Shown: one piece after another, positions 1 to 37,137 of the stretch | Layout: the number at the start of each line of letters is the position of its first letter | How positions within the stretch are numbered: the stretch's first letter is position 1 | Virus record (IMG/VR): IMGVR_UViG_2703718793_000014 | Length of the DNA: 37,137 bases | Origin: a virus | Lineage: Duplodnaviria > Heunggongvirae > Uroviricota > Caudoviricetes | Strand: one strand, 5' to 3' | Notes under the pieces: model-generated | The model's database searches: none | Told to the model about the DNA's origin: nothing | Seen by the model: only the letters and a program-made list of their open reading frames with translations | Made by a program: the position numbers and the translations under genes

Positions 1-1020
1 TTAATCCCCCGTGGACACTGCGTGGACACTTACGCCACCTTTCAGCGGATTAAGGGCCACCGCATCCTGCAGGTAATCCGGTGCAAAATGCGCATATGCC
101 ATTGTTTGCTGAATGGTTGCGTGACCAAGAATCTTCTGAAGCGCAATAATGTTTCCTCCGTTCATCACAAAATGGCTGGCGAACGTATGCCGCAGCACAT
201 GTGCAGCCTGGCCTTTTGGTAAATCGGGCTTAACTCTTTTCAGCGCCAGGCAGAATTCCCGGTACTTCACCTCAAACAAGCCGCCTGTTTCTCTGGTTTT
301 GATCGCCTCACAAACTGCCTGCGAAATTGGCACTGTTCTCTTCCGGCCATTTTTGGTTTCAAGAAACGTTACACGGTTATGAACTATCTGTTCACCACGA
401 AGCTTACAAGCTTCACTCCAGCGCGCCCCTGTGCTTAAACACAAAAGCGCAACACGCCAGTAGTCGCCCTCCAGTGTATCGAGCAATAGCGCCACTTCCT
501 TCTGTGACAGGAACGCCATTTCTCGTGGAGATACATAAAGAATAGAAATTCCCCTTACTGGATGTTCTGCATCCCAAAGACCTATTTTTTTCAGCACGGT
601 AAACATTCCGGATAACCGATTCATGTACCTGTTAGCAGATGACGGTTTCAATCCTTCAGCTATCTTTTGAGAACGCCACGCGATAATTTTCAGCTTATCA
701 AGATCCACAGCCTGCATATCAGCGCCAAGCTCATTGATTATGTTGCGCAGTTGTTTTCGGTCTTCTTCCGCCTTACGCCTGTGCTGGCCGTGATACATCC
801 ACCACAACTCAAGCAAATCATTTAGCGTTCGACGATCACGGTAGCCCTGTATATATTCCCGCTTTTCAGCGTTCGCCATGATGTAGCGTTCAGTGGCCAC
901 CGCTACCGATTTTTTGTCAAATACCTTACGCACGCGCTTTCCCTTGCGTCCGTTCGGCCTGATGTCCAGCAAATAACGACCATCTTCGAGCTTCTTAATC
1001 GACATTACGAAGCCCTCCAA
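1..1020 (-). CDS. int: Tyrosine recombinase / phage integrase (P2 Int family)
   Basis: 339-codon ORF; C-terminal catalytic region LRHTFASHFVMNGGNIIALQKILGHATIQQTMAYAHF is typical of tyrosine integrases; sits at the prophage end next to the att repeat and the repressor. Confidence 0.9.
   Translation of the reverse strand: MEGFVMSIKKLEDGRYLLDIRPNGRKGKRVRKVFDKKSVAVATERYIMANAEKREYIQGYRDRRTLNDLLELWWMYHGQHRRKAEEDRKQLRNIINELGADMQAVDLDKLKIIAWRSQKIAEGLKPSSANRYMNRLSGMFTVLKKIGLWDAEHPVRGISILYVSPREMAFLSQKEVALLLDTLEGDYWRVALLCLSTGARWSEACKLRGEQIVHNRVTFLETKNGRKRTVPISQAVCEAIKTRETGGLFEVKYREFCLALKRVKPDLPKGQAAHVLRHTFASHFVMNGGNIIALQKILGHATIQQTMAYAHFAPDYLQDAVALNPLKGGVSVHAVSTGD
11..35. repeat. Putative attL core: GTGGACACTGCGTGGACA(CT)TACGC, imperfect direct repeat of 35957-35979
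   Basis: Same 18-mer with one mismatch plus a 5-nt TACGC extension after a 2-nt indel recurs at 35957-35979; the two copies bracket all phage genes. The left copy overlaps the 3' end of int. Confidence 0.6.
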
Positions 1021-1101
1021 TGAACCGCTCTACAATTTCTCCAGCCTCTTTCCAGCAATAATCAGACCAGACAAAAAGCAGGTCTAACCAGTTTTCTGGC
1101 C

Positions 1102-1422
1102 TCAGCGGGATAATTTTTGGATTGTTTCGGTTGAAACGCGATCTCCCTCCGAATTGCAGGAACCATCAAGAGAGAGAGCCGGAGAAATTTGCCCGACCTC
1201 CGGCATCGTTTCATCTGTTGATAACCAATAAGCATACTTCTTAAATTTAGGGTGTTTCGTAACCTTAAGTAAGGCACCCTCTGTTACTTGCTTCCCCCTC
1301 ACCTCATAGTTAGTTACCGTCCCATAAGGCAGCCCAACACAATCCGCAAACTCCTGGCGGGTCATACCTTCTGCTTCACGAATCAGGCGAAATTTTTCAC
1401 CCATGCTTGACAAAGATGCCAT
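1102..1422 (-). CDS. C: Immunity repressor, P2 C-like (short HTH repressor)
   Basis: Translation contains MTRQEFADCVGLPYGTVTNYEVRG (HTH) and KYAYWLSTDE...EVGQISPAL, resembling the P2 C repressor; divergent from cox. Start chosen at MASLSS (GGAGGA 10 nt upstream); in-frame ATGs further upstream (to 1476) are possible alternatives. Confidence 0.75.
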   Translation of the reverse strand: MASLSSMGEKFRLIREAEGMTRQEFADCVGLPYGTVTNYEVRGKQVTEGALLKVTKHPKFKKYAYWLSTDETMPEVGQISPALSLDGSCNSEGDRVSTETIQKLSR

Positions 1423-1535
1423 ATCGGGCATATCCTCCATCGAAACATGCCACATCGGGCACAAACATAAAAACACTCAAATAAGCCGATATAAGCCATT
1501 TTGAGCCATTCGAACGAATTAGGGAGATTACCACA
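1423..1535. promoter_or_regulatory. Divergent early promoter/operator region (Pe/Pc-like switch) between repressor and cox
   Basis: Intergenic region between divergent C and cox; contains direct repeats ATAAGCC(GAT)ATAAGCC and AGCCATT(TTG)AGCCATT around 1483-1515, resembling the direct-repeat operators of P2-type switches. Confidence 0.4.
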
Positions 1536-1823
1536 ATGAGCGAATCAGAGCTTGGGGGGTTCATTCAGGTAGCACCATATCCACTTGAAGCGGTGCCATA
1601 TCAACTATTCGCCAAGATGATCGGCCGCAAGGAATCCACAGTCAGAACCATGATTGACGCAGCAAAGCTACCGACAATTGACTTTGTGAAACCAGGTTCA
1701 GTAAAGACGCGTGCATCAGAAAACTGGGTATATCTGCCAGCATTTAACGAAGGCATGCGCAAAGCGTTTTTTGAGCAACCGAAAGAACGCCGCGACGCAT
1801 GGTTGTTGTGGCTGGGACTTTAG
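1536..1823 (+). CDS. cox: Cox-like excisionase / early transcriptional repressor
   Basis: 95 aa; motifs PYQLFAKMIG, NWVYLPAFNEG and C-terminal WLLWLGL closely resemble P2 Cox; GGGAG Shine-Dalgarno upstream; first gene of the rightward early operon. Confidence 0.85.
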   Translation: MSESELGGFIQVAPYPLEAVPYQLFAKMIGRKESTVRTMIDAAKLPTIDFVKPGSVKTRASENWVYLPAFNEGMRKAFFEQPKERRDAWLLWLGL

Positions 1824-1829
1824 TCATAA

Positions 1830-2036
1830 ATGACCAGCCATATCATCAGCGCCATTCTGACCCTTGTTTTTATTGAGATAGGCGTAATAGCGATCTATTT
1901 GTTTCGCAAGTTAACGGGACATGAAGAACGCTTTATTGAACTCAGCATTGAATATATCGCCGCTTATACCAAAGGACTTTTCCCGGCAGCTATTGGGGCG
2001 ATGTTTATAGCGTTTGTTATCTGGTTTATCGGGTGA
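1830..2036 (+). CDS. Small membrane protein (two predicted TM helices), unknown function
   Basis: 68-codon ORF directly after cox; strongly hydrophobic segments IISAILTLVFIEIGVIAIYLF and AAIGAMFIAFVIWFIG. Confidence 0.5.
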   Translation: MTSHIISAILTLVFIEIGVIAIYLFRKLTGHEERFIELSIEYIAAYTKGLFPAAIGAMFIAFVIWFIG

Positions 2037-2179
2037 GAAACCTGACAACCCACAACTACTGCAATGAGGGTAATTATGTGTGGCATGGACAAATTGGACC
2101 TTATGTTAATTGTAATACTATCAATTAACTTCGGTTACCTCTTAAGCGGCGCAATTCTCATGTGCGGAGGCAAACGAAA

Positions 2180-2287
2180 ATGAACCAGCAGTCCGCAAAA
2201 CGTGAAAACAATGCGATGCGATTTAATCGCAAATATTTTGAGTTCGGCCTCTATGCCGGAATAATTAAATCTGTACAGAGTCTTTAA
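2180..2287 (+). CDS. Small ORF (35 aa), hypothetical
   Basis: ATG preceded by GGAGG at 8-nt spacing; stop TAA one base before the start of the next gene (coupled). Below the size cutoff of the ORF track. Confidence 0.3.
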   Translation: MNQQSAKRENNAMRFNRKYFEFGLYAGIIKSVQSL

Positions 2288-2288
2288 C

Positions 2289-2630
2289 ATGAAACAGCAA
2301 CGTAATTCACGCTTTCGCAATGGTGCAGAACGCCACGCTAACCGTTTTGCTACCAGTGCATCACGCAGCAACATCCGCTACAGCCTGAGTGATACACACG
2401 CAACGCCGGATGGCTACCCAGTAAAACAAATCGGCGAGCATGCCTGGCTGATTGAGAAAGCTGGAATCGTGATCCACAAATGCCCACGCAATCCGTTTAC
2501 CGGAAACCGCATTTTTGCTCTAAGCAGTGGTGACAATCAGTTCGGGCAGGATTTCACATTATACGAAGCACTTCGCACGGTTGATCGTCTGCTTCGCGGG
2601 CAAAGTTTTATTAAACAGGCTGATTTATAA
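2289..2630 (+). CDS. Hypothetical early protein (113 aa)
   Basis: ORF in the rightward early operon, tightly packed with neighbours; no motif recognised. Confidence 0.5.
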   Translation: MKQQRNSRFRNGAERHANRFATSASRSNIRYSLSDTHATPDGYPVKQIGEHAWLIEKAGIVIHKCPRNPFTGNRIFALSSGDNQFGQDFTLYEALRTVDRLLRGQSFIKQADL

Positions 2631-2640
2631 CAGGTGCTTT

Positions 2641-2928
2641 ATGACCAAAGACCATGCACAAGGTGTATTTATCCGTTTTATTGATTTTCGCGGTGAACTG
2701 TTATTACGTGCATCCGCTATTGACGGAGTGACTCCTGCGGGTAAAAACGGAGCCGACGAAGCCACTTACGTTTATCTGAACGGCACGCGACTGCTTGTGG
2801 AACTTCCGTACCAGACCGTACGAGAAATCATTAGCGAAGCTGAAAAGGCACGCCAGGTTAATGGCGATGAACCCTATATCGAAATTATTTGTATGGATTC
2901 AGAAGCTGAAATACAGAAAGCAGATTAA
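2641..2928 (+). CDS. Hypothetical early protein (95 aa)
   Basis: Starts at an internal ATG of the 2527-2928 ORF, immediately after the stop of the previous gene; no motif recognised. Confidence 0.5.
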   Translation: MTKDHAQGVFIRFIDFRGELLLRASAIDGVTPAGKNGADEATYVYLNGTRLLVELPYQTVREIISEAEKARQVNGDEPYIEIICMDSEAEIQKAD

Positions 2929-2939
2929 AGGGCGTTGTG

Positions 2940-3182
2940 ATGGGCAAAGAATATAAAACTCTCATTAACAAAGCACTTGAGCGTTTTTATTTTCGCTTAA
3001 GTGCATCAGGCGCTCATGCTGAACGTGCGGCCCGTGACTCATTGACCAGAGCAATCCGAAGTCTGTATGACGTGGCTTTTTACGCTGATGATCTGGATGC
3101 ACTTAACGAACTTTCCGAGCTGATCTGTGCCGCAGAATGCGGGGAACATATTGAACCGTATAAGCTGGGGAATATCGCATGA
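2940..3182 (+). CDS. Hypothetical early protein (80 aa)
   Basis: ORF with ATG at 2940 (GTG at 2937 also possible); stop overlaps the next start (ATGA). Confidence 0.5.
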   Translation: MGKEYKTLINKALERFYFRLSASGAHAERAARDSLTRAIRSLYDVAFYADDLDALNELSELICAAECGEHIEPYKLGNIA

Positions 3183-3292
3183 GTATATTTATCTCATGGC
3201 TTGTTCTGATTATTTCGGTGGCCTGCGCTATTGGGATTATGCGAATTATTCATTCAATAAAAAAGATTGAACGCTTTTTCACTGGCGAATAA
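3179..3292 (+). CDS. Small hydrophobic peptide (37 aa, single TM)
   Basis: ATG overlaps the previous stop (GCATGA); translation MSIFISWLVLIISVACAIGIMRIIHSIKKIERFFTGE is a single TM helix followed by a basic tail. Not in the ORF track because it is under 60 aa. Confidence 0.35.
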   Translation: MSIFISWLVLIISVACAIGIMRIIHSIKKIERFFTGE

Positions 3293-3378
3293 CAGAGCAA
3301 ATAAAACCACAGATTAAATAAGAAAATGTAAAAACAATCCGCATTCGCGGAGGTATTCGCACACGCCAAGGAGGCGTA

Positions 3379-3582
3379 ATGGCAATTAAGCATTTTCCTG
3401 TCGTTCGTTTTACCTCCAGAGGGCGTGAATACGAAGTCGACGAACGCCTGATTACCACAATCGACAAACACCGTTCAGAAAAGGATGCACATCACATCTA
3501 TCTCACTGACGGCACTTACTTCTGCGCCACGAATGTGGTGCGGGTGAACCTTATCCGACAGGTACAGGAGTCACGCAGATGA
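3379..3582 (+). CDS. Hypothetical early protein (67 aa)
   Basis: Strong Shine-Dalgarno AAGGAGG 5 nt upstream of the ATG; stop overlaps the next start. Confidence 0.55.
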   Translation: MAIKHFPVVRFTSRGREYEVDERLITTIDKHRSEKDAHHIYLTDGTYFCATNVVRVNLIRQVQESRR

Positions 3583-3824
3583 CCATTCTGGACTATATCG
3601 CCGCCAATCCGGGGTGTAGCGGTGGAGAAATCGCCGCAGCACTGAATACCCCAACCACAGCCATTAATGCGGAGTTACGCCGACTCTGGCGCAGCGGTTC
3701 AGTCATAAGAAAAGAGCGCAAAACAGGCGGTCGCTTTTCTTACCAGATAAACCCGATGCCGTTCGGGTGCGGCAATCCACTTACCAACATGTTTAACCAG
3801 CTACTGAAGGAAGCCAGAGCATGA
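3579..3824 (+). CDS. Small putative winged-helix DNA-binding protein
   Basis: 81 aa; segment SGGEIAAALNTPTTAINAELRRLWRSGSVIRKERK looks like a helix-turn-helix plus wing; translationally coupled to both neighbours. Confidence 0.45.
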   Translation: MTILDYIAANPGCSGGEIAAALNTPTTAINAELRRLWRSGSVIRKERKTGGRFSYQINPMPFGCGNPLTNMFNQLLKEARA

Positions 3825-4120
3825 GCGCCATCAACCACCAGGAATTACGCGAACTGGCGACTGACCTGCAACGAATGGCAACGCCTCAAAAATTACTGGC
3901 GTTTCGCGCAATGCTCTCGCCGTCTGCTGTGCTGGCGCTGCTGGATGAGCTGGAGCACGCCAGAACCACACCTCTCGCCATTCGCCTGACGCTCCGTCAT
4001 GAAATCGAGGATTTCTGCGCGACGTTGGAGGCGCCAGGCGAACCGGAAACGCCGGAAGCAATACAGAAAGAGCTGCTGCAACGCATTGACAAGGTTTTTG
4101 ATTTTTTTCTGAACCACTAA
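3821..4120 (+). CDS. Hypothetical early protein (99 aa)
   Basis: Coupled ORF (ATGA overlap with the previous gene); helical, acidic C-terminus; no motif recognised. Confidence 0.5.
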   Translation: MSAINHQELRELATDLQRMATPQKLLAFRAMLSPSAVLALLDELEHARTTPLAIRLTLRHEIEDFCATLEAPGEPETPEAIQKELLQRIDKVFDFFLNH

Positions 4121-4242
4121 GAAACCAGAACATGCACACACAAAAAAACCGCTTGCCATGCCGCAATCAGTCAGGTTACATTTCCGCTGCACCTCACAAA
4201 ACGGGTGCCGGGTTTCGCAGCCTGCTGACTACACAAGCGCAC

Positions 4243-4263
4243 AACCGCGCCAGCGGTTTTTTT
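4243..4263 (+). terminator. Rho-independent terminator-like hairpin plus T-tract
   Basis: AACCGC-GCCA-GCGGTT stem-loop followed immediately by a run of Ts, within the non-coding island 4121-4442. Confidence 0.45.
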
Positions 4264-4442
4264 GTGCGTACTGTATTGCCACGTTTTTTTCGCGTCAGAA
4301 TTATGGCGGGGCGCACGGGGCCGACTTCGGTCGGGCCGGGTTCTTGTGTAGCCGGTACTGCGAACCTCGTACGTCTCGCCACCCACAGTTTCGCAGCTCT
4401 GGATGGTGAGTTTTCACAACTTACTACACAAGGGGCCACACC

Positions 4443-4673
4443 ATGGCAAACCGCAAACCACACCGCGCTATCGCGGAGCGTCGTCACATCCAGACTGAAA
4501 TCAACCGCAGACTTTCCCGCGCATCACGCGTCGCGCAAATCATGCACATCAATATGTTGCATGAGCGCAGCCACGCACTATCAAACATTTATTCCGCCTC
4601 TGTTTTCAGCTATCTGGCGGATGATCTGCACGAGCTTCAACAGCTCATCCAGCAGCAAAACAAACTCCATTAA
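4443..4673 (+). CDS. Hypothetical basic protein (76 aa)
   Basis: ORF following the non-coding island; arginine-rich N-terminus; no motif recognised. Confidence 0.45.
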   Translation: MANRKPHRAIAERRHIQTEINRRLSRASRVAQIMHINMLHERSHALSNIYSASVFSYLADDLHELQQLIQQQNKLH

Positions 4674-4745
4674 TTCCTGTTCCGGGCCTTTCCTGCACCT
4701 TGCGGCGGGAGGCCTTCGCACATCTGTAACAAGAGGATTGCCGCA

Positions 4746-5111
4746 ATGATTCTCGCCAACGACTTTCTTGAATACCTGCTCAACACAGAACGTGATCTTG
4801 CCGCTCGCGTGCGTGATCGTTATGACATGTACCTGAAATCCATGCCTGTACCGCAGCTCGCTGACGGAAAAATTGTTATTGATGGTCGCTACGTGATCGA
4901 CAGCCATGAGGGAAATTACAGGCTTTACCGCATTGAAGGTGGCACCCCGTCCGTTATTGGCATTTACCAGCGCCCATCCTCTGCAATCGTCGATGTGATT
5001 GCCGACAGCATCCGCATCACACATCGCCATGCCGACACAGAAGACACCGTGCTGGAAATTCAGCGGCTGGCTACAGTCTGCCGCGACACCCTGAATGGCA
5101 TGACGAAGTAA
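4746..5111 (+). CDS. Hypothetical early protein (121 aa)
   Basis: AAGAGG Shine-Dalgarno upstream; ends just before the start of gene A. Confidence 0.55.
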   Translation: MILANDFLEYLLNTERDLAARVRDRYDMYLKSMPVPQLADGKIVIDGRYVIDSHEGNYRLYRIEGGTPSVIGIYQRPSSAIVDVIADSIRITHRHADTEDTVLEIQRLATVCRDTLNGMTK

Positions 5112-5117
5112 ATCACT

Positions 5118-7940
5118 ATGACGGCAGAGTACATCAGGGACTGGCAACAACCGCGCCACGCAGTGGGGCGTGAAGGAACGGGGATCCCCGCTCCTGAATC
5201 CGCGCTTTCCTCCTGGCTGGATGCCTACCGGGCAGAGAACGAGCGCCGCCAGGAAATGGCTGATGCGGCGTTCTCCGCCACGCCGCTGGGCAACCTGATT
5301 AATAAAAGCCTGGACGCACAGGAAAAACAGGACAAAACCATCACACTGGCAGGAGACGCCAGAAAACAGGCACGCGGCGCGGTGGATGAAGCCATGGCCT
5401 CGCTGCGCCTGCTGCCGTCCTATCTGCGCGATCCGCTTATTCGCCACCTCTCCTTCCTGCGCAAAAAACAGGAAGCCGATCGCCGGAAAGGCAAAAAGAG
5501 CTGGCAGGCTGAACGCTACGCGCGCGGAACCCTGCGCAAAATATTCGAACGTCTGGGCCGCACCGACCACCGCTGGCTGACACCGGGTTATCGCTCCCTT
5601 GCCGGACGCGAACGCCTGGATGATTTGCTTTACCTGCCGCAGCTCAACAAACACCAGATACAGACGCTGGCCACCATGACGGCGGCGATGTTCAGCAGCA
5701 CTTTCGAAAAACTCTGCGATGGCTTTGGCGCGACCGATGGCGAGCTGACCATGGATGTAACGCTGAAGGCGTATCAGATGCTGGCCCGCATGGCGTTACA
5801 CCTGCACGCCATGCCTCCACATTATGACGCACTGACAACAGACAAAGACCGGAGGAACGAACCGGACACGGAGCTGCTGCCGGGTGCAATCCTTCGCCTG
5901 ACCTGTGCGGAATGGTGGAAACGCAAACTGTGGCTGTTACGTTGCGAGTGGCGGGAAGAACAACTCCGCGCCGCCTGTCTGGTTTCCAGAAAAACATCAC
6001 CCTATCTGAGCCAGGACGCGTTAAGCGAGTTTCGCGCACAGCGCGAGAAAACACGCGATTTCCTGAAAAGTTTCATGCTGGAAAATGAAGACGGATTCAC
6101 GATTGATCTCGAGACAGTGTATTACGCGGGAGTAAGTAACCCGGTTCACCGTAAGGCAGAAATGATGGCCACCATGAAGGGGCTGGAACTTCTGGCCGAA
6201 GCCCGTGGCGACAAAGCGGTGTTTCTGACTGTCACCTGCCCGTCAAAATACCACGCCACAACAGAGAACGGTCATCCGAATCCCAAATGGAACGGGGCCA
6301 CCATGCGCGACTCCAGCGATTACCTGGTTAACAAGTTTTTTGCGGCGGTCCGCAAGAAACTGAACCGCGACGGCCTGCGCTGGTATGGCATCCGCACGGT
6401 GGAGCCTCACCATGACGGCACCGTGCACTGGCATATGATGGTCTTTGCTCATCCGGAAGAAATCGACAGCATCGTGGCCATCACCCGCGATATTGCCATT
6501 CAGGAAGACCGCCACGAGCTGGGCAATGACATAACTCCGCGCTTTAAGGCAGAGTACGTCGACGGTTCGAAAGGTACGCCGACCAGCTACATCGCCACCT
6601 ACATCGGAAAGAACCTGGACAGCCGCGCCGTGGATGGCATTGACCCGAAAACAGGCAAGCCACGCGTTGATCACGAAACCGGAAAATCAATGGCCGAGAG
6701 CGTGGAACGCGCCATCGGCTGGGCGCGCCTTCACCGCGTCCGCCAGTTCCAGTTCTTTGGTATCCCCTCCCGTCAGGTATGGCGTGAACTCCGCCGCCTT
6801 GCCAGTCAGATGGCCCGCAACCCGGAAGGTCCACAACGTCTGGAAAATGACGCAATGGATGCGGTACTCGCTGCCGCTGATGCCGGGTGTTTTGCCACCT
6901 ACATTGAGAAACAGGGGGGCGTACTTGTTCCACGCAAGGATTACCTGATTCGCACCGCCTACGACCTCGCAGAAGAGCTGAACGATTACGGCGAGCAAAG
7001 CGTACAGATTTACGGGATCTGGTCGCCACAAATCGGGGAATCTTCCCGCGTGTGCACGCACCCGGATAACTGGAAGCTGGTAAGACGTAAACCGGAAGCG
7101 GAAGACAGCGCCCGCGAAAATGGTTTTGACCTTCAGGGCGGCCCTGCCGCCCCTTGGACTCGTGGCAATAACTGTCCCCGTGTACAGGAAACGGACAACA
7201 ACGGGACAGAACAGCCGGAAGAACGGCCAGCACCGTGGCCGCAGCTCCCTGACGGCGTTGAAGTGAACGAATGGATGCGCTCACTGAAACGGCACGAACG
7301 CCGGGCGCTGATGCGTTCGCTTCGTGACAAACAGGCAAAAAACAGCAGTGATGAAATGCAGAGCTGGACACAGAGCCGCAAACAGCAGCGGCCTTTGCCT
7401 GATAACCACGAATTACTCGCTAAAGAATGGCGGGAGTCTGCTGAATCTCTCGGCCTGCATATCGGTGAACAACAGATGCAGCACCTGTTACGGGGCGGCA
7501 GTCTGTACGTTGACGGCAGCATCATTGCACCGCAGGGATTTGAAATTGTACGCAAACCGGATACCCGCCCGGACAGCCGAATCACGCAGCTCTGGCAGCG
7601 CCTGAGCCGTAATCATGGCGTAAGCAGCACGGAGATCCGCCATAACCCGGTCGCCAGCTATCTGGCACAGCTGGGGGCATCAGACCCTAAAGCCGCCGCA
7701 CGCCTGGCATCCACACTTCAGCAGGACCAGAACACCATGAAAACACCCGTTACCGTGCTTTCTGACATGCTGCGCGCCATCCGCGACGCAGAGCACGCAC
7801 AGAGAATCAGTGAAACCACTGAACGCGCCAGCCGCAAAGCAGACCTGCTGCGGGGTGGCCTGACCAGCGGAAACAAAAAACAGACAGAAACGGGACTCAC
7901 GAATCCCGTAAATGAGCAAAAAACGCGCAGCGATATATGA
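5118..7940 (+). CDS. A: Replication initiation endonuclease (P2 gpA family rolling-circle initiator)
   Basis: 940 aa; conserved block FLTVTCPSKYHATTENGHPNPKWNG...RWYGIRTVEPHHDGTVHWHMMVFAH (metal-binding His motif) and paired catalytic tyrosines in TSYIATYIGKN. My impression is that it carries a long C-terminal extension relative to P2 A. Confidence 0.9.
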   Translation: MTAEYIRDWQQPRHAVGREGTGIPAPESALSSWLDAYRAENERRQEMADAAFSATPLGNLINKSLDAQEKQDKTITLAGDARKQARGAVDEAMASLRLLPSYLRDPLIRHLSFLRKKQEADRRKGKKSWQAERYARGTLRKIFERLGRTDHRWLTPGYRSLAGRERLDDLLYLPQLNKHQIQTLATMTAAMFSSTFEKLCDGFGATDGELTMDVTLKAYQMLARMALHLHAMPPHYDALTTDKDRRNEPDTELLPGAILRLTCAEWWKRKLWLLRCEWREEQLRAACLVSRKTSPYLSQDALSEFRAQREKTRDFLKSFMLENEDGFTIDLETVYYAGVSNPVHRKAEMMATMKGLELLAEARGDKAVFLTVTCPSKYHATTENGHPNPKWNGATMRDSSDYLVNKFFAAVRKKLNRDGLRWYGIRTVEPHHDGTVHWHMMVFAHPEEIDSIVAITRDIAIQEDRHELGNDITPRFKAEYVDGSKGTPTSYIATYIGKNLDSRAVDGIDPKTGKPRVDHETGKSMAESVERAIGWARLHRVRQFQFFGIPSRQVWRELRRLASQMARNPEGPQRLENDAMDAVLAAADAGCFATYIEKQGGVLVPRKDYLIRTAYDLAEELNDYGEQSVQIYGIWSPQIGESSRVCTHPDNWKLVRRKPEAEDSARENGFDLQGGPAAPWTRGNNCPRVQETDNNGTEQPEERPAPWPQLPDGVEVNEWMRSLKRHERRALMRSLRDKQAKNSSDEMQSWTQSRKQQRPLPDNHELLAKEWRESAESLGLHIGEQQMQHLLRGGSLYVDGSIIAPQGFEIVRKPDTRPDSRITQLWQRLSRNHGVSSTEIRHNPVASYLAQLGASDPKAAARLASTLQQDQNTMKTPVTVLSDMLRAIRDAEHAQRISETTERASRKADLLRGGLTSGNKKQTETGLTNPVNEQKTRSDI

Positions 7941-7985
7941 AGCGCGCACAAAACAGGCAAAAACGGGATTTCAGAATCCCGTAAA
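7888..7985. repeat. Two 25-bp imperfect direct repeats, each an internal palindrome (AAACGGGAnTnnnGAATCCCGTAAA); candidate parC-like centromere/operator
   Basis: Copies at 7888-7912 and 7961-7985, 73 bp apart, spanning the 3' end of A and the region just upstream of the ParM-like gene. Confidence 0.45.
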
Positions 7986-8016
7986 CGATTAATTAATCAA
8001 CATAAGGAAAAGCGAC

Positions 8017-8976
8017 ATGAAAATTTGTATCGATGACGGCTCCACCAACATCAAGCTGGCATGGACTGAGAACGGCGAACGCCGCAACGCCATCAGCCCG
8101 AACAGCTTCAAGTCGGAATGGTCTGCGCCGTTCGGTGGCACGCAGCCCGCGAACTACATGCTTGATGGCGTGCGCTATGGTTTTGATCCGGTCAGCGATC
8201 GCTTTGTCCAGACGACCGACACGCAATACCAGTACAGCGATGTGAATGTCATTGCCATTCATCACGCGCTGGTCAAATCAGGCATCACACCACAGGAAGT
8301 GGATGTGGTTGTCACCCTGCCACTGAGCGAGTATTTCGACACAAACGCACAGCCGGACATGGCCAACATCAACCGCAAAAAAGCAAACGTCATGCGCCCG
8401 GTGGCGTACCAGAACGGAAAAGCATTCACTATCCGTAACGTACGGGTTATGCCTGAATCCATTCCGGCTGGTTTTAAAGCACTGGCTGACATGAGTCCGT
8501 TTGAATCCCTGCTTATTGTGGATTTAGGCGGAACCACGCTGGATGTGGCAAAGGTTCAGGGGCAACTGGCAGGTATCAGCCAGGTGTTTTGCGATCCACA
8601 CGTAGGCGTTTCTCTGATGGCCAATGCCGTACTGTCGGTGATGGCCACTAACGGTATGCGCACCAGTCACCACATCGCCAATACCATTATCGAACATCGC
8701 CATGATGAAGCCTGGCTGCGCCAGCACATCCACAATGACGCGCATTACGCCAGCCTGATGGCGGTTATTCGTGAAAAGGAAGAAACACTGAAACAACGCG
8801 TGATCCGCGCGCTGGCGGTTTTTTCGGGTTACGGGCGGGTGATGGTTGTCGGTGGCGGGGCGGAGATTGTGGCACCCGCTATCCGCGAAGCCTGCGGAGT
8901 TAATGCGACTTTCATCGCGGACGGGGTGCCACAGTTTGCTCTGGTTAATGGGCTGTACGCAATGGACAAGGAGTAA
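8017..8976 (+). CDS. ParM/StbA-like actin-type segregation ATPase
   Basis: 319 aa; N-terminus MKICIDDGSTNIKLAW, then YSDVNVIAIHHAL, VMPESIPAGF, LLIVDLGGTTLDVA and VMVVGGGAEIV match, block for block, the ParM of plasmid R1 as I recall it (actin-fold phosphate and adenosine motifs). Confidence 0.8.
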   Translation: MKICIDDGSTNIKLAWTENGERRNAISPNSFKSEWSAPFGGTQPANYMLDGVRYGFDPVSDRFVQTTDTQYQYSDVNVIAIHHALVKSGITPQEVDVVVTLPLSEYFDTNAQPDMANINRKKANVMRPVAYQNGKAFTIRNVRVMPESIPAGFKALADMSPFESLLIVDLGGTTLDVAKVQGQLAGISQVFCDPHVGVSLMANAVLSVMATNGMRTSHHIANTIIEHRHDEAWLRQHIHNDAHYASLMAVIREKEETLKQRVIRALAVFSGYGRVMVVGGGAEIVAPAIREACGVNATFIADGVPQFALVNGLYAMDKE

Positions 8977-8980
8977 ACCA

Positions 8981-9292
8981 ATGACGACACCAACCAGACG
9001 GATAAGTTTCTATCTGAAGCCCGCCGCCGTCAAGAACGAAGGCGAAGCATGCGCATGGCTGGACAGCCTTACACCAGAAGCCCGCAAAAGCGGCCAACGC
9101 GTGGCTTTTCTGGCCGGGCTGGCACTTCTGAAAATGAATCCGGCAGAGGCTTACCGACTGGCTGCATGGGCTGACGATGAGACGTTATCAGTGACACAAA
9201 CCAGGACAGAACGCCCCGAGTCACAGCCAGTACCAACCGCACAGATAACCAGTCAGATGGCCGGAAATATCAGGGCGTTATTTCCTGAATAA
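8981..9292 (+). CDS. ParR-like centromere-binding adaptor
   Basis: 103 aa; RRISFYLKP...LDSL...RVAFLAGLALLKMNP...IRALFPE parallels R1 ParR (ribbon-helix-helix N-terminus); AAGGAG Shine-Dalgarno; immediately downstream of the ParM-like gene. Confidence 0.65.
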   Translation: MTTPTRRISFYLKPAAVKNEGEACAWLDSLTPEARKSGQRVAFLAGLALLKMNPAEAYRLAAWADDETLSVTQTRTERPESQPVPTAQITSQMAGNIRALFPE

Positions 9293-9355
9293 CACAACAT
9301 CAGGGCGAGTTCGCCCTGCTCTCCACCTCAGAACATAAACAAGGAGAACGACATA

Positions 9356-9880
9356 ATGAGCGAAATCAACTATCAGGCATTACGTGAGGCAGCACAAAAC
9401 TATCAATCGACGCTGGCGTGGTATGAGGCCATCGCGGATAACCCAAATGCTGAGCAGGATTGTAACGAAGCAGTGGCGGCGTTTAAGCGTCAAATCCGTC
9501 ATCAGGAAATGGACATTATCGCCGAGCTGCTGGAAGAACTGGAAACCAAAGACAACAGGATCGCTGAACTGGAAAAAATCGCCACTGACCATGCACTTAA
9601 ATTCCAGAAAGCACAGGACGCATTAAAGCATGCCGCTTTGCTGCATAGCCGGACGGCGCAACAAACAAATAATTTTGCAGTATCGCTTCCGGACATAAGC
9701 GAATATTTCATTAATGACGTATTTCAGCCCTTGCGATACGAGCGGAATGTTGAAAGAGCCATCATAAAGGCTGGCGGAAAAGCATTGTGGCAGGAGAAAC
9801 ACGAGGACAGAACGCATCAGTCCTGCGATGTAAATTGTGGATGGTTTAGCCCACTGACGACAGATAAAAATAACACCTGA
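9356..9880 (+). CDS. Hypothetical coiled-coil protein (174 aa) in the replication-to-cos cargo island
   Basis: AAGGAG Shine-Dalgarno; N-terminal MSEINYQALREAA and a heptad-like acidic stretch; C-terminal Cys/His cluster HQSCDVNCGW. Function unknown. Confidence 0.55.
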   Translation: MSEINYQALREAAQNYQSTLAWYEAIADNPNAEQDCNEAVAAFKRQIRHQEMDIIAELLEELETKDNRIAELEKIATDHALKFQKAQDALKHAALLHSRTAQQTNNFAVSLPDISEYFINDVFQPLRYERNVERAIIKAGGKALWQEKHEDRTHQSCDVNCGWFSPLTTDKNNT

Positions 9881-9920
9881 TCTCCCTCAAACCAGGGCGA
9901 TAATCGCGCATCGCCCTGCT

Positions 9921-9946
9921 GCACAATAGTGCACAAATTTGCACAA
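9921..9946. repeat. Three GCACAA repeats phased at exactly 10 bp
   Basis: GCACAATAGT GCACAAATTT GCACAA starting at 9921, 9931 and 9941; helical phasing suggests a protein-binding array near the presumed packaging site. Confidence 0.4.
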
Positions 9947-10029
9947 TTTTTTTGAACGACTTTTTACCCTTCAGGCCCGCATGGCGGCTGGATCCGTCAA
10001 GGATCCGTGCATGCACAAAAAAACGCGTT

Positions 10030-10070
10030 TTTTCTGCGCGCAGGTGACGGGGGAACAGCCCGCGTTTCAG
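10030..10070. other. Putative cos (cohesive-end) region
   Basis: Non-coding stretch between the cargo island and portal Q, where P2-like genomes place cos; G-rich motif GGTGACGGGGGAACAGCCCGC loosely resembles P2/186 cohesive-end sequences. The exact site cannot be fixed by eye. Confidence 0.25.
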
Positions 10071-10370
10071 GGGGTAAATAGCATTCCCTGAACGATGTCG
10101 CAGAGATACAACAGAATGGCTGTATTTCTCACGCTGAGCGTGAAAAAGACGTGAGAGCTTTTGATTTGATGGGGTGAAAGGTAAGGCCGTCAAAATCGCA
10201 CTGAGACGGCGAGAACATGCAGTCAACGCGGTGGGATTGCGTAAGAGCCTGACTGTCGATGATGGCAATAAGCAGGAAAGCGTCGTGAAATTATCTGATT
10301 GATACAGGAGCTGGAGAGTCGGGGCATAAATTTTTTATGCCCCGGCGAAGCAGCAGACAAGCGAAGCGCG

Positions 10371-11417
10371 TCAGGATGTGGGCTGGGTGTCTAACAGTGC
10401 GTAAGGGTTAAAGCGGATCACCTCTTCGCCAAGCCAGTCATTGATGAGCTTCATGGCCTCCATGACGGGCATCAGCTCGTTAATTGCGTAAACCCGCGCG
10501 GCCTTCTCCACATCACCAAACGCACTTTTTTCGCCCGGCATCGCCCCCATCAGTTGCGGCGGAACTCGGTGCGCAGCCAGCACATCATCACGGGATGCCG
10601 CCTTAACATTCATGAACTCGTCCTTTGCGGTGATCTGCTGGAACGGCAAAATTTGCACCCCCTCTTTGCCCCCGTTGGGCGCATGGATGAGCACGTTTTT
10701 AAACGCACCACCACCACGCGCACCCTGTAACGTTTCTTTCAGGGAGTCCATGCTTTCGCGGTTTACCTGCGCTGCACCGATGTAGATGATGCACCCGGCG
10801 TGGGATCCATTGTCGTAATACAGTTTTCTGAACATGTCCGCCGAATGAGACAGGCTGGCCGAGAGTAATGCGCCAAGATATTCCGGCATGCCGTAAATTT
10901 CCTGGTTAATGTCCGGATTCATCAGGTGGCACACTTTGCCAGGGCGAAACTGAAACGCGTCCTTACCATCCTGCACATACCACCATGATTCAAGATCGCT
11001 TCCGCGTCGCATGTATTTCGCCAGTGCGTGCCGTAATTTAAGCGGTTCGCCGAGCATATTGCTTCGAAGCTCAAGGAATGCGTTACCGAACACAAACCAG
11101 TCCAGCGCCAGCGCCGAGAAATCCTGCCGGGAAAGCAGCGGGTGCGGGATGTAGCAACCGAGTAATACATTGCGCTTAAAGTAAAGCGCAGACTGATGCC
11201 AGGACGTTTGCCGGGCAGCTCTTGCCAGACCGTACCAGTCCACCGGGGTTTCATACCACCGCCCGTTATCAGCACAGTACATATTGTCCAGCAGGTCATG
11301 CCCGGTCAGGCGATAAGGACCATCAAATGTGAATGCACTGAGCGATGATTCTTTCCTGAGCGCATCAGCGAGATCAATGCGTGAACTCATGCGCACTTTT
11401 TTATTTTTTCTGCTCAT
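10371..11417 (-). CDS. Q: Portal protein (P2 gpQ family)
   Basis: 348 aa; leftward, overlapping the terminase ATPase gene by one base and divergent from the O-N-M-L capsid genes, as in P2; translation consistent with the P2 portal family. Confidence 0.85.
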   Translation of the reverse strand: MSRKNKKVRMSSRIDLADALRKESSLSAFTFDGPYRLTGHDLLDNMYCADNGRWYETPVDWYGLARAARQTSWHQSALYFKRNVLLGCYIPHPLLSRQDFSALALDWFVFGNAFLELRSNMLGEPLKLRHALAKYMRRGSDLESWWYVQDGKDAFQFRPGKVCHLMNPDINQEIYGMPEYLGALLSASLSHSADMFRKLYYDNGSHAGCIIYIGAAQVNRESMDSLKETLQGARGGGAFKNVLIHAPNGGKEGVQILPFQQITAKDEFMNVKAASRDDVLAAHRVPPQLMGAMPGEKSAFGDVEKAARVYAINELMPVMEAMKLINDWLGEEVIRFNPYALLDTQPTS

Positions 11418-13168
11418 CAGAACTCCATAACCGTGAAACGCTCGTTTTCTCCTTCGCCGCCAATCGGTTCGTTAATGACAGCAAGCATGGTTGCCCACGC
11501 AAGGTCGCCGTGGCTGATCCCCCTCGCGCGGTCCGTTTCGTAAGTGATAAAGCCGCCCGGTGTTTTCACCTTACGCACGGCGTTAAAGGCCGCGACCAGC
11601 TCGCGTTCGGCGCGATCGTATTCCCACCGCCCGGCACGCATTATTTGCAGCATTTTCAGTACCAGCGACCGTTTTGATGACAGCGTGAAGGTGTACGGAA
11701 TAGCGGCAGGGAAAAACCGTTTCACTATCTGATAAACAGCCTCCCCGTTCCCGCCCGTCACATCAATGCCGATGTGTTCCACGTTGTAGCGACACGTGAA
11801 CTCTTCAATGACTCTGGCCTGTTCTTCAAACTCCAGCCCCTGAACGCGTCGCGTCTCCACCGTTCGAAAACGGCCACCAGGAACAGCCGGAGGAACCACC
11901 ACGGACACAGCGCCGCTGTCGCCGTTGCCACTGCTGCCGTTTGCGTCATACCCAATCCATACCGGGCGATTCCCCATCGGGCGGGGAGCAAAAGGTTTCC
12001 AGTCTTTCCAGTCGTCGTATCCGTCAACACCACAGCCAATCAGGATATTCAGGTTAAATGCCGATTCCCCTTCGCGGACAAATTCACACATATAGAGATT
12101 GAGGAACTCGTCTTCGGTGTTTTCATCACGAATTTCGTCGATATCGGTGTGTTTCCAGCCATGATTAACCACATCTTCCAGCGTGACAATTTGCCGCCAC
12201 GTCCGGTCAGGGCAGATAAGCCCGTGATGCAGCGTTTTCCAGTCCACAGAAAAACGCTGGCGTTTATGCGTGGCCTTTTTCTCGTTCCAGCGGTCGCCGT
12301 TCCAGTAGGCGTATGCCTCGTGCGTTTCGGTGGATGGCGTGGAGAAGTAGGTGCGCCGCAGTCCGCTGAGGGTTGCCATAGCGCCAGCCACCTTGCGCAG
12401 TTCAGCAAAGCGACTGACCCAGAAAAATTCATCAAAATAAAAATTGCCCGTATAGGACTGTGCCGACGCAGCAGAAGTGCCGAGAAAATGCAGCTCTGCG
12501 CCGTTGGAGAGGATGATTTTATCGCCCCCTTTCAGCTCCACATCAACTTCAGCCGCGGCCTTCTGAATAATGCTTTTAAACTGGAACGCCTGACGACGCG
12601 ACGCAGACAAAAAAATCTGGTTACGCTGGTAAGGTTGCGCCACATCGTCACGCAGCGCCATCAGCAGCGCTTCCTGTGCAAAATACCAGGTCGCCCCAAT
12701 CTGTCGGGATTTCAGGATCATCCTGTTACGTATCCCTGCTTCCCTGCAAAGGGTCAGGGAGTCAAACCAGCCCCGCTGATGCCACTCCAGCCTGCTGATG
12801 ATTTTTTCACGCAGTGCGGCAATCTGTTCCGGCGTGAAATGATTTTTAAGCTTTTTCGCCCGGCCTTTCTTTCCTGTGGCCGTCGCATCCGGCTGGCCAT
12901 CATGCAGTTTTTTAAGCTGCCGGGTCAGCAGGTCTATTTCCTTGAAGTCACCACCTGTTTTATTCTGTTTTTCAGTGAGCTGGATGAGGCGCGCATCGAT
13001 GGACTGCGTGACACGCTGCACGGGTGGCGTTTCATCCCACTGGTCGCGTTTTTTCCACGCATAAATCGTGTTCGGGTTTATTCCCATCAGACGTGATATT
13101 TCTGCGGGCGGATAACCCTGCCAGTAAAGTTGCCGCGCACGCTGGCGCACAAAAGCGTCCTGAATCAT
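11417..13168 (-). CDS. P: Terminase ATPase (large) subunit (P2 gpP family)
   Basis: 583 aa; Walker-A-like segment KSRQIGATWYFAQEA and a C-terminal nuclease region; co-oriented with the portal gene. Confidence 0.88.
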   Translation of the reverse strand: MIQDAFVRQRARQLYWQGYPPAEISRLMGINPNTIYAWKKRDQWDETPPVQRVTQSIDARLIQLTEKQNKTGGDFKEIDLLTRQLKKLHDGQPDATATGKKGRAKKLKNHFTPEQIAALREKIISRLEWHQRGWFDSLTLCREAGIRNRMILKSRQIGATWYFAQEALLMALRDDVAQPYQRNQIFLSASRRQAFQFKSIIQKAAAEVDVELKGGDKIILSNGAELHFLGTSAASAQSYTGNFYFDEFFWVSRFAELRKVAGAMATLSGLRRTYFSTPSTETHEAYAYWNGDRWNEKKATHKRQRFSVDWKTLHHGLICPDRTWRQIVTLEDVVNHGWKHTDIDEIRDENTEDEFLNLYMCEFVREGESAFNLNILIGCGVDGYDDWKDWKPFAPRPMGNRPVWIGYDANGSSGNGDSGAVSVVVPPAVPGGRFRTVETRRVQGLEFEEQARVIEEFTCRYNVEHIGIDVTGGNGEAVYQIVKRFFPAAIPYTFTLSSKRSLVLKMLQIMRAGRWEYDRAERELVAAFNAVRKVKTPGGFITYETDRARGISHGDLAWATMLAVINEPIGGEGENERFTVMEF

Positions 13169-13322
13169 TGCTCCCCCTGAGTAATTACAGGAAGATTACC
13201 CGCGCGCGAAACTGTTCTCCTTAACCCCCTGTTCTGGCTGTTTTCTTACAACAAAAGCCCTTTGTATCAGCCTGTTACGCTTTGCCATCATGACTGAAGA
13301 ACCAGTCAGAGGGGCAAAAACT

Positions 13323-14159
13323 ATGGCTAATGAAAAAAAGACATCCCGCAAAAAGTTTCGCGTGGCTGTCTCCGGATCAACTGTTGATGGCCGCGAAATC
13401 AGCCCGGTACATCTGCGTGAAGCCGCCGAGAACTTCAACCCGGATGTTTACGCTGCCCGCGTGAACGTTGAGCACTATCTCTCGCCATGCCCGTCAAGCG
13501 AATTTTCCGCAATGGGCGATGTCACCGCGCTGAGTACGGAAGATATTACGGAAGGCCCGCTGGCCGGACGTACTGCGCTGTATGCAGAAATCGAACCGAC
13601 CGAGCGCATGAAGCAGCTTGTCGCTGACGGCAAGAAAATCTATTCCAGTATCGAACTGCACCCGCAGTTCTCCGTTAACGGGCGCGCCTATCTGGTCGGG
13701 CTGGCGATGACCGACACCCCGGCAAGCCTGGGCACTGAGCGCCTGAAATTCACGGCACAGCAACGTCAGGCGGTAATGACGTTCAACAGTGTCCAGGGTG
13801 AAGCGCCGCTTATCTCCGAAGCCATCGAGTCTGAAATCATCGAAATGGCAGAACAACGCCAGGAAGAAGGCACCCAGTGGTTTAACCGCGTAATGGGGAT
13901 TATTGGCCGTGGCCGCAAAGCGGATGACGCCAGTTTTTCCCGTATTCAGGAAGCGGTGGAAGGCGTCGCAACGTCACAGGCCGACATTATCGACCGTTTT
14001 AATGTGCTGGAAACCCGCCATCAGCAGGACCGCCAGAAAATCACGTCACTGACCACAGAGCTGACAGCACTGAAGGAAAAACTGCGCACGCAGGACGGCG
14101 ATCCGCAGAACCGCTTCACCGCAACGGGCGCAGCCTCCGACCAGCTGGCTGACTTCTGA
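13323..14159 (+). CDS. O: Capsid scaffolding protein (P2 gpO family)
   Basis: Start taken at MANEKKTSRKKFRVAVSG (internal ATG of the 13290 ORF, GAGGGG upstream); the N-terminal pattern resembles gpO; first gene of the rightward capsid operon. Confidence 0.8.
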   Translation: MANEKKTSRKKFRVAVSGSTVDGREISPVHLREAAENFNPDVYAARVNVEHYLSPCPSSEFSAMGDVTALSTEDITEGPLAGRTALYAEIEPTERMKQLVADGKKIYSSIELHPQFSVNGRAYLVGLAMTDTPASLGTERLKFTAQQRQAVMTFNSVQGEAPLISEAIESEIIEMAEQRQEEGTQWFNRVMGIIGRGRKADDASFSRIQEAVEGVATSQADIIDRFNVLETRHQQDRQKITSLTTELTALKEKLRTQDGDPQNRFTATGAASDQLADF

Positions 14160-14181
14160 TAAGACAAAGGAGCAAATTTTT

Positions 14182-15234
14182 ATGAATCTGGTGATGTCAG
14201 ATATTACCCGCAACAAGCTGGGTTGCTATATGGCGCAGCAGGCGTCGCTTAACAATATCCCGGTATCTGCACTGGTATCGCGATTTACCGTAGAACCCTC
14301 GGTGCAGCAGCGTTTTGAAAACGCAGTAAAGGAGAGCACTGAATTTACAAAAAAAATTAACGTGTTCGGTGTGACTGACCAGAAAGGCGAAAAAATCCTC
14401 CTGGACACCACCGGGCCGATTGCGCGCACGAATACCAGTTATGACGGCACAAAACGCCGTAACCCGAATAACGTGGTTGATCTGAAAAACCGCAAATACC
14501 AGTGCGAACAGGTGAACTACGACACGTTTATTTCGTATCCGCAGCTTGATGCCTGGGCGGCACACCCTGATTTTCAGTCCCGCGTCAGCACACAGATTGC
14601 CCGGCAGGTGGCGCTTGACCGCATCATGATCGGTTTCAACGGCACGTCTCACGCAGATGAGTCCAACTTCAGCACTAACAAGCTGCTTCAGGACGTTAAC
14701 GTGGGATGGCTGGAGCACATCAGAACCGACGCCAGCGAGCGCGTTATGAATGATGTAACGCTGACCTCCCGCAACATGGACAACACCGTGGCGCACGCGG
14801 GTAAGTATGCGAACGCTGATGCACTGGTACAGGACGCGCGCTCATCCCTGCTGGATGAATGGCACAAGGAAGCTGACGACCTCGTGGTGATTATGGGGCG
14901 CAACCTGTTTAACTCGCTGCGTCTGCCCGTGCTGAACAGCATCAGCGGCCAGAATCCCAATGCGGAATTACTTGCCGGACAGCTCATCCTGTCATCGCGC
15001 GCCATTGGCGGGCTGGATGTATTCCTTGCGCCGTTCTTCCCGGATGCAACGATGCTGATCACCTCGTTCAACAACCTGTCGATTTACTGGCAGAAAGGAA
15101 CAATGCGTCGCCTGATGAAAGACGAGCCGGAATACAACCGCATCGCCACCTACCAGTCCATCAATGACGCTTATGTCGTTGAAGACTATGGCAAGTGCGC
15201 GATGGTCACTGGCCTGAAGTTCGCCGACAGCTAA
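14182..15234 (+). CDS. N: Major capsid protein (P2 gpN family)
   Basis: 350 aa; AAGGAG Shine-Dalgarno; segment RFTVEPSVQQ...GEKI resembles gpN; positioned between the scaffold and terminase small subunit genes. Confidence 0.88.
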   Translation: MNLVMSDITRNKLGCYMAQQASLNNIPVSALVSRFTVEPSVQQRFENAVKESTEFTKKINVFGVTDQKGEKILLDTTGPIARTNTSYDGTKRRNPNNVVDLKNRKYQCEQVNYDTFISYPQLDAWAAHPDFQSRVSTQIARQVALDRIMIGFNGTSHADESNFSTNKLLQDVNVGWLEHIRTDASERVMNDVTLTSRNMDNTVAHAGKYANADALVQDARSSLLDEWHKEADDLVVIMGRNLFNSLRLPVLNSISGQNPNAELLAGQLILSSRAIGGLDVFLAPFFPDATMLITSFNNLSIYWQKGTMRRLMKDEPEYNRIATYQSINDAYVVEDYGKCAMVTGLKFADS

Positions 15235-15279
15235 TCAACTCACGGCGGGCATCATACCCGCCTGTAACGGAGAGAAAAA

Positions 15280-16080
15280 ATGATTACTCCTGCACAGCAA
15301 CACTGGCAGAACGTGATGGCACAGCGCGCAGGCCGGGCGAATGAAGGCGTGGACCACGCCGCGCGTACCGCGCATGAAGAGGTGCTGTATCGTCTGCGTC
15401 TGGCACAGGCCCGGCTTAAGGGCGTACAGGCCAGAAGCGCGAAAGCCGCCATCAAAAAAGAGTTGTTGCCGGACTTTTCCGGCTGGATTGAGGGAACGCT
15501 GGAGGCTGACGGCGGGCAGCAGGATGAAGTGATTGCCACGCTGATGGTGTGGGCGATTGACTGCGGCGATCTTCCGCTGGCGCTGCGTATTGGTGCGTAT
15601 GTGGTCCGTCACAACCTCATCATGCCGGATAACTTTGGCCGTACTGCTGCCACGGTACTGACCGAAGAAATCTGTAATCCGGTACTGACGCAGGCCGGGA
15701 CGGATGCCGACGCGGATTTGTCCGCCTTTATCGAACCACTGGACACCCTCCGGGAGATTGTCACCGACCAGGACATGCCGGACGAAGTGCGCGCCAAATT
15801 ATGCAAAGCGTGCGCCTTTGCCCGCCGTGGCCTGAGTGATGCGGACAGCATGGCCCTGTCACTGAAGCTGCTGCGCGAAGCAATGCACCTGAACCCGAAC
15901 GCAGGTGTGAAACGCGAGATTGCAACCCTTTCCCGCGCCCTGAAAAAAGCCGATTCCGCAGCCGCACCAGAAGACGCCAGCGCACAGCAGACGCAGGACG
16001 AAAGCAGCAAAAGTAAAAAGACAACGCGGAAGCCTGCAACACGAAAAACCACCGCGACGCAGAAGGCGAAGCGCGGTTAA
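15280..16080 (+). CDS. M: Terminase endonuclease (small) subunit (P2 gpM family)
   Basis: 266 aa; position after N and a basic K/R-rich C-terminal tail are typical of gpM. Confidence 0.8.
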   Translation: MITPAQQHWQNVMAQRAGRANEGVDHAARTAHEEVLYRLRLAQARLKGVQARSAKAAIKKELLPDFSGWIEGTLEADGGQQDEVIATLMVWAIDCGDLPLALRIGAYVVRHNLIMPDNFGRTAATVLTEEICNPVLTQAGTDADADLSAFIEPLDTLREIVTDQDMPDEVRAKLCKACAFARRGLSDADSMALSLKLLREAMHLNPNAGVKREIATLSRALKKADSAAAPEDASAQQTQDESSKSKKTTRKPATRKTTATQKAKRG

Positions 16081-16182
16081 CGACTGACCCCGTCAGCGGG
16101 CGGCGTGCGCGGTGTTCCGGTTTGACTCCGTGACCGTTTACACCGCGCACCCACCGCCCGATTTTTTTCAGGAGTGAACCCC

Positions 16183-16677
16183 ATGAGTATGGTTGCCAGA
16201 ACTGAACCCGGACCCGCAGAGGACGACATCACCGATACCGATGATGGCGATACCCGCATTTCAGCGGGTGCATTCTGGCCGGATATTGTGCTGCGCGAGC
16301 TGCGTCTGGCGGTACGACTGCCGGGCCGCGTGACCACCTCCCGCCTGCTGCATACTGCCACCGGGGCTGTGGCACACGTTACCCGCGAGCTGGAAGCATG
16401 GCAGCAGGAACAGCAGGCAGCTGGCCATCAGACGCTGGCCGATGTTCCGGCACCCGTAATTAACGGAGAAAGCGTCAATCTCTGGCACTGGCGCAATGCT
16501 GTTTATACCGCCACGCGCGCCCTGATTCTGGAGCGTTACCGCGATGCGGACACAACGGACAAGGGCGACCGCCGGGCGGACGCACTGGATATACAGACAT
16601 CGGATTTGTGGCGCGATGTGAGCTGGGCCATCTCTGACATTCTGTGCCGCCCGCGAATCTTTGCGGAATTGTGCTGA
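16183..16677 (+). CDS. L: Head completion/stabilisation protein (P2 gpL family)
   Basis: Start at ATG 16183 (AGGAG 9 nt upstream); the track ORF begins at GTG 16174; stop overlaps the X start (ATGA). Confidence 0.8.
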   Translation: MSMVARTEPGPAEDDITDTDDGDTRISAGAFWPDIVLRELRLAVRLPGRVTTSRLLHTATGAVAHVTRELEAWQQEQQAAGHQTLADVPAPVINGESVNLWHWRNAVYTATRALILERYRDADTTDKGDRRADALDIQTSDLWRDVSWAISDILCRPRIFAELC

Positions 16678-16877
16678 TGAAAGTGAAGGCACTGGAAGGC
16701 GACACCGTGGATTCGCTCTGTTTCCGGTACTACGGCACGACGCAGGGCGTCACCGAAAAGGTGCTGGATGCCAACCCCGGACTCTGTCAGCAGGTATTTC
16801 TGAACGCCGGGCAGGAAGTGGAGATGCCGGAGCCGGAGAAGAAGAAACGAGAAATGATTCAGTTGTGGGGGGAGTAG
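16677..16877 (+). CDS. X: Tail protein X (P2 gpX family, LysM-like)
   Basis: 66 aa from internal ATG MKVKALEGDTVDSLCFRYYG...ANPGL; pattern matches gpX. Confidence 0.8.
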   Translation: MKVKALEGDTVDSLCFRYYGTTQGVTEKVLDANPGLCQQVFLNAGQEVEMPEPEKKKREMIQLWGE

Positions 16878-16879
16878 CA

Positions 16880-17203
16880 GTGAGCACCATTCAAACAGGG
16901 ATCACAGAGCAGGTTATTGCGTGGCTCTTTGACCACCTGCCAACGGTGTATGCAGTAGGCGCGGCGGTCAGCATTTCCGCGCTGATGAGTCTTTATGACG
17001 GACGAACACTGGTTCAGACCGTAACGGGATCGCTGGCGTGCGGCGTTCTTGCCATGGCCGTGGCCGGGTCGTTGCGCTTCTTCGGGTTTCCTGAAGATGC
17101 CGTGACGTTTATCGGCGCATCAATCGGTTTTATGGGGGCAGAGAAAGCACGCGACAAGGTTATTGCGGCCTTTAATCGCAGGGTGAAGGAGAAGGACGAA
17201 TGA
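16880..17203 (+). CDS. Holin-like membrane protein
   Basis: About 107 aa from GTG 16880 (start uncertain); three hydrophobic segments and a charged C-terminal tail; positioned just before the endolysin gene. Confidence 0.55.
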   Translation: MSTIQTGITEQVIAWLFDHLPTVYAVGAAVSISALMSLYDGRTLVQTVTGSLACGVLAMAVAGSLRFFGFPEDAVTFIGASIGFMGAEKARDKVIAAFNRRVKEKDE

Positions 17204-17592
17204 GCAACACATTTAAATTCAGCAGCCGGAGCGAAAAGAATTTGCAGGGCGTAAATCCTGATCTGGTGAAAGTGACCCGACGGGCACTGGAAATCTCGGA
17301 AGTGGATTTTGGTATCACCGAAGGGTTGCGCAGCCGTTACCGCCAGAAGCAACTGGTGGCCACGGGTAAGAGCCAGACCATGAACAGCCGCCACCTTACG
17401 GGACATGCCGTGGATGTTGTGGCTTATATCGGCAGCCAGGTGTCATGGGAATGGCCGCTGTACGAAAAAATCGCAGCAGCATTCAGACAGGCCAGCCGGG
17501 AACTGAATATTCCGGTGGAATGGGGAGGCGACTGGAAGACTCTGAAAGACGGACCGCATTTTCAGTTACCACACGGAGCCTATCCGGCATGA
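17200..17592 (+). CDS. Endolysin, peptidase M15 family (L-alanyl-D-glutamate peptidase type)
   Basis: 130 aa; zinc-binding motif SRHLTGHAVDVVAY and C-terminal DGPHFQL are typical of M15 peptidase endolysins; not the lysozyme fold of P2 K. Confidence 0.8.
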   Translation: MSNTFKFSSRSEKNLQGVNPDLVKVTRRALEISEVDFGITEGLRSRYRQKQLVATGKSQTMNSRHLTGHAVDVVAYIGSQVSWEWPLYEKIAAAFRQASRELNIPVEWGGDWKTLKDGPHFQLPHGAYPA

Positions 17593-17996
17593 AGCTCTGG
17601 CCCACGCTTGGCGTCGCTTTCCTTCTGATTGCCGGATGGGGAACATCCATGCGTCTGTCGTGGTCGCTGGGCCGGGAGAACGCCAGAAACGAAGCGCAGG
17701 CCAGCACCCTGAAAAGTACCGCCGACACCCTGAATATCATCAGCGCCGGGGTACAGGATATGCAGCAGGTGCTGGCGCAACTCCGCGTGGAAAATCAGCA
17801 ACGCAATCAGGACGGAGAGGTAAGACGTGAACAGCTACGCAACGATATTGCAAAAGATGAATGCGCCCACGCTTTGCCTGACGCTCGTTTTACTGACAGG
17901 CTGCGCAGGCACGCAGAACGCGCCACTGCCAGCGCCGTCAGTCCGGCTTATACCGCAGACGCTGACCATACCGGTAACGCCTCCCCCCTTCCCTGA
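17589..17996 (+). CDS. Rz-like inner-membrane spanin (LysB-like)
   Basis: Start MKLWPTLGVAFLLIAGWG (N-terminal TM) overlapping the endolysin stop (ATGA); coiled-coil periplasmic domain. Confidence 0.75.
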   Translation: MKLWPTLGVAFLLIAGWGTSMRLSWSLGRENARNEAQASTLKSTADTLNIISAGVQDMQQVLAQLRVENQQRNQDGEVRREQLRNDIAKDECAHALPDARFTDRLRRHAERATASAVSPAYTADADHTGNASPLP

Positions 17997-18147
17997 TACT
18001 CCCACATGGGGAAATCTCGGTATATGGGGCGACCGCCTTCTGGATGCACTGGAAACCTGTAACGCGGATAAACGGGCCATTGAATTACTGGAACAGCGCA
18101 GGCTGCAACGACTGAACAACGAGGATAACAACCATGCTGAAAACTGA
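17857..18147 (+). CDS. Rz1-like outer-membrane lipoprotein spanin (LysC-like)
   Basis: Begins embedded in the Rz-like gene in another frame; signal peptide with lipobox LLTGC; proline-rich. Start codon uncertain (17827 or 17857). Confidence 0.65.
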   Translation: MNAPTLCLTLVLLTGCAGTQNAPLPAPSVRLIPQTLTIPVTPPPFPDTPTWGNLGIWGDRLLDALETCNADKRAIELLEQRRLQRLNNEDNNHAEN

Positions 18148-18601
18148 TTCCCTGCGTGAAGCCATGACCCGTTCATGCCGATGGTGTCAGGCCAACCCGG
18201 AAAAATTCACCATTTTCGTGGAGAGCGGCAACATTGAAACGACCGGAGAAACGCCCTCGTTTGTTTACCGCTATCAGATGGTGATGTTTGTCATGGATTA
18301 CGCCGGGGAGCTGGACGACCTCACGCTGCCGCTACTGGCGTGGTTATCCGAAAATCAGCCACAGTTGTTGCTCAATCCGGAGCGTAATCAGGACATCAAA
18401 TTCTCCGCCGTTATCAATGACGATGACAGCGCCGATCTCCTGTTTACGCTCCCCCTGCGGGAACGCGTTCGCATCACGCGCAGCAGTCAGGGCACACCGC
18501 AGGCAGAACACCTGCCTGAGCCAAAACCCCGCCTGCCATCTTCCGAAGGCGACTGGTCGCATGTATTCCAGGATGTGACGTGGGGTGAAAGCGATGGATA
18601 A
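18134..18601 (+). CDS. R: Tail completion protein R (P2 gpR family)
   Basis: 155 aa; position and translation consistent with gpR. Confidence 0.8.
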   Translation: MLKTDSLREAMTRSCRWCQANPEKFTIFVESGNIETTGETPSFVYRYQMVMFVMDYAGELDDLTLPLLAWLSENQPQLLLNPERNQDIKFSAVINDDDSADLLFTLPLRERVRITRSSQGTPQAEHLPEPKPRLPSSEGDWSHVFQDVTWGESDG

Positions 18602-19229
18602 GGCATTCACCCGCGTGGATGAAACCTTTGAGGCCATCCGCGACAGCCTGAATCAGCAGGCCATCAATAACATCGCCAGAAAGCTGGCACAGGATTTACG
18701 CCGCGCCCAGCAGGCGCGTATCCGGTCACAGAAAGCGCCGGACGGGACCGCGTGGACACCACGCAGACGCCGCGTAACCCGGATACAGGAACGCATTCGC
18801 TTTATCTGGAATAACGAAGCACGCACGCTGAAAAACTGGCATCACGACACGGGGAAATACGGGCGAACCATTACCGGGTGGGATGAGGATAAAAACAATA
18901 TCCGCACGTTTTACCGGGATGACATCGACCGTTTTCTGGAAATACGCACCCGGCGCATCAACCAGGACAGCACAAAGCGCGTCCCCATGTTCGTAAAACT
19001 GCGCACCGCCCGCTACCTGAAAGCCCGTGCAGATGCTTCCGGTGTGACGGTGGGTTACAGCGGCGTGGCCGCACGTATTGCACGCGTTCATCAGTTCGGT
19101 GAGCGCGATCAGGTTGCGCCGGGCATTTTCACCGATTACCCGGTACGTGAGCTGCTGGGTATCAGCCAGGCAGATGAGCGCCTGATTTATAACACGGTGC
19201 TGGGCCGGATTGCGGAGGCTGTACGGTGA
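18594..19229 (+). CDS. S: Tail completion/virion morphogenesis protein S (P2 gpS family)
   Basis: Start at ATG 18594 overlapping the R stop (ATGGATAA); the track ORF starts at GTG 18585. Confidence 0.75.
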   Translation: MDKAFTRVDETFEAIRDSLNQQAINNIARKLAQDLRRAQQARIRSQKAPDGTAWTPRRRRVTRIQERIRFIWNNEARTLKNWHHDTGKYGRTITGWDEDKNNIRTFYRDDIDRFLEIRTRRINQDSTKRVPMFVKLRTARYLKARADASGVTVGYSGVAARIARVHQFGERDQVAPGIFTDYPVRELLGISQADERLIYNTVLGRIAEAVR

Positions 19230-19807
19230 GCGCAGAACTCATGCGACTGCTGAGCAACATCATCCGTACCGGGATCATCTCTGAAGTTGATGAGGAATCC
19301 TGGTGCGTGCGCGTTCGCAGCGGCGAACTGGAAACAGGCTGGCTGCGCTGGAACACCACGCGCGCGGGAGCCTTCAATGTGTGGCTGCCGCCATCACCCG
19401 GCGAACAGGTGGTAATTGCCTGCATTGGCGGCAACCCGGAAACCGCCATGATAATTGGCAGCCTGTGGAGTGATGCCATTCCGGCCCCCGGCAAAAGCCT
19501 GAAAGAAATCGTGGTCAGCGCGCCGGATGGCGCGGTGTTCCGCTACGACGCGGACGCAGGCGCACTGAGCGCCAGCGGCATGAAAACAGCCACCCTGCAG
19601 GCATCCGTCAGCGTGACACTGGATACGCCCGTCGTGGAATGCACAGACCTTCTGAGAACGGCGACGCTTGACGTCACAAAAGGGGGAAAGATGAGCGGCA
19701 ATATCACGCACAGCGGCGGCAATTTCACCTCAAACGGCATCACAGTGCATACGCATAAACACGGTGGCGTTAAAGGTGGCAGCGATTCGACAGGAGGCCC
19801 GCAGTGA
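19226..19807 (+). CDS. V: Baseplate spike/assembly protein V
   Basis: 193 aa; P2 gpV-like translation; first gene of the V-W-J-I-H-G block. Confidence 0.85.
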   Translation: MSAELMRLLSNIIRTGIISEVDEESWCVRVRSGELETGWLRWNTTRAGAFNVWLPPSPGEQVVIACIGGNPETAMIIGSLWSDAIPAPGKSLKEIVVSAPDGAVFRYDADAGALSASGMKTATLQASVSVTLDTPVVECTDLLRTATLDVTKGGKMSGNITHSGGNFTSNGITVHTHKHGGVKGGSDSTGGPQ

Positions 19808-20154
19808 CAACCCGCTACACAGGAATGAACCCGGACGGAACGGGAAACCTGAACGATATGGAGCACCTGAAACAGTCAGTCAGGGACATCCTGACCACCC
19901 CGCTGGCAAGCCGGGTTATGCGACGGGAATATGGCAGCCTTGTGCCTGATTTGATTGACGAACCCATGAATAACACCACGCGTCTGCAATGCATGAGTGC
20001 TGCCGTGATTGCACTGACACGATGGGAACCCCGCATTGCCCTGGATGCCATCGATGTTGTCTGGAAAGCAGGAGGCCGCGCCGGGGTGACGCTGTCGGGC
20101 ACTGTCATGCAGACCATGCAGAATGTTGAATTAACCATCACGCTGAGAGAGTAA
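19804..20154 (+). CDS. W: Baseplate wedge protein W (gp25-like)
   Basis: 116 aa; P2 gpW-like. Confidence 0.85.
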   Translation: MTTRYTGMNPDGTGNLNDMEHLKQSVRDILTTPLASRVMRREYGSLVPDLIDEPMNNTTRLQCMSAAVIALTRWEPRIALDAIDVVWKAGGRAGVTLSGTVMQTMQNVELTITLRE

Positions 20155-20157
20155 ATC

Positions 20158-21054
20158 ATGCCTGCCGTTGACCTTTCCCAGTTACCGGAACCCGCCATCA
20201 TAGCGGAGCCTGACTTTGAGGCAATTCTGGCTGACACAAAGGCCATGATGATTGCGGCTTATCCCGCCGAACAGCGTGAAGCCGTTTCCGCCGCGCTGGA
20301 GCTGGAATCGGAACCCCTTAACGTTATCGCTCAAACCATGTCGTTTCGTGAAATGCTGTTACGCCAGCGGGTTAACGAGGGCGCACGCGCCTGCATGTTA
20401 AGCCACAGTTCAGGGACAAACCTGGACAACCTCGCGGGCAATATGAACACAAAGCGCCTGGTTATCACTCCGGCAACGGATACCACCGACGCGGTGATGG
20501 AGAGCGACACCTCGCTGAGACTGCGGGCGCAGCGGGCGTATGACGGCCTGAGTGTTGCAGGCCCGTCAGGCGCATACGAGTATTTTGCACGCAGCGCCAG
20601 CGGTCTGGTGCGTGATGCGCGGGCCATCAGCCCGTCTCCGGCCTGTGTGACGGTTTCCATTCTGTCCACTGAAGGCGACGGCACAGCAACGGAGGCGTTG
20701 CTTAATACCGTTCGCGCCGTTCTGAATGCAGAGGATACCCGCCCGGTGGCCGACCGCCTGACGGTACAGAGCGCCAGAATCGTGACATGGCGGCTGAATG
20801 CAAAACTGTACTTTTACCCCGGCCCGGAATCCGAACCTATTCTGGCCGCGGCAGAATCGTCATTCAGGAAGTGGCTGGCTGAACAGGGGCTTATCGGTCA
20901 GGACGTGGCGTTGTCCGCCATTGCTGCCGCACTGCATGTGCACGGTGTGCAACGCGTGGAGATAATCGAACCCACACAGAATATGGCCATCAGCGACATA
21001 CAGGCGGCGCGCTGTGAGTCATTTATCATCAGCGAAGGTGGGCGCAATGAGTAA
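20158..21054 (+). CDS. J: Baseplate assembly protein J
   Basis: 298 aa; P2 gpJ-like. Confidence 0.85.
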   Translation: MPAVDLSQLPEPAIIAEPDFEAILADTKAMMIAAYPAEQREAVSAALELESEPLNVIAQTMSFREMLLRQRVNEGARACMLSHSSGTNLDNLAGNMNTKRLVITPATDTTDAVMESDTSLRLRAQRAYDGLSVAGPSGAYEYFARSASGLVRDARAISPSPACVTVSILSTEGDGTATEALLNTVRAVLNAEDTRPVADRLTVQSARIVTWRLNAKLYFYPGPESEPILAAAESSFRKWLAEQGLIGQDVALSAIAAALHVHGVQRVEIIEPTQNMAISDIQAARCESFIISEGGRNE

Positions 21055-21577
21055 TTCGTTGTTACCACCATCAGCCAGCAATTTCATGCGTTGTGCCGAA
21101 GCTGTCGGAGCGCGCATTACAAATATCCCGGTAGACCTCAACACGCTGTGGTCGCCGGACACATGCCCGGTGCATCTGCTGCCTTATCTCGCCTGGGCAT
21201 TTTCCGTTGACCGCTGGGATCGCAACTGGCCGGAAGAGACAAAGCGACAGGTGATTCGTGATGCATGGCTGATACACCGACACAAAGGGACCATCAGCGC
21301 ACTGCGCCGGGCCATTGAGCCGCTGGGATACCTCATTCGTGTGTCTGAGTGGTGGGAGTTCGGCGGAGAACCGGGAACATTTACCGTTGAAGTCGGCACG
21401 CTGGACAGTGGCGTGACGGAGGAAATGTATCTGGAAATGGAGCGGTTGATTGCTGATGCCCGCCCGGTCAGCCGCCACATGACAGGGCTGAATATCATTC
21501 AGGAGATCCCGGGGGATATTTTCGCGGCGGCAGCAACTTACGACGGTGAAGTCATTACCATTTATCCGGACGATTAA
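21047..21577 (+). CDS. I: Baseplate/tail-fibre attachment protein I
   Basis: 176 aa from ATG 21047 ([13 protein letters not shown]), overlapping the J stop. Confidence 0.8.
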
Positions 21578-21579
21578 GC

Positions 21580-23739
21580 ATGAGTACCACAACACGAAAA
21601 TTTAAAACCATTATCACTGATACTGGTGCCAAAAAATTAGCTCAGGCAGCCGCGCCAGATGGTAATCCTGTCCGCCTGACTCACATGGCCGTGGGCGACG
21701 GTGGCGGCACGTTGCCCACACCAGACAGTAAGCAGACCCGTCTGGTGCATGAGGTGTGGCGACATACTGTTAATCGCGTCATCCTGGACGCAACACATCA
21801 GAACCGCATTATTGCGGAGCTGGTTATTCCTCCTGAAACGGGCGGATTCTGGATCCGGGAAATTGGTGTATTTGATGAGCACGGCGATTTGATCGCGGTG
21901 GGCAATACTGCCGAAAGTTACAAACCAACCGTTGCCGAAGGATCCGGACGTGCACAAACATTTCGCACCATTCTGACCGTATCCAGCACTGCCACCGTGG
22001 CGCTTACCGTGGATAACACCATGGTTATGGCCACAGTGGATTACGTGAATGACAAACTGAAAGAACATGAACAGTCACGACGTCACCCGGACGCCTCGCT
22101 GACCGCAAAAGGCTTTGTTCAACTCAGTAGCGCCACCAACAGCACGTCTGAAGCACTGGCCGCAACGCCGAAAGCGGTCAAGGCAGCCTATGACCTTGCT
22201 ATCGGGAAATATACCGCACAGGACGCCACTACAGCGCGGAAAGGACTTGTCCAGCTCAGTAGCGCCACCAACAGCGATTCAGAAACGCTGGCGGCAACAC
22301 CAAAGGCGGTAAAGGCAACATATGACCTTGCTAACGGGAAATATACTGCGCAGGATGCCACCACAGCGCGGAAAGGCCTTGTCCAGCTCAGTAGCGCCAC
22401 CAACAGCACGTCTGAAGCACTGGCCGCAACACCGAAAGCGGTAAAGACAGCATATGACCTTGCTAACGGGAAATATACCGCTCAGGACGCTACGACAGCA
22501 CAAAAAGGGATTGTCCAGCTAAGCAGCGCGACTAACAGCACATCTGAAACGCTTGCCGCGACACCGAAAGCAGTGAAAGCAGCTAATGACAATGCGAATG
22601 GTCGGGTACCTTCTGCCCGTAAGGTGAATGGTAAGGCGCTTTCAGCGGATATTACACTGACGCCGAAAGATATTGGTACGCTTAACTCAACAACTATGTC
22701 ATTCAGCGGTGGTGCTGGTTGGTTCAAATTAGCAACGGTAACCATGCCGCAGGCGAGTTCTGTTGTTTCAATTACGTTGATTGGTGGCGCGGGATTTAAC
22801 GTGGAGTCACCTCAACAGGCAGGTATATCTGAACTTGTTCTTCGTGCGGGAAATGGAAATCCAAAAGGTCTTACTGGTGCGTTATGGCGACGGACATCGG
22901 TTGGATTTACTAATTTTGCATGGGTGAATACATCCGGTGATACCTATGATGTTTATGTTGAAATAGGTAATTACGCCACAGGTGTTAATATTCAATGGGA
23001 TTATACCAGTAACGCCAGCGTAACGATTCATACTTCACCAGCATATTCTGCTAATAAGCCGGAAGGATTAACGGACGGTTCTGTTTATTCGCTGTATATT
23101 TCGCCTCATGAACTTTATCCGGTTGGCGCACCGATCCCTTGGCCATCAGATACCGTTCCGTCTGGTTATGCCCTGATGCAGGGGCAGACTTTTGACAAAT
23201 CTGCATACCCGAAACTTGCAGCCGCTTATCCGTCAGGCGTGATCCCTGATATGCGTGGCTGGACGATTAAGGGCAAGCCCGCCAGTGGTCGTGCCGTATT
23301 GTCTCAGGAACAGGACGGCATTAAATCGCACACCCACAGCGCCAGCGTATCCAGTACGGATTTGGGTACGAAAACCACATCGTCGTTTGATTACGGGACG
23401 AAAACAACCTCACTATTTGACTATGGGACCAAAACTACCAGTAACGCCGGGAGTCACACGCATTCAATACCAACATCAGATGGTGCAAACCAGGGGGGGA
23501 AAATTCCACTGACATCTGGGCGTCTGGCAACTCAATATACATCAGCAACAACAGGTTCCTCTGGCTCACATTCTCATACTGTAGGTATTGGTTCTCATCA
23601 GCACACTGTCGGTATTGGTGCACACACGCACTCGGTTGCGATTGGCTCACATGGACACACCATCACCGTTAACGCTGCTGGTAACGCGGAAAACACCGTC
23701 AAAAACATCGCATTTAACTATATTGTGAGGCTTGCATGA
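21580..23739 (+). CDS. H: Tail fibre protein H
   Basis: 719 aa; conserved N-terminal baseplate-attachment region, internal tandem 44-aa repeats, and a C-terminal His-rich tip [34 protein letters not shown]. Confidence 0.9.
22108..22600 (+). repeat. Tandem 132-bp (44-codon) repeats inside H, about 3.7 copies
   Basis: Repeat units start at 22108, 22240, 22372 and 22504; each encodes KG(F/L/I)VQLSSATNS...LAATPKAVK...[17 protein letters not shown] with few substitutions. Confidence 0.85.
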
Positions 23740-24638
23740 TTACGCTCATTCTTTCTGCACCAGTAACAGAAATGGCTGAAGCATTTAAGCGGGTATTTGC
23801 AAACGCAGATAATGTGAATATTGTCGGAAAGCCATTTGAAACAATCAGAGAATTTGACTGTATGGTAAGTGCGGCAAATAGTTTCGGCCTGATGGATGGC
23901 GGTGTTGATGCCGCCATTACCGCATTCTTCGGTACTCAGTTACAGTCCCGCGTTCAGAATCATATTCTTCGTGAATATCTAGGCGAGCAGCCTGTAGGAT
24001 CTGCGTTTGTTATTGAAACGGGGCATAATCATCACCCCTGGCTGGTACATGCGCCAACAATGCGTGTTCCGTTGACAATTGACGGAACAGACGCTGTATA
24101 TAACGCAACCTGGGCCGCTCTGCTTGCCATCTTTCAGCACAATAAAAACGCAACGACAGACAGGAAAATAAAGACGGTGGTATTCCCTGCGATGGGGGCT
24201 GGATGTGGTCAGGTACCGTTTGAAAGTGTTGCCCGCCAGATGAAGCAGGCCTGGGATAACTTTAATAAAAAAACAGAATCAATTAACTGGGAATACGCAC
24301 AATCCCGCCAGTCGGCAGTATTTGGCACATATGCATACTGTCCGGGTAATTCTGTTTGCCGTTATGCGGATGCTAAATATATTGGATGCGGCGATTATCG
24401 GACGTATTGCTCACGTTCCGGGCAGGTCTGTATTAACCCTGAACATCAGGCTGATGATGTACTGATACAACATCAGGCTAATAACCGGTTTCGCCCTGAT
24501 TCGCATATACACCGGATTAATCCAGAAAATCCCGTAGGTAATGTCACCTCTGGCGCACATAGCCACAGAAGTAGCATCGTTATTGGTGCTCACACCCATA
24601 CGCTCAATAAACAATATTCTGTCTCTGATATTAAGTAG
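23736..24638 (+). CDS. Macro-domain protein with tail-fibre-tip-like His-rich C-terminus
   Basis: 300 aa; macro-domain blocks [46 protein letters not shown] and [20 protein letters not shown] align by eye to E. coli YmdB-type macro domains. The C-terminus [20 protein letters not shown] echoes the HxH tip of H. Start overlaps the H stop. Confidence 0.7.
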
Positions 24639-24646
24639 AGGTGAAC

Positions 24647-25225
24647 ATGGATTTCAGAATGAGTGAACAACCACGGACCATAAAAATTTATAATCTGCTG
24701 GCCGGAACTAATGAATTTATTGGTGAAGGTGACGCATACATTCCGCCTCATACAGGTCTGCCAGCAAACAGTACCGATATTGCACCGCCAGATATTCCGG
24801 CTGGCTTCGTGGCTGTTTTCAACAGTAATGAGGCATCGTGGCATCTCGTTGAAGATCATCGGGGTAAAACGGTTTATGACGTGGCTTCCGGCGACGCGTT
24901 ATTTATTTCTGAACTCGGTCCGTTACCGGAAAATGTTACCTGGTTGTCGCCGGATGGAGAGTGTCAGAAGTGGAACGGCACATCCTGGGCGAAAGATGCA
25001 GAAGCAGAAAAACTGTTTCGGGTACGGGAGGCAGAAGAAACAAAAAACAGCCTGATGCAGGTAGCCAGTGAGCATATTGCGCCACTTCAGGATGCCGTAG
25101 ATTTGGATATTGCGACGGAGGAAGAGGCATCGTTACTGGCTGCATGGAAGACATATCGGGTATTGTTGAATCGTGTTGATACAACAGTAGCAGCGGATGT
25201 TGAGTGGCCAGTCGCCCCACAATAA
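24647..25225 (+). CDS. G: Tail fibre assembly chaperone (P2 gpG / Tfa family)
   Basis: 192 aa from ATG 24647 (GAGGT upstream); position after the fibre genes; translation typical of Tfa proteins. Confidence 0.8.
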
Positions 25226-25230
25226 AAAGA

Positions 25231-25260
25231 AAAAGCCATCGACAGAAATATCGATGGCTT
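25231..25260. terminator. Bidirectional terminator hairpin between convergent genes
   Basis: AAAGCCATCGA-(loop)-TCGATGGCTTT with flanking A/T runs; lies between the G stop and the stop of the minus-strand acetyltransferase. Confidence 0.6.
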
Positions 25261-25268
25261 TATGTACT

Positions 25269-25841
25269 CTATTTATACAATACAACACCACTCTTTTTAG
25301 TTATATATGTGCAGTTTGATGGTATATCTTTATTTATAAAAGACATTGCACCTATTTTTACATTATCCCCAATTTTACGTGATAATCCAATGATGCAACA
25401 ATTAGCTCCGATATCAACGTTACTACCAATTTTTACTCTTGAACTAGGCATATCACCATCTATCTGTCCAATGGTAGTATTCTGTCGTAATACCAGATTT
25501 TCACCCGCATCAACAGCAAAATGAACAACAATTCCAGCATGATGGGGAATTGTCAACCCTTTTCCAATATTTGCGCCCAATCCTATTTCACAACCAAACT
25601 TGTTAATTATTTTACTGTTTAACTTTTTGGCTGCTTTCTTATGTAATTTATTACCATTAATATACATTTCGTTAGCCAACCGCCACCAGAAAAGGAAATT
25701 CCGGTTACGCTGCTTTTTCTCTCTTAAAAGCCTCCAGATATCCATACGTTTCCGCCGAATTACTTCATGTTTCCAGAAGTTTTTTAAATTAGTAGAGTTT
25801 CCAAATAAAACAAAGTGAATTGCCATTAAGTAAGATAGCAC
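25269..25841 (-). CDS. Hexapeptide-repeat (left-handed beta-helix) acetyltransferase, CysE/WcaB-like
   Basis: Visibly AT-rich ORF; translation has canonical hexapeptide repeats GLGANIGKGLTIPHHAGIVV...IGSNVDIGANCCIIG...IGDNVKIGAMSFIN. Start chosen at GTG 25841 (AAGGAG 6 nt upstream); the track ORF extends to ATG 25874. Confidence 0.7.
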   Translation of the reverse strand: MLSYLMAIHFVLFGNSTNLKNFWKHEVIRRKRMDIWRLLREKKQRNRNFLFWWRLANEMYINGNKLHKKAAKKLNSKIINKFGCEIGLGANIGKGLTIPHHAGIVVHFAVDAGENLVLRQNTTIGQIDGDMPSSRVKIGSNVDIGANCCIIGLSRKIGDNVKIGAMSFINKDIPSNCTYITKKSGVVLYK

Positions 25842-25997
25842 GATAATCTCCTTAATTATTATTTCAGACCACACATGTTATAAGGTTAAGAGATTATAAA
25901 ATCCTGTTATTTGTTATTCAAAAACAATTTTCTGAGAAGGACATACAACAGCAAGTCGCCAGTCACCTTCATCAGGAAATTGGCGACATACGTTAAA

Positions 25998-26492
25998 TCA
26001 GAGCAGCCCCTTAACTGAGCTGGCCGCGCTATTAAGGGATGATGTCACCTTATCTTTGAAGCCGGACAGCATATCGCTGAACGATGAGGATTGCAGGCGC
26101 TCCCGCAAATCCTCATCACAGCGTTCAAGAGTCAGTGAAAATTCTATCTTTTTCGCCTTACCGTAGCGATCAAACTCGGAGCGGGTCGTATTCGTTCCGG
26201 TCAGGACATACATGCCGTAAATCTGCCCGACGCCATCAATCAAAGGCCAAGGACGTCCTGTATATGCCTGCGTGGTCAACAACGACAGCGACACTTCGCC
26301 ACCAGTAATCTCAGGATAAAGAACACCAGAAAGAACGATGCGATCATCACCTGCACCGATATACTGCCAGCTTGCTGAACGGTTAACGCGTTCATTTTTC
26401 ACATGTCGCCAGCTTTTGTTTTGCTGTAACTGCTGATGCGGCAACGTGCGCAGCTCAAAAACAAACATGCCGTAGATCATCATCATGGCCAT
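25998..26492 (-). CDS. U: Tail protein U (P2 gpU family)
   Basis: 164 aa; last gene of the minus-strand sheath/tube/tape-measure block; gpU-like translation. Confidence 0.8.
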   Translation of the reverse strand: MAMMMIYGMFVFELRTLPHQQLQQNKSWRHVKNERVNRSASWQYIGAGDDRIVLSGVLYPEITGGEVSLSLLTTQAYTGRPWPLIDGVGQIYGMYVLTGTNTTRSEFDRYGKAKKIEFSLTLERCDEDLRERLQSSSFSDMLSGFKDKVTSSLNSAASSVKGLL

Positions 26493-26498
26493 GACTCC

Positions 26499-29342
26499 TC
26501 AATCTTTATCGTAAAAACTGCCACGCCTGGCACGGGCGCGCCGTTCCATTTCTGCCCTGACCATTTCGCCGACCAGTTTCGCCAGTTCGCGGGGATTCTG
26601 CGTAACAACGTTATGCAGATGAACATGAATTTCACCGCCAAATCCGGAGGCAACAGGCTCCCGGTTACGGGAAGTTGCAGGAACTGATGCCACTGGCGAT
26701 CGTATGGCCTCCACCACCGGGCGGGAGCTGGCCGCAACAACAGGGACCAGCGCCGGAGGCAGCGGAGCCGGGACCACGGGTGTGATATTAATTGCGGGGG
26801 CAGGCTTACTGACCTGCGCAATCTTCCGCTCCTGCCACTCCCCACGAACAGCAAGTGCGCGGGGCAGGTTCTTAAAGACAATATCGCCGGGGCCAATGCG
26901 TTTTTTTGTCTCATCAACCAGCTTACCTGTGTTATCAGCAATTTTGCTGAGTCTGCGTAGCGTGCCGGTATTGCTGTCTGTGAGAGGTTTGTTGTCTTTG
27001 GGTTTATCATCTCCGGTGCCATTGCTATTTCCCGCAGACTTCGGCGGATTGATTTTCGCAATGTCTCCCTGAAACAGAGCAACCTTGTCCTGAAGAATGG
27101 CCGCACGTTGTGCGTCTTCGATTTTCTTGCGCGCCCTTTCCGCTTCATCCGGAAGCACACCGAGTTTTTCAAGTATCCACGCCAGCGTATCCAGCAACAT
27201 TTTTGCAGGCGTCAGAACAAGCTGTAACGCACCACCAAGAACGTTACCGAATACCTCGCCAGCACTGGTACATTTATCCAGCGTTTCCTTGCTGGACTCC
27301 ATCGGTGACAGCAGCGATTTAAACCAGTTAAACACCTGGCTGATCCCGCTTCCGATTGCGTCAAAAACAGGGCCAAACCGTTCAAAGGTGTCGCGCAACG
27401 GGGTCAGCCTTTCCATAATCCCGCTGAACACCCCGGCAAAGAAAGCCCTGATAGGATCCCAGTATTTCCAGATAAGAACGGCAGCTCCGGCAAGCGCAGC
27501 CACGATAAGACCAACCGGACTGAACAACGCCCCGATAACGCCTCCCAGTAAAGAAACGGAACCCGTCACCATTCCCCATAGCGCAGGTAACACCCTGACG
27601 ACATTCATTGACCGGGTAAGAATGTCAAAACCAAGACGCAGGGTGGCCAGCTTCCCGTAAAGCACCCCAATAACCAGCGACAACGAGCCAATCGTTGCAG
27701 TCATTGCCAGCAACGCACCGCCTGCTATCAGTAGCTGGCGCGTCAGTACCGGATGGGCCTGCGCCAGCGAGGTGATTTTTTCAAGCACCCGCGTGAGCCA
27801 CTGCGTGACAGAACGCAGCGGACCGTCAACCAGATCACTGATGCGAATACGAAGACCTTCCCATGCGCTGTCGAGATTTTTCAGGTCCCCATCAAGATTA
27901 TCAGCCATTACTTTTGCGACGCGATCGGCCTCTCCCCTTGCCCCCTGCAATTCTCTGGTCAGTTTTTGCAGCTCTCCTGAACCAGCCGCCGCAACAAGCG
28001 TCTGCAAACCAACGAACGCCTCTTCTCCGGCGATGTCCTTGAAGAAGGAGACCTGGTCCACCTGTCCGTATTTTTGTGTCGCCTTATAGAGATCAAGCAG
28101 CACATCCTCCATCGGGCGCATTTTGCCTCTGGCGTCAGCAACTGACACCCCCAGCTCTTTCAGTGCATCAGCCGCAGCTTTTGGCGGTGATGCAAGGCGG
28201 GACAGACTTGCGCGCATGGCCGTGCCAGCATCGCTTCCGCGAAGACCATTATTGGCAAGCATCCCGGCCATGGCCGCCGCTTCTTCAAGACTGATACCAA
28301 GTTTTGCGGCAACCGGACCGGTATACTTCATGGTTTCGCCCAGCGCGCGTAAATCAGTATTGGTCCGGGTAAATGCTGCTGTCAGCGTATCGCCCACCCG
28401 GTCCATTTGATCGGCTGTCAGGTTGAACTGTGTGAGGATATTGGAGCCTATATCAGCCGTCTCGCCGAGTTCGACGCCACCTGCCAGCGCCATATTAAGA
28501 ACACCGGGCAATGCGGCCTGAATGGCCTGCGGAGTAAAACCAGCCATTGCCAGAAAGCTCTGCCCACTGGCGGCATCACTCGCAGTAAACTGTGTTTCAG
28601 AGCCAAGTTTTAACGCCTGCTCACGCAGCGCCTTAAACTGCGGGCTGTTTTTGTCGATTCGCGTCAGTGCCTGAACGCGGGACATCTCTTTGCCGAACCC
28701 GATCGCAGGCTGCAAAAAACGCCCGGCAGCATAGCCGCCCGCCGCTGCCGCACCAATTGCCAGCGCACCACCTGTTTTCAGTTTTCCCGCGGTTTCCTGC
28801 GCGCGCGAATACCGCTCACGCGCCTGCGTTACACGCGCAAGCGCCTGCCGTTCGCGTTCAAGCTGGTTGTTGTATTGTTCGGTGCGTCTGATGGCCTGCT
28901 GAATGGTGTTATCGCTGCCTGTCAGGGAAATGCCGTGGCGTTTCAGCTCTCCGCCAAGTTCCCGCATTTTCTGAATTTCCCGTGTGCGCGATTCATTCAG
29001 GCGTTCAAGCCGGGTGCTTAACTGCTGCATCAGCTTTTGTTGTTTTTCGCTGAGCACTGTACCCGTGCGTTGTAACTGATTAAGGGCGTTAAGCTGGCGT
29101 CGTGCTTTCACGATGCCAGCATCCGCTTTACTGACAGCGTCGCGGGCGCGCTCAAATGATCGCGCCTGACGCTCGAGATTTTTGATCGCCCCCTGCGTTC
29201 GCTGGATGGAGTCACCAAACTGCCCCATCAGGCGGCGTGCGTTTTCGGCAGGTCGGGTCAGCCTGTCAACGGCGCTGAAAGCGACCCGGATATCAAGAGT
29301 CTTCATTGTCTGCATTCCCGCTGCGAAGTGCCGCCCGCTCAC
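26499..29342 (-). CDS. T: Tail tape measure protein T
   Basis: 947 aa; long helical protein with hydrophobic central segments and Ala/Gly-rich repeats; start overlaps the end of the E' frame, as in P2. Confidence 0.9.
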   Translation of the reverse strand: MSGRHFAAGMQTMKTLDIRVAFSAVDRLTRPAENARRLMGQFGDSIQRTQGAIKNLERQARSFERARDAVSKADAGIVKARRQLNALNQLQRTGTVLSEKQQKLMQQLSTRLERLNESRTREIQKMRELGGELKRHGISLTGSDNTIQQAIRRTEQYNNQLERERQALARVTQARERYSRAQETAGKLKTGGALAIGAAAAGGYAAGRFLQPAIGFGKEMSRVQALTRIDKNSPQFKALREQALKLGSETQFTASDAASGQSFLAMAGFTPQAIQAALPGVLNMALAGGVELGETADIGSNILTQFNLTADQMDRVGDTLTAAFTRTNTDLRALGETMKYTGPVAAKLGISLEEAAAMAGMLANNGLRGSDAGTAMRASLSRLASPPKAAADALKELGVSVADARGKMRPMEDVLLDLYKATQKYGQVDQVSFFKDIAGEEAFVGLQTLVAAAGSGELQKLTRELQGARGEADRVAKVMADNLDGDLKNLDSAWEGLRIRISDLVDGPLRSVTQWLTRVLEKITSLAQAHPVLTRQLLIAGGALLAMTATIGSLSLVIGVLYGKLATLRLGFDILTRSMNVVRVLPALWGMVTGSVSLLGGVIGALFSPVGLIVAALAGAAVLIWKYWDPIRAFFAGVFSGIMERLTPLRDTFERFGPVFDAIGSGISQVFNWFKSLLSPMESSKETLDKCTSAGEVFGNVLGGALQLVLTPAKMLLDTLAWILEKLGVLPDEAERARKKIEDAQRAAILQDKVALFQGDIAKINPPKSAGNSNGTGDDKPKDNKPLTDSNTGTLRRLSKIADNTGKLVDETKKRIGPGDIVFKNLPRALAVRGEWQERKIAQVSKPAPAINITPVVPAPLPPALVPVVAASSRPVVEAIRSPVASVPATSRNREPVASGFGGEIHVHLHNVVTQNPRELAKLVGEMVRAEMERRARARRGSFYDKD

Positions 29343-29511
29343 GCCAGCTAACCACTTCGCCGGGCGTCATCATGAAGATTTCGGCGGGCGACCAGTTAAA
29401 AATAACGGCAATATCTGCCACAAAGTCTTCTATGTGCTCAAAGCACACAACCGTGATCAGGCTTCCGTCGCCTGTTCGTTCTTCCCGCCAGAGTCCGCAC
29501 CGCTCAAAAAA
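29293..29511 (-). CDS. E' extension reached by programmed -1 frameshift from E (E+E' tape-measure chaperone)
   Basis: Slippery heptamer T-TTT-TTG in the E frame (plus-strand 29505-29511); the -1 frame continues open to 29293 and overlaps the T start. This is the conserved G/GT-type frameshift arrangement. Confidence 0.75.
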   Translation of the reverse strand, partial: FFERCGLWREERTGDGSLITVVCFEHIEDFVADIAVIFNWSPAEIFMMTPGEVVSWRERAALRSGNADNEDS

Positions 29512-29822
29512 TTTACGGCAACCACACATAACTGAATAAAGTCACGGGATGCCATTTTTTTGATCGTCACTTCATCCAGTCGCGGTGATGTCACGCGTGA
29601 CAGCAGCGTAAACATGGATTCCGCTTTCAGATTCAGCACATCAGACAGCGACAAATCTCGCAGAGATCCAGCCTGCTCAATAGCCCCGGTGATCTCCACA
29701 TACGTGATTTTTTCGCCGCCTCGCTCAATTGGTTGGGTAAGTTTTACACCACGCTCACTGGTTTCTTTCACAGTGTCAGTAACTACCGTGTTTTCGGTAT
29801 CGATGTTTTTCGTCTCTTTCAT
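29457..29822 (-). CDS. E: Tail assembly chaperone E
   Basis: 121 aa; located between tail tube and tape measure genes; contains the frameshift site near its 3' end. Confidence 0.8.
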   Translation of the reverse strand: MKETKNIDTENTVVTDTVKETSERGVKLTQPIERGGEKITYVEITGAIEQAGSLRDLSLSDVLNLKAESMFTLLSRVTSPRLDEVTIKKMASRDFIQLCVVAVNFLSGADSGGKNEQATEA

Positions 29823-29876
29823 CAGGAAACTCCTTTCAGTCAGAGGCGACGCACTGCGCCGCCTGCATATTACTTA

Positions 29877-30389
29877 TCAGCCAAGCCCAAGCGCGGAACG
29901 GATGCGATCGGGCACAATGTCCTTGCCGTCCTTCCGGTAAATGAAGTTCAGCAGGTCAATCTCCCACAACGGGCGATCGTTAACACTCAGCTTGTAGTAG
30001 GTGTTTTTAATGGCGTAAGTGTGTGATGTGGCTTCGCCCTGTTTGGCTTCCCCCATATCAATTTCCGTCACACGTCCGCGCATTTCGACTTCATACAGGT
30101 CGCTTTCATCATCGGTGTAGTATTCCCCCGCAAAACGCAGTAGCGTGCCGTCAATCGTGCCGCCATACTTCAGGAACAGCTCACGAACTGCGCCCCCCAT
30201 GACAAAGCTCGCATCAAGCGCGGAGTCGTCCAGGCCGAGGTCAATACTTACCGCACCCATCATGCCACCACCCCGGTAGCTGTCGGTTTTGCGCGTCAGT
30301 TTAGGCAGGGTGACGGACGTCACCTTACCCACTTCGTTTTCACCATCCACAAACAGCGTAAAAAAGCGAAGATGTTTTGGTACAGCCAT
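29877..30389 (-). CDS. FII: Tail tube protein FII
   Basis: 170 aa; gpFII-like; overlaps the sheath gene stop by one base. Confidence 0.88.
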   Translation of the reverse strand: MAVPKHLRFFTLFVDGENEVGKVTSVTLPKLTRKTDSYRGGGMMGAVSIDLGLDDSALDASFVMGGAVRELFLKYGGTIDGTLLRFAGEYYTDDESDLYEVEMRGRVTEIDMGEAKQGEATSHTYAIKNTYYKLSVNDRPLWEIDLLNFIYRKDGKDIVPDRIRSALGLG

Positions 30390-31573
30390 CAGGCACCTCC
30401 CAGCACCGCAAATGCGGGACCAAAGAATTCATCAGTAAACGACTGGTAAAGCTCCATGTCTTCCAGCGGAGGAACGGGCGTATATTTGTAGCGAATACGC
30501 ACACGCCCCTGACGTAAATTCGTGGTGCTGTTATCCACGATGTCATACCAGCACTCCGCGCCAATCAGTTTCCCGGCAGTAACCAGTGAATCCAGTTTTG
30601 CCCTGATGGCACTGATAACATCCTTCACGTTCGCAGGTGTCAGTGGACTGTCGATGGTTTCAAACTGCGCTTCCGCAATTGAATCAGCCAGCACCTGTGC
30701 GGTTCGGGTATACACCTCAAAGATGTAGGCGTTCGTTTCCGGTGTGCGGTTGCCCCAGAAGCGGAACCCGTTGCGACGAATAATGGTCGTGATTTCTTTG
30801 TTGTTGAGGCTGTTGGCATCGCTGTCTTCGGCCTGCAACGACCAGAACACATGCCTCGACATCCCCAGCACATTTTTAACCGGAACGTTGGACAGTGATT
30901 TGTGCCATCCCTGCTCATGGTCAATGTACGCACGAAGGCCGCACGCATAGGCAGGCGCGGGGAACGTTTCGTTTTTGCCACTTTTCGGGTTGTAGGCGAT
31001 GAAGTCCGGCCATAAGAGCATCACCTCACGTTCGTTGAATTTCTGGCGGTAGGTAATCGCCTCAGCCATTGTGTTACAGCCGTGACATGAGGCATACACA
31101 AACGCGCGCAGTTTACCCGCAATCACGCACAGGGATTTTGTCACCGCCTCCGTGTCCAGCTCCGGCGCGGCCAGAATACGCGGACGGTATCCGATGCTTT
31201 CATCCTGCTCTGCAACAAGCAGCGCATACATCCCCGTATAGCTGCCGTCAGATTCAGAACCACCGATAACCAGTTGATCCTGCGTCTTACCGCCTTCTTC
31301 TTTGTGTTCAGCCACGCGAACGACGATCACTTTTGTGCTCACCTGGTCTGCGATAGCCTTAAGCGCACGATAAAGCGTCCCCGTAGTCCCGCATTTTCCC
31401 AGCACGTCATTGACGCGGGTCAGCAGTGTGGGCTTGTTCAGCGGGAACAGCTCCGCGTCCGCATCATCTGCCGTTGCCACGATACCGATAACACTGGAAT
31501 CAACATCATTAATCGCTGTTACCAGGTCGGTACTTTCCGTAACACGGGCACCATGAAAACGAGTTTCACTCAT
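30389..31573 (-). CDS. FI: Contractile tail sheath protein FI
   Basis: 394 aa; gpFI-like translation; first gene of the minus-strand tail block. Confidence 0.9.
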   Translation of the reverse strand: MSETRFHGARVTESTDLVTAINDVDSSVIGIVATADDADAELFPLNKPTLLTRVNDVLGKCGTTGTLYRALKAIADQVSTKVIVVRVAEHKEEGGKTQDQLVIGGSESDGSYTGMYALLVAEQDESIGYRPRILAAPELDTEAVTKSLCVIAGKLRAFVYASCHGCNTMAEAITYRQKFNEREVMLLWPDFIAYNPKSGKNETFPAPAYACGLRAYIDHEQGWHKSLSNVPVKNVLGMSRHVFWSLQAEDSDANSLNNKEITTIIRRNGFRFWGNRTPETNAYIFEVYTRTAQVLADSIAEAQFETIDSPLTPANVKDVISAIRAKLDSLVTAGKLIGAECWYDIVDNSTTNLRQGRVRIRYKYTPVPPLEDMELYQSFTDEFFGPAFAVLGGA

Positions 31574-31730
31574 AGCTTCAGCCCCTTGTATCCGTTAAAT
31601 GATTCGGCAACAATCATCACCCACCACGCGCGTAATCTCACCCCTGCGCCGTTCTCCCGCCACGGCGACAACAAAAAGCAGTAACCCCCTCCGCACGCAC
31701 ATGCGACCATGCCGCACAGGGAGGGAACAG

Positions 31731-32831
31731 ATGACCGACACCACCATGCAATTGCTCAGTCAGGGCACAGACCACGTGAAAGTGCCGGATTTTGATATTC
31801 TCGCGGAGGGTAAAACGCTGTCAGGCGTGGCAGAGCGCCTGATGAGCCTGTCACTGACCGACAACCGGGGATTTGAGGCGGACCAGCTCACCATCACGCT
31901 GGATGATGCGGATGGTCAGTTGCAGCTACCGCCACGGGGCGCGCGCCTGACGGTTCTCATTGGCTGGAAGGGAGAACCGCTGACAGAAAAAGGCACTTAC
32001 ATTGTTGATGAAATCGCTCACGAAGGACCGCCGGACAGGCTGACTGTTTCAGCCAGAAGCGCAGATTTTCGGGATGAATTTAACGTTAAACGTGAGGTGT
32101 CCTGGCATGATGTGACCGTTGAGCGTGTGGTATCCGCCATCGCTCATCGGTATGGTCTGAAACCACAAATCAGCGAAATGCTGATGGATATCGAAATCGA
32201 CCACGCCGACCAGACCGAAGAAAGCGACATGTCCTTCCTTACGCGCATGGCGGAAATGCTGGGCGCAATCACCACGGTAAAAAGCGGTAATCTGTTATTC
32301 ATCATGCCAGGTGGTGGCGTGAACGCACAGGGCCAGCCGTTGCCCTCGTTCGTCATTACACGCAGCAGCGGCGATCGCCATCAGTTCCGCATTGCTGACC
32401 GCGAGGCGTATACGGGTGTACGCGCCTACTGGCTTGATCTTAATTACGGGAAAAAGAAAAAAGTCAGCGTGAAACGCCGCAAACCGAAAAAGGAGAAAAG
32501 CAGCAGCCGTGAAGGTGACTATATGGAAGGTGCGGAAGGCAACGTGTTTGTGTTACGCAAGACTTATCAGAACGAACAGGCAGCAAGACGCGCAGCGGCG
32601 GCAAAGTGGCAGCAGCTACAACGCGGAGCCGCATCATTCTCCATCACGCTGGCACGTGGTCGTGCAGAACTCTACCCCGAAATGCATGGCACTGTAACAG
32701 GATTTAAAAGCGAGATTGATAATCAGGACTGGATTATTGCAAAAGCCGAGCACACCATTGATAACAGCGGCTTTACCACGCAGCTTGAACTTGAGGCAAA
32801 AATCCCGGAATGGATAGCGGAAACAGAGTGA
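31731..32831 (+). CDS. D: Tail/baseplate hub protein D (late control gene D family)
   Basis: Start at MTDTTMQLL (GGGAGGG upstream); the track ORF begins earlier at 31599; gpD-like translation. Confidence 0.85.
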   Translation: MTDTTMQLLSQGTDHVKVPDFDILAEGKTLSGVAERLMSLSLTDNRGFEADQLTITLDDADGQLQLPPRGARLTVLIGWKGEPLTEKGTYIVDEIAHEGPPDRLTVSARSADFRDEFNVKREVSWHDVTVERVVSAIAHRYGLKPQISEMLMDIEIDHADQTEESDMSFLTRMAEMLGAITTVKSGNLLFIMPGGGVNAQGQPLPSFVITRSSGDRHQFRIADREAYTGVRAYWLDLNYGKKKKVSVKRRKPKKEKSSSREGDYMEGAEGNVFVLRKTYQNEQAARRAAAAKWQQLQRGAASFSITLARGRAELYPEMHGTVTGFKSEIDNQDWIIAKAEHTIDNSGFTTQLELEAKIPEWIAETE

Positions 32832-32995
32832 GCAACTTAAATATATTAACTCGCTTATAGCACTTAACAGTCTGACATCTAGCCTTGTCACAAAAATTGT
32901 AAGCGCCATCATATTCTCTTGACTCAAGATAAGTGACTATGTGATCTTTTATGATGTTACCTCATTTGGGTTAATATATTAAAAGGAGTTGGAAA

Positions 32996-34066
32996 ATGTC
33001 TCTAGTTACCCGCAATGTATTCATTGATACTGAGTTTTTTGTAAAAGCAAACCTGGACTTCAACTCAAAAACTATAAAATCATTTGAAGAACTATGTAGA
33101 AATGATGAGTTCAGGCATATTTCTACAACAATTGTAGTTAAAGAAGTTGAGCGAAAAATCATCGAGCATATACAAGAAGCATTGAAAGGGATTAACAATT
33201 TCCGACGAAAGGCTGTTATCCTCAAAGAATATGAAGATGACAATATTAAAAATCTATTTTGTGAAATTAATGAAACAGACATTCGAGAAAAGGCATTAAG
33301 CGCATTTAATGGTTTCATGGAGGACTCAAACACAACTATTGTAGATATGTCGAAGGTGGACCTCAATGAAGTTATAGACATGTACTTTGATAAAAAAAGC
33401 CCCTTTAGTGCGAAAAAACCTAACGAATTTCGAGACGCCTTCACTCTTTTAGCAATACGTTCCGCGCTAGGAGATAATGAAAAAATTTATGTGGTTTCAG
33501 AAGACCCTGACCTAAAAGGTTACTGTGAAGACAATGATAATTTCATAATTATAGGAGCACTAAACTTACTACTAGATGATTACAACAAACACAATGACGA
33601 AAGAACTGGATTTATAGAACGTTTTTTAGAAAGCAAAAATGAAGAAATCATACAAAAATTAACGGAAGAATTAGAAACTGCTGAAGCTTATAATTCTTCA
33701 ACATGGGAAGACTCAGAGATTGATAGCTTTGAAATTACGAACATAAGCGAATTTGAACCCAAAATAATTCATTTGGATGACGAAAGTTGTCAAATTACTT
33801 TTGATGTTACTGTTAGTTTTAATGTCACTGCCAGCGGACCTGATACCGCAAACGGCTATTATGACAAAGAGGATGGAAAATTTTATACCTTTGACACCGT
33901 ATCTAATCACGAGGAGGAGGAAAAGGATTTTACAGTAGAACTAGAATTATTCTTTGAAATAGACGAAGGCCAGTTTATCAATGATGAGTTTAATTTGCAC
34001 ATAAATGGACTGGATGCTGGTATTGAATTTTGTGTCGATGAAAACTCATGGGAAGACTATAGATAG
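32996..34066 (+). CDS. PIN-like nuclease domain protein with acidic C-terminal domain of unknown function (cargo gene)
   Basis: 356 aa, markedly AT-rich, AAAGGAG Shine-Dalgarno. Ordered PIN hallmarks: VFIDTEFF (first Asp), VVKEVERK (Glu), IVDMSKVD, YVVSEDPDLKGY (Ser-x-Asp-x-Asp). No partner gene visible. Confidence 0.6.
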   Translation: MSLVTRNVFIDTEFFVKANLDFNSKTIKSFEELCRNDEFRHISTTIVVKEVERKIIEHIQEALKGINNFRRKAVILKEYEDDNIKNLFCEINETDIREKALSAFNGFMEDSNTTIVDMSKVDLNEVIDMYFDKKSPFSAKKPNEFRDAFTLLAIRSALGDNEKIYVVSEDPDLKGYCEDNDNFIIIGALNLLLDDYNKHNDERTGFIERFLESKNEEIIQKLTEELETAEAYNSSTWEDSEIDSFEITNISEFEPKIIHLDDESCQITFDVTVSFNVTASGPDTANGYYDKEDGKFYTFDTVSNHEEEEKDFTVELELFFEIDEGQFINDEFNLHINGLDAGIEFCVDENSWEDYR

Positions 34067-34150
34067 CTCCTCACTCAGGGAGGGCTGTCAGTTGGAATCT
34101 GAATTGGGACAACTTAGAATGGTAGCAGCACCACGTTAAGGGAGGTCGCT

Positions 34151-34411
34151 ATGTTCCGTTGTCCGCTTTGTGGCGCATCTGCCCGTATCCGCACCAGTCG
34201 TCCGGAAAATGATTCAAACACCGTGCGGCAAAAGTATTACCAGTGTAACAATCTGGAATGCGGCGTATGCTTCTCAACACTGGAAGCTTTCCATAAATTC
34301 ACATCAAAACACGCCTCCGGCGTTCACTCTTCAGAAGGTATCCCGTGGCATGAACTGCCAGCTTCACACAGGGGAAACAATCAGATGAGTTTGCCTTTAC
34401 CTCAGAATTAA
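34151..34411 (+). CDS. ogr: Ogr/Delta-type zinc-finger late transcription activator
   Basis: N-terminus MFRCPLCGASARIRTSR...YYQCNNLECGVCF has the Cys-x2-Cys...Cys-x4-Cys pattern and spacing of P2 Ogr. Confidence 0.85.
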   Translation: MFRCPLCGASARIRTSRPENDSNTVRQKYYQCNNLECGVCFSTLEAFHKFTSKHASGVHSSEGIPWHELPASHRGNNQMSLPLPQN

Positions 34412-34602
34412 CAGGCAGAATTGCCGGAGCAACAAAAAAGCGATAGATTACGCGCGGGTGCCTTTCGGCTGATGGTCGGAGGGAATACCCGAAGGCCAGA
34501 TGTGGAAAGGCCCCGGAAAACATTTCTGTTTAACCGAGGCCCTAACATATCTACCTTAAGCAAGTGATAGGTTAGCGCCTCTCCAACAAAGGAGCAAGCG
34601 CT

Positions 34603-34743
34603 ATGTCGCAAAAATCGCTTACGGCCATCACGTTCTGCGTGACCGTAATCCTCATCATCTGGATGCTGCACGGTTCGCTGTGTGAAATACGGATGAGCTT
34701 CTGGGGAGCGGAGTTTGCGGCGTTCTTACAGTGTAAGCAGTAA
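34603..34743 (+). CDS. Hok/Gef-family type I toxin (46 aa)
   Basis: AAAGGAG Shine-Dalgarno; translation MSQKSLTAITFCVTVILIIWMLHGSLCEIRMSFWGAEFAAFLQCKQ has the Hok architecture: N-terminal TM helix, SLCEIR motif, E(F/V)AAF(L/M) motif. Below the size cutoff of the ORF track. Confidence 0.65.
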   Translation: MSQKSLTAITFCVTVILIIWMLHGSLCEIRMSFWGAEFAAFLQCKQ

Positions 34744-34830
34744 GGAAACCGCGACGGGGGAGTAATCCCCCGTCAATCGGTTGCCAGGGTAAGGTCGATA
34801 AGGCACCCTATCTCACAGACATGAACAACA

Positions 34831-34866
34831 AGCCCGCAGCGTAAAAACTGCGGGTTTTCTTTTTGG
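34831..34866 (+). terminator. Rho-independent terminator
   Basis: AGCCCGCAG-CGTAAAAA-CTGCGGGTTTTCTTTTT: GC-rich hairpin followed by a T-tract, downstream of the hok-like gene. Confidence 0.75.
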
Positions 34867-34978
34867 TATCCCCATCCATAAGCAATAGGCATAACAGATC
34901 GATGCAATAAATCCGATCGATAAAAACGATCGATTTGTTATCATATCGGCAGCAGTAACCACACAAGAGGTGCCGCAA

Positions 34979-35176
34979 ATGACGCAAAATGTACGATGCA
35001 AAAATTGCAACAAACTACTTGCCCGCGCCTCATTTCACTACATTGAAATAAAATGTCCGCGCTGCAAAACACTTAACCAGATAACGAGAGCCATCGAGCC
35101 CCCCACACACATGAGGAGTTATGACCGTGGGGATCGCAATCCAGCACCAACCAGCACATACACCGGAACACACTAA
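34979..35176 (+). CDS. com: Mu Com-like zinc-finger translational regulator
   Basis: N-terminus MTQNVRCKNCNKLLARASFHYIEIKCPRCK is near-identical in pattern to Mu Com (RCKNCNKLL...HIEIRCPRCK); its 3' end overlaps the start of the downstream methyltransferase frame. Confidence 0.8.
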   Translation: MTQNVRCKNCNKLLARASFHYIEIKCPRCKTLNQITRAIEPPTHMRSYDRGDRNPAPTSTYTGTH

Positions 35177-35912
35177 GGTTTATCAGACTGACAATGCCAT
35201 GCTCTGTCGTGGGAATGCGCTGGAAATATTGCCGCTGATTGAGCCAGAAAGCATTGATGCCTTAATCACTGACCCGCCTTACAGTTCGGGGGCGACACAC
35301 AAGGCCGGACGCACCAACCAGGGCAGCCATGCAAAATATCTGAACGGCGAGAACCTTCACCGCTTTGATGGGTTCGCGGGTGAAAACATGGACGCCCGTT
35401 CGTGGGCTTACTGAACACAATTATGGATGGCACAGGCACACCGCGCAGTCAGGCCGGGCGGTTATGCCCTGGTATTTACTGACTGGCGACAACTACCAGC
35501 TTTAACCGATGCGTTTCAGGCCAGTGGCTTTACATGGCGCGGCATTATTGCGTGGAACAAAGGGAGGGGGTCACGAACACCACATACCGGGTATTTCCGG
35601 CATCAGTGCGAATACATCGTCTGGGGCAGCAAAGGCCATTTAGATAAATCGCCTTCGGGACCGTTCGACGGCTGCATGACGTTCCCGGTTATCCCGTCAA
35701 AGAAAATGCACCCGACCGGAAAACCAGAAGAACTAATGGCGGAACTGGTCAGGACTGTGAATAGTGGCGGAACAGTCCTTGATCCTTTTATGGGGTCAGG
35801 GACAACGGGTGTGGCTGCACTGAAAGCAGGACGCAAATTTATTGGTATAGAAACCAGTGATCATTATTTTGATGTAGCAACACAACGGCTCAAAACGGCG
35901 ATCGAACCATAA
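35121..35912 (+). pseudogene. Beta-class N6-adenine DNA methyltransferase interrupted by a single in-frame TGA (35412-35414)
   Basis: Motif IV ALITDPPYSSG in the upstream segment and motif I LDPFMGSGTTGVAA in the downstream segment are in the same reading frame, separated by one TGA; motif order IV then I indicates beta class. Start uncertain (35121 or internal ATG 35199). Confidence 0.6.
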
Positions 35913-35956
35913 GACAAAGCCCGCAATGTTGCGGGCTTACTCTACCTCTCGAAAAT

Positions 35957-35979
35957 GTGGTCACTGCGTGGACATACGC
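35957..35979. repeat. Putative attR core: GTGGTCACTGCGTGGACATACGC, imperfect direct repeat of 11-35
   Basis: 18 of 18 positions with one mismatch plus a 5-nt extension match the sequence at 11-35; lies after the last phage-associated gene and before a differently organised gene. Confidence 0.6.
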
Positions 35980-36141
35980 TGATACAAATCCTTTTATATC
36001 AATAAATTAAATCTTTGTTTTTTTCATCAACAAGGATTTTCACGTTTGTGTTACCTGTATGAGACGAGAGTTAACCAGACAAGTGTGCCATAATCTCGCG
36101 GCCAGGCATACTTGCGAAGATTTCAGGTATAAGGATACGTA

Positions 36142-37137
36142 ATGATACAACCTATTTCCGGCCCTCCTCCTGGGCAACCACCAGGTCAGGGAGATAACCT
36201 GCCGTCTGGCGCAGGCAATCAGCCTTTATCCAGTCAGCAACGTACTTCGCTGGAAAGCTTAATGACGAAAGTGACCTCACTGACGCAACAACAAAGAGCA
36301 GAACTGTGGGCGGGTATCAGGCACGATATTGGTCTGTCGGGAGATTCACCGCTGCTTTCGCATCACTTCCCTGCCGCTGAGCATAATCTGGCGCAACGTC
36401 TGTTGGCCGCGCAAAAAAGCCATTCTGCCCGCCAGCTTTTAGCGCAATTAGGGGAGTATTTACGTCTGGGGAATAATCGTCAGGCGGTCACGGATTATAT
36501 CCGTCATAACTTTGGTCAGACGCCGCTGAATCAGCTCTCACCGGAGCAATTAAAAACCATTCTCACCCTGTTGCAGGAAGGGAAGATGGTTATTCCGCAA
36601 CCACAGCAGCGCGAGGCGACCGACCGTCCTTTATTACCGGCGGAGCACAATGCGCTCAAACAGCTGGTGACCAAACTTGCGGCAGCAACGGGGGAACCCA
36701 GCAAACAGATCTGGCAATCGATGCTGGAACTTTCCGGGGTGAAAGATGGCGAGTTAATTCCAGCGAAACTGTTTAACCATCTGGTGACCTGGCTACAGGC
36801 GCGTCAGACGCTAAGCCAGCAAAATACGCCGACACTGGAATCACTACAGATGGCGCTAAAACAACCTTTAGATGCCAGTGAACTGGCGGCGTTATCGGCA
36901 TATATCCAGCAAAAATATGGCCTTTCTGCGCAATCATCGCTTTCTTCTGCCCAGGCCGAGGATATTCTTAACCAGCTTTATCAACGGCGGGTTAAAGGGA
37001 TTGAGCCGCGTGATATGCAACCGCTGCTTAATCCTTTTCCACCGATGATGGACACGTTGCAAAATATGGCAACGCGTCCCGCGCTGTGGATACTGTTAGT
37101 CGCGATTATCCTGATTCTGGTCTGGCTGGTTCGTTAA
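36142..37137 (+). CDS. Host (non-prophage) protein, Gln/Leu-rich with C-terminal transmembrane anchor; function not recognised
   Basis: 331 aa ORF beginning after the att repeat; Pro/Gly/Gln-rich N-terminus, two internally similar helical segments, and a hydrophobic C-terminal tail ALWILLVAIILILVWLV. Confidence 0.6.
   Translation: MIQPISGPPPGQPPGQGDNLPSGAGNQPLSSQQRTSLESLMTKVTSLTQQQRAELWAGIRHDIGLSGDSPLLSHHFPAAEHNLAQRLLAAQKSHSARQLLAQLGEYLRLGNNRQAVTDYIRHNFGQTPLNQLSPEQLKTILTLLQEGKMVIPQPQQREATDRPLLPAEHNALKQLVTKLAAATGEPSKQIWQSMLELSGVKDGELIPAKLFNHLVTWLQARQTLSQQNTPTLESLQMALKQPLDASELAALSAYIQQKYGLSAQSSLSSAQAEDILNQLYQRRVKGIEPRDMQPLLNPFPPMMDTLQNMATRPALWILLVAIILILVWLVR

Follow-up and report, generated by a model that had tools for sequence, protein, structure and literature searches.

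The island between positions 4121 and 4442 of this P88-type, P2-like temperate phage is a known IsrK-C4 RNA immunity module, a structured RNA but not a new one. We put at roughly 80% the probability that it serves as an IsrK-C4 antisense-RNA immunity cassette in the early operon, a device identical in kind to the immI region of P1 and P7 and to the seqA-CI-seqC arrangement of satellite phage P4. By analogy with P1 and P4, the module most likely shuts off the putative anti-repressor gene that lies just downstream. In P1 and P7, the immI region is said to comprise the c4 antisense RNA, its sites a1/b1 and a2/b2, and the icd-ant operon. The kind has long been known (it is a textbook antisense system since 1990), and standard Rfam models recognise the present copy. 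The c4 and c4-a1b1 motifs were described by Weinberg et al. 2010 (PMC2864571), and the P1, P4 and IsrK/C4 RNAs have already been equated in the literature (Barquist et al.). An original prediction, made from the letters of the DNA, had proposed a structured RNA or regulatory element at this place. It was right in outline and the finding is real, but ordinary; the prediction had overlooked the known C4/IsrK identity, the set of a sites and a promoter-like site at 4153-4182.

The window, that is the whole stretch of DNA that was analysed, is 37,137 nt long and holds a nearly complete genome of a P88-type, P2-like temperate phage. Over positions 3800-5200 it is 99.3% identical to Xuanwuvirus P884B11. 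The integrase, the C repressor and cox open a rightward early operon, in which the island follows the last of the small early genes and precedes, in this order, a 76-aa ORF, orf121 and the replication gene A. The protein repressor (C-type HTH) and cox at 1102-1823 imply that an RNA is not the sole immunity factor of this phage. The genes and frames around the island are:

1-1020, minus strand: integrase
1102-1476, minus strand: C-type HTH repressor
1536-1823, plus strand: cox
3821-4120: Ead/Ea22-like ORF, directly before the island
4132-4749, plus strand: open frame that spans the whole island
4443-4673, plus strand: 76-aa epsilon-like ORF (Pfam PF25738), the first gene under presumed C4 control
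4746-5111, plus strand: orf121
5118-7940, plus strand: P2-type replication gene A (PHROG 91, nicking at origin of replication)

Two Rfam families were matched over their full length in a scan of the whole window. The leader RNA scored 64.1 bits with RF01394 (cut-off 50; model positions 1-77 of 77), and the C4 antisense RNA scored 78.9 bits with RF01695 (cut-off 45; model positions 1-87 of 87). These two families above their gathering scores, covariation within the RNA, and an antisense loop that covaries with its targets together uphold the view that the region is a structured RNA or regulatory element and neither a spacer nor a gene. The description of the region as a GC-rich island holds in part: 4200-4400 has 60% GC, but the flanking genes reach 58-62% and the GC content of 4100-4300 is merely 49.5%. 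The elements of the module, from 5' to 3', are:

4153-4182, plus strand: sigma-70-like predicted promoter (promoter scan; TTGCCA, 18-nt spacer, TACATT)
4189-4263, plus strand: IsrK-type leader RNA (Rfam RF01394), equivalent to the P4 seqA leader
4214-4220, plus strand: a1 (TTCGCAG), upstream target of a'; leader hairpin 2 contains it in its loop and 3' arm
4229-4237, plus strand: b1, upstream target of b', CTACACAAG
4243-4263, plus strand: leader intrinsic terminator with a 6-bp stem, GCCA loop and U7 (terminator scan and fold)
4299-4386, plus strand: C4 antisense RNA, Rfam span (RF01695)
4321-4334, plus strand: C4 hairpin 1, CCGAC-UUCG-GUCGG
4335-4356, plus strand: C4 hairpin 2, stem GCCGG/CCGGU with a 12-nt loop bearing b' (Rfam model and fold)
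4343-4351, plus strand: b', recognition loop CUUGUGUAG, complementary to b1 and b2
4358-4364, plus strand: a' (CUGCGAA), unpaired recognition segment with complementarity to a1 and a2
4390-4396, plus strand: a2, target of a' on the downstream side, shortly past the predicted 3' end of C4
4424-4432, plus strand: b2, downstream target of b', overlapping the Shine-Dalgarno AAGGGG at 4430-4435

The leader consists of two 5' hairpins, a single-stranded b1 segment and, at its 3' end, an intrinsic terminator. Its family, RF01394, is named for binding to Hfq. The terminator had been predicted at 4243-4263, and its stem-loop (AACCGCGCCAGCGGTT) and T-run are in place there, found independently by a terminator scan. 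Among the 43 related loci in which a1 and b1 are clearly ordered, 30 carry a terminator-like hairpin 3' of b1. Gene A is essential and lies beyond this terminator, which transcripts of the lytic phase would have to pass, a point that speaks against the cassette reading. The c4-a1b1 model (RF03163), which describes the P1-type leader, reached 20.9 bits at 4176-4228, below its cut-off of 46.7; the leader is not filed under that family because it is of the IsrK/P4 type. Taken as a single sequence, the leader has a modest folding z-score of -1.2.

The promoter scan places the transcription start of the leader at about 4189. The -10 element of the predicted promoter aligns with the annotated -10 of the P1 promoter P51b, and each lies 31 nt from its a1. 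The site is conserved in P88-type relatives, and a second subgroup has TTGATT, a 17-nt spacer and TACACT at the same position. The scan also returned a second promoter-like site at 4276-4304, which we rejected: its -35 is not conserved across relatives, its spacing is lost by an 11-nt deletion in the second subgroup, and its start would fall within the closing stem of C4. Inspection by eye near the module promoter found no LexA box (CTGT-N8-ACAG), and no operator for the main repressor was seen at that promoter.

The C4 RNA has a long closing stem around two hairpins, with b' in a loop and a' single-stranded. From its register with the annotated 77-nt P1 c4, the mature RNA is predicted to run from 4305 to 4383 (79 nt), with its 5' G following an AU at 4305 and its 3' end, ...GCCACC, at 4383. 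The original prediction had named RNA folding and covariance analysis as its check, and both now speak for a conserved structure. The minimum-free-energy fold of 4299-4386 coincides with the Rfam consensus structure. In an alignment of 56 C4 sequences, compensatory double changes occur in 12 of the 21 pairs, hairpin 2 and the UUCG loop being uninformative for covariation since the pattern used to find loci had fixed this loop and the hairpin 2 stem. The CCGAC-TTCG-GTCGG hairpin had been noticed near 4320-4335 and lies exactly at 4321-4334; four of its five pairs show 19-28 double changes each, and none is broken in the same alignment. The single-sequence folding z-score of C4 is a modest -2.6, and thermodynamics alone would not convince.

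The recognition segments explain the repeats in the island. Three 9-mers in alternating orientation had been pointed out, and they lie at 4229-4237 (plus), 4343-4351 (minus) and 4424-4432 (plus). The plus-strand copies at 4229-4237 and 4424-4432 read CTACACAAG, and their complement, CTTGTGTAG, is found at 4343-4351. The 9-mer has just these three copies in the 37-kb window, against a chance expectation of 0.16, and at least three copies were seen in 0 of 100 shuffles. A second set of 7 nt accompanies it, with TTCGCAG at 4214-4220 and 4390-4396 and the complement CTGCGAA at 4358-4364. The composite TTCGCAG-N(5-30)-CTACACAAG was observed three times, compared with an expectation of 0.00. By their complementarity, these repeats correspond to a recognition loop of the antisense RNA and the two targets predicted for it, and loop and targets covary across relatives. 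The predicted duplex of C4 with the a2/b2 region has an energy of -34.3 kcal/mol (shuffled mean -21), and that of C4 with the leader -35.8 kcal/mol (shuffled mean -24). In the MFE fold of the full 4189-4470 transcript, a1/b1 are paired in cis with a'/b'. The a1 position is the same as that of the annotated P1 a1 site, and 10 nt separate b2 from the ATG at 4443.

Comparison of related loci indicates that these complementarities are maintained while the sequences themselves change. A search of genome contigs with the 76-aa protein gave merely three loci, and a DNA pattern scan of viral contigs was used instead. It returned 126 matches, about 22 of which were chance hits in GC-rich DNA and were removed by a closing-stem filter; filtering left 57 specificity types, a sample that is skewed by the pattern to close C4 types. 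Matching was scored as an exact complement of at least 7 nt, with non-self values obtained from loops set against the flanks of other loci. By this test, a' matches the upstream a1 of its own locus in 54 of 57 types (6.3% in other loci) and the downstream a2 in 50 of 57 (4.2%). For b', the upstream b1 and the downstream b2 are each matched in 40 of 57 types, compared with 8.7% and 5.6%, respectively, in other loci. The order a1, b1, terminator, C4, a2, b2 and start codon recurs across loci, and b2 most commonly ends 9-10 nt short of the start codon. In Rfam, C4 was matched in 12 of 12 sampled loci, eight of which have a tandem isrK or c4-a1b1 match. Beyond the recognition segments, GGATGGTGAG at 4402-4411 can pair over at least 7 bp with the 3' strand of the C4 stem in 76% of self comparisons versus 47% of non-self comparisons, a weak enrichment.

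Close relatives show the same relation at finer resolution. In an alignment of 30 of them, the six blocks a1, b1, b', a', a2 and b2 hold most of the variation and change in concert. Among 17 near-identical P88-type islands, 66% of the columns within the six blocks are variable, compared with 28% elsewhere (p = 8e-8), and five a' alleles and ten b' alleles occur in 12 combinations. Some relatives have imperfect sites, namely b2 in loci L053 and L099 and a1 in L034. An ordinary intergenic spacer that happens to contain a terminator, with repeats that arose by chance, has next to no probability in the face of these results. The modest single-sequence folding z-scores are all that speaks for it; it is refuted by the shuffles and the covariation, and the Rfam matches and the pattern of variable blocks are likewise contrary to it.

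A protein-coding role for the island needs closer consideration. The original prediction had seen no credible ORF here. One plus-strand frame (4132-4749) is in fact open throughout, so that the statement fails in its letter, but the frame lacks a coding signature and the statement stands in its substance. The frame starts 11 nt past the stop codon of the upstream early gene, and its end overlaps the orf121 start codon in an ATGA, shortly before gene A. It could be argued that it encodes a Pfam 'Ash' protein and that the RNA-like features are incidental: the frame is stop-free across the island in 30 of 30 relatives, its residues 16-109 match PF10554 (Phage_ASH) at 26.5 bits with a cut-off of 26, which is borderline, it has the ATGA junction with orf121, and it is sometimes labelled 'ash family protein' in RefSeq. 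The pattern of change between relatives makes this very improbable. Variable sites in 4303-4442 fall 18/19/18 on the three codon positions, without periodicity. In the overlap with the 76-aa gene they fall 24/49/23, and the peak at position 2 corresponds to position 3 in the 76-aa frame. The 76-aa frame is the coding one because the variable sites there are distributed 23/24/49. Indels between relatives are not multiples of three and the aligned frame is not conserved; in locus L004 the frame from the C4 AUG meets a stop at codon 65. The compensatory changes of hairpin 1 would replace an amino acid in each arm of the stem, and the variable blocks track RNA complementarity. A conserved coding frame had been named as what would overturn the RNA reading, and the comparison shows no codon periodicity and a variation that follows RNA pairing.

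P4 has an Ash match too, at 59.7 bits, and there it coincides with the old 'cI ORF' that spans the CI RNA; P4 epsilon itself matches PF25738 alone. The P4 immunity factor at the old 'cI ORF' is an RNA. We conclude that the island has no protein-coding function, and the Pfam 'Ash' family appears to be largely the translation of a conserved RNA locus. This bears on studies that take Ash for a protein marker.

The first gene after b2 is the 76-aa ORF. Its product matches PF25738, the 'Derepression' family, at 32.5 bits (cut-off 27) and P4 epsilon with 29% identity (BLASTP, E = 4e-9), and its orthologue in P88 is named 'derepression protein' in RefSeq. It has no similarity to P1 Icd, and no Icd homologue was found. 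Epsilon is reportedly an anti-repressor that inactivates the C repressor of P2. The 76-aa protein is a homologue of P4 epsilon and, by this relationship, a putative anti-repressor of P2-type C repressors. No ORF of the size of kil lies between b2 and the epsilon-like gene, and orf121 has no significant similarity to P4 orf151 (E = 0.16). Further downstream, orf121 and gene A (4746-7940) would be exposed to polarity, and we infer that they too come under C4 control.

By analogy with P1, P4 and Gifsy-1, the module may work as follows. Most transcripts would go no further than the leader terminator, leaving a short RNA of the IsrK kind. RNase P would cleave the read-through transcripts, and trimming of their 3' end would give a mature C4 of about 79 nt. 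This RNA would pair with a2 and b2 and block translation of the epsilon-like gene, whereupon Rho would terminate the untranslated RNA. In this way the anti-repressor would stay silent in the lysogen as well as in superinfecting phages that share its a/b type, and orf121 and gene A would possibly be silenced too through Rho-dependent polarity. The leader sites a1 and b1 may act as decoys that pair with the C4 segments, either in cis or as the free short RNA, and would thereby tune the amount of free C4. The variable but matched a/b sequences would constitute a specificity code and lead to heteroimmunity.

Within this family of devices, control can be exerted at different steps. By analogy, we rank a P1-type translational block first, ahead of leader termination as in P4 and activation as in Gifsy-1, because the register of b2 and the Shine-Dalgarno is identical to that in P1. 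In P4, seqA and seqC are both said to be required for immunity-specific termination. Under a corresponding P4-type control, C4 on nascent a1/b1 would raise termination at 4243-4263 or at a downstream Rho site, and C4 would act mainly by stopping transcription into the epsilon-like gene, orf121 and gene A rather than by masking a ribosome-binding site. The two RNA families are the same in P4, as is the order of epsilon and then a replication gene, and a terminator lies directly 3' of b1 in 30 of 43 loci; such a possibility has also been raised for STnc1160 (PMC4825925). The placement of b2 over the Shine-Dalgarno with the 10-nt spacing of P1 points instead to translational control as the first step, and the sequence contains no anti-terminator alternative to the leader hairpin, so that we regard this type of control as doubtful.

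The same RNAs might also act mainly as an activator of the IsrK type. In Gifsy-1, read-through of IsrK, a processed RNA (STnc1160) and control of an anti-repressor have been described (Hershko-Shalev et al. 2016, PMC4825925), and the short IsrK trans-activates anrP (PMC4825925). Here, the short leader would open in trans a read-through RNA that cis pairing of a1/b1 with a'/b' holds in an inactive fold, and would thereby turn on translation of the anti-repressor; the module would be an induction trigger and not an immunity device. The leader fits the isrK model and not the P1 c4-a1b1 model, and the cis pairing of a1/b1 with a'/b' in the MFE fold of the whole transcript resembles 'structure A' of Gifsy-1 (PMC4825925), both in keeping with activation. 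Against it, b2 overlaps a Shine-Dalgarno that belongs to the epsilon-like gene itself, an arrangement shared with P1 and P4, and the gene needs no translational coupling to a short ORF before it; a2/b2 moreover covary with C4 as strongly as a1/b1 do, which the Gifsy-1 model does not require. We consider activation unlikely to be the main role, and note that the immunity and activator models are not mutually exclusive.

The stop-free state of frame 4132-4749 could have yet another cause, namely that the frame is kept open for the passage of ribosomes through the module and not for a protein, an idea to which we give little credence. If it were true, ribosomes on early transcripts that start at the cox-side promoter would unfold the leader terminator and C4 and break up the a2/b2 duplex. 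RNA immunity would then have no hold on lytic transcripts, and orf121 and gene A would be translated by coupling. Transcripts that begin at the internal promoter, inside the frame, would stay repressible. Such a translation-dependent bypass would be analogous to the immunity-insensitive PLL transcripts of P4.

The island is widespread, being carried by 720 of 5,426 complete E. coli genomes (13%). It is mostly unannotated, with occasional labels such as 'ash family protein', 'hypothetical protein' or 'transcriptional regulator', and genome records that contain it could now be annotated correctly. In the searchable literature, we found no description of the module in P2-like or P88-type phages. 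With the IsrK-C4 immunity cassette as the preferred reading, P88-type P2-like phages probably have a two-layer immunity like that of P1, composed of a protein repressor and an anti-repressor gated by RNA. Immunity groups could be defined by the combinations of a/b alleles, which could also influence the interplay with P4-like satellites.

Of the closest known systems, P1 immI has the same layout to the nucleotide. The annotated P1 record has the order promoter P51b, a1, b1, the 77-nt c4 RNA, a2, b2 and icd, and the present locus likewise runs from promoter through a1, b1, C4, a2 and b2 to a first gene. RF01695 recognises both C4 RNAs (P1 c4 at 68.8 bits), and the spacings are identical at 31 nt (-10 to a1), 66 nt (b1 to C4) and 10 nt (b2 to ATG). 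In both, b2 lies over the ribosome-binding site, an anti-repressor would be the regulated product, and the a/b sequences would set the specificity. The leaders differ, that of P1 matching c4-a1b1 at 51.0 bits (cut-off 46.7) and isrK weakly at 35 bits, whereas the leader here is of the IsrK type with a strong intrinsic terminator. The first gene here is epsilon-like, compared with icd in P1, and no Ant homologue was found here. The phage here is P2-like and integrates; P1 is a plasmid prophage.

The immunity region of P4, for which the mechanistic background was drawn partly from PMC4825925 and PMC3632133, has the order promoter PLE, seqA leader, CI RNA, seqC, kil/eta, epsilon, orf151, cnr and alpha. 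Both Rfam models match it, with the CI RNA scoring as C4 at 74.9 bits and the seqA leader as isrK at 60.8 bits. Features in common with the present locus are a terminator at the end of the leader, the succession of an epsilon-family gene and a replication gene after the module, and -10 regions that align between the two promoters. About 90 extra bases lie between leader and CI in P4. There, the CI RNA is the only immunity factor, whereas the present phage also has a C-type repressor and cox. The first translated gene in P4 is kil, which contains the Rho-dependent termination site timm, while here the epsilon-like gene comes directly after b2, and orf121 is unrelated to P4 orf151. The replication gene also differs, being P2 gene A (nickase) here and the alpha primase in P4.

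The IsrK/STnc1160/orf45-anrP locus of Gifsy-1 from Salmonella shares with the present locus an IsrK-family leader, whose terminator is partly read through in Gifsy-1, and a processed stable RNA downstream (PMC4825925), which here would be C4. An anti-repressor gene is under control there, as is proposed here, and cis pairing between the leader and the C4 region ('structure A', PMC4825925) is predicted here too. In Gifsy-1, a 45-codon ORF that overlaps the C4-like RNA is translated and coupled to anrP (PMC4825925); here, by contrast, the ribosome-binding site under b2 belongs to the regulated gene itself. The published model for Gifsy-1 is one of activation by the short RNA, and a repressing role of the C4-like RNA is not established there (PMC4825925). 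In the present locus, C4 precedes a putative anti-repressor gene, as it does ant in P1 and anrP in Gifsy-1, and a replication gene comes next, as in P4.

The 322-bp island is widespread in Escherichia coli, being present in 720 of 5,426 complete genomes, with 398 of these carrying it at 99% identity or higher. Its genomic copies are mostly unannotated, and no RNA gene was annotated for it in any row sampled. Some phage and genome records instead overlay the island with a 'hypothetical protein', a 'transcriptional regulator' or an 'ash family protein', and the homologous region of lambdoid and Stx phages is covered by the 5' end of genes annotated as 'antirepressor' or 'Rha'.

The left limit of the IsrK-C4 RNA module was indicated by comparison with phage P88. 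Relative to position ~4120 of the window, P88 has extra annotated genes (P88 3833-5170) between its Ead/Ea22-like gene and the RNA module:

P88 3833-5170, plus strand: annotated membrane protein and lipoprotein/serine protease
P88 3833-5170, minus strand: annotated small hypothetical protein

Similarity between P88 and the window picks up again just upstream of the module promoter, so the module acts as a single unit whose left boundary is fixed.

Within this unit, recognition alleles of the a type reassort independently of those of the b type. Alleles were compared over window positions 4213-4434 with a set of related loci (L001-L005, L027, L034, L042, L053, L056, L063, L066, L091, L099, L107 and L122), and 12 combinations of five a' alleles and 10 b' alleles were found among 17 otherwise near-identical islands. 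At locus L034, the upstream target copy a1 (ATTCTCACC) fits neither the a' (TGTGGAAA) nor the a2 (TTTTCCAC) of that locus, which gives it the look of a recombinant. Some a' alleles are also common to P4-type elements, such as UUCUCAC, which occurs in both locus L069 and P4. One member of the set, L005 (NZ_JBQPOM010000071.1), is a contig with a Firmicute label (Vagococcus sp. WN89Y) that has an enterobacterial P88-type early region, in which the 76-aa protein is 88% identical; this probably reflects assembly contamination or mislabelling.

All 30 relatives retain the element GGATGGTGAG (window 4402-4411) between the downstream target copies a2 and b2. This element is able to base-pair with the closing stem of C4 on its 3' strand (4375-4383), which in the precursor before processing would create an alternative hairpin with a2 inside. 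The covariation signal for the pairing was weak (76% in self versus 47% in non-self combinations).

A reading frame (4132-4749) also runs through the island. It begins 11 nt past its upstream neighbour's stop codon, and its terminal ATGA lies on the orf121 start codon. No stop codon interrupts the frame within the island in any of 30 relatives, even though these relatives are separated by indels whose lengths are not divisible by three and codon periodicity is lacking. Its openness could be a matter of chance in a GC-rich structured sequence, or alternatively could result from selection for ribosome passage.

Two further Rfam matches were encountered. IS009 (RF02111) matches the window at full length (24990-25188, 191 bits), and because the match sits within a tail-fibre assembly gene (24641-25225, Pfam Caudo_TAP), this 'sRNA' family probably represents a conserved stretch of coding sequence in P2-like prophages. 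A TwoAYGGAY RNA (RF01731, 58.9 bits) was found in one viral contig, L061 (2832-2951, minus strand), about 0.8 kb from a C4 RNA and on the same strand.

What Pfam lists as PF10554 ('Phage_ASH') appears to be the IsrK-C4 RNA locus in translation. In the window, the leader, C4 and a2/b2 (4177-4458, in the frame of ORF 4132-4749) correspond to positions 1-100 of the profile. In P4, profile positions 44-107 match 8330-8521 on the minus strand, which falls on the old 'cI ORF' covering the CI RNA, and the only match of the epsilon protein itself is PF25738. PF10554 serves as an epsilon marker in P4-like satellites (PMC8628076), and an unexplained 'Ash domain' has been reported in Rha proteins of Stx phages (PMC8951638); the RNA module may be what both of these detect.

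Follow-up and report, generated by a model that had tools for sequence, protein, structure and literature searches.

Type II partition loci are known from the plasmids R1 and NR1 (parMRC, also called stbAB), and actin-like segregation genes have been described in several elements that reside in chromosomes. For SrpMRC of the SXT/R391 ICEs, a partition function has been shown experimentally (Carraro et al. 2015, PMC4489591); its centromere, srpC, is made up of four 13-bp repeats in direct and inverted orientation, and R391 combines TraI/oriT replication with srpMRC and hipAB (PMC4489591). In the CGP3 prophage of Corynebacterium glutamicum, AlpA binds 5' of alpAC, and CGP3 replicates efficiently only with both AlpA and AlpC (Donovan et al. 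2015, PMC4446434). ParMR cassettes whose function is unknown also occur on Firmicutes chromosomes (PMC12270681), and the phage D6 is treated as a member of the P1 group of phage-plasmids (PMC10879196). In the literature we found no study on the job of the ParMRC module of P88-like prophages, which belong to phages that normally integrate.

Here we describe this module in a stretch of phage DNA of 37,137 nucleotides (hereafter the window). The window phage is P88-like and P2-related (Xuanwuvirus, Peduoviridae), and its integrase, C-like HTH protein and Cox are all encoded within the window and intact, in agreement with an earlier reading from sequence alone (the sequence-only reading), which had taken it for an integrating relative of P2 and had correctly placed the module between gene A and cos. 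Gene A (5118..7940, plus strand) encodes a rolling-circle replication initiator of 940 aa (Pfam Phage_GPA, 5.9e-131); no other initiator was identified in the window. A probable origin of replication containing the gpA nick region was located at 7138..7175 (plus strand) by aligning the window DNA to the nick site annotated in the P2 ori (record position 29892); the pattern GCGGC..GCCGC.CCT.GGA.TC.TG.CAATAACTGT is conserved between the window and the P2 ori, although the two gpA proteins are only 30% identical (over 747 aligned positions). The nick-equivalent position falls near 7156, and the probable origin about 715 bp upstream of the repeats described below. The phage also carries a gene of the Hok/Gef family, a possible killer gene, so that partition and rolling-circle replication are joined by a third component in a combination that parallels R391. 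Both parM and parR are already annotated in RefSeq.

The first gene of the module, parM (8017..8976, plus strand), encodes an actin-like ATPase of 319 aa with matches to the Pfam families StbA_N (PF06406, 6.8e-82) and ParM C-terminal domain (PF21523, 1.2e-68). A phmmer search against the PDB matched ParM of plasmid R1 (1MWK) at 1e-92 with residues 2-316 aligned, and in this alignment DDGSTNIK, DLGGTTLD and GGGAE are kept; the protein thus has, at sequence level, the phosphate-binding and adenosine motifs of an actin-fold ATPase. Over its full length it is about 47-52% identical to plasmid ParMs (about 50% to that of R1). The substitution ratios of parM indicate strong purifying selection (dN/dS = 0.04-0.16, also in the comparison with a copy from Hafnia at dS 0.64), and the 319-aa gene is intact in 85 of 88 loci.

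The second gene, parR (8981..9292, plus strand), encodes an adaptor protein of 103 aa belonging to Pfam PF10784 (Plasmid_stab_B, 5.4e-25). We placed its start at ATG 8981, as the longer TTG start proposed by the ORF lister (8846) would overlap parM. The protein is laid out as an N-terminal domain (the strand RRISFYLKP followed by helices), a linker and a C-terminal NIRALFPE tail. A profile built from nine phage and three plasmid ParRs matched ParR of pB171 (PDB 2JD3) at 2.8e-11, and together with the sequence this points to an N-terminal ribbon-helix-helix DNA-binding domain, for which the AF2 monomer model is of low confidence (pLDDT 54). While the N-terminal domain and the tail are conserved, the linker (about residues 64-92) is variable and rich in P, Q and E, and in all aligned alleles it is followed by the tail x-N-I-R/Q-x-L/F-F-P-E. 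The C-termini of R1 StbB (EETKKNAMKLIN) and of ParR from pEC571_3 (ETRNNIKNLFPDDE) can be aligned with the N-I-R-A-L-F tail of the window protein; the C-terminal residues of R1 ParR reportedly bind ParM (Salje and Lowe 2008; Gayathri et al. 2012). Several parR alleles are deeply diverged (dS 0.82 versus 0.12 for parM in the same pair), with variation mainly in the linker and with the DNA-binding strand, the repeats and the putative ParM-binding tail constant.

Directly 5' of parM, in the canonical position of a parC, lie two direct repeats of 42 nt that are 81% identical and spaced by 73 bp. Each combines an A/C-rich arm with a palindrome, namely ACGGGACTCACGAATCCCGT (7890-7909) in copy 1 (7874..7915) and ACGGGATTTCAGAATCCCGT (7963-7982) in copy 2 (7947..7988), which ends 28 bp 5' of the parM start codon. 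Our repeat search thus recovered the two palindromic direct repeats that had been noticed 73 bp apart; the 25-bp units defined at that time (7889-7913 and 7962-7986) are real but form only the cores of the longer repeats. A further feature that had escaped notice is that copy 1 sits within gpA coding sequence, in the last ~20 codons of gene A (stop at 7940). Allowing 0-1 mismatch, CGGGATTNNNNAATCCCG occurs in the 37 kb only at the two repeat sites (three other matches have 3 mismatches each), and both copies and their spacing are kept in relatives, including a Hafnia phage with diverged flanking DNA, which argues that the repeats are more than chance. The half-site cores of copy 1 are nearly invariant in 51 distinct sequences, synonymous third-codon positions included, and the common polymorphisms fall in its central spacer (7896, 7901); those of copy 2 fall at 7972 and 7974 in the centre and, further out, at 7963 and 7980. 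Across the repeat copies, then, half-sites and the 73-bp spacing are conserved and the central spacer varies. Each of the ParMRC relatives examined carries repeats of its own 5' of parM, such as a pair of long copies spaced by 61 bp in pEC571_3 or palindromes in a Pantoea plasmid. Given their position and conservation, the two repeats are probably parC. A spacing of 73 bp corresponds to about seven helical turns, which would put both units on the same face of the DNA and fits a ParR site; two palindromes (four half-sites) would, on the other hand, make a small centromere next to the ten iterons of R1, which counts against this assignment.

With strong Pfam and PDB matches for both proteins and repeats in the expected place, the proposal of a complete actin-type ParM/ParR module stands. 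The same cannot be said of the proposal that it belongs to a cargo island. The module is carried by about 96% of the E. coli genomes that have a P88-type gpA (1279 versus 1328 genomes) and by about 24% of complete E. coli genomes, and a survey of related prophages found it at the same place, in the order gpA-parM-parR, in every relative examined. Across 88 loci the variable genes start only after parR: in the window, the first of them is an Ead/Ea22-like gene outside the module (9356..9880, plus strand; 174 aa; PF13935, 7.1e-16), and at least 10 different first ORFs occupy this position among the 88 loci. The ParMRC module is therefore part of the conserved backbone of P88-like phages and not variable cargo. 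Host strains of the lineage include O157, O26, O103 and O145.

Like P2 orf91, parM and parR are co-oriented with gene A. A simple consensus scan, which a weak promoter could escape, found no sigma-70-like promoter in 7700-9500; the best candidate found by eye between the repeats (ATGAGC-17-TATATG, 7/12) is weak, so that a ParR-autoregulated promoter inside parC was not recognised, though a weak ParR-controlled one between the repeats is possible. No plus-strand terminator was found between A and parM. Since the genes are co-oriented with A and follow it with neither a recognisable promoter nor such a terminator, we infer that parMR is expressed with the early replication operon.

In complete E. 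coli genomes 1441 of 1443 parM places are chromosomal and two are on plasmid records, and among the 72,556 plasmids of PLSDB there is one phage-sized circular record (NZ_CP148288.1), a complete, circular P88-like genome of 34,461 bp deposited as a plasmid from an E. coli isolate; an identical 4-kb segment is found on the chromosome of another strain from that project. Phage-plasmid behaviour, as the sequence-only reading had suggested, is contradicted as the normal lifestyle by these counts: with more than 1,400 chromosomal copies and an integrase, C and Cox, the window phage is neither a typical phage-plasmid of the P1, D6, N15 or SSU5 types nor a low-copy extrachromosomal carrier. It could still be a facultative one, in which ParMRC together with Hok/Gef would maintain the prophage as a low-copy circle instead of integrating it, and the circular record, the Hok/Gef gene and the fact that the only other ParM-bearing phage in the collection is the P1-like D6 would all fit. 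We regard this as improbable, however, as integrase, repressor and Cox are intact, the rolling-circle gpA is the only initiator identified, and the solitary circular record could represent an excised, replicating phage captured in a long-read assembly. Even less probable is that the module was co-opted for exclusion or defence, with resident ParR and ParM interfering with incoming phages or plasmids in the manner of P2 tin/old. The interval between A and cos does correspond to the tin/old region, a hotspot of variable genes lies just downstream, and the ParR alleles are deeply diverged. Yet the module is not positionally equivalent to an exclusion or lysogenic-conversion cassette, because it is co-oriented with A, whereas P2 tin and old lie on the opposite strand with transcript starts of their own. 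It is conserved rather than variable, has the early-operon orientation with no detectable promoter for expression in the lysogen, and PADLOC gave no match for ParM or ParR. Moreover, strong purifying selection has kept all polymerase-type motifs in ParM, variation confined mostly to the ParR linker is not the pattern of a changing specificity, and tblastn against PLSDB found no ParR of the window lineage on true plasmids, hence no target there.

A different objection concerns the repeats and leaves the ParMR pair intact: the palindromes could be RNA elements, either minus-strand intrinsic terminators that shield gene A and the origin from antisense transcription or hairpins that stabilise the early mRNA, with parC elsewhere, for instance in the A/C-rich tracts alone, which are similar to the iterons of R1, themselves rich in A and C. 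On the minus strand each repeat reads as an 8-pair stem with a 4-nt loop and a T-rich tail, and a terminator scan flagged both; the hairpins have predicted energies of -9 to -12 kcal/mol (z -1.7 to -3.2), the A-rich arm conserved in both 42-nt units corresponds exactly to this T-tract on the minus strand, and two frequent variants, 7963 A>G and 7980 C>T, would still pair as G-U in plus-strand RNA. Against this, the window has no minus-strand gene from the repeats to the portal gene, and a long perfect hairpin (10320-10345) already lies 3' of the portal gene. A palindrome bound by a protein would show a stem conserved around a variable centre just as well, and compensatory double changes were absent. 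The position 5' of parM and the same-face spacing suit a ParR site, and other chromosomal or ICE ParMRCs have palindromic or inverted repeats bound by ParR (PMC12270681, PMC4489591). We therefore consider the RNA-element explanation unlikely, though less so than the two lifestyle alternatives above.

The reading we favour, and hold to be somewhat probable, is that the locus is a functional type II (ParMRC) segregation module on a P88-like (Xuanwuvirus) backbone that acts on extrachromosomal phage circles, these being the presumed target because the prophage is nearly always chromosomal and parMR appears to be expressed early with A. By analogy with known systems, stabilising or positioning a transient episomal form would be the best account of its role. 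ParR dimers would bind the two repeat units 5' of parM, which would jointly constitute parC; the ends of ATP-ParM filaments would be captured by the ParR C-terminal tail; and filament growth between two ParR-parC complexes would push apart phage DNA circles produced by gpA rolling-circle replication, after infection or excision. Circles distributed or positioned in this way could be kept by dividing cells until integration or packaging. A single circle that does not replicate gains nothing from partition, so that any benefit depends on replication in surviving cells, of which we know no documented case in P2-type phages. A further proposal is more tentative: it is conceivable, at less than even chances, that the life cycle of P88-like phages includes a plasmid-like stage with replication and active partition, which could be a carrier state following infection or non-lethal excision, or else that ParM filaments help to organise packaging and replication by rolling circle.

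Should the module work in the proposed way, partition would not be confined to plasmids but would belong to the normal biology of a very common lineage of integrating coliphages. Results from ICEs (SrpMRC) and actinobacteria (AlpAC) would then extend to the ParM family that is understood best, in a host amenable to genetics, which would allow imaging of filament dynamics, ParR-parC capping and phage replication. If a plasmid-like stage or a filament role proves true, the module would be the first of the R1-type ParMRCs shown to act in the life cycle of a tailed enterobacterial phage that integrates. The routine label "plasmid segregation protein" on these genes can mislead plasmid/prophage classifiers and replicon typing.

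Compared with parMRC of R1/NR1, the window module has the same order of repeats, parM and parR, a ParM with the ATPase motifs kept, and a ParR of the same Pfam family with an N-terminal strand-helix-helix region and an alignable C-terminal tail. It differs in that its replicon is an integrating P2-type phage, its ParR is shorter (103 versus 116-140 aa), and its candidate centromere has two palindrome-cored 42-nt units, with no promoter detected inside, instead of ten 11-bp iterons. No phage record in the collection other than that of D6 encodes a further ParM homologue (47.8% identity). Repeats also precede parM in D6, and its StbA is annotated as "similar to phage P88 StbA protein", but D6 is a 91-kb phage of the P1 group, and its ParR matches that of the window only over the N-terminal 49 residues (35% identity). 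The Firmicutes loci (Ali et al. 2025, PMC12270681) are likewise chromosomal ParMR cassettes, and in one of them the cognate ParR binds a palindromic parC; they come from Desulfitobacterium and Clostridium, and the main text of that paper does not use the words phage or prophage, whereas the window module is unambiguously phage. With SrpMRC the window shares an integrated element with a rolling-circle-type initiator once excised, a ParM-type locus beside the origin, a centromere (in the window a candidate) of only four direct and inverted repeats, and a toxin system (in the window a possible killer gene) that aids stability in the ICE. SrpR, however, is reported to lack homology to known ParRs and SrpM is distant from R1 ParM, whereas the window proteins are clearly of the R1 family; SrpMRC is an ICE system of shown function, and the phage module is known from its sequence. 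AlpAC/alpS of CGP3 likewise belongs to an integrated prophage and pairs an actin-like protein with an adaptor gene, the adaptor being co-transcribed and binding 5' of the operon, with early induction and action on excised circular phage DNA. It differs in its Gram-positive host, unrelated phage type and experimentally shown role in replication efficiency, and AlpC is called actin-like with no assignment to the R1 ParM family given (PMC4446434). The window arrangement, adjacent to and co-oriented with gene A and the origin, would be compatible with an AlpAC-like positioning system, and the role we propose would thus follow the logic of SrpMRC in SXT/R391 and come close to that of AlpAC in CGP3.

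The phage DNA shares ~97% identity with Escherichia phage P88 and Xuanwuvirus P884B11 (Peduoviridae), and besides P2-type late genes it encodes an integrase, Cox, Ogr and a C-like HTH protein. Directly after gene A (5118-7940, plus strand; Pfam Phage_GPA, 5.9e-131), the gene for the replication initiator gpA, lie parM (8017-8976, plus strand, 319 aa) and parR (8981-9292, plus strand, 103 aa). The sequence-only reading had described ParM, ParR and palindromic repeats 73 bp apart, an observation that proved correct in every particular by Pfam, phmmer and repeat mapping, and the profile comparison which it proposed assigned both proteins to their families. Specifically, ParM contains both Pfam domains of its family (6.8e-82 and 1.2e-68), can be aligned with the ParM of plasmid R1 from end to end (phmmer, PDB 1MWK, 1e-92) and retains the motifs DDGSTNIK, DLGGTTLD and GGGAE. 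ParR matches Pfam Plasmid_stab_B (5.4e-25), and a profile built from ParRs of phages (nine) and plasmids (three) matched the pB171 ParR structure 2JD3 at 2.8e-11; the AF2 monomer model of ParR has a pLDDT of 54. In an alignment of ParR alleles, the N-terminal strand RRISFYLKP was invariant and the helices conserved, followed by a hypervariable, P/Q/E-rich linker and a conserved C-terminal NI(R/Q)xxFPE. In R1 ParR, ParM is bound by the C-terminal residues, and the C-terminal region of the window ParR can be aligned with the tails of R1 StbB and another IncF ParR.

We found that the module is part of the phage backbone and not cargo, contrary to the sequence-only reading, which had placed it in a cargo island. 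Of 5426 complete E. coli genomes, 1279 had parM (at least 80% coverage) and 1328 the P88-type gpA core, and the variable genes begin after parR. The survey of related prophages proposed at the same time bore out the presence of the module in relatives: the order gpA-parM-parR-(variable)-portal was kept in every ParR homologue for which a contig was retrieved, including a Hafnia phage, and the 319-aa ParM ORF was intact in 85 of 88 loci. Since the first ORF after parR took at least ten different forms among these 88 loci (51 to 381 aa) while parM stayed intact, the exchangeable island starts after parR. We also found strong purifying selection on parM (dN/dS 0.04-0.16; 0.04 at a dS of 0.64 in comparison with the Hafnia copy).

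The stretch from parR to the portal gene (9293-10370, with equivalents in the 88 loci) is the true variable hotspot, holding an Ead/Ea22-like protein gene in the window and larger first ORFs (360-381 aa) elsewhere. A long perfect palindrome, CGGGGCATAAATTTTTTATGCCCCG, lies at 10320-10345, just past the portal gene in the direction of cos, and may serve as terminator for the late P-Q transcript. The gene just before ogr (32996-34066) encodes 356 aa with a PIN_12 domain at the N-terminus (1.5e-20) and, at a further variable site, possibly has an accessory or defence function.

At the sequence level parR behaved differently from parM, with a dS of 0.82 vs 0.12 for one and the same phage pair. The gene (8981-9292; compared with loci L009, L010 and L008) is a recombination mosaic with at least seven allele families, which differ mainly in the linker. 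DNA similarity to several phages breaks off near parR codon 18 (query position 1186), and the exchangeable island seems to have its left boundary inside parR. One ParR listed as '42% identical' (P0082) was apparently a frameshifted copy from a decayed prophage and no true allele. Covariation of ParR alleles with the repeat sequence was uninformative, the N-terminal strand and the palindromes being the same in every allele.

Plasmid ParMs were at most ~52% identical to the window ParM, and a tblastn search of 72,556 PLSDB records found no ParR of this lineage on a genuine plasmid, the seven records that matched doing so in phage-like regions. Recent capture from a plasmid is thereby ruled out, and the module represents an old phage lineage of the family. 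In the phage collection, ParM homologues were confined to P88-like phages and the P1-like phage D6. ParM searches for distant relatives gave just three loci from genome contigs, near-identical to one another, and 80 loci from viral contigs, all 98-99% identical, which served for population statistics and were too similar for deep comparison. A ParM 97% identical to that of the window was found on a 226-kb contig (NZ_JBQPOM010000071.1) of the Firmicute assembly 'Vagococcus sp. WN89Y', which seems likely to be contaminated with enterobacterial DNA.

Upstream of parM are two direct repeats of 42 nt (7874-7915 and 7947-7988), each with a palindromic core, ACGGGA-N8-TCCCGT, for which we found no further site in the 37-kb window at 0-1 mismatch. 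Copy 1 lies inside gene A, overlapping the last 20 codons of gpA, a protein of 940 aa (P2: 761 aa) whose alignment to P2 gpA stops near residue 800, leaving ~140 C-terminal residues that are specific to this lineage. We considered whether the palindromes might be the gpA origin, and this was ruled out because the P2 nick-site sequence aligns ~715 bp upstream of the repeats, at 7138-7175. This site is strongly conserved, with the gpA proteins merely 30% identical, and is the probable origin of replication as judged from DNA alignment to the annotated P2 site.

The repeats are instead favoured as a candidate parC. They occupy the canonical parC position and share a helical face. In every relative examined, parM is preceded by a repeat set peculiar to that relative, and the sites recognised by a clostridial chromosomal ParR (PMC12270681) and by SrpR of SXT/R391 (PMC4489591) are palindromic or inverted repeats. 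Across 81 loci, which gave 51 distinct upstream sequences, the 73-bp spacing was constant and the half-sites were essentially invariant, even where they include synonymous third-codon positions in the gpA tail; the common polymorphisms were in the central four bases and at the outermost positions. Such conserved half-sites around a variable centre would be expected of a dimer-of-dimers operator, but a hairpin would give the same pattern, and on the minus strand each unit reads as a hairpin with a T-rich tract behind it. The repeats could therefore be minus-strand terminators, a serious rival reading; given their position, helical phasing and the repeat sets of relatives and of other systems, all of which we counted for parC, we consider it the less likely one.

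The prophage was chromosomal in 1441 of 1443 places, so a plasmid lifestyle cannot be its normal state, and the phage-plasmid behaviour initially suggested is not supported. The one exception, PLSDB record NZ_CP148288.1, a complete circular P88-like phage genome of 34,461 bp that carries an integrase and is filed among the plasmids of an E. coli isolate from a cat, may be merely an excised, replicating phage. A 4-kb piece of this record recurs at 100% identity in a chromosomal prophage of a human isolate from the same project. Its methyltransferase is one undivided 792-nt CDS; in the window, at 34970-35912, a Com-like zinc-ribbon gene is followed by a DNA methylase apparently split in two ORFs (35121-35414 and 35427-35912, the N6_N4_Mtase match being in the second only), possibly by a frameshift or sequencing error. 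A role in exclusion, also proposed initially, or in defence found no support: PADLOC gave no match for ParM or ParR, and the P2 exclusion genes tin and old are transcribed from the other strand, from starts of their own (P2 record). Given that parMR lies 76 bp downstream of gene A in the same orientation, and that no sigma-70-like promoter or plus-strand terminator was found between them, we infer that it is expressed with the early operon. On balance we lean towards a partition module that is expressed early and would act on the phage circles made by gpA, with the probable origin less than 1 kb away. Positioning or stabilising this episomal form is the best available reading of its role.

That the genes exist is already known, since RefSeq and GenBank name them 'plasmid segregation protein ParM' and 'plasmid partitioning/stability family protein'; the phage D6 record likewise refers to 'phage P88 StbA'. 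Full-text literature searches brought up no work on the ParM or ParR of P88 or of any other P2-like coliphage, and the appeal of the module lies in its combining a very common phage lineage with a tractable system.

The closest functional parallels are SrpMRC and AlpAC. SXT/R391 is an integrated element with rolling-circle-type replication once excised, guarded against loss by the ParM-type system SrpMRC together with a toxin-antitoxin (PMC4489591), and the excised prophage CGP3 needs AlpAC for efficient replication (PMC4446434). The window also encodes a 46-aa ORF of the Hok/Gef family (34603-34743; Pfam, 3.7e-07), annotated in P88 and NZ_CP148288.1 as well, so that a plasmid-type killer gene and a plasmid-type partition module occur in one phage; this gene completes the analogy with R391.

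Follow-up and report, generated by a model that had tools for sequence, protein, structure and literature searches.

The DNA analysed here is a stretch of 37,137 nucleotides from a member of the Caudoviricetes (IMG/VR record IMGVR_UViG_2703718793_000014; hereafter the window). It contains an open reading frame of 300 aa on the plus strand (23736..24638), with limits exactly as given in a preliminary description of the sequence. This frame, termed the macro gene below, lies between gene H, which encodes a tail fibre, and gene G, which encodes the tail fibre assembly chaperone Tfa (Table 1). Pfam searches resolve the H product into an N-terminal tail-collar fibre domain, four Phage_fiber_2 repeats, a Collar domain and a distal part rich in HxH motifs.

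Table 1. Coordinates of the features at the fibre-chaperone locus of the window
Feature	Position	Strand	Evidence or remarks
Tail fibre gene H, 719 aa	21580..23739	+	PF12571, PF03406, PF07484; RefSeq 'phage tail protein' in the identical O157 locus
Four consecutive HxH units in H, aa 664-693 (GSHSH..GSHQH..GAHTH..GSHGH)	23569..23658	+	Stretch resembled by the tail of the macro protein
H/macro junction	23727..23739	+	GAGG 23727-23730; ATG 23736-23738 overlapping the H stop TGA 23737-23739
Macro domain, aa 1-195	23736..24320	+	Pfam, AlphaFold2, Foldseek, family alignment
Family-specific Cys-rich block, aa 196-245	24321..24470	+	Family alignment; C202, C208, C225, C232 and H237 invariant
Variable C-terminal tail, aa 246-300 plus stop	24471..24638	+	HxH motifs at nt 24504-24512, 24558-24566 and 24591-24599
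Macro/G junction	24638..24649	+	GAGGTG Shine-Dalgarno (24638-24643) brought by the insert, then Tfa ATG at 24647
Tail fibre assembly chaperone gene G/Tfa (Caudo_TAP)	24647..25225	+	Pfam match; DNA 91-96% identical to Tfa genes of cassettes lacking the macro gene
Hairpin terminator-like site	25232..25261		Ends the fibre operon and, on the opposite strand, the acetyltransferase gene; context only, outside the macro gene

The macro gene begins in an ATGA overlap with the stop codon of H, in keeping with the earlier proposal that it is translationally coupled to H, and is preceded 5 nt upstream by a GAGG that lies within the last codons of H. In alleles devoid of the macro gene, an identical GAGG serves the start of Tfa (GCATAATG). 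At its other end, the TAG stop codon (24636-24638) falls 8 nt short of G, and in Gifsy-1 the gene overlaps tfa by 11 nt. The insert captures the ribosome-binding site otherwise used by Tfa and supplies Tfa with a new one. Given this takeover and the position inside the fibre operon, the macro protein is very probably made late, along with the fibre and its chaperone. We also considered, and rejected, a programmed -1 frameshift that would join H to the macro protein: the frames are compatible, but no slippery heptamer is present.

The preliminary description had also raised the possibility of a lysogenic-conversion factor. Such a factor would be expressed from the prophage and might protect the host against an ADP-ribosylating toxin or benefit it in another way. 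Morons do cluster near tail fibre genes, as exemplified by the acetyltransferase gene here and by pagK/gogB at Gifsy-1. However, a promoter scan detected no excess of sites and none directly upstream of the macro gene, which sits inside the late fibre operon, overlapping its neighbours on either side or separated from them by short gaps, and overlaps the stop codon of a late structural gene. Its GC content (45-50%) matches that of the fibre tip and Tfa, unlike the 34% of the neighbouring moron. Furthermore, no partner ADP-ribosyltransferase was found in the loci inspected, where the neighbours are the fibre and Tfa throughout. A role in lysogenic conversion therefore appears highly unlikely.

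The macro domain and its family

The macro fold proposed earlier for the N-terminal part of the protein is supported by both profile and structure comparisons. PF01661 matches along its entire length (model positions 1-118 of 118 over aa 44-169; E=8.2e-19, 68.1 bits against a cut-off of 22). An AlphaFold2 model based on an alignment of 126 sequences predicts a three-layer alpha/beta/alpha macro fold, with pLDDT >90 across aa 1-195. An earlier run with 16 close relatives, which gave a pLDDT of 55, was set aside; the larger alignment mended the macro part but not the tail. Foldseek searches with the model recovered 199 PDB matches with E<=0.001, the best 50 of which are macro domains or designs derived from the macro protein TTHA0132, and the top matches in BFVD are likewise macro domains. 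The best PDB neighbour of the predicted model is yeast Poa1p (PDB: 1njr; E=7.5e-11, 198 aligned columns, rmsd 2.9), followed by YmdB, MacroD2, DarG, OiMacroD and the PARP9/14 macro domains.

The conserved pocket residues comprise N48, D54-G55-G56-V57-D58, G83-E84-Q85, H105-P107-T108-M109-R110 and G154-x-G156-x-G158. Among the 126 sequences N48 and D58 are invariant and align with N25 and D35 of YmdB, the catalytic Asn and Asp of that enzyme. The D54-D58 and G154-G158 loops, of the glycine-rich kind that in macro domains grips the diphosphate and distal ribose of ADP-ribose, are invariant or nearly so and align with the YmdB loops, with retention of the FPAxGxGxG phosphate loop. Judged from its sequence, the domain is thus Poa1p/MacroD-like with an intact ADP-ribose pocket.

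Poa1p (Ymx7), an ADP-ribose-1''-phosphate phosphatase, is the closest solved structural neighbour but is just 21% identical; it is a cellular enzyme acting on a by-product of tRNA splicing, and to our knowledge it bears no Cys/HxH extension. MacroD-type hydrolases (E. coli YmdB, human MacroD1/2, O. iheyensis MacroD) have in common with the macro protein the fold, the spacing of the Asn and Asp, the GGV-D loop and the FPAxGxGxG loop. YmdB, however, is also only 21% identical to the macro protein, in which the GDIT adenine motif is not recognizable. Scores against the NCBIfam equivalogs range from 21 to 52 bits against cut-offs of 200-315 (best 52 against 246); the macro protein resembles YmdB-type enzymes while not being a member of those equivalog families. 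The score against Macro_2 (PF14519), 23.5 bits, likewise lies below the 27-bit cut-off of that family, and many relatives carry a precomputed PF14519 hit. The macro clade has a signature of its own in the 126 sequences, including GEQPVG and HxPTMRVP. An assignment to DarG or to the anti-DarTG proteins was rejected, given that the macro protein scores negligibly against PADLOC DarG (E=0.004, 14.5 bits, 39 residues, no single stretch passing) and no DarT was found. Orphan DarG-like phage enzymes are reported to counter DarTG, and the characterized anti-DarTG proteins come from other phages and gene contexts than the macro gene.

The macro gene belongs to PHROG 2613 (E=7.1e-149, aa 1-271 on profile positions 1-272 of 274), whose RefSeq members are named 'macro domain-containing protein' and include STM2588.1n of Gifsy-1; its DNA is 99.9% identical to the gene encoding WP_000631344.1. 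The family is thus already annotated in databases and is experimentally unstudied, literature searches for PHROG 2613 having yielded no study of it. It is found in prophages of Escherichia, Salmonella, Erwinia and Citrobacter, with hundreds of intact copies in several genera. The dN/dS of the macro part, 0.02-0.15, points to purifying selection, and synonymous sites are saturated between genera (dS above 1.4-2). The macro part is also 47-55% identical to stand-alone cellular proteins of about 200 aa that are devoid of any tail, the gene neighbourhoods of which (Chloroflexi-type contigs) offered no functional clue.

These data bear on the suspicion that the frame is a mosaic or frame artefact of fibre recombination, or a non-functional pseudogene remnant of an H-G rearrangement. 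The suspicion could draw on a 22-nt repeat in which the last HxH unit of the macro gene (24577-24598) matches H (23609-23630) at 19 of 22 positions. It is refuted by the full-length Pfam and PHROG matches, the strong purifying selection, the abundance of intact copies and conservation across genera, the confidently predicted fold, and the clean, gene-sized presence or absence of the gene in related prophages. The macro gene is hence real and belongs to a conserved family of prophage genes.

The Cys-rich block and the HxH tail

The macro domain is followed by a Cys-rich block and a variable tail, a three-part architecture conserved across genera in the family alignment. The Cys-rich block, whose four-cysteine stretch covers aa 198-242 and which is modelled with low confidence as small beta-hairpins, may harbour a metal site, as suggested by its motif of invariant Cys and His residues. 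A tblastn search of phages detected it only in the macro family and, as a remnant, in SEN34. When the C-terminal 105 aa were compared on their own with a set of 5.8 billion proteins, only three fragments were retrieved, all from the macro family. Nothing in these searches thus marks the block as a module of fibres.

The preliminary description had noted a C-terminus resembling a tail fibre tip, and this likeness holds. Three HxH motifs (aa 257-259, 275-277 and 286-288) occur within the last 50 residues (p=4e-4 in shuffled protein), and G[AS]HxH is confined to H and the macro frame among all open reading frames of the window that reach 100 aa. In hhalign comparisons the C-terminal profile of the family aligns with the fibre-tip profile, aa 244-289 on aa 651-694 of H (probability 86%, E=5e-6). 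HxH triplets coordinate Fe or Zn in the trimeric tips of fibres and spikes, such as those of T4 gp37 and gp12 and the apex of P2 gpV, and repeated G[AS]HxH units are common to these tips, the H of the window and the macro tail. The latter differs from fibre segments in having only 1-3 units, with irregular spacing that varies between alleles, and in lacking a shaft, collar or attachment domain; Pfam recovers no fibre, collar or attachment domain in the macro protein, whose N-terminus is the macro domain itself. A match between the tail and its own fibre was considered and rejected, as the best tail-fibre pairs are not the cognate ones.

The tail is disordered in the AlphaFold2 monomer model (pLDDT <50). 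HxH motifs are present in most members of the family across several genera; they are lost in some abundant alleles (P0001, P0031), and variants of 255 aa are truncated. The tail changes rapidly in sequence, with a dN/dS of 0.3-0.5 that rises to 0.87 in one comparison of 26 codons. Such relaxed conservation, together with the HxH losses and truncation, implies that the tail could be a weakly constrained relic.

Distribution in fibre-Tfa cassettes

The preliminary description held that the slot between H and G is normally occupied by the fibre and its chaperone alone, and genome surveys agree. Of 5,426 complete E. coli genomes, 4,711 (~87%) carry the fibre-tip/Tfa cassette, at 10,412 places in all, and 128 (~2%) carry the macro gene; about 99% of cassette places are without the gene and about 1% have it. 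At each locus examined the gene lies between an Stf/H-type fibre and Tfa, a position kept on three backbones, namely P2-like, lambdoid/Gifsy-1/linear plasmid, and P1-like plasmid. An isogenic P88-like prophage and the stfR-tfaR locus of the K-12 Rac prophage lack the gene, and in both the homology with the window breaks precisely at the stop of H and the start of G. Phages P88, P884B11 and 520873 are also without it, and Chuche has it. The macro gene is therefore a clean, gene-sized optional insert in a widely exchanged Stf/H-type fibre-Tfa cassette, and its absence from isogenic P88-like prophages indicates that it is dispensable for fibre assembly; in thousands of genomes the same pair of fibre and Tfa does without it. 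Tfa does not differ between cassettes that have the gene and those that lack it. The H/G junction is not a general cargo hotspot, the one other extra gene inspected, a SAM methyltransferase, sitting after tfa rather than in the junction. A sugar O-acetyltransferase moron adjoins the cassette in P2-like and P1-like contexts and is missing at the Gifsy-1 and pCAVP367-48 loci, and pagK/gogB adjoin the Gifsy-1 cassette.

The location directly downstream of the fibre gene, the fibre-like tail and the naming of many database copies as 'phage tail protein' could suggest an accessory of the fibre. The HxH tail would then dock on the fibre or Tfa, and the macro domain would act outside the cell, either as an extra adhesin, its gene being placed like those of the gp38 adhesins in T2/S16-type phages, or enzymatically, on a surface polymer bearing ribose-phosphate or acetyl groups. 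The acetyltransferase moron beside the P2-like and P1-like cassettes also speaks for this reading, but it is absent from the two other loci just mentioned. The 'tail protein' names are seemingly positional or legacy, no experiment having been found behind them. Like gp38-type adhesins and Tfa chaperones, the macro gene directly follows a fibre gene in a fibre operon; the protein nevertheless has no sequence or Pfam similarity to them, including no Caudo_TAP match, and the real Tfa is the following gene. Cassettes with the macro gene carry five different hypervariable fibre tips, and similar tips also occur without it, which implies that the gene is not tied to one receptor specificity. Moreover, the protein has no attachment domain at its N-terminus, its conserved residues all lie in a nucleotide pocket typical of cytoplasmic ADP-ribose enzymes, and we know of no macro domain acting on a polysaccharide. 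On the whole, a fibre accessory appears rather improbable.

An unlikely, though less strained, explanation is that the gene encodes a cytoplasmic enzyme of a housekeeping type, clearing for example ADP-ribose-1''-phosphate or O-acetyl-ADP-ribose, which landed once in the cassette and spreads passively with it, with the HxH tail representing decaying fibre coding sequence captured at insertion. The flanks, 91-96% conserved across phages, are ideal for homologous exchange. The similarity of the macro part to tail-less cellular proteins, the indifference of Tfa to the gene, the high dN/dS, truncation and sporadic HxH loss of the tail, and the finding that macro tails are no closer to their own fibre than to foreign ones are all in line with such a passenger. 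However, the Cys-rich block and at least one HxH persist from Escherichia through Salmonella and Erwinia to Citrobacter despite the saturation of synonymous sites, and the dN/dS of the tail is nonetheless below 1. The Cys-rich block, being without a counterpart in fibres, is not a fibre relic. Finally, a neutral gene would be expected to be a pseudogene often, and the E. coli copies listed are annotated as intact.

Proposed role and significance

Taken together, we tentatively favour, with a probability of roughly 0.45, the view that the macro gene, a genuine and optional cassette gene, encodes a late enzyme of ADP-ribose derivatives, equipped with an oligomerizing, metal-binding tail, that blunts a host response based on NAD+ or ADP-ribose. 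The protein would hydrolyse, or at least bind, an ADP-ribose derivative, candidates for which include ADP-ribose-1''-phosphate, O-acetyl-ADP-ribose, an ADP-ribosyl adduct and a signal derived from a TIR/NADase. By analogy with the HxH shafts of fibres, its Cys/His tail may bind metal and drive oligomerization, probably trimerization; the oligomer may use the downstream Tfa, and the enzyme may be placed on or near fibres or virions. Its most likely role would be to dampen that host response when late structural proteins appear, and the gene probably owes its spread between phages to its two flanks, both highly conserved targets of recombination.

Certain points temper this proposal. An enzyme made late is badly timed against early-acting defences unless packaged, and one bound to fibres would be left outside the cell. 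Recombination at the conserved flanks is by itself enough to account for the strict linkage to the cassette, and the presence of the gene in only about 1% of cassettes implies that any benefit is a niche one. The virion-delivered ADP-ribose hydrolase envisaged in the preliminary description is compatible with the features predicted for the protein. For phage Macro genes located among morphogenesis genes, packaging or early deployment of the product against ADP-ribose-derived immunity signals has been proposed (PMC9503650). The macro gene is likewise phage-borne, but no described member of that set has a Cys4 plus HxH tail or a fixed slot between fibre and Tfa. It is a distinct variant among phage macro proteins.

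A more specific scenario, which we regard as decidedly improbable, takes its lead from N4-like phages of Pseudomonas, in which the folded side tail fibre and its chaperone set how sensitive the phage is to type II Thoeris (His-ADPR) (bioRxiv 10.64898/2026.06.04.730250). By analogy, a TIR/ART-type system of the host might sense the fibre/chaperone complex and make an ADP-ribose-derived signal or adduct. The macro enzyme, co-translated between trigger and chaperone and perhaps docked by its fibre-mimicking HxH tail, would destroy or sequester that molecule where and when it is made. If so, host-range cassettes would bring their own counter-defence when moving between phages.

Host-range exchange in temperate enterobacterial phages, prophages of O157:H7 and the Gifsy-1 prophage of Salmonella LT2 among them, runs mainly through fibre-tip/Tfa cassettes. 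An enzyme gene that occurs only in such cassettes and combines an intact ADP-ribose pocket with a fibre-like tail would tie host-range modules to NAD/ADP-ribose biology. Members of the family are numerous and tractable, with Gifsy-1, Chuche and natural isogenic prophages that carry or lack the gene at hand. If the gene is a mere passenger, it still illustrates how a gene can spread over unrelated phage backbones by way of conserved operon junctions. If it counters a defence that senses the fibre, it would represent a simple case of a trigger and its antidote travelling together, and a useful part for engineered phages.

Fold and affinities of the macro module

The 300-residue product of the ORF lying between the fibre gene H and the Tfa chaperone gene G contains a complete Macro domain (PF01661, residues 44-169, E=8.2e-19, 68 bits against a cut-off of 22), and in an AlphaFold2 model based on a 126-sequence alignment residues 1-195 have pLDDT values above 90. 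Foldseek searches with this model recovered as the closest solved fold yeast Ymx7/Poa1p (1njr, E=7.5e-11), an ADP-ribose-1''-monophosphatase, followed by TTHA0132, macroH2A, PARP9/14, OiMacroD, YmdB, DarG and MacroD2; the viral structural neighbors are macro proteins from jumbo phages and giant viruses. Searches of solved structures by sequence found none close, the top match being 2dx6 (E ~3e-5). When aligned to E. coli YmdB, taken from the K-12 genome record, N48 and D58 correspond with identical spacing to YmdB N25 and D35, which we take to be the catalytic pair in MacroD-type enzymes, and the FPAxGxGxG loop is retained. Both residues, this loop, and the DGG, GEQ and HxPTMRxP motifs are invariant in the 126 sequences. 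The N-terminal ~190 residues, assigned to the macro fold in the preliminary description, indeed adopt this fold with a conserved MacroD-like pocket, Pfam, AlphaFold2 and Foldseek being in agreement; the contingency raised there, that the fold or the pocket residues might be missing, falls away because of the macro neighbors in Foldseek and the invariance of the pocket residues. Judging from sequence and model, the protein may work in the manner of a MacroD/Poa1p-type enzyme.

The protein scores too low for membership in the YmdB-type NCBIfam equivalogs, Pfam Macro_2 or DarG, and belongs fully to PHROG 2613 ('unknown function', E=7e-149) and to a RefSeq family. Its macro module belongs to a big clade of stand-alone proteins of ~200 residues (2,360 representatives at 50% clustering), some of them carrying a fused WD40, phosphatase or RRM domain. 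A ten-residue motif of this clade also occurs in five proteins (P0134, P0139, P0148, P0152 and P0201) that join the macro domain to WD40 propellers, rhodanese and dual-specificity phosphatase, RRM or Hpt domains, and these long fusions are probably eukaryotic. On an environmental bacterial contig (L010, 5349-6645) a tandem pair of stand-alone paralogues from the clade lies beside a HicB-like antitoxin gene and FemAB-family genes. A 463-residue Logan-assembly protein (P0018) combines ParM domains with the macro protein (97% identity, 80% of the query) and probably reflects a deletion within that same prophage or an assembly error.

The cysteine block and the HxH tail

When 16 members of the family are aligned (Escherichia, Salmonella, Erwinia and Citrobacter), a three-part protein emerges: the very conserved macro module (residues 1-195), a block (198-242) with invariant C202, C208, C225, C232 and H237, and a tail of variable length and sequence that nearly always bears one to three G[AS]HxH units. 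AlphaFold2 models the block as small hairpins (pLDDT 54-69) and the tail as disordered. Only the prophage family has this Cys/HxH extension, which the stand-alone proteins of the macro clade are without. The window protein has three HxH motifs, at residues 257, 275 and 286, a concentration within the last 50 residues that is unexpected by a shuffle test (p=4e-4); among all window ORFs of at least 100 residues, G[AS]HxH is limited to H and the macro ORF. In hhalign, the C-terminal family profile matched a profile built from seven fibre tips, residues 244-289 aligning to H residues 651-694, the consecutive-HxH block of the fibre (86% probability, E=5e-6), which bears out the resemblance to the H tip originally proposed. 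One HxH unit is identical to H at 19 of 22 nucleotides.

The HxH motifs of three chains coordinate Fe or Zn in T4 gp37, T4 gp12 and the P2 spike apex. By analogy, the four cysteines and the HxH units of the macro protein might bind metal and oligomerise it, possibly aided by Tfa. This proposal is weakened by the disorder of the tail in the monomer model, by some abundant alleles that lack one unit or the entire tail, and by the tails being no nearer to their own fibre than to foreign ones. That the protein is an extracellular accessory of the fibre seems improbable to us.

An unannotated remnant in Salmonella phage SEN34 (locus L005, 5001-5183) encodes the Cys-rich block only (residues 184-244, 57-59% identical) and is placed 3' of the tail fibre, tfa and O-acetyltransferase genes, suggesting a decayed cassette that once held the macro gene.

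Position and distribution in fibre-Tfa cassettes

Features of the window, with junction details
Feature	Position	Strand	Remarks
ParM/StbA actin-like segregation protein	8017-8976	+	complete; beside GPA replication gene of integrated P2-family prophage
H-G block	13290-25225	+	
Hypervariable H-tip stretch	23403-23601		between outgoing and returning HxH units
H/macro junction	macro ATG 23736-23738; H TGA 23737-23739	+	GTGAGGCTTGCATGATTACG
Macro gene	23736-24638	+	300 aa
Macro/G junction	macro TAG 24636-24638; G ATG 24647	+	GAGGTGAAC in between
Hairpin terminator	25232-25261		common to O-acetyltransferase and fibre operon
WcaB/EpsC/CysE-like hexapeptide O-acetyltransferase	25269-25874	-	34% GC; convergent with fibre operon
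O-acetyltransferase promoter-like site	25921-25893		10/12 match
gpU-T-E-FII-FI tail block	25998-31573	-	
PIN_12-domain protein	32996-34066	+	356 aa; downstream of gpD
Short DNA-methylase-like ORF	35427-35912	+	downstream of gpD

The macro start codon overlaps the H stop codon, a GAGG lies 5 nt 5' of the ATG, and the Caudo_TAP gene G comes next, in keeping with the coupled fibre-chaperone slot first described; the overlap points to translational coupling of the macro gene to H. In Gifsy-1, macro gene and tfa share an 11-nt overlap.

A query comprising the H tip, the macro gene and G found 10,412 places in 4,711 E. coli genomes, with at least 80% query coverage at 115; at the remaining places the fibre tip directly adjoins Tfa, K-12 Rac stfR-tfaR and Qin tfaQ included, so that the slot is normally, as had been supposed, one of fibre and chaperone alone. 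The window represents a prophage of the P88-like (Xuanwuvirus) type; in E. coli O103 RM8385 a prophage of this type carries I, H, G, the acetyltransferase, gpU and gpT but no macro gene, which is also missing from P88, P884B11 and 520873. BLAST homology to macro-less cassettes ends at 23740-23743 and restarts at 24647-24653. Comparison of the empty junction, GAGGCTTGCATAATG, where the H stop overlaps the Tfa start, with the filled one, GAGGCTTGCATGATT...TAGAGGTGAACATG, indicates that the insert captures the ribosome-binding site of Tfa and brings Tfa a new one. Tfa is 91-96% identical between macro-positive and macro-less cassettes, and the former have five distinct hypervariable fibre tips; we infer that the macro protein is neither a required chaperone, being dispensable for the fibre, nor tied to a single receptor specificity. 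A passive passenger, spread through recombination at the conserved flanks, is a somewhat unlikely but still considerable alternative. The hypervariable H-tip stretch, wholly different among cassettes otherwise 95% identical and varying independently of the macro gene, is likely the receptor-binding determinant.

Copies in O157:H7, O55:H7 and other E. coli match the window gene at 99.9% identity, and the gene occurs in 128 of 5,426 complete E. coli genomes (131 places, 22 on plasmids). All listed copies are annotated 'macro domain-containing protein' and lie 3' of a fibre gene. The fibre-macro-Tfa order holds in all loci opened: P2-like prophages (the window and O157 PV15-279), a lambdoid linear plasmid (after stfR), a P1-like plasmid, phage Chuche, and Gifsy-1 of Salmonella LT2, whose record reads 'contains pfam01661, Macro'. 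The gene thus has a fixed slot within the fibre operon.

A promoter scan found no promoter-like site just 5' of the macro gene and no excess of sites, and its GC content (45-50%) resembles that of the fibre tip and Tfa; it is a member of the fibre operon, and its expression is expected to be late, alongside that of fibre and chaperone. A role as a lysogenic-conversion factor appears very unlikely. Unlike this operon-embedded gene, the O-acetyltransferase is a classical moron with its own promoter-like site and low GC; it recurs 3' of the cassette in O157 and O103 P88-like prophages and the P1-like plasmid, and likely modifies surface polysaccharide. The fibre and tail-tube operons converge on this moron, and the gpU-T-E-FII-FI and H-G blocks lie on opposite strands, unlike the gene order of phage P2. 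At the end of the prophage, the PIN_12 protein and the DNA-methylase-like ORF may represent cargo or defence genes.

Selection and proposed role

Pairwise dN/dS values by region among the window, the lambdoid plasmid-prophage, the P1-like plasmid, phage Chuche and Gifsy-1 are 0.02-0.15 for the macro part, 0.11-0.29 for the Cys block and 0.3-0.5 for the tail (0.87 in one 26-codon comparison). The gene is under purifying selection, and the macro values contradict an artefact, the chance of which is negligible; the frame artefact or mosaic from H-G fibre recombination considered in the preliminary description is rejected in favor of a selected gene.

Claims of function past a macro domain with an intact pocket are inferential. 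The protein would bind or hydrolyse an ADP-ribose derivative late in infection, and counter-defence is its most plausible purpose. Phage Macro proteins have been argued to act mainly against soluble signals or toxins derived from ADP-ribose, and those encoded among morphogenesis genes to be probably packaged (Iyer et al., PMC9503650). In a 2026 preprint (bioRxiv 10.64898/2026.06.04.730250), sensitivity to type II Thoeris, a system that signals through His-ADPR, is reported to be dictated by a side tail fibre once the chaperone encoded downstream has folded it. This offers a concrete reason for an ADP-ribose enzyme between fibre and chaperone, although for enterobacteria it is something of a long shot.

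Phage macro-domain proteins are already known as a kind, and this family is known to databases, given its RefSeq annotation, the Gifsy-1 record and the PHROG 2613 match. The literature searched held no study of the family, nor any description of a macro module with four cysteines and an HxH tail that is found solely in the slot between fibre and Tfa, across three or more phage backbones. Its interest is limited by the existing annotation and by its rarity among cassettes; what is striking is the architecture and position of a family that is abundant and occurs in model strains.

Follow-up and report, generated by a model that had tools for sequence, protein, structure and literature searches.

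A small AT-rich gene beside the tail-fiber genes of an Escherichia coli prophage may encode an O-acetyltransferase of the LPS core, whose action in lysogens would mask a phage receptor. This is our best explanation of the locus, and we consider it evenly poised between right and wrong. The gene lies in the window, by which we mean the whole 37,137-nt stretch of DNA that was analyzed, and the element carrying it is a P88-like (Xuanwuvirus) prophage. The features on which the argument draws are the following.

24641 to 25225, plus strand: tfa, tail-fiber assembly gene, the P2 G equivalent (Caudo_TAP, 6.9e-40; phrog_105)
25232 to 25261, both strands: terminator hairpin of 13 bp, identified by folding energy, in the 43-nt gap between tfa and the acetyltransferase gene
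25269 to 25874, minus strand: acetyltransferase open reading frame
25269 to 25841, minus strand: acetyltransferase coding sequence, 190 amino acids, with GTG start at 25841 and TAG stop at 25271-25269
25544 to 25542, minus strand: codon of His100, predicted to be catalytic from alignment to serine acetyltransferases
25589 to 25587, minus strand: codon of Glu85, the predicted acidic partner of His100, from the 141-sequence alignment
25848 to 25853, minus strand: putative Shine-Dalgarno sequence AAGGAG, read from the sequence, 6 nt upstream of the GTG at 25841
25893 to 25921, minus strand: sigma-70-type promoter-like site, TTGAAT-17 nt-TATAAT, matching the consensus at 10 of 12 positions, with the -10 element at 25898-25893

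The gene stands out from its surroundings in base composition. The GC content of the open frame is 0.34 and that of region 25231-25997 is 0.339, against a window mean of 0.522 (SD 0.058 in 573-nt windows), in agreement with the first-pass annotation, which had described an isolated and strongly AT-rich gene. GC3 of the open frame is 0.288, and the only equally AT-rich stretch elsewhere in the window is a single island at 32.7-33.9 kb. From the sequence, translation likely starts at GTG 25841, 6 nt after AAGGAG, and the RefSeq coding sequence annotated in the corresponding position of E. coli O157:H7 is also 190 amino acids long. The 156-nt spacer from the gpU stop to the acetyltransferase start is AT rich as well (GC 0.327) and holds, upstream of that start, the promoter-like site at 25921-25893. 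Promoter-like sites are no more numerous in the region than expected by chance, and it is position alone that favors this one. No tandem repeats of the kind that would permit NeuO-like phase variation were found in 25150-26050, and an Rfam scan of the region returned, inside the locus, sub-threshold chance matches only (Qrr, ncr1575, and MIR821).

On its other side, the gene converges with tfa on a hairpin terminator common to both, and an identical or analogous hairpin separates the two genes in related loci. The hairpin folds strongly on either strand, at -19.9 kcal/mol (z -6.2) on the minus strand and -16.1 kcal/mol (z -5.2) on the plus strand. The bidirectional terminator that had been predicted at this end is therefore plausible from the sequence yet asymmetric, because the T run is clean on the minus strand and weak on the plus strand. 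The far-side neighbor is gpU (profile match, 1.5e-38), and the gene thus sits between the tail-fiber genes and the remaining tail block, where the first-pass annotation had placed it.

That annotation also identified the site as the one where P2 carries Z/fun. The slot does match, with one amendment: the FI-FII-E-T-U tail block lies on the strand opposite H-G and is inverted relative to P2, so the gene is flanked by G and U instead of G and FI. In prophages L165, L169, and L187, which have P2 gene order, relatives of the acetyltransferase occupy precisely the G-FI interval, on the opposite strand, in the slot that corresponds to the one held by fun(Z) in P2. Phage P88 carries an alternative fiber/tfa set and a DNA invertase where the acetyltransferase gene lies in the window. 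The gene further shares the marks of cargo in the P2 Z/fun hotspot, namely, foreign composition, a flanking tfa, orientation on the opposite strand, and placement after the V-operon terminator. We read it as a cargo gene (moron) for lysogenic conversion, a reading taken jointly with LPS-core masking and to which we give the same even weight. Previous literature offers little on the gene: we found no functional study of the family and no mention of the acetyltransferase in the Rousset 2022 and NAR 2026 hotspot papers or the iLund4u preprint, and a paper on Burkholderia P2-like phages contains no such gene. The JL22 paper leaves the presence of the gene unexplained, a C. rodentium paper counts it among "fitness" cargo, and the Gifsy defense paper concerns an unrelated ATPase.

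The predicted structure agrees with the left-handed beta-helix acetyltransferase called at first pass. The AlphaFold2 model, built on a 141-sequence alignment, has a pLDDT of 95 and consists of five N-terminal helices (residues 1-82) and, over residues 84-179, a succession of short beta-strand coils; it was used in place of an earlier run with 43 sequences, in which the beta-helix reached a pLDDT of 69 and the Foldseek matches were weak. The best Foldseek matches of the model are all serine acetyltransferases (E 6e-9, TM 0.71-0.75). At the sequence level, phmmer matched 35 beta-helix acyltransferases in the PDB; the PDB sequence matches are all serine acetyltransferases (best, 1.5e-12) and cover just the C-terminal 55-60% of CysE chains, and the Pfam Hexapep score of 24.4 bits is below the cutoff of 27. 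From the model and the structural and sequence matches, the protein can be assigned to the left-handed beta-helix (hexapeptide-repeat) acyltransferase superfamily. In alignments, His100 falls on the catalytic His of the Neisseria and soybean serine acetyltransferases; of the 141 family members, 140 retain it, and all have Asp or Glu at position 85. The protein also carries a family-specific N-terminal motif, FLFWWRLA, and matches phrog_2154, a phage protein family of unknown function, at an E value of 2.9e-87, with residues 13-190 aligned to positions 3-181 of the 185 in the profile.

The genomic contexts of homologues point to the LPS core as the target. Three of the six closest chromosomal relatives are in LPS-core loci, one in a waa operon and two near msbA. 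In Leminorella grimontii, the homologue (48% identity) is the last gene of waaB-waaI/O-waaY-waaZ and is convergent with waaL, with all five waa calls above their curated cutoffs (waaZ on TIGR04437). In Halopseudomonas oceani (43%) and a Pseudomonas metagenome-assembled genome (39%), msbA is within about 600 bp of the homologue, and in the latter, the two genes are adjacent and divergent. A Morganella prophage has the acetyltransferase gene followed by a heptosyltransferase-like (GT9) gene beside baseplate genes, and the Intestinirhabdus homologue adjoins ugd and arnT-like genes. Both P1 and P2 bind the LPS core. For phiNP and the P88-like phiSM, the receptors are glucose residues of the LPS core (PMC6456863). 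The first-pass annotation had proposed acetylation of a surface glycan with a change in receptor availability; the contexts of the homologues favor that proposal and narrow it to the LPS core, the acceptor most probably being a sugar hydroxyl of the core and not L-serine.

In the mechanism that we propose, the gene would be transcribed in the lysogen from its own promoter, antisense to the late tail operon, from which the shared hairpin would insulate the transcript. The product would be soluble, CysE-like in fold, and presumably trimeric; it would transfer acetyl groups from acetyl-CoA, with His100 acting as the general base and polarized by Glu85 of the neighboring subunit. The core would be modified during lipid A-core assembly, at the cytoplasmic face of the inner membrane and before flipping by MsbA. 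Acetylated core would then present an altered receptor to the LPS-core-binding myoviruses that carry the gene beside their tail-fiber/tfa module, and adsorption of related phages and progeny virions to lysogens would be lowered.

Gene neighborhood is circumstantial, and we count it against the LPS-core reading that its share of the closest chromosomal homologues is only three in six and that O-acetylation is not known to have been reported for E. coli core types. A different acceptor, unrelated to a phage receptor, is doubtful on balance and deserves serious consideration nonetheless. Candidates include another envelope glycan (an O-antigen unit, ECA, or colanic acid), a nucleotide sugar, or a small molecule (a xenobiotic, an antibiotic, or a signaling compound), with a fitness or defense benefit by an undescribed route. 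Beta-helix acetyltransferases accept many substrates, and the weaker NCBIfam matches of this one are of several types (WcaB, NeuD, LacA, Maa, and WbbJ). Orphan copies without LPS or phage neighbors are also found on an EPEC plasmid, with type-IV-pilus (bfp-like) genes adjoining, in a chromosomal islet of Orbus, and in an IS island of Pantoea. In ESSI2_ev040, the gene adjoins integrase/Abi genes, again with no LPS link, and all of these placements also weigh against the LPS-core reading. The Z/fun region is itself described in the hotspot literature as a mixed-purpose hotspot that also carries defense genes. However, the informative chromosomal contexts that we found are only those of LPS core, lipid A export, and lipid A modification, and no O-antigen, capsule, or colanic acid cluster is among the loci examined. 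Two points tell against a defense role, raised at first pass: the acetyltransferase is a single gene without a sensor or partner, and when scanned against PADLOC-DB 2.0 together with the macro, PIN_12, and tfa proteins, it matched no defense family at E <= 0.01.

The metabolic role suggested at first pass would require a genuine serine O-acetyltransferase, whose gene would serve the lysogen as an auxiliary metabolic gene, boosting the supply of O-acetylserine and cysteine or perturbing CysB/CysK signaling. In its favor, the gene bears the PGAP and GenBank name "serine O-acetyltransferase" wherever it occurs, every one of the nearest solved structures is a CysE, and the His/acid pair is conserved. 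Curated profiles tell against it. HMM classification of the subfamily, which had been recommended, returns a CysE-like protein that misses the cutoff of every curated family: 62.4 bits against 210.65 for CysE (TIGR01172), 36.6 against 397 for PRK11132/NF008349, 76.2 against 150 for EpsC (NF041874), 54.4 against 194.65 for WcaB (TIGR04016), 31 against 347 for LacA, and 21 against 314 for Maa. In E. coli CysE, we take Asp157, Arg192, and His193 to be the residues that bind L-serine, and their equivalents are nowhere conserved in the family. The position of Asp157 is occupied by Pro99 and, across the family, by Pro, Ala, Gly, Ser, Val, or Phe, never by Asp, and the equivalent of Arg192 and His193 is a loop at residues 131-135 that is variable across the family. 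The protein is also short, at 190 residues against about 273 for CysE, with a helical domain of about 80 against about 140 residues, and the chain ends about 10 residues past the last beta-helix coil with no C-terminal CysK-binding tail. Because the serine-binding residues are absent and every curated cutoff is missed, the database name is probably wrong. A serine acetyltransferase would, moreover, make no metabolic sense in the waa-operon and tail-fiber contexts, and we regard this role as very unlikely.

Distribution of the gene shows both its mobility and a close association with tfa. Of 5426 complete E. coli genomes, 530 (about 10%) carry it, many O157:H7 strains included, as do P1-like phage-plasmids; homologues detected overall number roughly 4800. 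In at least 12 sequence lineages, spanning 36% to 99% identity, a convergent tfa lies 4-90 bp downstream, on backbones that include P88-like, P2-order, P1-like, and phiNP phages and Hafnia phage yong2. The pair in P1-like phages is about 92% identical in DNA to that of the window, with the acetyltransferase gene inside the invertible fiber segment. This linkage could reflect insertion tolerance and co-transfer, not function, because the site just downstream of tfa is generally permissive for cargo. Exchange of alleles as cassettes between identical flanks was considered and is not supported: locus L020 has an acetyltransferase allele of 70% identity and a terminator identical to that of the window, but blastn gives one continuous gpU-tfa alignment there, averaging about 77% identity.

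Conservation of the tail-to-tail linkage across such different phages, the P1-like invertible segment included, might suggest a role in the virion, with the enzyme acetylating the tail fiber or Tfa or helping either to mature. We find this scarcely probable: the gene is on the strand opposite the late operon, with a promoter-like site of its own and a terminator between the genes, it is absent from P88, P2, and many phages with near-identical tfa, and it has homologues in nonphage settings (the waa operon and beside msbA). That the gene is a decaying or silent hitchhiker without current function, as its foreign base composition might hint, is close to negligible and strongly disfavored by the selection analysis: comparison with five alleles gives a dN/dS of 0.11-0.17 at dS values of up to 1.9, which indicates a working protein. 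The catalytic residues are close to invariant, and at least 80% of the 767-nt query region is covered in 510 of the 530 carrier genomes.

Returning to masking of the LPS core, we tentatively suggest a wider arrangement, in which tfa and the acetyltransferase gene, with the shared hairpin between them, would move together as a "bind-and-mask" unit. With it, LPS-core-specific myoviruses of the P2, P88, P1, and phiNP types would swap fiber specificity together with the matching mask. More speculatively, the macro-domain protein encoded at 23736-24638, which is embedded in the fiber module as a neighbor of the acetyltransferase locus, might be a virion-associated esterase acting on the same modification. 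Obligatory pairing of the two genes was rejected, as a macro homologue is found in only 15 acetyltransferase loci and is absent from the P1-like ones.

If bind-and-mask units exist, they would be the first phage-borne system for acetylation of the LPS core, as opposed to the O-antigen, and would exemplify receptor-masking genes that travel with receptor-binding genes. The finding would also give a first assigned function to a CysE-like family whose members are widely, and probably wrongly, annotated as serine acetyltransferases. Core acetylation would be a hitherto unrecognized factor in how sensitive a strain is to P1, P2, Mu, other core-binding phages, and tailocins, with a bearing on phage therapy, phage typing, the efficiency of P1 transduction, and LPS immunochemistry in pathogenic E. 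coli.

Comparison with known systems helps to place the enzyme. CysE (PDB 6WYE/7RA4 and 1T3D) provides the best sequence and structural matches, with N-terminal helices, a left-handed beta-helix, and the catalytic His/acid pair in common. The acetyltransferase differs in a helical domain about 60 residues shorter, in the missing CysK-binding tail, and in its context, which is a prophage tail-fiber module or a waa operon and not cysteine metabolism. Enzymes of the EpsC/WcaB type acetylate a lipid-linked glycan intermediate in the cytoplasm, and their action would be the closest analogy for the mechanism proposed here. EpsC and WcaB are the best-scoring curated families (NF041874 and TIGR04016) and, like the acetyltransferase, are short CysE-like enzymes, encoded in glycan-biosynthesis loci. 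The acetyltransferase, in contrast, is not a member of either by score, has the FLFWWRLA motif, and is encoded by a single mobile gene outside any EPS cluster.

Other parallels lie among phage cargo genes. P2 fun(Z), like the acetyltransferase gene, is AT rich, nonessential, and on the opposite strand directly after the G/tfa terminator. However, Fun(Z) is a protein of 528 residues that blocks T5, against 190 residues for the acetyltransferase, and its slot is bounded by FI, whereas that in the window is bounded by gpU. Homology between the two was ruled out (BLASTP E = 14). Prophage CUS-3 of E. coli K1 encodes NeuO, a polysialic-acid O-acetyltransferase of the NodL/LacA/Maa branch whose phase variation depends on heptanucleotide repeats. 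NeuO resembles the acetyltransferase as a prophage-borne, soluble hexapeptide-repeat O-acetyltransferase that targets a receptor glycan and whose gene is near that of the receptor-binding protein, but the gene in the window has no tandem repeats, its LacA and Maa scores are negligible, and its proposed target is the LPS core, not a capsule.

Lysogenic conversion through O-acetylation of LPS, with altered phage adsorption and serotype, is established for Oac of phage Sf6 and for OafA/GtrC-type enzymes. These are integral-membrane AT3 acyltransferases that act on the O-antigen and are usually encoded next to int/att, whereas the acetyltransferase is predicted to be a soluble beta-helix enzyme, is encoded beside tfa, and would act on the core. 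A receptor-inactivating gene that travels with a receptor-recognizing gene likewise has precedent, with llp adjoining pb5 in T5 and cor adjoining the tail-fiber genes in phi80 and N15. The products of llp and cor are lipoproteins that bind FhuA; the acetyltransferase, in contrast, would mask the receptor by enzymatic modification of LPS.

The interval 25231-25997 holds a single gene on the - strand, encoding a CysE-like beta-helix acetyltransferase, with the following features in and around it and elsewhere in the window.

21580-23739, + strand: tail fiber H
23736-24638, + strand: macro-domain ORF, 300 aa
24641-25225, + strand: tfa, the tail-fiber assembly gene (P2 G equivalent)
25232-25261, both strands: 13-bp hairpin in the 43-nt gap between the stop codons of the acetyltransferase gene and the convergent tfa
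25269-25874, - strand: mechanical ORF call
25841 to 25269, - strand: acetyltransferase CDS, 190 aa, GTG start at 25841
25853-25848, - strand: AAGGAG, 6 nt 5' of the GTG at 25841
25921-25893, - strand: promoter-like site by consensus match (TTGAAT, 17 nt, TATAAT)
25998-26492, - strand: gpU
26499-29342, - strand: tape measure, intact, 947 aa
32996-34066, + strand: ORF for a 356-aa PIN_12-domain protein (PIN_12, 1.5e-20)

Two features favor translation from the GTG at 25841 down to 25269, giving 190 aa: the AAGGAG spacing and the 573-nt length of the RefSeq CDS annotated at the corresponding position in E. coli O157:H7. The first-pass annotation described an isolated, strongly AT-rich gene, and this is borne out: the window averages 52.2% GC (SD, 5.8% in same-size windows), the ORF 34.0% (GC3, 28.8%), and the 156-nt spacer 5' of the gene 32.7%, with comparable AT richness in only one other island, at 32.7-33.9 kb. 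The region has no more promoter-like sites than expected by chance, so that only position argues for the one at 25921-25893. The bidirectional terminator proposed at first pass holds in that the hairpin folds on both strands, at -19.9 kcal/mol (z -6.2) on the - strand and -16.1 kcal/mol (z -5.2) on the + strand, but the T run that follows is clean on the former and weak on the latter. Neither tandem repeats nor credible Rfam families were found inside the interval.

Several relatives occur in LPS contexts. Six closest matches stand out in a search of one-genome-per-species bacterial genomes, half of them (3/6) in LPS-core loci. The Leminorella grimontii homologue (48% identity, family motifs intact) stands last in an operon with an LPS 1,6-galactosyltransferase (553 bits; cut-off, 385), an LPS 3-alpha-galactosyltransferase (507 versus 461), the heptose(II) kinase RfaY (334 versus 248), and WaaZ (402 versus 200), and the operon is convergent with the O-antigen ligase gene RfaL (442 versus 277). 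In Halopseudomonas oceani (43%) and a Pseudomonas MAG (39%), about 600 bp or less separates the homologue from msbA (824 and 819 bits, respectively, versus 602), which encodes the lipid A-core flippase; in the MAG this pair is adjacent and divergent. H. oceani also carries another CysE/EpsC-like beta-helix acetyltransferase gene (L026, 7389-8048, -), more distantly related and 0.85 kb away from the msbA-linked homologue. The neighbors of the other close chromosomal matches are uninformative. Beside an Intestinirhabdus homologue (50%) are ugd and arnT-like lipid A modification genes, and a Morganella prophage (L191, 4068-7194; 47%) carries, beside baseplate and fiber genes, a cargo block of hicAB, the homologue, and a GT9 heptosyltransferase-like gene, in that order. 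Although this last gene matches Pfam Glyco_transf_9 weakly and NCBIfam heptosyltransferase I/II/III below cut-offs, the block may be a two-enzyme LPS-core remodeling cassette. Both contexts point the same way as the LPS-core loci, and none of the loci examined is a cluster for O-antigen, capsule, or colanic acid.

We favor, with moderate confidence, LPS-core O-acetylation by a lysogenic-conversion enzyme that would mask the phage receptor. Family members that stand alone on plasmids and islands, and a Z/fun hotspot of mixed content, would suit a different acceptor or an undescribed fitness or defense role. This reading is rather unlikely, given the LPS-specific contexts and given that the window protein has neither a partner gene nor a PADLOC match.

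The subfamily classification by HMM that the first-pass annotation had looked to ranks EpsC (76 bits), CysE (62), and WcaB (54-56) highest in NCBIfam, each below its cut-off (150, 210, and about 195 bits, respectively), giving membership in none of these curated families. Pfam Hexapep is also below threshold (24.4 versus 27 bits), and PHROGs place the protein in phrog_2154, of unknown function (2.9e-87). The beta-helix fold read at first pass is upheld: PDB matches by phmmer are to beta-helix acyltransferases only, serine acetyltransferases being best (1.5e-12); an AlphaFold2 model from 141 homologues (pLDDT 95, pTM 0.88) has five helices (residues 2-82) and then beta-helix coils; and the top Foldseek matches are serine acetyltransferases throughout (E 6e-9, TM 0.71-0.75). 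His100, aligned with the CysE catalytic His, is kept in 140 of 141 aligned sequences, and position 85 (Glu85), aligned with the acidic partner of that His, is Asp or Glu in all 141. CysE binds serine through Asp157, Arg192, and His193. In our alignment the Asp157 position is Pro, Ala, Gly, Ser, Val, or Phe, never Asp, and the loop equivalent to Arg192/His193 is variable; compared to CysE, the window protein is also without ~60 residues of the helical domain and without the C-terminal tail. These absent substrate residues and the truncated architecture, with the missed curated cut-offs, make a true serine acetyltransferase improbable. The window protein appears to be an active transferase, CysE-like in fold and dependent on acetyl-CoA, but not a serine acetyltransferase, and its database name is probably an over-extension.

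Among phages, the family is linked to tfa. The homologue was located in 183 of 183 fetched loci, with tfa marked by an iteratively built HMM, and lineages at 95-99%, 91-93%, 88%, 85%, 70%, 65-67%, 63%, 49%, and 45% identity to the window protein have a convergent tfa, 4-90 bp 3' of the homologue over all lineages noted for linkage. Citrobacter phage phiNP (44%) has an annotated convergent tfa 16 bp away, Hafnia phage yong2 (36%) a convergent tfa downstream, and a Leclercia prophage (48%) a precomputed Pfam Caudo_TAP match 12 bp away. A hairpin is always present in the gaps inspected (62-96% lineages), its sequence differing among distant lineages. Exceptions to the linkage are the 57% lineage, at a prophage end adjoining hok and copA; the 54-55% lineage, about 640 bp 3' of tfa on the same strand; the 50% lineage, with bfp-like (type-IV-pilus) neighbors on an EPEC plasmid; and the ESSI2_ev040 homologue, adjoining int/Abi genes.

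Several backbones carry the homologue, with gpU on its 5' side in P88-like elements and hicAB in phiNP. The P1-like phages JL22 and vB_EcoM-Ro157c2YLVW, a further backbone, have a tfa-acetyltransferase pair about 92% identical at the DNA level, between two alternative fiber/tfa sets and, in JL22, adjoining cin. Other P88-like prophages hold a 71%-identical paralogue in the same tfa-gpU slot; at loci L017-L019 and L021 (locus coordinates 6617-7605), this paralogue is separated from full-length tfa by an inserted truncated tfa of 87 aa and a gene for a class-I methyltransferase of 222 aa, further cargo turnover at the same junction. The P2 order, J-I-H-G/acetyltransferase/FI-FII-T, is found in L165, L169, and L187, and also in L181, where the ORF-labeling script left the acetyltransferase unflagged. 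The first-pass placement at P2 Z/fun is right for such P2-order prophages, in which the family lies exactly at the fun(Z) place, whereas the window slot itself is tfa-gpU, with the tail block inverted. P2 fun(Z) (528 aa, opposite strand, 30-37% GC, after the V-operon terminator) shares the slot, but the proteins are not homologous (E = 14). A role in virion assembly is very improbable, as the gene runs on the opposite strand and has signals of its own, many phages have the same tfa without it, and homologues occur in non-phage loci.

Beyond the tape measure lie tube and sheath genes on the - strand and then gpD on the + strand. The sheath-tube-E-T-U (FI-to-U) block, 26499-31573 (-), compared with 14182-25225 (+), is inverted relative to P2, an order shared with phage P88 and other members of Xuanwuvirus; DNA identity to these is 95-97% on the gpU/T side. 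Phage P88 has an invertible alternative fiber/tfa set and a DNA invertase in the tfa-gpU slot, where the window has the acetyltransferase gene instead. Of 5426 complete E. coli genomes, 530 have the 767-nt interval, many O157:H7 strains at 100% identity, and 66 of 600 places are plasmid borne. Nei-Gojobori dN/dS against alleles at 95%, 93%, 91%, 88%, 85%, and 70% identity is 0.11-0.17; the acetyltransferase is under purifying selection, and a functionless hitchhiker, contradicted by these ratios, is extremely improbable.

Other features of the element deserve mention. In E. coli O157:H7 PV15-279 (L001, 9269-13570), the same prophage is defective, because its tape-measure gene is cut by IS1203; the gene adjoins an IS30 transposase fragment, and despite this the acetyltransferase region is 100% identical to the window. 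The second AT-rich island (32700-33900; GC, 31-36%) follows gpD. The PIN_12 protein has no PADLOC or PHROG match, and PV15-279 has a YecA-family gene instead, between a truncated gpD homologue and ogr, which makes the post-gpD site another variable cargo site. The macro-domain ORF, which overlaps the stop of tail fiber H and precedes tfa, combines an N-terminal Macro domain (Pfam 8.2e-19) with C-terminal His-rich "GAHSH...GAHTHT" motifs resembling the fiber H tip; its PHROG matches are phrog_2613 and phrog_14717 ("tail protein"). Tail-fiber modules do not usually include a macro domain, and a homologue is present in only 15 acetyltransferase-bearing loci. Rfam RF02111 "IS009" matches 24990-25188 (+) at 191 bits (gathering score, 117); as the match is wholly in the 3' part of the tfa CDS, this family may represent conserved tfa coding sequence (e.g., cryptic-prophage remnants) rather than an sRNA.

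Under LPS-core O-acetylation, the gene would be lysogenic-conversion cargo and its product an acetyl-CoA-dependent O-acetyltransferase, cytoplasmic and presumably a trimer. The acceptor would most probably be an LPS-core sugar, acetylated at the inner leaflet of the inner membrane while lipid A-core has yet to be flipped by MsbA; acceptor, expression in lysogens, and phenotype are what we infer. T5 llp, phi80 cor, and CUS-3 neuO are receptor-blocking genes beside receptor-binding genes, a pattern that the persistent acetyltransferase-tfa linkage fits. P1 and P2 bind LPS core. Core glucose II and III are used as receptor by phiNP and the P88-like phiSM (PMC6456863). The phages with the acetyltransferase gene next to tfa are LPS-core binders, so that an acetylated core would be masked to related phages, and progeny virions would not be wasted on lysogens.

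The gene is annotated in databases, and we found no functional study of it in the literature, where it figures in two papers as unexplained cargo. It is a common gene, its name is probably wrong, and testing it would be simple; the case for it rests on genomic context. Lysogenic conversion by surface-glycan acetylation is a known kind of system. Compared to those systems, the enzyme here is a soluble CysE-like beta-helix protein that meets no curated family, the proposed target is the LPS core, not O-antigen or capsule, and the linkage to tfa is conserved across unrelated myovirus backbones.

Follow-up and report, generated by a model that had tools for sequence, protein, structure and literature searches.

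A P88-like P2-family prophage with an inverted FI–U tail block and a predicted Ogr site shared by the FI and D promoters

The window, that is, the whole stretch of viral DNA analysed here (37,137 nucleotides), carries a contractile tail module of the P2 type, in which each of the seven proteins (FI, FII, E, E′, T, U and D) is represented by a homologue recognized by PHROGs or Pfam. Together with the map of open reading frames, these assignments place U, T, E/E′, FII and FI on the minus strand at 25998–31573. The leftward block is headed by gpFI, the tail sheath (30389–31573; PHROG 23, 5e-126; Pfam Phage_sheath_1 and related families), followed by the tail tube gpFII (29877–30389; PHROG 55, 4.1e-60), which is called ‘tube’ in the GenBank records of SEN5 and P88; the PHROGs label for this protein is ‘head closure’. 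Next comes gpE (29457–29822; PHROG 103), predicted to be extended by a −1 frameshift into E′, which runs to 29293 and matches Pfam Phage_P2_GpE in its own frame, so that E/E′ together span 29293–29822; the slippery sequence T-TTT-TTG at 29505–29511 lies in the correct frame for such an event. The tape measure gpT (26499–29306; PHROG 28, 2.6e-219) probably starts at the ATG at 29306, as judged from the sequence and in agreement with the P88 annotation, the longest reading frame extending to a GTG at 29342. A gpU-like tail protein (25998–26492; PHROG 76, 5.9e-75; Pfam Phage_P2_GpU, 1.5e-38) is the final gene of the block. An Rfam search of 25998–31730 returned no RNA family.

On the plus strand lie D, a gene for a PIN_12-domain protein and ogr. 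The tail/baseplate hub protein gpD (31731–32831; PHROG 52, 5.1e-166; Pfam Phage_GPD) is 99% identical to D of P88 and is preceded by a GGAGGG ribosome-binding site at 31720–31725. An upstream ATG at 31599 was rejected as the start of D: it has no ribosome-binding site, relatives show no conservation of the longer N-terminus, and a start there would place coding sequence over the activator box described below. The PIN_12 protein (32996–34066; 356 amino acids; Pfam PF16289, 1.5e-20; GC content 0.34) is cargo between D and ogr, an interval that measures about 45 nt in most relatives. The late-gene activator ogr (34151–34411; PHROG 603) encodes a Cys4 zinc-finger protein that scores above the curated cutoff for Pfam Ogr_Delta (5.1e-14). 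A sigma70-like site at 34092–34120 precedes it, which parallels the situation at P2 ogr.

Between FI and D lies a divergent control region at 31574–31730. The first-pass annotation had read FI to U as leftward and D, the PIN-like gene and ogr as rightward, flanking a divergent region of about 157 bp; the open reading frame map, PHROGs and Pfam bear this out, and the length is exactly 157 bp. Its statement that FI, FII, E, T, U and D form one co-directional operon in P2 agrees with the P2 reference record. The window holds no such single co-directional F operon ending in D, since FI–U occupy the minus strand and D the plus strand. This contrast with P2 is a fact of gene order, to which a chance test does not apply.

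Beyond U, the window carries an acetyltransferase moron (25232–25874, minus strand; coding part 25269–25841), a low-GC gene of the hexapeptide type that lies downstream of U on the same strand, begins with GTG behind an AAGGAG site and has its own sigma70-like promoter at 25921–25893. The tail-fibre assembly gene, tfa, ends at 25225, and a strong bidirectional terminator hairpin at 25232–25261 follows the ends of both tfa and the acetyltransferase gene. The slot from tfa to the end of U is variable among relatives.

Judged by its nucleotide matches, the window is a P88-like (Xuanwuvirus-type) prophage of the P2 family. Across positions 1–25000, 78–83% of the DNA matches the P88 group at 95–97.5% identity, and across 23700–35000, 67% matches at 92–97%. 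This group comprises Escherichia phage P88 (Xuanwuvirus), PhiSM, Chuche, PhiR44_2, P884B11 and 500465-2 (Gemsvirus), and its members have the gene order of the window, with U-T-E′-E-FII-FI on the leftward side, D on the rightward side and the box of the window in the gap between them. The window thus shares the lineage trait of FI–U opposing D across a divergent gap of roughly 150 bp. In P88, nothing lies between D and ogr, unlike the window with its PIN_12 gene.

The deposited annotations of P88 and 500465-2 likewise show minus-strand U-T-E′-E-FII-FI facing plus-strand D, and the inverted layout is also annotated in the far more distant Salmonella phage SEN5 (62% identity to the window in D); phage Cartapus, with a D that is 52% identical, has the canonical order. 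To determine how far the layout extends, 166 loci were classed for orientation by tblastn with the window proteins: 80 GTDB species-representative loci around D homologues (the best 80 of 340 candidates), 80 from IMG/VR (the best 80 of at least 581) and further loci. FI and/or U opposed D in 141 loci of this best-scoring sample, with D identities of 60.8–99.2%, and the genes were co-directional in 24, with D identities of 47.6–53.4%. There were no exceptions on either side of this identity gap, and one contig was too short for scoring. In the GTDB part of the survey, 58 of 80 loci were inverted, spread over some 28 genera that include Escherichia, Salmonella, Klebsiella, Enterobacter, Kosakonia, Serratia, Symbiopectobacterium, Pectobacterium, Brenneria, Erwinia, Pantoea, Edwardsiella, Providencia, Morganella, Xenorhabdus, Photorhabdus, Yersinia and Hafnia. 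By record title, all inverted GTDB loci but one assembly belong to Enterobacterales. The sole other title is “Vagococcus sp. WN89Y”, whose D is 98% identical to that of the window; this locus probably reflects contamination or mislabelling.

The junction is also frequent within one host species. An 801-bp probe across the FI/D junction matched 1380 of 5426 complete E. coli genomes and was contiguous in 1358 of them, about a quarter of the total. The first-pass annotation had added that the orientation would be unremarkable if reference P2-like genomes commonly shared it; P88, 500465-2, SEN5 and the 1358 complete E. coli genomes do, and unremarkable it is. The inverted layout is standard for a large branch of P2-like phages from which sequences were already available. 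Since the P88-like lineage has members that are sequenced, annotated and classified by the ICTV, the architecture is already known from databases, although it has apparently been little discussed: in the library searched, no paper was found to remark on the inversion, its regulation or a box common to FI and D.

We then considered the sequence of the FI/D gap. A strict scan of the window for TGT-N12-ACA gave 9 sites against 8.7 expected, which is chance level, and none of them fell inside the gap. Comparison of the two divergent regions of the prophage, FI/D and P/O, with one half-site relaxed, brought out a TCT-N12-ACA site in the gap, the predicted shared Ogr activator box TCTcccgccacggcgACA at 31653–31670 (centre 31661.5). 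It forms part of an extended motif, GTTCT-N12-ACAACAAAA, at 31651–31676 (gap sequence GTTCTcccgccacggcgACAACAAAAAG). Its counterpart between P and O is the box TCTggctgttttcttACA at 13233–13250, within GTTCTggctgttttcttACAACAAAAG at 13231–13256. With its 14 specified bases, the extended motif occurs exactly at P/O and FI/D; a search of the 37 kb that tolerated two mismatches gave no further site. The window thus has only two Ogr boxes; its S and V genes overlap. The FI/D box is one base off the P2 Ogr/Delta consensus, as are the P2 pF and pP/pO boxes, which read TGT-N12-CCA. Two marks of an Ogr/Delta system are present in the window, which encodes a Cys4 zinc-finger activator and has a dyad of the TGT-N12-ACA type upstream of late genes. 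Promoters that depend on Ogr/Delta have this dyad centred near −55 from the transcription start, and they need Ogr and its contact with the alpha subunit of RNA polymerase.

The box is retained across relatives. Among 120 scorable relatives, 116 have a T(G/C)T-N12-ACA box 74.5–88.5 nt from the FI start (box centre to ATG), and in the other four, where the box has the same position, the left half is a variant (CCT or TTT); in most relatives the box is a perfect GTTGT-N12-ACAAC. In 39 relatives that were non-redundant at 85% identity, pairwise identity was 85% for the half-sites (5 + 5 bases), compared to 37% for the N12 spacer and 39.5% for the whole 200 nt. Half-sites kept while the spacer drifts are what a protein-binding dyad would be expected to leave. 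The first-pass annotation had suggested looking in 31574–31730 for Ogr-type dyads in both directions; a dyad is indeed there, but it is single rather than one for each direction, and each inverted locus likewise has one box per gap, not two.

To examine promoter geometry, the 39 sequences were anchored on the box and compared without gaps. On the FI side, the minus strand has a −10 hexamer of the GATnAT type 43.5–48.5 nt from the box centre, with A2 and T6 present in 36 of the 39. In the window this is GATGAT at 31613–31618, the −10 of a predicted FI promoter homologous to pF, with a predicted start near 31606 and a geometry like that at the pF start annotated in P2; the conserved GAACTCA that follows the hexamer in relatives resembles the CACTCAC around the annotated pF start of P2. 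The hexamer is near-palindromic (GATnATC) and can also be read as a plus-strand −10. On the D side, a TGnAAnCAT element occurs at the mirror offset, and TGn with A2 and T6 was found within ±1 nt in 30 of the 39 inverted loci, compared to a mean of 0.23 and a maximum of 2 at other offsets. In the window it takes the form of an extended −10, TGc GACCAT, at 31702–31710 (plus strand), with a predicted D start near 31717. The leader of the predicted D transcript would be only about 14 nt long and would bear the GGAGGG site.

The −10 elements are thus mirror-symmetric, at about 46 bp from the dyad centre in each direction, and the predicted starts each fall 55.5 bp from it. The first-pass annotation had reasoned that the gap must hold separate promoters for the tail block and for D; two are predicted, with a single shared dyad midway between them. 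A generic sigma70 consensus scan of the gap detected no promoter, a result that is expected for activator-dependent promoters and gives them no support. The P/O region of the window has the same geometry if O starts at the ATG at 13323, which has a GAGGGG site and gives an N-terminus (MANEKK...FRVAVSG) resembling that of P2 gpO. The ATG at 13290, which gives the longest reading frame, is at odds with the promoter geometry and was rejected as the start of O in favour of 13323.

Canonical loci anchored on their pF box offer a direct comparison. The FI-side −10 was present in 12 of 13, the extended −10 of the D-side type in 0 of 13, and the far side of the box often bears a terminator hairpin. 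The canonical distance from box to FI, 76.5–85.5 nt, is about the same as in inverted loci. Since the FI-side −10 and this distance match, and since the D-side element occurs in 30 of 39 inverted loci against none of 13 canonical ones, we conclude that pF travelled together with the block and that the predicted promoter on the D side is peculiar to the inverted clade.

In the reading that we consider likely, the window is a P88-like prophage that descends from one ancestral FI–U inversion and in which the FI and D promoters share one Ogr dyad. FI-FII-E/E′-T-U would be read leftward from the old pF promoter (start near 31606). Rightward transcription of D, extending to the cargo gene and ogr, would come from a promoter newly arisen across the same dyad (start near 31717). 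One Ogr bound at 31653–31670 would serve both promoters, as at P2 pP/pO. The D transcript may run on through the PIN_12 gene to ogr, as a search for terminators between these three genes found none. In most relatives ogr follows D by some 45 nt, so that ogr, as part of the rightward unit, would still be expressed late and under the control of Ogr. The late map appears to consist of four units in two divergent pairs, P-Q with O...G and U...FI with D...ogr, each pair having one Ogr box. Against the shared-dyad reading stand the TCT in place of TGT in one half-site of the window's box (CCT or TTT in some relatives), the short leader predicted for D and the second, plus-strand reading of the FI-side hexamer.

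Alternatively, D could be driven by an Ogr-independent promoter, either an ordinary sigma70 promoter with an extended −10 or an early or constitutive one, with the dyad serving FI only. A TGn extended −10 can work without an activator, and P2 ogr has its own sigma70 promoter, with a similar site before ogr in the window. Nevertheless, in 30 of 39 relatives the D-side −10 stays at a fixed, mirror-symmetric spacing relative to the dyad despite drift around it, and the D side of SEN5 is like its own pV late promoter. With ogr so close behind D in most relatives, constitutive transcription of D would also cause the late activator to be made in lysogens. We therefore regard this alternative as unlikely. 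It is very improbable that the gap lacks a promoter for D and that D depends instead on read-through from the plus-strand H–G operon, antisense over the U–FI block. The failure of the consensus scan to find a canonical sigma70 promoter in the gap would fit such read-through, which would nonetheless have to pass the strong bidirectional hairpin after tfa and continue antisense for 5.7 kb, against the traffic of the heavily transcribed sheath/tube operon; promoter-like elements are, moreover, conserved upstream of D.

The origin of the inverted layout was approached through phylogeny. Neighbour-joining trees of D and of FI both placed the inverted loci, 58 after dereplication, in one clade, with all 18 canonical loci outside; these were simple trees without support values, built from the best-scoring loci only. 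The distant outgroups Mannheimia phiMhaA1, Burkholderia vB_SBP7 and Vibrio MAR were canonical in all three cases. As the inverted loci are monophyletic in both trees and the distant outgroups canonical, the simplest reading is a single old FI–U inversion in the ancestor of the branch, where “single” is inferred from the neighbour-joining trees and the best-scoring loci. In the ancestor of this Enterobacterales-infecting branch of the Peduoviridae, the segment comprising the pF promoter and FI through U would have flipped once, while D and ogr would have kept their position. The first-pass annotation had offered either an inversion with rewired late transcription or a distinct lineage architecture as the explanation. 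The two hold jointly, according to the gene-order survey, the trees and the outgroups, with the rewiring indicated by the predicted promoters of the gap.

There is next to no chance that the block is a programmed invertible segment of the Gin/Cin/Hin kind, or a recent private rearrangement or assembly error: a DNA invertase does adjoin the U end in P88 and 500465-2, but the slot in the window has none, a search for an inverted-repeat pair linking 25875–25997 with 31574–31730 found no repeats flanking the block, orientation follows the protein phylogeny of the D and FI trees, and the 141 related loci and 1358 E. coli genomes are all in one orientation. With no end repeats and no relative in the other state, an invertible segment is refuted at the sensitivity of these data. 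The invertase neighbouring the block in P88-type phages is a candidate cause of the ancestral inversion; yet invertase-free members, such as SEN5, are also inverted.

As for the consequences of the single inversion, we lean towards the view that it made a second bidirectional late promoter. The dyadic pF box may have let a D promoter evolve at the mirror site, which would have given a self-activating D–ogr unit that no longer depends on the high-output operon for sheath and tube. Infective particles are made by both P88 and PhiSM, which are viable phages (PMC5285337, PMC6456863), and the arrangement is therefore functional.

These results are of use mainly for annotation: P2 cannot stand as the model for every P2-like prophage, and a lineage that is very common in Enterobacterales has another late-operon map. 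That map bears on the choice of start codon for D, where RefSeq records put a spurious ORF or an extended D across the control region, and is also relevant for the design of reporters or of engineered P88-type phages. The locus is, in addition, a tidy example of a symmetric activator site that would have been co-opted after a rearrangement. The shared-box model itself is a modest, testable addition that builds on the pP/pO precedent; it opens no long-standing question.

Compared to P2, the window differs chiefly in layout. The F operon of P2 runs pF-FI-FII-E-E′-T-U-D-ogr, entirely co-directional up to D as the last tail gene, while in the window FI–U are inverted and D is parted from U. Both have the seven tail genes, the T-TTT-TTG site in E/E′, ogr downstream of D, and a pF-type promoter with a dyad about 80 nt upstream of FI, although their proteins are only about 45–50% identical. 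Late expression of ogr in P2 is supplied by read-through of the F operon, and the P2 record gives one terminator for “ogr transcript and F operon”. The positional counterpart of the variable slot in the window is the Z/fun slot of P2, between G and pF. The slot at the U end, which in the window is taken up by the acetyltransferase, holds an invertase and an invertible cassette of tail-fibre genes in P88 and 500465-2, and in SEN5 it is almost empty.

The closest precedent for a shared box is P2 pP/pO, whose starts at 3016 and 3127 lie 55.5 bp to each side of the centre (3071.5) of a single annotated site at 3063–3080. The geometry is like that of FI/D in the window, although other genes are controlled and the window starts are predicted. 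In Smp131, one site reportedly serves both PP′ and PO′ (PMC3931495), and the same paper summarises the Ogr/Delta late-promoter paradigm of P2. Salmonella SEN4 and SEN5 (Senquatrovirus) and Klebsiella phages of the Reginaelenavirus type also have the inverted block with a TTGT-N12-ACAA box in the FI/D gap, while their D proteins are only 62–70% identical to that of the window. SEN5 differs from the window in having a third box, pV, in its S–V gap, and its D-side sequence closely resembles this pV late promoter, down to a GC-rich segment that separates the box from the −10.

In most relatives, D is separated from ogr by a gap of about 45 nt, whereas in the window the corresponding gap carries a plus-strand gene (32996-34066, GC about 34%) whose 356-aa product has a PIN_12 domain at its N-terminus (PF16289, E-value 1.5e-20). 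This protein had no match in PHROG, PADLOC or NCBIfam. In other E. coli relatives the gap extends over 1.3-3.5 kb with differing cargo, and in the relative 500465-2 it holds a hypothetical gene on the minus strand. Since the cargo varies in this way between the window and its relatives, the D-ogr gap of P88-like phages looks like a hotspot for cargo or defence genes. Downstream of ogr, and before the flk homologue (36142-37137), lie two adjoining plus-strand ORFs (35121-35414 and 35427-35912) that jointly resemble one DNA methyltransferase, the first of them bearing a DPPY motif; the pair has the appearance of a split or frameshifted methyltransferase gene.

Further cargo adjoins the tail-fibre genes. 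A plus-strand gene (23736-24638) flanked by those for the H tail fibre (21580-23739) and tail-fibre assembly (24641-25225) encodes a 300-aa protein with an N-terminal Macro domain (PF01661, ADP-ribose-binding/hydrolase, E-value 8e-19). Fused to this domain is a His-rich C-terminus similar to the end of the tail-fibre protein encoded just before it. The sole defence match of the 300-aa protein was a weak one to DarG in PADLOC (0.0044). An Rfam match to IS009 (24990-25188, plus strand, 191 bits) falls wholly within the tail-fibre assembly gene, and this family was probably built on conserved tail-fibre assembly coding sequence rather than on a separate RNA. Adjoining U on its downstream side and sharing its minus strand is a hexapeptide-repeat acetyltransferase region (25232-25921, GC 37%), whose EpsC/CysE/WcaB-like matches fall under the curated cutoffs. 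The gene has its own predicted TTGAAT-17-TATAAT promoter and a predicted terminator with a 13-bp stem, and the pairing of tail-fibre assembly and acetyltransferase genes also occurs beside side tail fibres in coliphages, both lambdoid and others. We consider the acetyltransferase a likely lysogenic-conversion moron.

Within the prophage's early region, gathering-level Rfam matches to isrK (4189-4263, 64 bits) and to the C4 antisense RNA (4299-4386, 79 bits) stand next to each other on the plus strand. These matches suggest a P1/P7-type antisense module for immunity or anti-repressor control in this P2-like phage.

Public annotations place either a 43-aa 'hypothetical protein' or an N-terminal extension of D over the FI|D control region (31599-31730 in the window). 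Such calls occur in the RefSeq records of P88 (9562-9693 in locus L001) and 500465-2 (9608 in locus L002), and RefSeq E. coli genomes likewise annotate a 'hypothetical protein' there. The annotated features overlap the conserved Ogr-type box and promoter elements, and they are probably spurious. For the scaffold gene O, on the plus strand, the longest ORF begins at 13290; however, a GAGGGG ribosome-binding site precedes the alternative ATG at 13323, which gives an N-terminus resembling that of P2 gpO. Only this second start is compatible with the predicted late transcript, whose 5' end would lie about 55 bp from the P/O box. A 226-kb contig titled Vagococcus sp. WN89Y (NZ_JBQPOM010000071.1), from an assembly bearing a Firmicute label, contains a P88-like prophage, and its D shares 98% identity with that of the window; the presence of this prophage is probably due to contamination or mislabelling of the assembly.

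In SEN5, the D-side box and downstream sequence (L004 7878-7967) bear a striking resemblance to pV, another promoter of this phage (L170 9258-9347), with 9 of 12 spacer bases and the GCGCGCGCG tract among the shared features. This is a hint that late promoters were duplicated or underwent gene conversion with each other. In the window, S and V (region 18134-19229) have no gap between them and there is no third Ogr box, so that the baseplate and fibre genes from V to G may have become part of the O operon. Unlike the window, SEN5 retains a 157-bp S-V gap (L170 9262-9418) with a box at 9263-9280, and the number of late promoters thus varies among P2-like relatives with the inverted FI-U block.

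Follow-up and report, generated by a model that had tools for sequence, protein, structure and literature searches.

Proteins of the PIN superfamily share a fold with 4–5 acidic metal-binding residues, and the family DUF4935 was placed within its VapC group as usually monocistronic proteins with an uncharacterized α/β region at the C terminus and no assigned function (Matelska et al. 2017). The family, now PIN_12 (PF16289) in Pfam, and its PIN nature were thus already known in 2017, and one of its members is anti-phage. This member, Cosus, is encoded as a single gene with a “PIN12” domain by the integron cassette brc24/gcu24 (Kieffer et al., bioRxiv 10.1101/2024.07.02.601719). Against T7, Cosus confers complete resistance whether the MOI is high or low, and at high MOI it appears to spare the cell; its fitness cost is 11%, and introduction into Pseudomonas aeruginosa PAO1 needed a weaker promoter (bioRxiv 10.1101/2024.07.02.601719). 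Among 11 mutants, including D153A and D177A, strong loss was reported only for T12A, D14A, and D96A, which lowered protection >1e5-fold with ~100-fold still left; in the same preprint, protection is the phenotype, and the nuclease activity is putative. A text search for further papers on Cosus returned DOI-string artefacts only, and no solved structure of any PIN_12 member came up when the PDB was searched by sequence with the family profile.

The second point of reference is the set of cargo hotspots in P2-like phages. Those named so far are gpA–gpQ, int–att, int–primase, and tail-gene regions, and the junction between D and ogr is absent from this set (Rousset et al. 2022, PMC9122126; NAR 2026, PMC13586616). 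In the freely accessible P2 literature, we found no report of D–ogr as a hotspot.

The window, by which we mean the whole stretch of 37,137 nucleotides that was analyzed, holds a complete P88-like prophage of the P2 family, from int (4–1005) through to chromosomal flk. Comparison with E. coli O145 RM8988 places the prophage between pdxB and flk, and the two ogr genes are 100% identical. The features at and around the D–ogr junction are as follows.

31599–32831, + strand: gpD, tail/baseplate hub and late gene, left flank of the slot (Pfam Phage_GPD).
32833–32841, + strand: left copy of an imperfect direct repeat, CAACTTAAA, at the cassette boundary (alignment).
32842–34109, no strand: inserted cargo cassette of ~1.27 kb (alignment with the empty site and five other occupied sites).
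32837–32850 and 32970–32983, no strand: left and right arms of a 14-nt inverted repeat (repeat search).
32885–32912, + strand: weak σ70-like promoter candidate TTGTCA-16-CATCAT, 9/12, inside the cassette and upstream of the PIN_12 gene (consensus scan).
32983–32988, + strand: Shine-Dalgarno sequence AAGGAG (sequence).
32996–34066, + strand: coding sequence of a two-domain PIN_12/DUF4935-family protein (Cosus-like), 356 aa with an ATG start (ORF; Pfam).
33017–33553, + strand: N-terminal VapC-type PIN nuclease domain, residues ~8–186, with conserved D11, T12, E50, E144, D147, S168, D170, and D172.
33554–34030, + strand: C-terminal domain, residues ~187–345, three helices and a curved antiparallel sheet.
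34086–34125, + strand: right-end segment conserved among different cargos (alignment).
34092–34120, + strand: promoter-like TTGGAA-17-TAGAAT carried by this segment, just upstream of ogr (consensus scan).
34110–34118, + strand: right copy of the direct repeat, CAACTTAGA, degenerate in other cargo types (alignment).
34151–34411, + strand: ogr, late-gene activator zinc finger, right flank of the slot (Pfam Ogr_Delta).

A sequence-only reading of this DNA had proposed an AT-rich open reading frame with its own ribosome-binding site and no antitoxin partner. The ORF was found exactly as claimed, with an ATG and 356 codons, and the AAGGAG Shine-Dalgarno sequence lies 7 nt before the start. The gene has a GC content of 0.34 (GC3 0.29) against 0.53 in its 6-kb flanks; along the gene, the values run from 0.31 to 0.35, compared with 0.50–0.59 in gpD and 0.49–0.52 around ogr. 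This composition is kept in every host, the PIN_12 gene having a GC content of 0.34–0.42 with flanks of up to 0.56. An ORF of 356 codons in 34%-GC DNA, together with hundreds of full-length homologs, is far beyond chance. No antitoxin-like ORF is present in the cassette, and the orthologs have no conserved neighbor. We also rejected the idea of an RNA antitoxin, since the cassette gives no Rfam match and holds no repeat array. Upstream of the gene, the arms of the inverted repeat are 93% complementary, lie 119 nt apart, and flank the upstream region; the right arm contains the palindrome TTAATATATTAA beside the Shine-Dalgarno sequence, and the repeat with its palindrome could be an operator or an RNA structure. 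The promoter consensus scan of the region returned 8 sites against 5.1 expected by chance, and a match of this kind is in itself no sign of function.

The protein matches the PIN_12 model with residues 8–172 over model positions 1–171 of 172, i.e. over the whole model, at 74.7 bits, well above the curated gathering cut-off of 32 bits. The PIN fold suspected from the sequence was confirmed, and fold comparison places the N-terminal domain closest to the VapC toxins. The domain assumes the α/β/α fold of PIN proteins with conserved acidic metal-binding residues and, as described for PIN_12, belongs to a monocistronic 356-aa protein with an extra α/β region at the C terminus. For this C-terminal domain, we tentatively assign an NTF2-like fold; the assignment, with the conserved acidic patch described below, is apparently new and likewise tentative. 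PADLOC 2.0, NCBIfam, and PHROGs gave no useful match to the 356-aa protein; PADLOC-DB 2.0.0 (2023) predates Cosus. A homolog search yielded 109 full-length homologs of 354–365 aa with 38–99% identity, in Enterobacterales, Pseudomonas, Xanthomonas, Acinetobacter, Variovorax, and one cyanobacterium. An exhaustive profile search recovered 3,811 representative clusters (50% identity) at E ≤ 1e-3 and 710 at E ≤ 1e-30; the best 150 of the 3,811 representatives are mostly ~350 aa long and align nearly end to end.

Residue conservation was read from 135 diverse family members that are 21–42% identical to the window protein. D11 and E50 are present in 100% of them, D147 and D170 in 99%, E144 in 98%, T12 in 95%, and D172 in 87%. 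The four acidic motifs named in the sequence-only reading stand in three cases, FIDTEF (D11), VVKEVERK (E50), and VVSEDPDL (D170/D172) being invariant; the third motif, IVDMSKVD, does not hold, as its D117 is an aspartate in only 21% of the 135 members. The family instead keeps its third acidic site invariant at E144/D147, within the motif K-x2-E-F-x-D-A, whereas D117 lies just after strand 3. In VapC toxins, the third acidic residue is located after strand 3. The acidic active site composed of D11, E50, E144/D147, and D170/D172 is thus fully conserved, and the protein is a predicted nuclease. The C-terminal domain carries a conserved patch of its own in the same set, formed by D283 (89%), Y/W289 (90%), D290 (96%), and E292 (92%).

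We compared the window protein with Cosus, for which we used the intact 382-aa ORF of IncC plasmid pKAZ2 (ALG87191.1); the sequence copy in the preprint supplement is OCR-damaged. Cosus itself matches the PIN_12 model with 126 bits. Pairwise BLASTP aligns the two proteins with 27% identity over residues 22–200 (E 1e-13), and profile–profile alignment with hhalign extends the homology over both domains. The two family alignments match with 99.3% probability (E 2.7e-20, 288 columns), and a profile of the 135 sequences matches over full length with 99.8% (E 1.4e-28, 303 columns). The PIN half alone reaches 98.7%. With the broad profile, the C-terminal helices and sheet alone reach 92.5% (E 4.8e-7) and the sheet alone 81.8%; with the narrow profile, the sheet alone reaches 27%.

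Both proteins match PIN_12 end to end and have the same two-domain architecture and order of secondary structure elements, as well as the motifs FIDT/ITIDN, KKxNEFxDA, and VSxD. Like Cosus, the window gene is monocistronic, AT-rich, and located on a mobile element. D14 of Cosus corresponds to the invariant D11, and D153 and D177 correspond to the invariant D147 and D170. In contrast, T12 of Cosus aligns with F9 of the window protein and is not conserved, and D96 falls on E90, within an insert whose alignment is weak. The two proteins further differ in length (382 versus 356 aa), and their PIN halves are ∼27% identical, their C-terminal halves <20%. They fall into separate clades, neither of which was listed in the word-seeded homology search of the other, and the carrier of Cosus is an attC cassette of a mobile integron, whereas that of the window gene is a phage slot. 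In some members of the Cosus clade (P0205, P0209, P0215, and P0222, 462–467 aa), a cold-shock domain (PF00313) at the N terminus is fused to PIN_12, which is consistent with a single-stranded nucleic acid as substrate or trigger.

Compared with VapC toxins, which are single-domain proteins of ∼130–150 aa, the 356-aa window protein has long helical inserts and the extra C-terminal domain, and the third canonical acidic position is not conserved, the family-specific E144/D147 being invariant instead. The gene also differs from VapBC in the lack of a VapB, with no ORF in either the 164-bp upstream or the 84-bp downstream spacer. Neither of the two marks of VapBC, an adjacent co-transcribed VapB and a single-domain PIN protein, was therefore found for the window protein. 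A type III toxin–antitoxin or Abi system of the ToxIN kind does not fit either, as the repeat search of 32780–34200 found no tandem or direct repeat array and the cassette has no Rfam match.

Related E. coli prophages normally have a spacer of 42 bp between D and ogr, in line with the direct succession of the two genes that the sequence-only reading had given for P2, and here ∼1.27 kb is added. Among 5,426 complete E. coli genomes, 16 carry the PIN_12 gene, all with 99.6–99.7% identity, and the full D–PIN–ogr arrangement is found in these same 16 only; flanking D and/or ogr sequence occurs in 1,202. In an evenly spaced sample of 60 records from these 1,202 genomes, D directly adjoins ogr in 34 (span ∼843 bp, with a 42-bp spacer in the example examined), and about one-sixth carry a different insert of 1–1.4 kb. 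The alternative inserts hold one gene each, on either strand; in four of the six cargo types examined, the gene lies on the strand opposite to D and ogr. Besides the PIN_12 gene, the cargo comprises the following proteins.

TIR/SEFIR protein in another E. coli prophage (PADLOC bSEFIR model, E 1.4e-44).
DUF3800 protein of 389 aa in another E. coli prophage.
340-aa protein with a weak HEPN_RiboL-PSP match in another E. coli prophage.
221-aa protein, no family named, in EPEC E2348/69.
384-aa protein, no family named, in another E. coli prophage.

The junction is accordingly a variable cargo site, as the sequence-only reading had suggested might be found, with at least seven states: empty, PIN_12, bSEFIR, DUF3800, HEPN-like, and two proteins without known family. 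The DUF3800, HEPN-like, 221-aa, and 384-aa proteins are uncharacterized defence candidates.

Similar to the P2 hotspots gpA–gpQ (“tin/old”) and the tail-gene site “Z/fun”, D–ogr is a short variable region between conserved phage genes, and its unrelated cargo, swapped rapidly among near-identical phages, includes a known defence gene, bSEFIR. In contrast to these hotspots, D–ogr accepts one gene at once, is mostly empty, and has common cassette ends. The bSEFIR protein, found at D–ogr in other prophages, resembles the window protein in combining an effector domain and a non-catalytic domain in one polypeptide; the effector is a TIR/SEFIR domain there and a PIN nuclease domain here.

According to the alignment, unrelated cargos have common ends, short on the left and ∼45 bp long on the right, and the empty site holds one repeat copy, CAACTTAGA. 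The two flanking 9-mers do not match perfectly, other cargo types have a degenerate version, and a diverged lineage (L074) lacks the repeat. On these alignments, it is therefore better read as an old junction retained around swapped cargo than as a fresh target-site duplication. Through the promoter-like sequence at its right end, the cassette may bring in a promoter for ogr or replace the resident one. Transcription of ogr was seen under every condition tested in a Salmonella P2-like lysogen (PMC7067206). The D–ogr junction as a single-gene cargo slot with common cassette ends appears to be new.

In all contexts examined, PIN_12 orthologs are solitary and located on mobile elements. A Serratia ortholog with 79% identity sits beside Lamassu-like genes in the remnant of a P2-like phage, flanked by gpA fragments and portal/terminase; a Pseudomonas ortholog lies beside TIR-domain genes, Yersinia orthologs lie on elements that also carry MazEF, and an E. 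coli paralog (45% identical) resides on an ICE-like element. In Serratia marcescens (L011–L013), the degraded remnant, with fragments of gpA, portal, and terminase and with ogr in L012 and L013, keeps the PIN_12 ortholog and looks like defence cargo outliving its own phage; the Lamassu-like operon in these records consists of CTD7, MC3, and AAA_23/LmuB_C. Of 42 matching plasmid records, 30 are typed as conjugative. Plasmids of E. coli, Salmonella, and Shigella widely carry a shorter PIN_12 relative (∼256 aa, 31% identity to residues 1–250).

On IMG/VR viral contigs, we found 71 PIN_12 loci, which were placed by probing with the proteins of the window prophage itself. About 19 lie directly beside the portal gene, at the gpA–gpQ hotspot; three occupy the gpS–gpV interval, the position also seen in Enterobacter phage ENT4; one lies between the tail-fibre region and FI, one beside int, and four between D and ogr. 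One of these four is L074, with backbone proteins 35–47% identical to those of the window prophage. The PIN_12 family thus appears to occupy every known P2-like cargo hotspot, apparently a new finding, although PIN_12 proteins are present among the gpA–gpQ arrangements of Table S5A, and absent from the main text, of Rousset et al. (PMC9122126).

Immediately downstream of ogr, the window contains a hok/sok-type module (34456–34743), and such a module also lies beside ogr in prophages whose D–ogr site is empty or holds other cargo. The features between ogr and flk are as follows.

34456–34613: antitoxin RNA of the sok kind (Rfam RF01794; E 5e-9; 47.9 bits, short of the gathering score of 59).
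34603–34743: Hok/Gef ORF of 46 aa, its start overlapped by the sok-like RNA.
34970–35176: Com-like zinc-finger ORF.
35121–35912: DNA methyltransferase, after the Com-like ORF.

The methyltransferase contains a nonsense codon (W98 to stop, 35412–35414), the copy in E. coli O145 RM8988 is intact, and the gene is probably a recently inactivated cargo gene. The gpA–gpQ hotspot of the window (7938–10382) begins with ParM (8017–8973), matching the partition genes reported at this site in about one-quarter of P2-like phages (Rousset et al., PMC9122126). In the RM8988 prophage, which is near-identical to that of the window, the genes at gpA–gpQ code for ParM, a partition protein, a ClpX-type zinc-finger protein, and hypothetical proteins, and no defence system was recognized among them. 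The RM8988 prophage (L021) carries at 22787–27632, homologous to window ∼21575–26000, a frameshifted tail-fibre gene, oppositely oriented tail-fibre/assembly genes, and a “recombinase family” gene; read from RM8988 rather than from the window, this suggests an invertible host-range segment.

Taken together, we favor, with somewhat better than even confidence, the explanation that the gene is cargo of a P88/P2-like prophage and encodes a stand-alone anti-phage protein of PIN_12, the family that includes Cosus, an infection-triggered nuclease. The single-gene defence function proposed from the sequence draws support from the homology to Cosus over both domains, the mobile contexts, and the known defence gene in the slot, and by sequence comparison the protein is a probable, predicted Cosus-like anti-phage nuclease. 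In the mechanism that we envisage, the lysogen would express the protein from the gene's own signals, for which the direct support is one weak promoter match, and the protein would be held inactive or nearly so. The C-terminal, putatively NTF2-like domain would serve as a sensing, regulatory, and/or oligomerization module. Infection by a competing phage would then release the PIN nuclease, which would depend on Mg2+ and, like VapC toxins, most likely be an RNase; it would cut phage or essential host RNA and thereby block the invader and protect host and prophage. The outcome could be either cell-sparing, as for Cosus, or abortive.

A wider version of this explanation, which we regard as doubtful, makes D–ogr an unrecognized, dedicated slot for single-gene cassettes with site-directed, integron-like exchange, cargo coupled to ogr expression, and PIN_12 as a self-contained sensor-nuclease. 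It builds on the core repeat CAACTTA(G/A)A, the ∼45-bp right end, and the cassette size of ∼1–1.4 kb; the putatively NTF2-like domain may here recognize a phage-derived ligand or protein via the D283/Y289/D290/E292 patch. The fold of the PIN domain, closest to VapC toxins, also brings to mind an addiction module, a toxin restrained in cis by the C-terminal domain or by a labile state that penalizes loss of the prophage. The 11% fitness cost of Cosus and its dependence on a weaker promoter in PAO1 agree with a toxic protein, hok/sok, a classic post-segregational killer, sits at the same prophage end, and relatives lie near MazEF on Yersinia elements. However, a single polypeptide has no obvious way to sense the loss of its own gene, the cassette is without antitoxin gene or RNA and without a conserved neighbor, an integrated prophage would gain little, and the nearest characterized relative, Cosus, is anti-phage, so that we consider addiction improbable.

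The same low likelihood attaches to a role in the lytic cycle or in counter-defence, in which late co-transcription with the tail operon through to ogr would yield a nuclease that degrades host RNAs or the RNA components of host or satellite defences. The gene is co-directional with D and ogr, and no intrinsic terminator separates them; RNA is a target of PIN nucleases in many systems, and in P2, transcription from the late FETUD promoter also extends into ogr. Against such a role, the gene is absent from ∼99% of related E. coli prophages (16 of the 1,202 genomes with D/ogr carry it), four of the six cargo types examined at D–ogr are encoded in the reverse direction, the ortholog in ENT4 runs antisense to tail genes, and homologs occur on plasmids, integrons, and the ICE-like element, where a lytic role would be senseless. 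The conjugative plasmids and the ICE-like element would instead suit a factor for competition with plasmids or other non-phage elements, or a stress-response RNase that benefits the host, but phage resistance is the only known phenotype of the family and the reported anti-plasmid test concerned a different protein, Brc128 (bioRxiv 10.1101/2024.07.02.601719); we rate this as very unlikely. Least of all do we expect the gene to be decaying, to be a passenger without function, or to serve as a structural component in the phage lineage. Decay is seen next door in the nonsense mutation of the com-methyltransferase cargo, which is nothing specific to the PIN_12 gene, whereas the PIN_12 ORF is intact and nearly identical across the 16 E. 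coli genomes, with all catalytic and C-terminal motifs conserved. A structural gene is ruled out by the absence from almost all relatives and the occurrence at different sites; conservation and distribution thus largely refute this last explanation.

The window gene is, most likely, another phage-carried defence gene and not something new in kind. If confirmed, the stand-alone anti-phage function would extend Cosus-type one-gene PIN defence from integron cassettes to temperate phages, and one large family of >3,800 clusters would circulate via every P2-like cargo slot, plasmids, and ICE-like elements. The gene would also provide a tractable E. coli example for the silencing and triggering of an antitoxin-free PIN nuclease. 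Finally, D–ogr would join the map of P2 defence hotspots, with the DUF3800, HEPN-like, and two uncharacterized proteins as further single-gene candidates.

Follow-up and report, generated by a model that had tools for sequence, protein, structure and literature searches.

A hok/sok-type toxin–antitoxin cassette of Hok cluster 72, lacking mok, in the cargo region of a P88-like prophage

Introduction

[quoted passage not shown] In hok/mok/sok (parB) of plasmid R1, Hok is synthesised only if mok is translated as far as the hok ribosome-binding site (PMC9841398), and phage exclusion has been cited for R1 hok/sok (PMC8621323). Escherichia coli K-12 carries hokC/mokC/sokC (gef) and hokB/mokB/sokB, both of which keep an ATG-initiated mok. 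A prophage-borne cassette, hokW-sokW, is found in Sakai prophage 5 (Sp5), an Stx2 prophage, where toxin and antisense antitoxin have been shown experimentally; after mitomycin C, Sok was lost and Hok was made, and deletion of hokW-sokW about halved phage release (PMC8621323).

The family was recently surveyed by Escalera-Maurer et al. (bioRxiv 10.1101/2025.08.07.668861, a 2026 preprint), who sorted Hok peptides into clusters at 60% identity and found hok to be enriched in prophages, with no enrichment near defence systems. Toxicity on arabinose induction was observed for 42 of the 45 homologues. The preprint covers the coding sequence and, by its own statement, leaves Sok, mok and the structure of the mRNA unanalysed.

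The DNA analyzed here, referred to below as the window, is a stretch of 37,137 nucleotides from a virus (IMGVR_UViG_2703718793_000014), and all coordinates are counted from its first letter. A preliminary description, made from the sequence alone, had placed a Hok/Gef-like toxin locus at 34450–34870. The locus is real, although the cassette begins slightly earlier than described, with the -35 element of its promoter at 34421. We put at about 0.85 the probability that 34421–34866 is a self-contained hok/sok-type type I toxin–antitoxin cassette of Hok cluster 72, that it is cargo of a P88-like prophage (Xuanwuvirus, P2 family) integrated at pdxB-flk, where it sits in the interval separating ogr from the right prophage end, and that it works by the mechanism proposed below. 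Its sole departure from the textbook hok/sok is the missing mok frame, a feature common to much of cluster 72.

The cassette is already known, being annotated in RefSeq and catalogued as Hok cluster 72. Its discovery value is small: RefSeq annotates it, more than one in four complete E. coli genomes contain it, and the toxicity of a one-residue variant has been tested. The earlier sources for the same cassette (cluster 72, WP_000078920.1 and gp52 of phage P88) describe only the coding sequence. What is added here is the placement of the Sok gene, of both promoters and of helices resembling tac-fbi and ucb/dcb, together with the absence of a conserved mok in an abundant, prophage-borne cluster.

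Toxin Gene and Its Distribution

The hok coding sequence occupies 34603–34743 on the + strand and encodes a peptide of 46 aa, MSQKSLTAITFCVTVILIIWMLHGSLCEIRMSFWGAEFAAFLQCKQ. The 46-codon ORF with the Hok signature that had been described was present at its coordinates and matched PF01848 (Pfam HOK_GEF) above threshold, with 30.1 bits (the gathering score being 22) and an E-value of 3.7e-7; residues 7–44 of the peptide aligned with positions 5–42 of the 42 in the profile. Both SLCEIR and EFAAF fall within the peptide. Kyte-Doolittle averages gave a mean of 2.71 for the hydrophobic stretch at residues 8–22, versus 3.12 for R1 Hok over the same span, and the peptide has the putative single N-terminal hydrophobic helix and the approximate size (46 aa, for a family of about 50 aa) that are characteristic of Hok/Gef proteins. 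Residues C12, T14, L26, E28, E37 and A39 were invariant in an alignment of R1 Hok, HokB, HokC, the Stx-phage Hok and the window peptide. The family motif residues C12, T14, L26, C27, E28 and E37 were all present, corresponding positions in the published Hok/Gef logo being C16, T18, L30, C31, E32 and E41. The peptide fold is shared with R1 Hok at 30% identity, the window peptide being shorter (46 aa vs 52 aa), whereas identity to the K-12 HokC and HokB peptides was only 22–24%.

As had also been described, the ORF has a good ribosome-binding site, AAGGAG at 34589–34594, 8 nt 5' of the ATG. In comparisons with relatives its pN/pS was 0.09–0.36, which means that it evolves under purifying selection.

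Among 5,426 complete E. coli genomes, 1,550 contained a nearly identical version of a 461-bp segment that includes the ORF, annotated there as 'Hok/Gef family protein'. Most of these genomes had a single copy and some had up to seven matching places; identity to the segment was at least 99% in 27 records. The RefSeq protein WP_000078920.1, carrying the same annotation in E. coli O145 RM8988, is identical to the window peptide, and its locus is 99.8% identical in DNA, the sole difference being a synonymous one at 34644. Among phages, the best matches (96–97%) were P88 and other Xuanwuvirus members (Peduoviridae), the P88 locus (gp52) being 96.6% identical in DNA to the window cassette. A second group of phages, the Stx2a-converting phages, carries a 46-aa hok at 82.6% DNA identity.

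The phage records name the ORF 'MokW-like host killing', a misleading label. Identity with hokW/sokW, as suggested by that label, was considered and ruled out: HokW begins MKQQKAM, has 51 aa and belongs to cluster 35 (Takada et al., PMC8621323). The present cassette shares with hokW-sokW its prophage-borne hok/sok organization, while hokW-sokW represents another Hok cluster and resides in a lambdoid phage. Nor is hokW the same gene as the 46-aa hok of the Stx2a phages.

In the preprint, the window peptide falls in Hok cluster 72, from which two members were cloned, 72_1621, differing from the window peptide by V15A, and 72_1589, the Stx-phage form (10.1101/2025.08.07.668861). Both were toxic, because the three non-toxic constructs of the 45 were others. 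The window leader is not in the covariance-model seed of that preprint, and a literature search on hok in P2-like prophages returned nothing relevant.

Predicted Promoter, Transcript and Terminator

The hok and Sok promoters were placed by alignment and not by consensus scanning; a consensus promoter scan requiring at least 9 of 12 positions found neither, the hok promoter matching 8 of 12. The predicted hok promoter (34421–34449, + strand) consists of a -35 element, TTGCCG, at 34421–34426, a 17-nt spacer, and a -10 element, TAGATT, at 34444–34449, the latter aligning opposite TATAAT of hokC. Hexamers and spacing were kept in relatives with unrelated upstream DNA, where homology stops just 5' of the -35 element.

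Transcription is predicted to start at G34456 with the sequence GGGUGCC and to give a full-length hok mRNA of ~411 nt (34456–34866, + strand), as judged from the start of the covariance-model match described below, the alignment with hokC and hokB, and the position of the terminator. The K-12 systems share the GGGUGC 5' end, with the -10 element equally distant. The minimum free energy (MFE) of the predicted 411-nt RNA was -176.4 kcal/mol, with z = -9.08 relative to shuffled sequences.

The 3' end is set by an intrinsic terminator at 34830–34866 (+ strand), in which a stem-loop at 34830–34857, with a 10-bp stem containing six G-C pairs, is followed by a T-run. The stem-loop begins 87 nt past the stop codon, close to the distance of about 90 bp first given for it. 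In R1, too, a terminator follows soon after fbi. Relatives in other genomic contexts had different terminators at this position, and sequence conservation downstream stopped a few bases past 34808. Because homology breaks off before the -35 element and again just after 34808, the mobile unit spans approximately 34420–34812.

Leader and Predicted Long-Range Fold of the hok mRNA

No match was obtained in the hok region when Rfam was searched at gathering thresholds. RF01794 was seen only in a search by E-value, on the hok strand at 34456–34613, covering all 157 model positions. A covariance-model search had been suggested as a check in the preliminary description, and its outcome was mixed, with an E-value of 1.4e-9 in favour of the assignment and a score (47.9 bits) below the gathering score of 59. 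Although RF01794 is named 'sok', it models the hok leader, since its consensus ends at AUG.

Elements were placed by globally aligning the window with a plasmid hok locus (pMTY1886_IncFII, L006) and with the two K-12 loci hokC/mokC/sokC and hokB/mokB/sokB. The window leader aligned element by element with all three. It also aligned in this manner with the R1 leader, relative to which it is ~27 nt shorter, with gaps of 18 nt and 9 nt.

In the MFE fold, a tac-like 5' end at 34456–34470 (+ strand; GGGUGCCUUUCGGCU) folds back onto an fbi-like element at 34793–34808 (+ strand), whose core, AAGGCACCC, is at 34800–34808, forming a helix of 15 bp, a fold-back characteristic of hok mRNAs; folding of the 5' end onto a 3' element is likewise a property of the R1 mRNA. 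In the alignment, the fbi-like element lies opposite GGCACCC of hokB, with which it shares this fbi sequence, and opposite GAAGCGCC of the plasmid hok locus. The tac-like 5' end is also complementary to 34505–34514, which is its partner in the consensus fold of the alignment.

A second long-range helix, resembling ucb/dcb, pairs a downstream box at 34776–34791 (+ strand) with 34552–34568. In this model of the full-length mRNA, the helix would cover the Sok target. When the RNA was folded without its last 76 nt (34791–34866), the 5' end was found in a local hairpin, 34552–34572 was largely unpaired and the ucb/dcb-like helix was missing, so that the predicted fold of the shortened RNA agrees with what is expected if, as in the R1 model, trimming from the 3' end activates the mRNA. 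Two local hairpins accompany these helices. One, at 34574–34602 (+ strand; -12.8 kcal/mol alone), sequesters the hok ribosome-binding site and was seen whether the full-length or the 3'-shortened RNA was folded. The other, at 34753–34774 (+ strand), lies directly 3' of the stop codon.

Comparative support came from a scan of viral contigs that revealed 80 related loci; 42 distinct whole-mRNA sequences (including annotated records) were aligned with the window, giving 43 sequences. When the window fold was imposed on this alignment, 93.4% of cells were paired, versus 38–45% when partners were slid by 1–3 columns. The proportion was 97.1% for the tac-fbi helix, 94.3% for the ribosome-binding-site hairpin and 100% for the hairpin following the stop codon, which contained two compensated pairs, with three pair types at one of the two. 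Changes on both sides were observed for 12 pairs, those in the ucb/dcb-like helix included, among sequences that are mutually related. In that helix the adjacent pairs 34566/34778 and 34567/34777 switch from GC to AU and from AU to GC in 11 of the 43 relatives, which may reflect a single event. Support for tac-fbi took the form of compatible one-sided changes only (e.g., G-U to G-C), with no compensatory pairs, the cores being almost invariant. The comparative pairing therefore lends support to the predicted fold, short of proof.

Two IMG/VR contigs (L066 and L067) had a different 5' end ~150 nt upstream of hok, GGACACC instead of GGGUGCC, with the fbi core still GGCACCC. Their fold-back would lose three central pairs, and decay or recombination may account for these copies.

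Predicted Sok-Like Antisense RNA

The preliminary description had expected a sok-like antisense RNA without placing it. One could be placed by homology, with ends projected from the sokC and sokB annotations of K-12, as a predicted RNA of ~62 nt running from ~34561 to ~34500 on the - strand. Counted from the hok ATG, the Sok-complementary block would extend from -103 to -42, compared to -107 to -49 in hokC and -104 to -48 in hokB. The predicted RNA comprises a single-stranded 5' tail of 13 nt, a stem-loop (complement of 34508–34543) and a short U-rich tail, CUUUCC. Its fold had a free energy of -28.9 kcal/mol (z -4.47) for 34495–34561 and of -22.9 kcal/mol for 34500–34561, and the predicted terminator hairpin is followed by a poor U-tract. 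R1 Sok, likewise, consists of a free 5' tail and a hairpin.

The search of the minus strand of the leader that had been recommended at the outset also yielded a candidate promoter together with this hairpin terminator. The putative Sok promoter (34569–34597, - strand) has a -35 element, TTGCTC (complement of 34592–34597), a 17-nt spacer and a -10 element, TAACCT (complement of 34569–34574), sitting 7 nt upstream of the predicted Sok start. It overlaps the hok ribosome-binding site, and in R1 the Sok promoter similarly lies over the region where hok translation starts. In the alignment, the -10 element is opposite the hexamer AGGATA in the plasmid locus L006, and the complement of that hexamer, TATCCT, we take to be the R1 Sok -10 element; it is not annotated in the plasmid record. 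Positions 34569–34581, which hold the Sok -10 element, were invariant in 43 of 43 sequences, as was the TTG of the -35 element.

Variation within the cassette is greatest in the segment at 34543–34561, which encodes the 5' tail of Sok and, on the hok strand, the leader target of that tail; here 70% of columns vary and mean entropy was 0.70, versus 0.18 in the coding sequence. Over 34543–34568, which includes this segment, the 43 sequences presented 20 haplotypes, and the downstream pairing partner of the segment was also highly variable. From this pattern of variation we infer that the hypervariable segment may set the specificity of Sok and hok between co-resident copies.

Absence of mok and Translation of Hok

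The overlapping mok-like frame that had been expected was not found. At the position where hokC, hokB and the plasmid hok locus have an ATG, inside the Sok target, the window has a vestigial mok start, ATC (34549–34551, + strand), and the frame is closed by TAG at 34573–34575. Alignment and frame analysis of the window leader revealed no mok frame reaching or overlapping hok; the frame that overlaps the hok start (34560–34685) contains no ATG, GTG or TTG before hok. No leader ORF starting with any of these codons extends to the hok ribosome-binding site, the longest-reaching one ending 27 nt 5' of the hok ATG. The ATG-initiated leader ORFs at 34472–34567 (31 codons) and 34500–34559 (19 codons) stop 35–43 nt before the hok ATG. 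A leader ORF reaching the ribosome-binding site was absent from 24 of the 43 distinct sequences, and in the others it differed in start codon and length, so that cluster 72 has no conserved mok. In this the cassette differs from R1, hokC and hokB, and it differs further from R1 in being carried by a prophage instead of a plasmid.

The relation of mok to hok is itself variable within the family, mok being in frame with hok in hokC and out of frame in hokB. In plasmid pMTY1886_IncFII (440–660), the ATG at the mok position is in frame with hok, of which the record annotates only an internal part of 33 codons.

With no mok, Hok might fail to be made from the native transcript. One explanation is that the element is a silenced relic that hitch-hikes in the prophage and may still be transcribed, its hok ribosome-binding site never being opened by ribosomes and no toxin being made from the native RNA. 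The replacement of the mok start by ATC, the closed frame, the lack of a leader ORF reaching the ribosome-binding site here or in the 24 relatives, and the hairpin of -12.8 kcal/mol that encloses this site in both folds all speak for this reading, as does the requirement of R1, noted above, for mok translation. Several chromosomal hok loci of K-12 are inactive. However, a dead element is hard to square with a Sok-target segment that diversifies yet stays paired with the downstream box. Many contexts show conservation of the hok and Sok promoters, of tac and fbi, of the long-range helix, and of the hok ribosome-binding site and start codon; the ORF is under purifying selection (pN/pS 0.09–0.36), and a near-identical peptide is toxic. 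We regard silencing as very unlikely.

Alternatively, a short leader ORF (34472–34567 or 34500–34559, both overlapped by the Sok target) could substitute for mok, its translation loosening the ribosome-binding-site hairpin and Sok blocking it as in R1. The ATGs of both ORFs were invariant in the 43 relatives, although both lie within conserved RNA helices, which alone could account for this invariance. The ATG at 34500 is preceded at 4 nt by GAAGG and is located at the 3' edge of the Sok-complementary region, whereas the one at 34472 has no ribosome-binding site. In 17 relatives, ORFs from these starts, or from a TTG at -46, continue into hok; yet close relatives differ readily in the frame, stop and length (15–87 codons) of these ORFs, and in the window both ORFs end before the hairpin. 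This route seems unlikely, though less so than a silenced element.

Since the cassette, unlike R1 hok/sok, has no mok frame, Hok is most likely translated directly from its strong ribosome-binding site after unfolding of the local hairpin. We rank direct translation first, a substitute leader ORF second and the absence of toxin from the native RNA last. A broader proposal, which we offer tentatively and consider possible but not probable, is that cluster 72 is a mok-independent variant in which Sok blocks no leader ORF and acts through decay or through a locked ribosome-binding-site hairpin, the hypervariable tail and target, which co-vary with the downstream box, serving as a code that lets several copies coexist without cross-protection. 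Were the lack of a conserved mok in this cluster confirmed experimentally, the textbook coupling through mok would not be general in the hok family.

Proposed Mechanism and Role

In the mechanism proposed for the cassette, a weak constitutive promoter would produce a stable mRNA of ~411 nt, whose tac-like 5' end folds onto fbi while the second long-range helix covers the Sok target, so that the full-length RNA would be closed to both ribosomes and Sok. Slow trimming from the 3' end would then remove fbi and expose the Sok target. The short-lived antisense RNA of ~62 nt is predicted to pair with the leader at 34500–34561 and to inactivate the mRNA, probably through cleavage by RNase III. Once the supply of Sok ended, the 46-aa Hok would be made, enter the inner membrane, and kill or arrest the cell.

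By analogy with plasmid hok/sok, the most likely role is addiction-type stabilisation of the cassette and its prophage, which we favour only weakly. Help with lysis at induction, or phage exclusion, the latter named along with post-segregational killing in the preliminary description, are possible alternative roles. With the same mechanism, the cassette could assist lysis when the prophage is induced, as reported for hokW-sokW in the Stx2 prophage Sp5, or act in defence by abortive infection, instead of in addiction. The loss of Sok and production of Hok after mitomycin C and the effect of the hokW-sokW deletion on phage release (PMC8621323) speak for such a role, as does the presence next to the cassette of other cargo, namely a PIN-domain gene and a com-methyltransferase pair. 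HokW, however, belongs to another cluster (35, 51 aa), hok was not enriched near defence systems (10.1101/2025.08.07.668861), and PADLOC gave no match for either Hok or the neighbouring PIN protein. A role of this kind is conceivable, with the odds against it. Whatever the role, the element map offers defined targets for probing the benefit of hok/sok to P2-family prophages.

Genomic Context

On its left the cassette is flanked by ogr (34151–34411, + strand), identified by a Pfam Ogr_Delta match of 52.4 bits and by the ogr/Delta-like annotation in the O145 genome. The right junction between prophage and host was set by comparison with empty sites: prophage-free genomes aligned only from base 172 of the query 35850–36300, i.e., from 36021 onward, placing the approximate junction at 36021, in the pdxB-flk intergenic site. 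This exact right junction was common to 77 of the 5,426 genomes, versus 1,550 genomes with the hok cassette. Direct repeats corresponding to attL and attR were sought in the window and not found, and attL is therefore probably outside it.

With ogr ending at 34411 and the host junction at 36021, the locus lies, as first described, between ogr and the right end of the prophage. In P2, the attP core follows ~100 bp past ogr, with only a terminator and no gene between, which bears out the earlier statement that this accessory arm is absent from P2. Accordingly, the 1.6 kb from ogr to the junction, with hok/sok, com and a methyltransferase gene, is cargo that P2 lacks. E. coli O145 RM8988 had the same gene order (tail genes, PIN-domain gene, ogr, hok, com, DNA methyltransferase and host flk), and in phage P88 hok follows a tail protein gene, less than 1 kb from the end of the genome record.

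Several other features of the window were observed. The gene for a Com-family zinc-ribbon protein (34970–35176; PF10122 in Pfam, 45.3 bits) runs into the 5' end of the methyltransferase gene, a layout reminiscent of com-mom in phage Mu. The DNA methyltransferase gene (35121–35912, Pfam N6_N4_Mtase) contains a premature stop, TGG to TGA at 35412–35414 (G35414A), which leaves two ORFs, of 97 and 161 aa, where O145 RM8988 has an intact 263-aa allele. Between the tail gene and ogr, a gene of 356 aa with a PIN_12 domain (32996–34066) had a G+C content of 33.9%, compared to a window average of 52.2%, and is probably foreign cargo.

Elsewhere in the window, Rfam matches at gathering level were obtained for isrK (4189–4263) and C4 antisense RNA (4299–4386), which suggests an antisense immunity element of the P1/P7 type in a P2-family prophage. 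IS009 RNA had a full-length Rfam match at 24990–25188 (191.4 bits), inside the tail-fibre region. Finally, three tandem units of 132 bp, 83–85% identical, were found at 22108–22601 within an ORF of 719 aa (21580–23739), where they probably form a repetitive tail-fibre domain.

Follow-up and report, generated by a model that had tools for sequence, protein, structure and literature searches.

An orphan DNA methyltransferase gene at one end of a prophage overlaps a gene for a Com-like zinc-ribbon protein, and its reading frame is broken by one in-frame TGA. Is this pair controlled in the manner of the com-mom operon of phage Mu, and what does the stop codon mean for the enzyme? Here, we address both questions by comparative analysis of the window (the whole 37,137-nt stretch of DNA analysed) and its relatives. 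Our best explanation, which we hold to be probable when taken as one whole, is that the cassette shares its regulatory chassis with the Mu com-mom operon, and that its methyltransferase is a lineage-specific pseudogene, inactivated through an ordinary Trp-to-stop point mutation.

The cassette and its prophage setting

The right-end cargo cassette of this P2-like prophage, which lies between pdxB and flk, is a com-methyltransferase operon. P2-type features of the element include ogr, hok/sok, an integrase, cox and P2-type structural genes. The flanking genes pdxB and flk (start at 36142) are of the E. coli/Shigella type, and a prophage of E. coli B1172 has the identical insertion site next to flk. 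A Mu-like prophage was considered and ruled out: ogr, cox and the P2-type genes for capsid and tail, together with phage Chuche, point to a P2-like element instead. The cassette is bordered by hok/sok upstream (hok terminator, 34830-34857) and by chromosomal flk downstream, with no restriction partner for the methyltransferase, in line with its description as an orphan in the first-pass annotation. A PADLOC scan gave no match for a PIN-domain gene nearby.

That annotation had also called the small protein Mu Com-like, and this is borne out. The ORF matches the Pfam family Zn_ribbon_Com (PF10122) with an E-value of 5.2e-12 and 45.5 bits (cut-off 22.9), shares 57% identity with Mu Com across 42 residues that include both CxxC pairs, and has the four cysteines of the family (CKNC...CPRC). 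The same com ORF is annotated by RefSeq in relatives. One change in Com is private to the lineage, H41P (35100 A>C), and lies inside the putative operator described below.

The overlapping frame runs for 97 codons from its ATG to the TGA and then on, in the same frame, to the TAA. As had been noticed earlier, the frame is otherwise continuous, and the TGA splits catalytic motif IV (DPPY; residues 51-54, 35271-35282) from AdoMet-binding motif I (FxGxG; here FMGSG, residues 223-227, 35787-35801). This motif order is that of the beta class. The C-terminal part matches PF01555 (N6_N4_Mtase) with an E-value of 3.8e-27. When the stop is read as Trp, because relatives carry Trp there, the protein matches a set of solved beta-class enzymes at E-values from 8e-21 (a DpnA-type adenine methyltransferase) to 3e-6, CcrM, MboIIA, RsrI and PvuII among them. 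The DPPY motif and these structural neighbours suggest that the enzyme would modify N6 of adenine rather than N4 of cytosine. Two named enzymes were ruled out as its identity: M.EcoGII, which at 349 aa is a different protein (PMC5778455), and M.EcoGIX, an unrelated plasmid-borne single-strand methyltransferase.

The overlap of com with this DPPY-type gene, likewise recorded in the first-pass annotation, measures 50 nt if the gene starts at the in-frame GTG, the likely true start codon, and 56 nt if it starts at the ATG. Most of 70 unique com loci have the same layout, with com 5′ of and overlapping a DNA-modification gene. The two ORFs, their motifs and their overlap are not attributable to chance. 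Coordinates are collected in the table.

Table. Features of the com-methyltransferase cassette (positions in the window)
Feature	Coordinates	Strand	Description
Regulatory region with three GATC sites	34885-34935	+	GATC at 34897-34900, 34915-34918 and 34928-34931; homologous to the Dam/OxyR-controlled region before Mu com-mom
Candidate sigma-70 promoter for com-methyltransferase	34917-34944	+	TCGATA, 16 nt, TG-TATCAT; from a consensus scan only, 9/12 matches; overlaps GATC sites 2 and 3
com	34979-35176	+	65-aa CCCC zinc-ribbon protein, Mu Com homologue; ATG 34979, TAA 35174-35176
Putative Com operator	35084-35105	+	GAG-AG-CC / CC-AUC-GAG / GAG-CC-CC; stem 35088-35091 with 35098-35101, loop CAUCGA (35092-35097)
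Stem-loop like the Mu translation-inhibition structure (TIS)	35101-35132	+	CCCCAC (35101-35106) with GUGGGG (35127-35132); inner pairing 35110-35114 with 35119-35123
Beta-class N6-adenine-type DNA methyltransferase, here a pseudogene	35121-35912	+	PF01555 and PDB beta-class matches; ATG 35121, in-frame GTG 35127, TAA 35910-35912
Premature TGA	35412-35414	+	Trp98 to stop (G>A at 35414); TGG in relatives
G+C-rich hairpin	35917-35938		Directly past the methyltransferase stop at the cassette end, close to where the prophage meets the chromosome ahead of flk; 9-pair terminator-like stem (scan)

Control region and overlap

In phage Mu, the region before com-mom is under Dam and OxyR control, as stated in PMC2909390 with reference to Hattman & Sun 1997. 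The homologous region of the prophage has its three GATC sites at spacings of 18 and 13 nt, identical to those of Mu. In an ungapped comparison with Mu anchored on the first GATC, 38 of 72 positions are identical, with the identities concentrated from the shared ATAG to GATCGATT, and matches to an OxyR half-site of 8/10 occur at 34907 and 34916. By analogy with Mu, this region may likewise respond to Dam and OxyR. Among the 70 unique com loci, the GATC triad is found in the enterobacterial ones only. The candidate sigma-70 promoter is the sole promoter-like site that a consensus scan detects between the hok terminator and com. No Ogr-type late promoter (TGT-N12-ACA) lies upstream of com, and the nine matches to this pattern across the window equal chance expectation. 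The C-activator site of Mu and the -35 and -10 elements of Pmom, with their 19-bp spacer, are not conserved; in place of the stretch that separates the GATC triad from com in Mu, the prophage has a shorter, unconserved sequence.

The RNA target of Com has been defined by SELEX and SHAPE as CC(N)2-3GAG and GAG(N)2CC (PMC6483171). This published motif, as CC-N3-GAG and GAG-N2-CC, is found at 35086-35102, in a position homologous to the Mu site. At 35088-35101 the motif comes with a C-G closing pair, but the stem of the putative operator has one A.C mismatch (35089/35100); the common E. coli allele has A.A there. With a covariance model trained on operators from other taxa, this site ranks first in the window on both strands (74 kb), at 12.1 bits; because its E-value is 0.62, the match is not significant alone and is no proof by itself. 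Across the family, the operator hairpin clearly covaries over the 70 com loci, is about 100-fold enriched downstream of the com zinc finger, and is fully paired in 46 of 71 unique candidates, compared with 10.8 expected, in 18 stem types. An Rfam scan of 34400-36100 returned no family for the operator, sok being the only notable match; with such covariation, a curated RNA family could be built.

Directly 3′ of the operator, the TIS-like stem-loop is predicted to hold the GGAG Shine-Dalgarno sequence (35115-35118) in its loop and both candidate start codons within its stems. Both the minimum free energy and the centroid prediction give this structure (-17.5 kcal/mol, z -2.6, 55% of the ensemble), which is also the minimum free energy structure in Chuche, Mu and two further loci: L025, a Mu-like mom locus, and L006, a Citrobacter locus with com and a C5-methyltransferase. 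The CCCAC...GUGGG arms and the GGAG loop recur in Mu, L025 and L006. These arms yield no covariation evidence, because they are invariant and also protein-coding.

Com-type translational control is, by comparison with Mu, a well-supported reading of the overlap and the best one. The first-pass annotation had suggested such control and had proposed folding the RNA. Its suggestion gains from a motif and a predicted start-site stem that are placed as in Mu mom, the latter being the favoured fold; at the operator itself the suggestion is less well served, with a mismatched stem, an insignificant model score, and a competing 3-bp hairpin (35085-35087 with 35094-35096) that RNAfold prefers.

By homology with Mu, the operon may work as follows. 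Transcription would start at the promoter embedded in the GATC triad, so that Dam methylation and OxyR binding gate expression, and Com would be translated first. The methyltransferase start (GGAG with AUG 35121 or, more probably, GUG 35127) would be locked in the stem-loop until Com bound the adjoining CC-AUC-GAG hairpin (35088-35101) and thereby opened the start-site stem. The enzyme would then be made only once Com accumulates, late in lytic growth, and would methylate adenines of progeny phage DNA, protecting it against restriction.

It has also been suggested, in effect, by the RefSeq product name ('Com family DNA-binding transcriptional regulator') that Com acts on DNA, in which case the overlap with the methyltransferase would reflect compact packing, without control at the RNA level. 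The imperfect operator stem in the window and its weak covariance-model score are compatible with this idea. However, Mu Com has been shown by experiment to be an RNA-binding translational activator (PMC6483171), the binding motif is shared with Mu along with the adjoining start-site stem and the GUG, and the hairpin covaries over many com loci, whichever enzyme follows. We consider a purely transcriptional Com very unlikely, and the RefSeq label is probably misleading.

The in-frame TGA and loss of the enzyme

The first-pass annotation offered three explanations for the TGA, namely a genuine nonsense mutation, a sequencing error, and a recoding or readthrough site, and proposed a comparison with orthologous prophages. 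This comparison shows that the TGA is not conserved: phage Chuche and B1172 carry the sense codon TGG at position 98, and the change from TGG to TGA is a transition. In B1172 it is the sole difference from the window in the methyltransferase gene, and in the TGG alleles the 20 nt on either side of codon 98 are identical. The closest relative is 99.7% identical (three differences over 1,111 nt). Of 5,426 complete E. coli genomes, none has the 41-mer with TGA and 173 have the 41-mer with TGG. Position 98 is aromatic in all five of the diverse homologues compared (W in four, F in one). Intact 263-aa genes are present in Chuche, B1172 and CFSAN004176. The gene appears to be functional in relatives, since intact alleles are found on more than 1,500 contigs and the window differs from Chuche by 28 synonymous and 3 missense changes in addition to the nonsense one.

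In the window, no uninterrupted polypeptide with both motifs is encoded, because the TGA falls at codon 98, and this copy is therefore a pseudogene of a PF01555 family member. This reading is favoured because the TGA is private to the lineage, is present on many contigs, and has counterparts in other copies that carry Q67* or frameshifts. In fact, W98* is one of several independent knock-outs of the gene in related lysogens. Q67* (35319 C>T, giving TAG) is found in three loci (L085, L089, L090), and three distinct frameshift products (P0017-19) are also known; all of these lesions lie inside codons 67-98. The change 35100 A>C in com was considered as a trigger of the nonsense mutations and rejected, as CFSAN004176 combines 35100C with an intact methyltransferase, and Q67* is found with 35100A as well as with 35100C.

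Could the gene nevertheless be intact, or the stop codon be put to use? The TGA is a one-base difference from the closest relative and its 41-mer is missing from the complete E. coli genomes, as might be expected of an error of sequencing or assembly. However, the sequence recurs exactly, with its TGA, in independent NCBI assemblies, in several Logan assemblies of unrelated SRA runs and in an ENA metagenome scaffold (loci L086-88 and L091-93 are identical to the window over 34427-35912), and the exact split products occur on independent public contigs, the 95-aa product on 48 and the 161-aa product on 57. With this one allele on dozens of independent contigs, error is excluded, and we leave it next to no probability; the TGA allele is real and inherited. 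Programmed recoding, by selenocysteine insertion or regulated readthrough to a full-length enzyme, is scarcely more than nominal as a prospect, although the frame runs on across a single UGA and, among the stop codons of E. coli, UGA is the leakiest. The stop is replaced by TGG in Chuche, B1172, CFSAN004176 and the 173 complete genomes. Since these orthologues share the identical flanking 20 nt, no dedicated recoding signal has co-evolved with the stop. Moreover, the Rfam scan found no element in the region, and sister copies with TAG at codon 67 or with frameshifts show a plain loss-of-function pattern. Thus, of the three explanations first offered, the nonsense mutation stands, whereas the other two do not.

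It is also possible that the UGA is leaky without being programmed. Trp is the ancestral residue here, and it is Trp that E. coli usually inserts at UGA; reading by near-cognate tRNA-Trp would give a strongly attenuated, non-null methyltransferase, perhaps better tolerated by the lysogen. The spread of W98* to many isolates fits this idea, and repeated independent inactivation is compatible with a cost of expressing the enzyme; toxicity is documented for unregulated promiscuous adenine methyltransferases and for Mom (PMC3299994, PMC5778455). On the other side, the TAG and frameshift alleles are true nulls, so that the pattern can be explained without attenuation, and the spread may be simple clonal hitch-hiking. 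We judge a leaky allele unlikely. A more elaborate version, in which leakage of Com/TIS repression makes the methyltransferase costly to the lysogen, knock-outs recur, and the W98 UGA is the attenuated, non-null member of the series, is distinctly doubtful; if true, it would amount to natural dosage tuning of a toxic anti-restriction enzyme. Highly improbable is a two-piece enzyme, whose parts, residues 1-97 (with DPPY) and 103-263 (with FxGxG, from ATG 35427), would both be produced and come together as an active methyltransferase. Split methyltransferases of other families are known to work by fragment complementation, an in-frame ATG follows the stop by 13 nt, and gene callers predict the 161-aa product. 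Nonetheless, no Shine-Dalgarno sequence precedes 35427, the conserved aromatic residue and four neighbours are lost at the break, intact relatives are single-chain, and the Q67* and frameshift alleles would not yield complementary halves. The locus is better annotated as a com-methyltransferase operon whose methyltransferase is a pseudogene than as two small genes or a recoding candidate, and the practical consequences are small.

Relation to known com systems

Like that of Mu, the com gene described here overlaps the 5′ end of a modification gene, is preceded by the GATC triad at the same spacing, and contains the CC-N3-GAG/GAG-N2-CC motif, followed directly by a CCCAC...GUGGG stem whose loop holds GGAG and whose 3′ arm holds GUG. 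The two systems differ in their enzymes (a beta-class AdoMet methyltransferase here, the acetamido-adenine modifier Mom in Mu), in their phages (P2-like versus transposable and Mu-like), and in the replacement of the C-activator and Pmom segment. In addition, the operator stem is mismatched and the enzyme inactivated in the prophage.

The first-pass annotation implied that a Com protein paired with a methyltransferase other than Mom would be novel. Such pairs have already been published, and RefSeq annotates both com and the methyltransferase in about 170-210 complete E. coli genomes. In Mu-like prophages, a com homologue lies directly upstream of a DNA adenine methyltransferase, in the position of mom, as with Hin1523 (FluMu), Nma1821 (Pnme1), Hia5/M.HaeV and ORF47/48 of B3 (PMC3299994). 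Relaxed or absent sequence specificity has been shown for these enzymes, which are silent in lysogens, and it has been proposed that they are Com-dependent and serve anti-restriction in the lytic phase (PMC3299994). They are Dam-like, with motif I before DPPY (D12, alpha/gamma type), whereas the enzyme of the present prophage is beta-class, with DPPY first; furthermore, they reside in Mu-like elements rather than a P2-like one.

A closer parallel in phage type is the P2-like Burkholderia phage KS5, which encodes gp21 (Com translational regulator) and gp20 (N-4/N-6 DNA methylase; PMC3091744). Similar pairs occur in Stenotrophomonas phage Smp131 and in many P2-like phages of Burkholderia and Ralstonia. 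KS5 shares with the present prophage the PF01555 enzyme and the com/methylase overlap. Its pair is located between tail genes, whereas the one described here lies past ogr and hok, at the end of the prophage. The proteins of KS5-type pairs are less than 60% identical to those encoded here (below about 48% among the matches listed), and, in contrast to the enterobacterial copy, com loci from outside the enterobacteria do not have the Mu-type GATC triad.

Prophages of E. coli also encode M.EcoGI and M.EcoGII, silent beta-class adenine methyltransferases that are non-specific; they are unexpressed in the lysogen and harmful if constitutive (PMC5778455). They resemble the present enzyme in class and in being prophage-encoded. 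M.EcoGII is another member of the family, 349 aa in length as against 263 aa, its specificity has been characterised, and the passages of PMC5778455 consulted report no com gene for it.

Finally, the comparison of loci bears on how com genes are distributed. DNA-modification genes preceded by Com homologues comprise Mom, D12, N6_N4 and C5 types, and across bacteria Com also precedes Dam-like enzymes. The enterobacterial, Mu-type control module, made up of com, the GATC triad before it, the operator hairpin, and the GUG-GG start with its stem, travels as a unit. Neither this travelling module nor the operator covariation changes the current understanding of Com. The module is joined to at least three unrelated enzymes: Mom, the beta-class methyltransferase described here, and the Citrobacter C5-cytosine methyltransferase.

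The com-methyltransferase cassette and its probable control signals

The first-pass annotation described a Com-like protein overlapping a beta-class methyltransferase that is split by one TGA, and the ORFs, Pfam matches and motif order bear this out in all details. The com product matches Pfam Zn_ribbon_Com (E 5.2e-12) and shares 57% identity with Mu Com. The methyltransferase carries DPPY (codons 51-54) and FMGSG (codons 223-227) in the beta-class order; its C-terminal part matches PF01555 and, if the stop is translated as Trp, the full protein matches the solved beta-class enzymes DpnA-type, CcrM, MboIIA, RsrI and PvuII.

Coordinates of the cassette, its upstream sites and neighbouring genes
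Feature	Position	Strand	Remarks
com	ATG 34979 to TAA 35176	+	65-aa protein, two CxxC pairs
Methyltransferase frame	ATG 35121, in-frame GTG 35127; TGA 35412-35414; same frame on to 35912	+	
GATC triad	34897, 34915, 34928		between hok terminator and com, span 34885-34935
Promoter-like site	34917-34944		only one found between hok terminator and com; overlaps GATC sites 2 and 3
PIN_12-domain gene	32996-34066		356 aa; between gene D and ogr
sok RNA match	34456-34613		47.9 bits, under gathering score of 59
Hok/Gef ORF	34603-34743		
flk	starts at 36142		chromosomal gene

In Mu, the RNA target of Com is a short hairpin lying immediately 5′ of the translation inhibition structure (TIS), whose stem contains the mom GUG start; SELEX and SHAPE place the target, CC(N)2-3GAG, in a C-G-closed hairpin loop, often as the bipartite GAGNNCC(N)2-3GAGNNCC, and the Mu site is GAAUGCCUGCGAGCAUCCCACGGAG (PMC6483171). 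Putative Com motifs occupy the homologous position in the window, where 35086-35106 (GAGAGCCAUCGAGCCCCCCAC) includes GAG-AG-CC, CC-AUC-GAG and GAG-CC-CC. Directly 3′ of these, a stem-loop is predicted in which CCCCAC (35101-06) pairs with GUGGGG (35127-32) and an inner stem forms between 35110-14 and 35119-23, leaving GGAG (35115-18) looped and both AUG 35121 and GUG 35127 base-paired. This fold of 35101-35132, the outcome of a check proposed in the first-pass annotation, is both the minimum-free-energy and the centroid structure (-17.5 kcal/mol, 55% of the ensemble, z = -2.6). Its CCCAC...GUGGG arms are common to Mu, to a Mu-like mom locus of a gut enterobacterium (L025) and to a Citrobacter braakii locus (L006), with GGAG or AGGA in the loop, and are invariant and protein-coding, so that they offer no support by covariation. 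In all of these loci the enzyme frame begins at GUG followed by GG. The GGAG lies 7-8 nt from this start, versus only 2 nt from AUG 35121, and many gene callers also pick the GTG; on these grounds, we infer that GTG 35127 is the real start. Com-type control of the methyltransferase, as first suggested, is thus likely, judging from the motif and a start-site stem like that of Mu.

As an independent test of the operator, we surveyed 80 com loci from one-genome-per-species contigs. Within the 130 nt following the zinc finger (9 kb in all), the loose pattern NNNC-CN2-3GA-GNNN has 94 occurrences, 66 of them with all three unconstrained stem positions paired; elsewhere in the same loci, the fully paired pattern is found only 23 times in 336 kb. 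Of the 71 unique candidates, 46 pair fully, whereas permuting the 3′ arms gives 10.8 +/- 2.7; the paired candidates represent 18 different stem sequences. The operator hairpin therefore clearly covaries across com loci. In extended form (GA-NNNC-CN2-3GA-GNNN-C; L004-L083, same 130 nt) it is often a tandem pair, for example in Acinetobacter, and it has no Rfam family. A covariance model built from 58 such hairpins, with the window and its close relatives left out, was run on both strands of the 37-kb window. The top match is 35084-35105 (12.1 bits; E 0.62, which a model this short does not make significant), and support comes from its falling exactly at the predicted place rather than from the E-value. 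Inside the stem, the window has a mismatched A.C where the common E. coli allele has A.A, and RNAfold favours a competing 3-bp hairpin. A change in the window's lineage, 35100 A>C, falls in the 3′ arm of the putative operator hairpin and converts Com His41 to Pro (EHPT, as in Mu, to EPPT); 35100C is present in 1 of 5,426 complete E. coli genomes, CFSAN004176, whose methyltransferase is intact and sits inside an IS600-truncated prophage remnant.

Transcription may also be controlled as in Mu. The GATC sites are spaced by 18 and 13 nt, exactly as in the triad that precedes com in Mu, and the sequence around them resembles that of Mu from a shared ATAG to GATCGATT. Across 70 unique com loci, the triad is confined to enterobacterial ones: Mu, L025, phage Chuche, a Salmonella locus and the window. 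Dam methylation of the Mu triad stops OxyR from repressing mom (Hattman and Sun 1997, cited in PMC2909390), and the homology makes the same Dam/OxyR control likely here. The Mu segment carrying the C-activator site is not conserved in the window, and no Ogr-type site is found upstream of its com.

Origin and nature of the TGA

Phage Chuche and E. coli B1172, whose cassettes are 96.8% and 99.7% identical to that of the window, encode an unbroken 263-aa methyltransferase. At the stop codon the sole change is a G>A transition at 35414, which converts TGG (Trp) to TGA. Comparison with orthologues, another check proposed at the outset, also finds the sense codon in 173 of 5,426 complete RefSeq E. 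coli genomes and the TGA in none, using 41-nt probes centred on 35414 and a 28-nt exact megablast word, such that matches must include the central base. Because the region 3′ of the stop is without decay, the mutation is recent. Trp98 is a conserved aromatic position among diverse beta-class homologues behind other com genes. The family is under purifying selection, since the 32 methyltransferase sites at which the window differs from Chuche comprise 28 synonymous, 3 missense and 1 nonsense. The com gene differs from that of Chuche at 1 of 198 positions, versus 32 of 736 in the remaining methyltransferase (35177-35912; Fisher p = 0.008), a gap due either to the added constraint that overlapping RNA signals impose or to a boundary of recombination.

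The first-pass annotation left three explanations for the TGA. Sequencing error, which we at first favoured, is excluded by exact-sequence look-ups: the 95-aa product (GTG 35127 to TGA) is on 48 contigs and the 161-aa gene-caller product after the stop on 57, drawn from NCBI assemblies, Logan assemblies of unrelated sequencing runs and one ENA metagenome. Six loci that were fetched equal the window base for base over 34427-35912. An identical allele on dozens of independent contigs means that the TGA is real and lineage-borne, an inherited nonsense mutation (W98*). Selenocysteine insertion or programmed readthrough finds no support, as the sequence flanking the TGA is the same as in TGG alleles, the TGA region matches no RNA family, and other copies are broken in other ways. 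One allele, Q67* (CAG>TAG at codon 67, 35319 C>T), is carried by L085, L089 and L090, including complete genome CP026877.1, and is on 7 contigs; its probe matches no RefSeq complete genome, versus 131 for the wild-type probe. Three distinct frameshift products (P0017-P0019) are also found. Together with W98*, these lesions show the pattern typical of ordinary loss of function that has recurred.

All of these lesions lie within codons 67-98. Such independent inactivation in other isolates hints that the methyltransferase is costly in lysogens. UGA is leaky in E. coli, usually being misread as Trp, and a trace of wild-type enzyme from the W98* allele is conceivable. That the enzyme is at once costly, repeatedly knocked out and, in the UGA allele, leaky rather than null strikes us as quite improbable.

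Relation to known Com-methyltransferase systems

Pairing of Com with a methyltransferase instead of Mom is already established. In Mu-like elements, com is followed by Hin1523 (FluMu), Nma1821 (Pnme1) or Hia5 (an H. aegyptius island), relaxed-specificity adenine methyltransferases that stay silent during lysogeny; binding sites for Com have been proposed where hin1523 begins, and phage B3 has the same arrangement (PMC3299994). In KS5, a P2-like Burkholderia phage, an overlapping "Com translational regulator" and "N-4/N-6 DNA methylase" are annotated (PMC3091744). Using tblastn, we find homologues of the window enzyme in Smp131 and in many Burkholderia and Ralstonia phages, the Smp131 match also falling under a "translational regulator" annotation. 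The published accounts of such pairs that we consulted mention neither a Mu-type GATC triad and TIS joined to a beta-class methyltransferase gene of a P2-like E. coli prophage nor repeated methyltransferase inactivation; both are incremental additions.

In the loci sampled, com precedes enzymes of the Mom, D12, N6_N4 and C5 classes. Within enterobacteria, com, operator and CCCAC...GUGGG start are joined to three unrelated enzymes, namely Mom (Mu, L003; L025), a C5-cytosine methyltransferase (L006 2501-3707) and the beta-class methyltransferase, each starting at GUG-GG within the stem. The regulatory module thus looks like an exchangeable unit.

Prophage setting

Nearly all of the window is a P2-like prophage, with an integrase gene at the left edge, then cox and a replication gene, and with P2-type portal, terminase, capsid, tail and tape-measure genes. 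In the right part are gene D, a PIN-domain cargo gene of low GC content, ogr (Pfam Ogr_Delta) and a hok/sok module, and the com-methyltransferase cassette comes last ahead of the chromosome. E. coli B1172 has a related prophage at the same site, the pdxB/flk interval. The hok/sok-type toxin-antitoxin module (34456-34743) sits between ogr and com. The PIN_12-domain gene has a GC content of 32-37%, versus about 50-55% in its neighbours, and resembles foreign cargo that might serve in defence; a PADLOC scan gave zero matches for it. ParM-type plasmid segregation genes lie at 8017-8976 and in adjacent ORFs (annotation from the B1172 relative), and a 25.4-kb extrachromosomal record of E. coli E110019 (NZ_CP035755.1) carries the same com-methyltransferase cassette, so some relatives may persist as plasmids.
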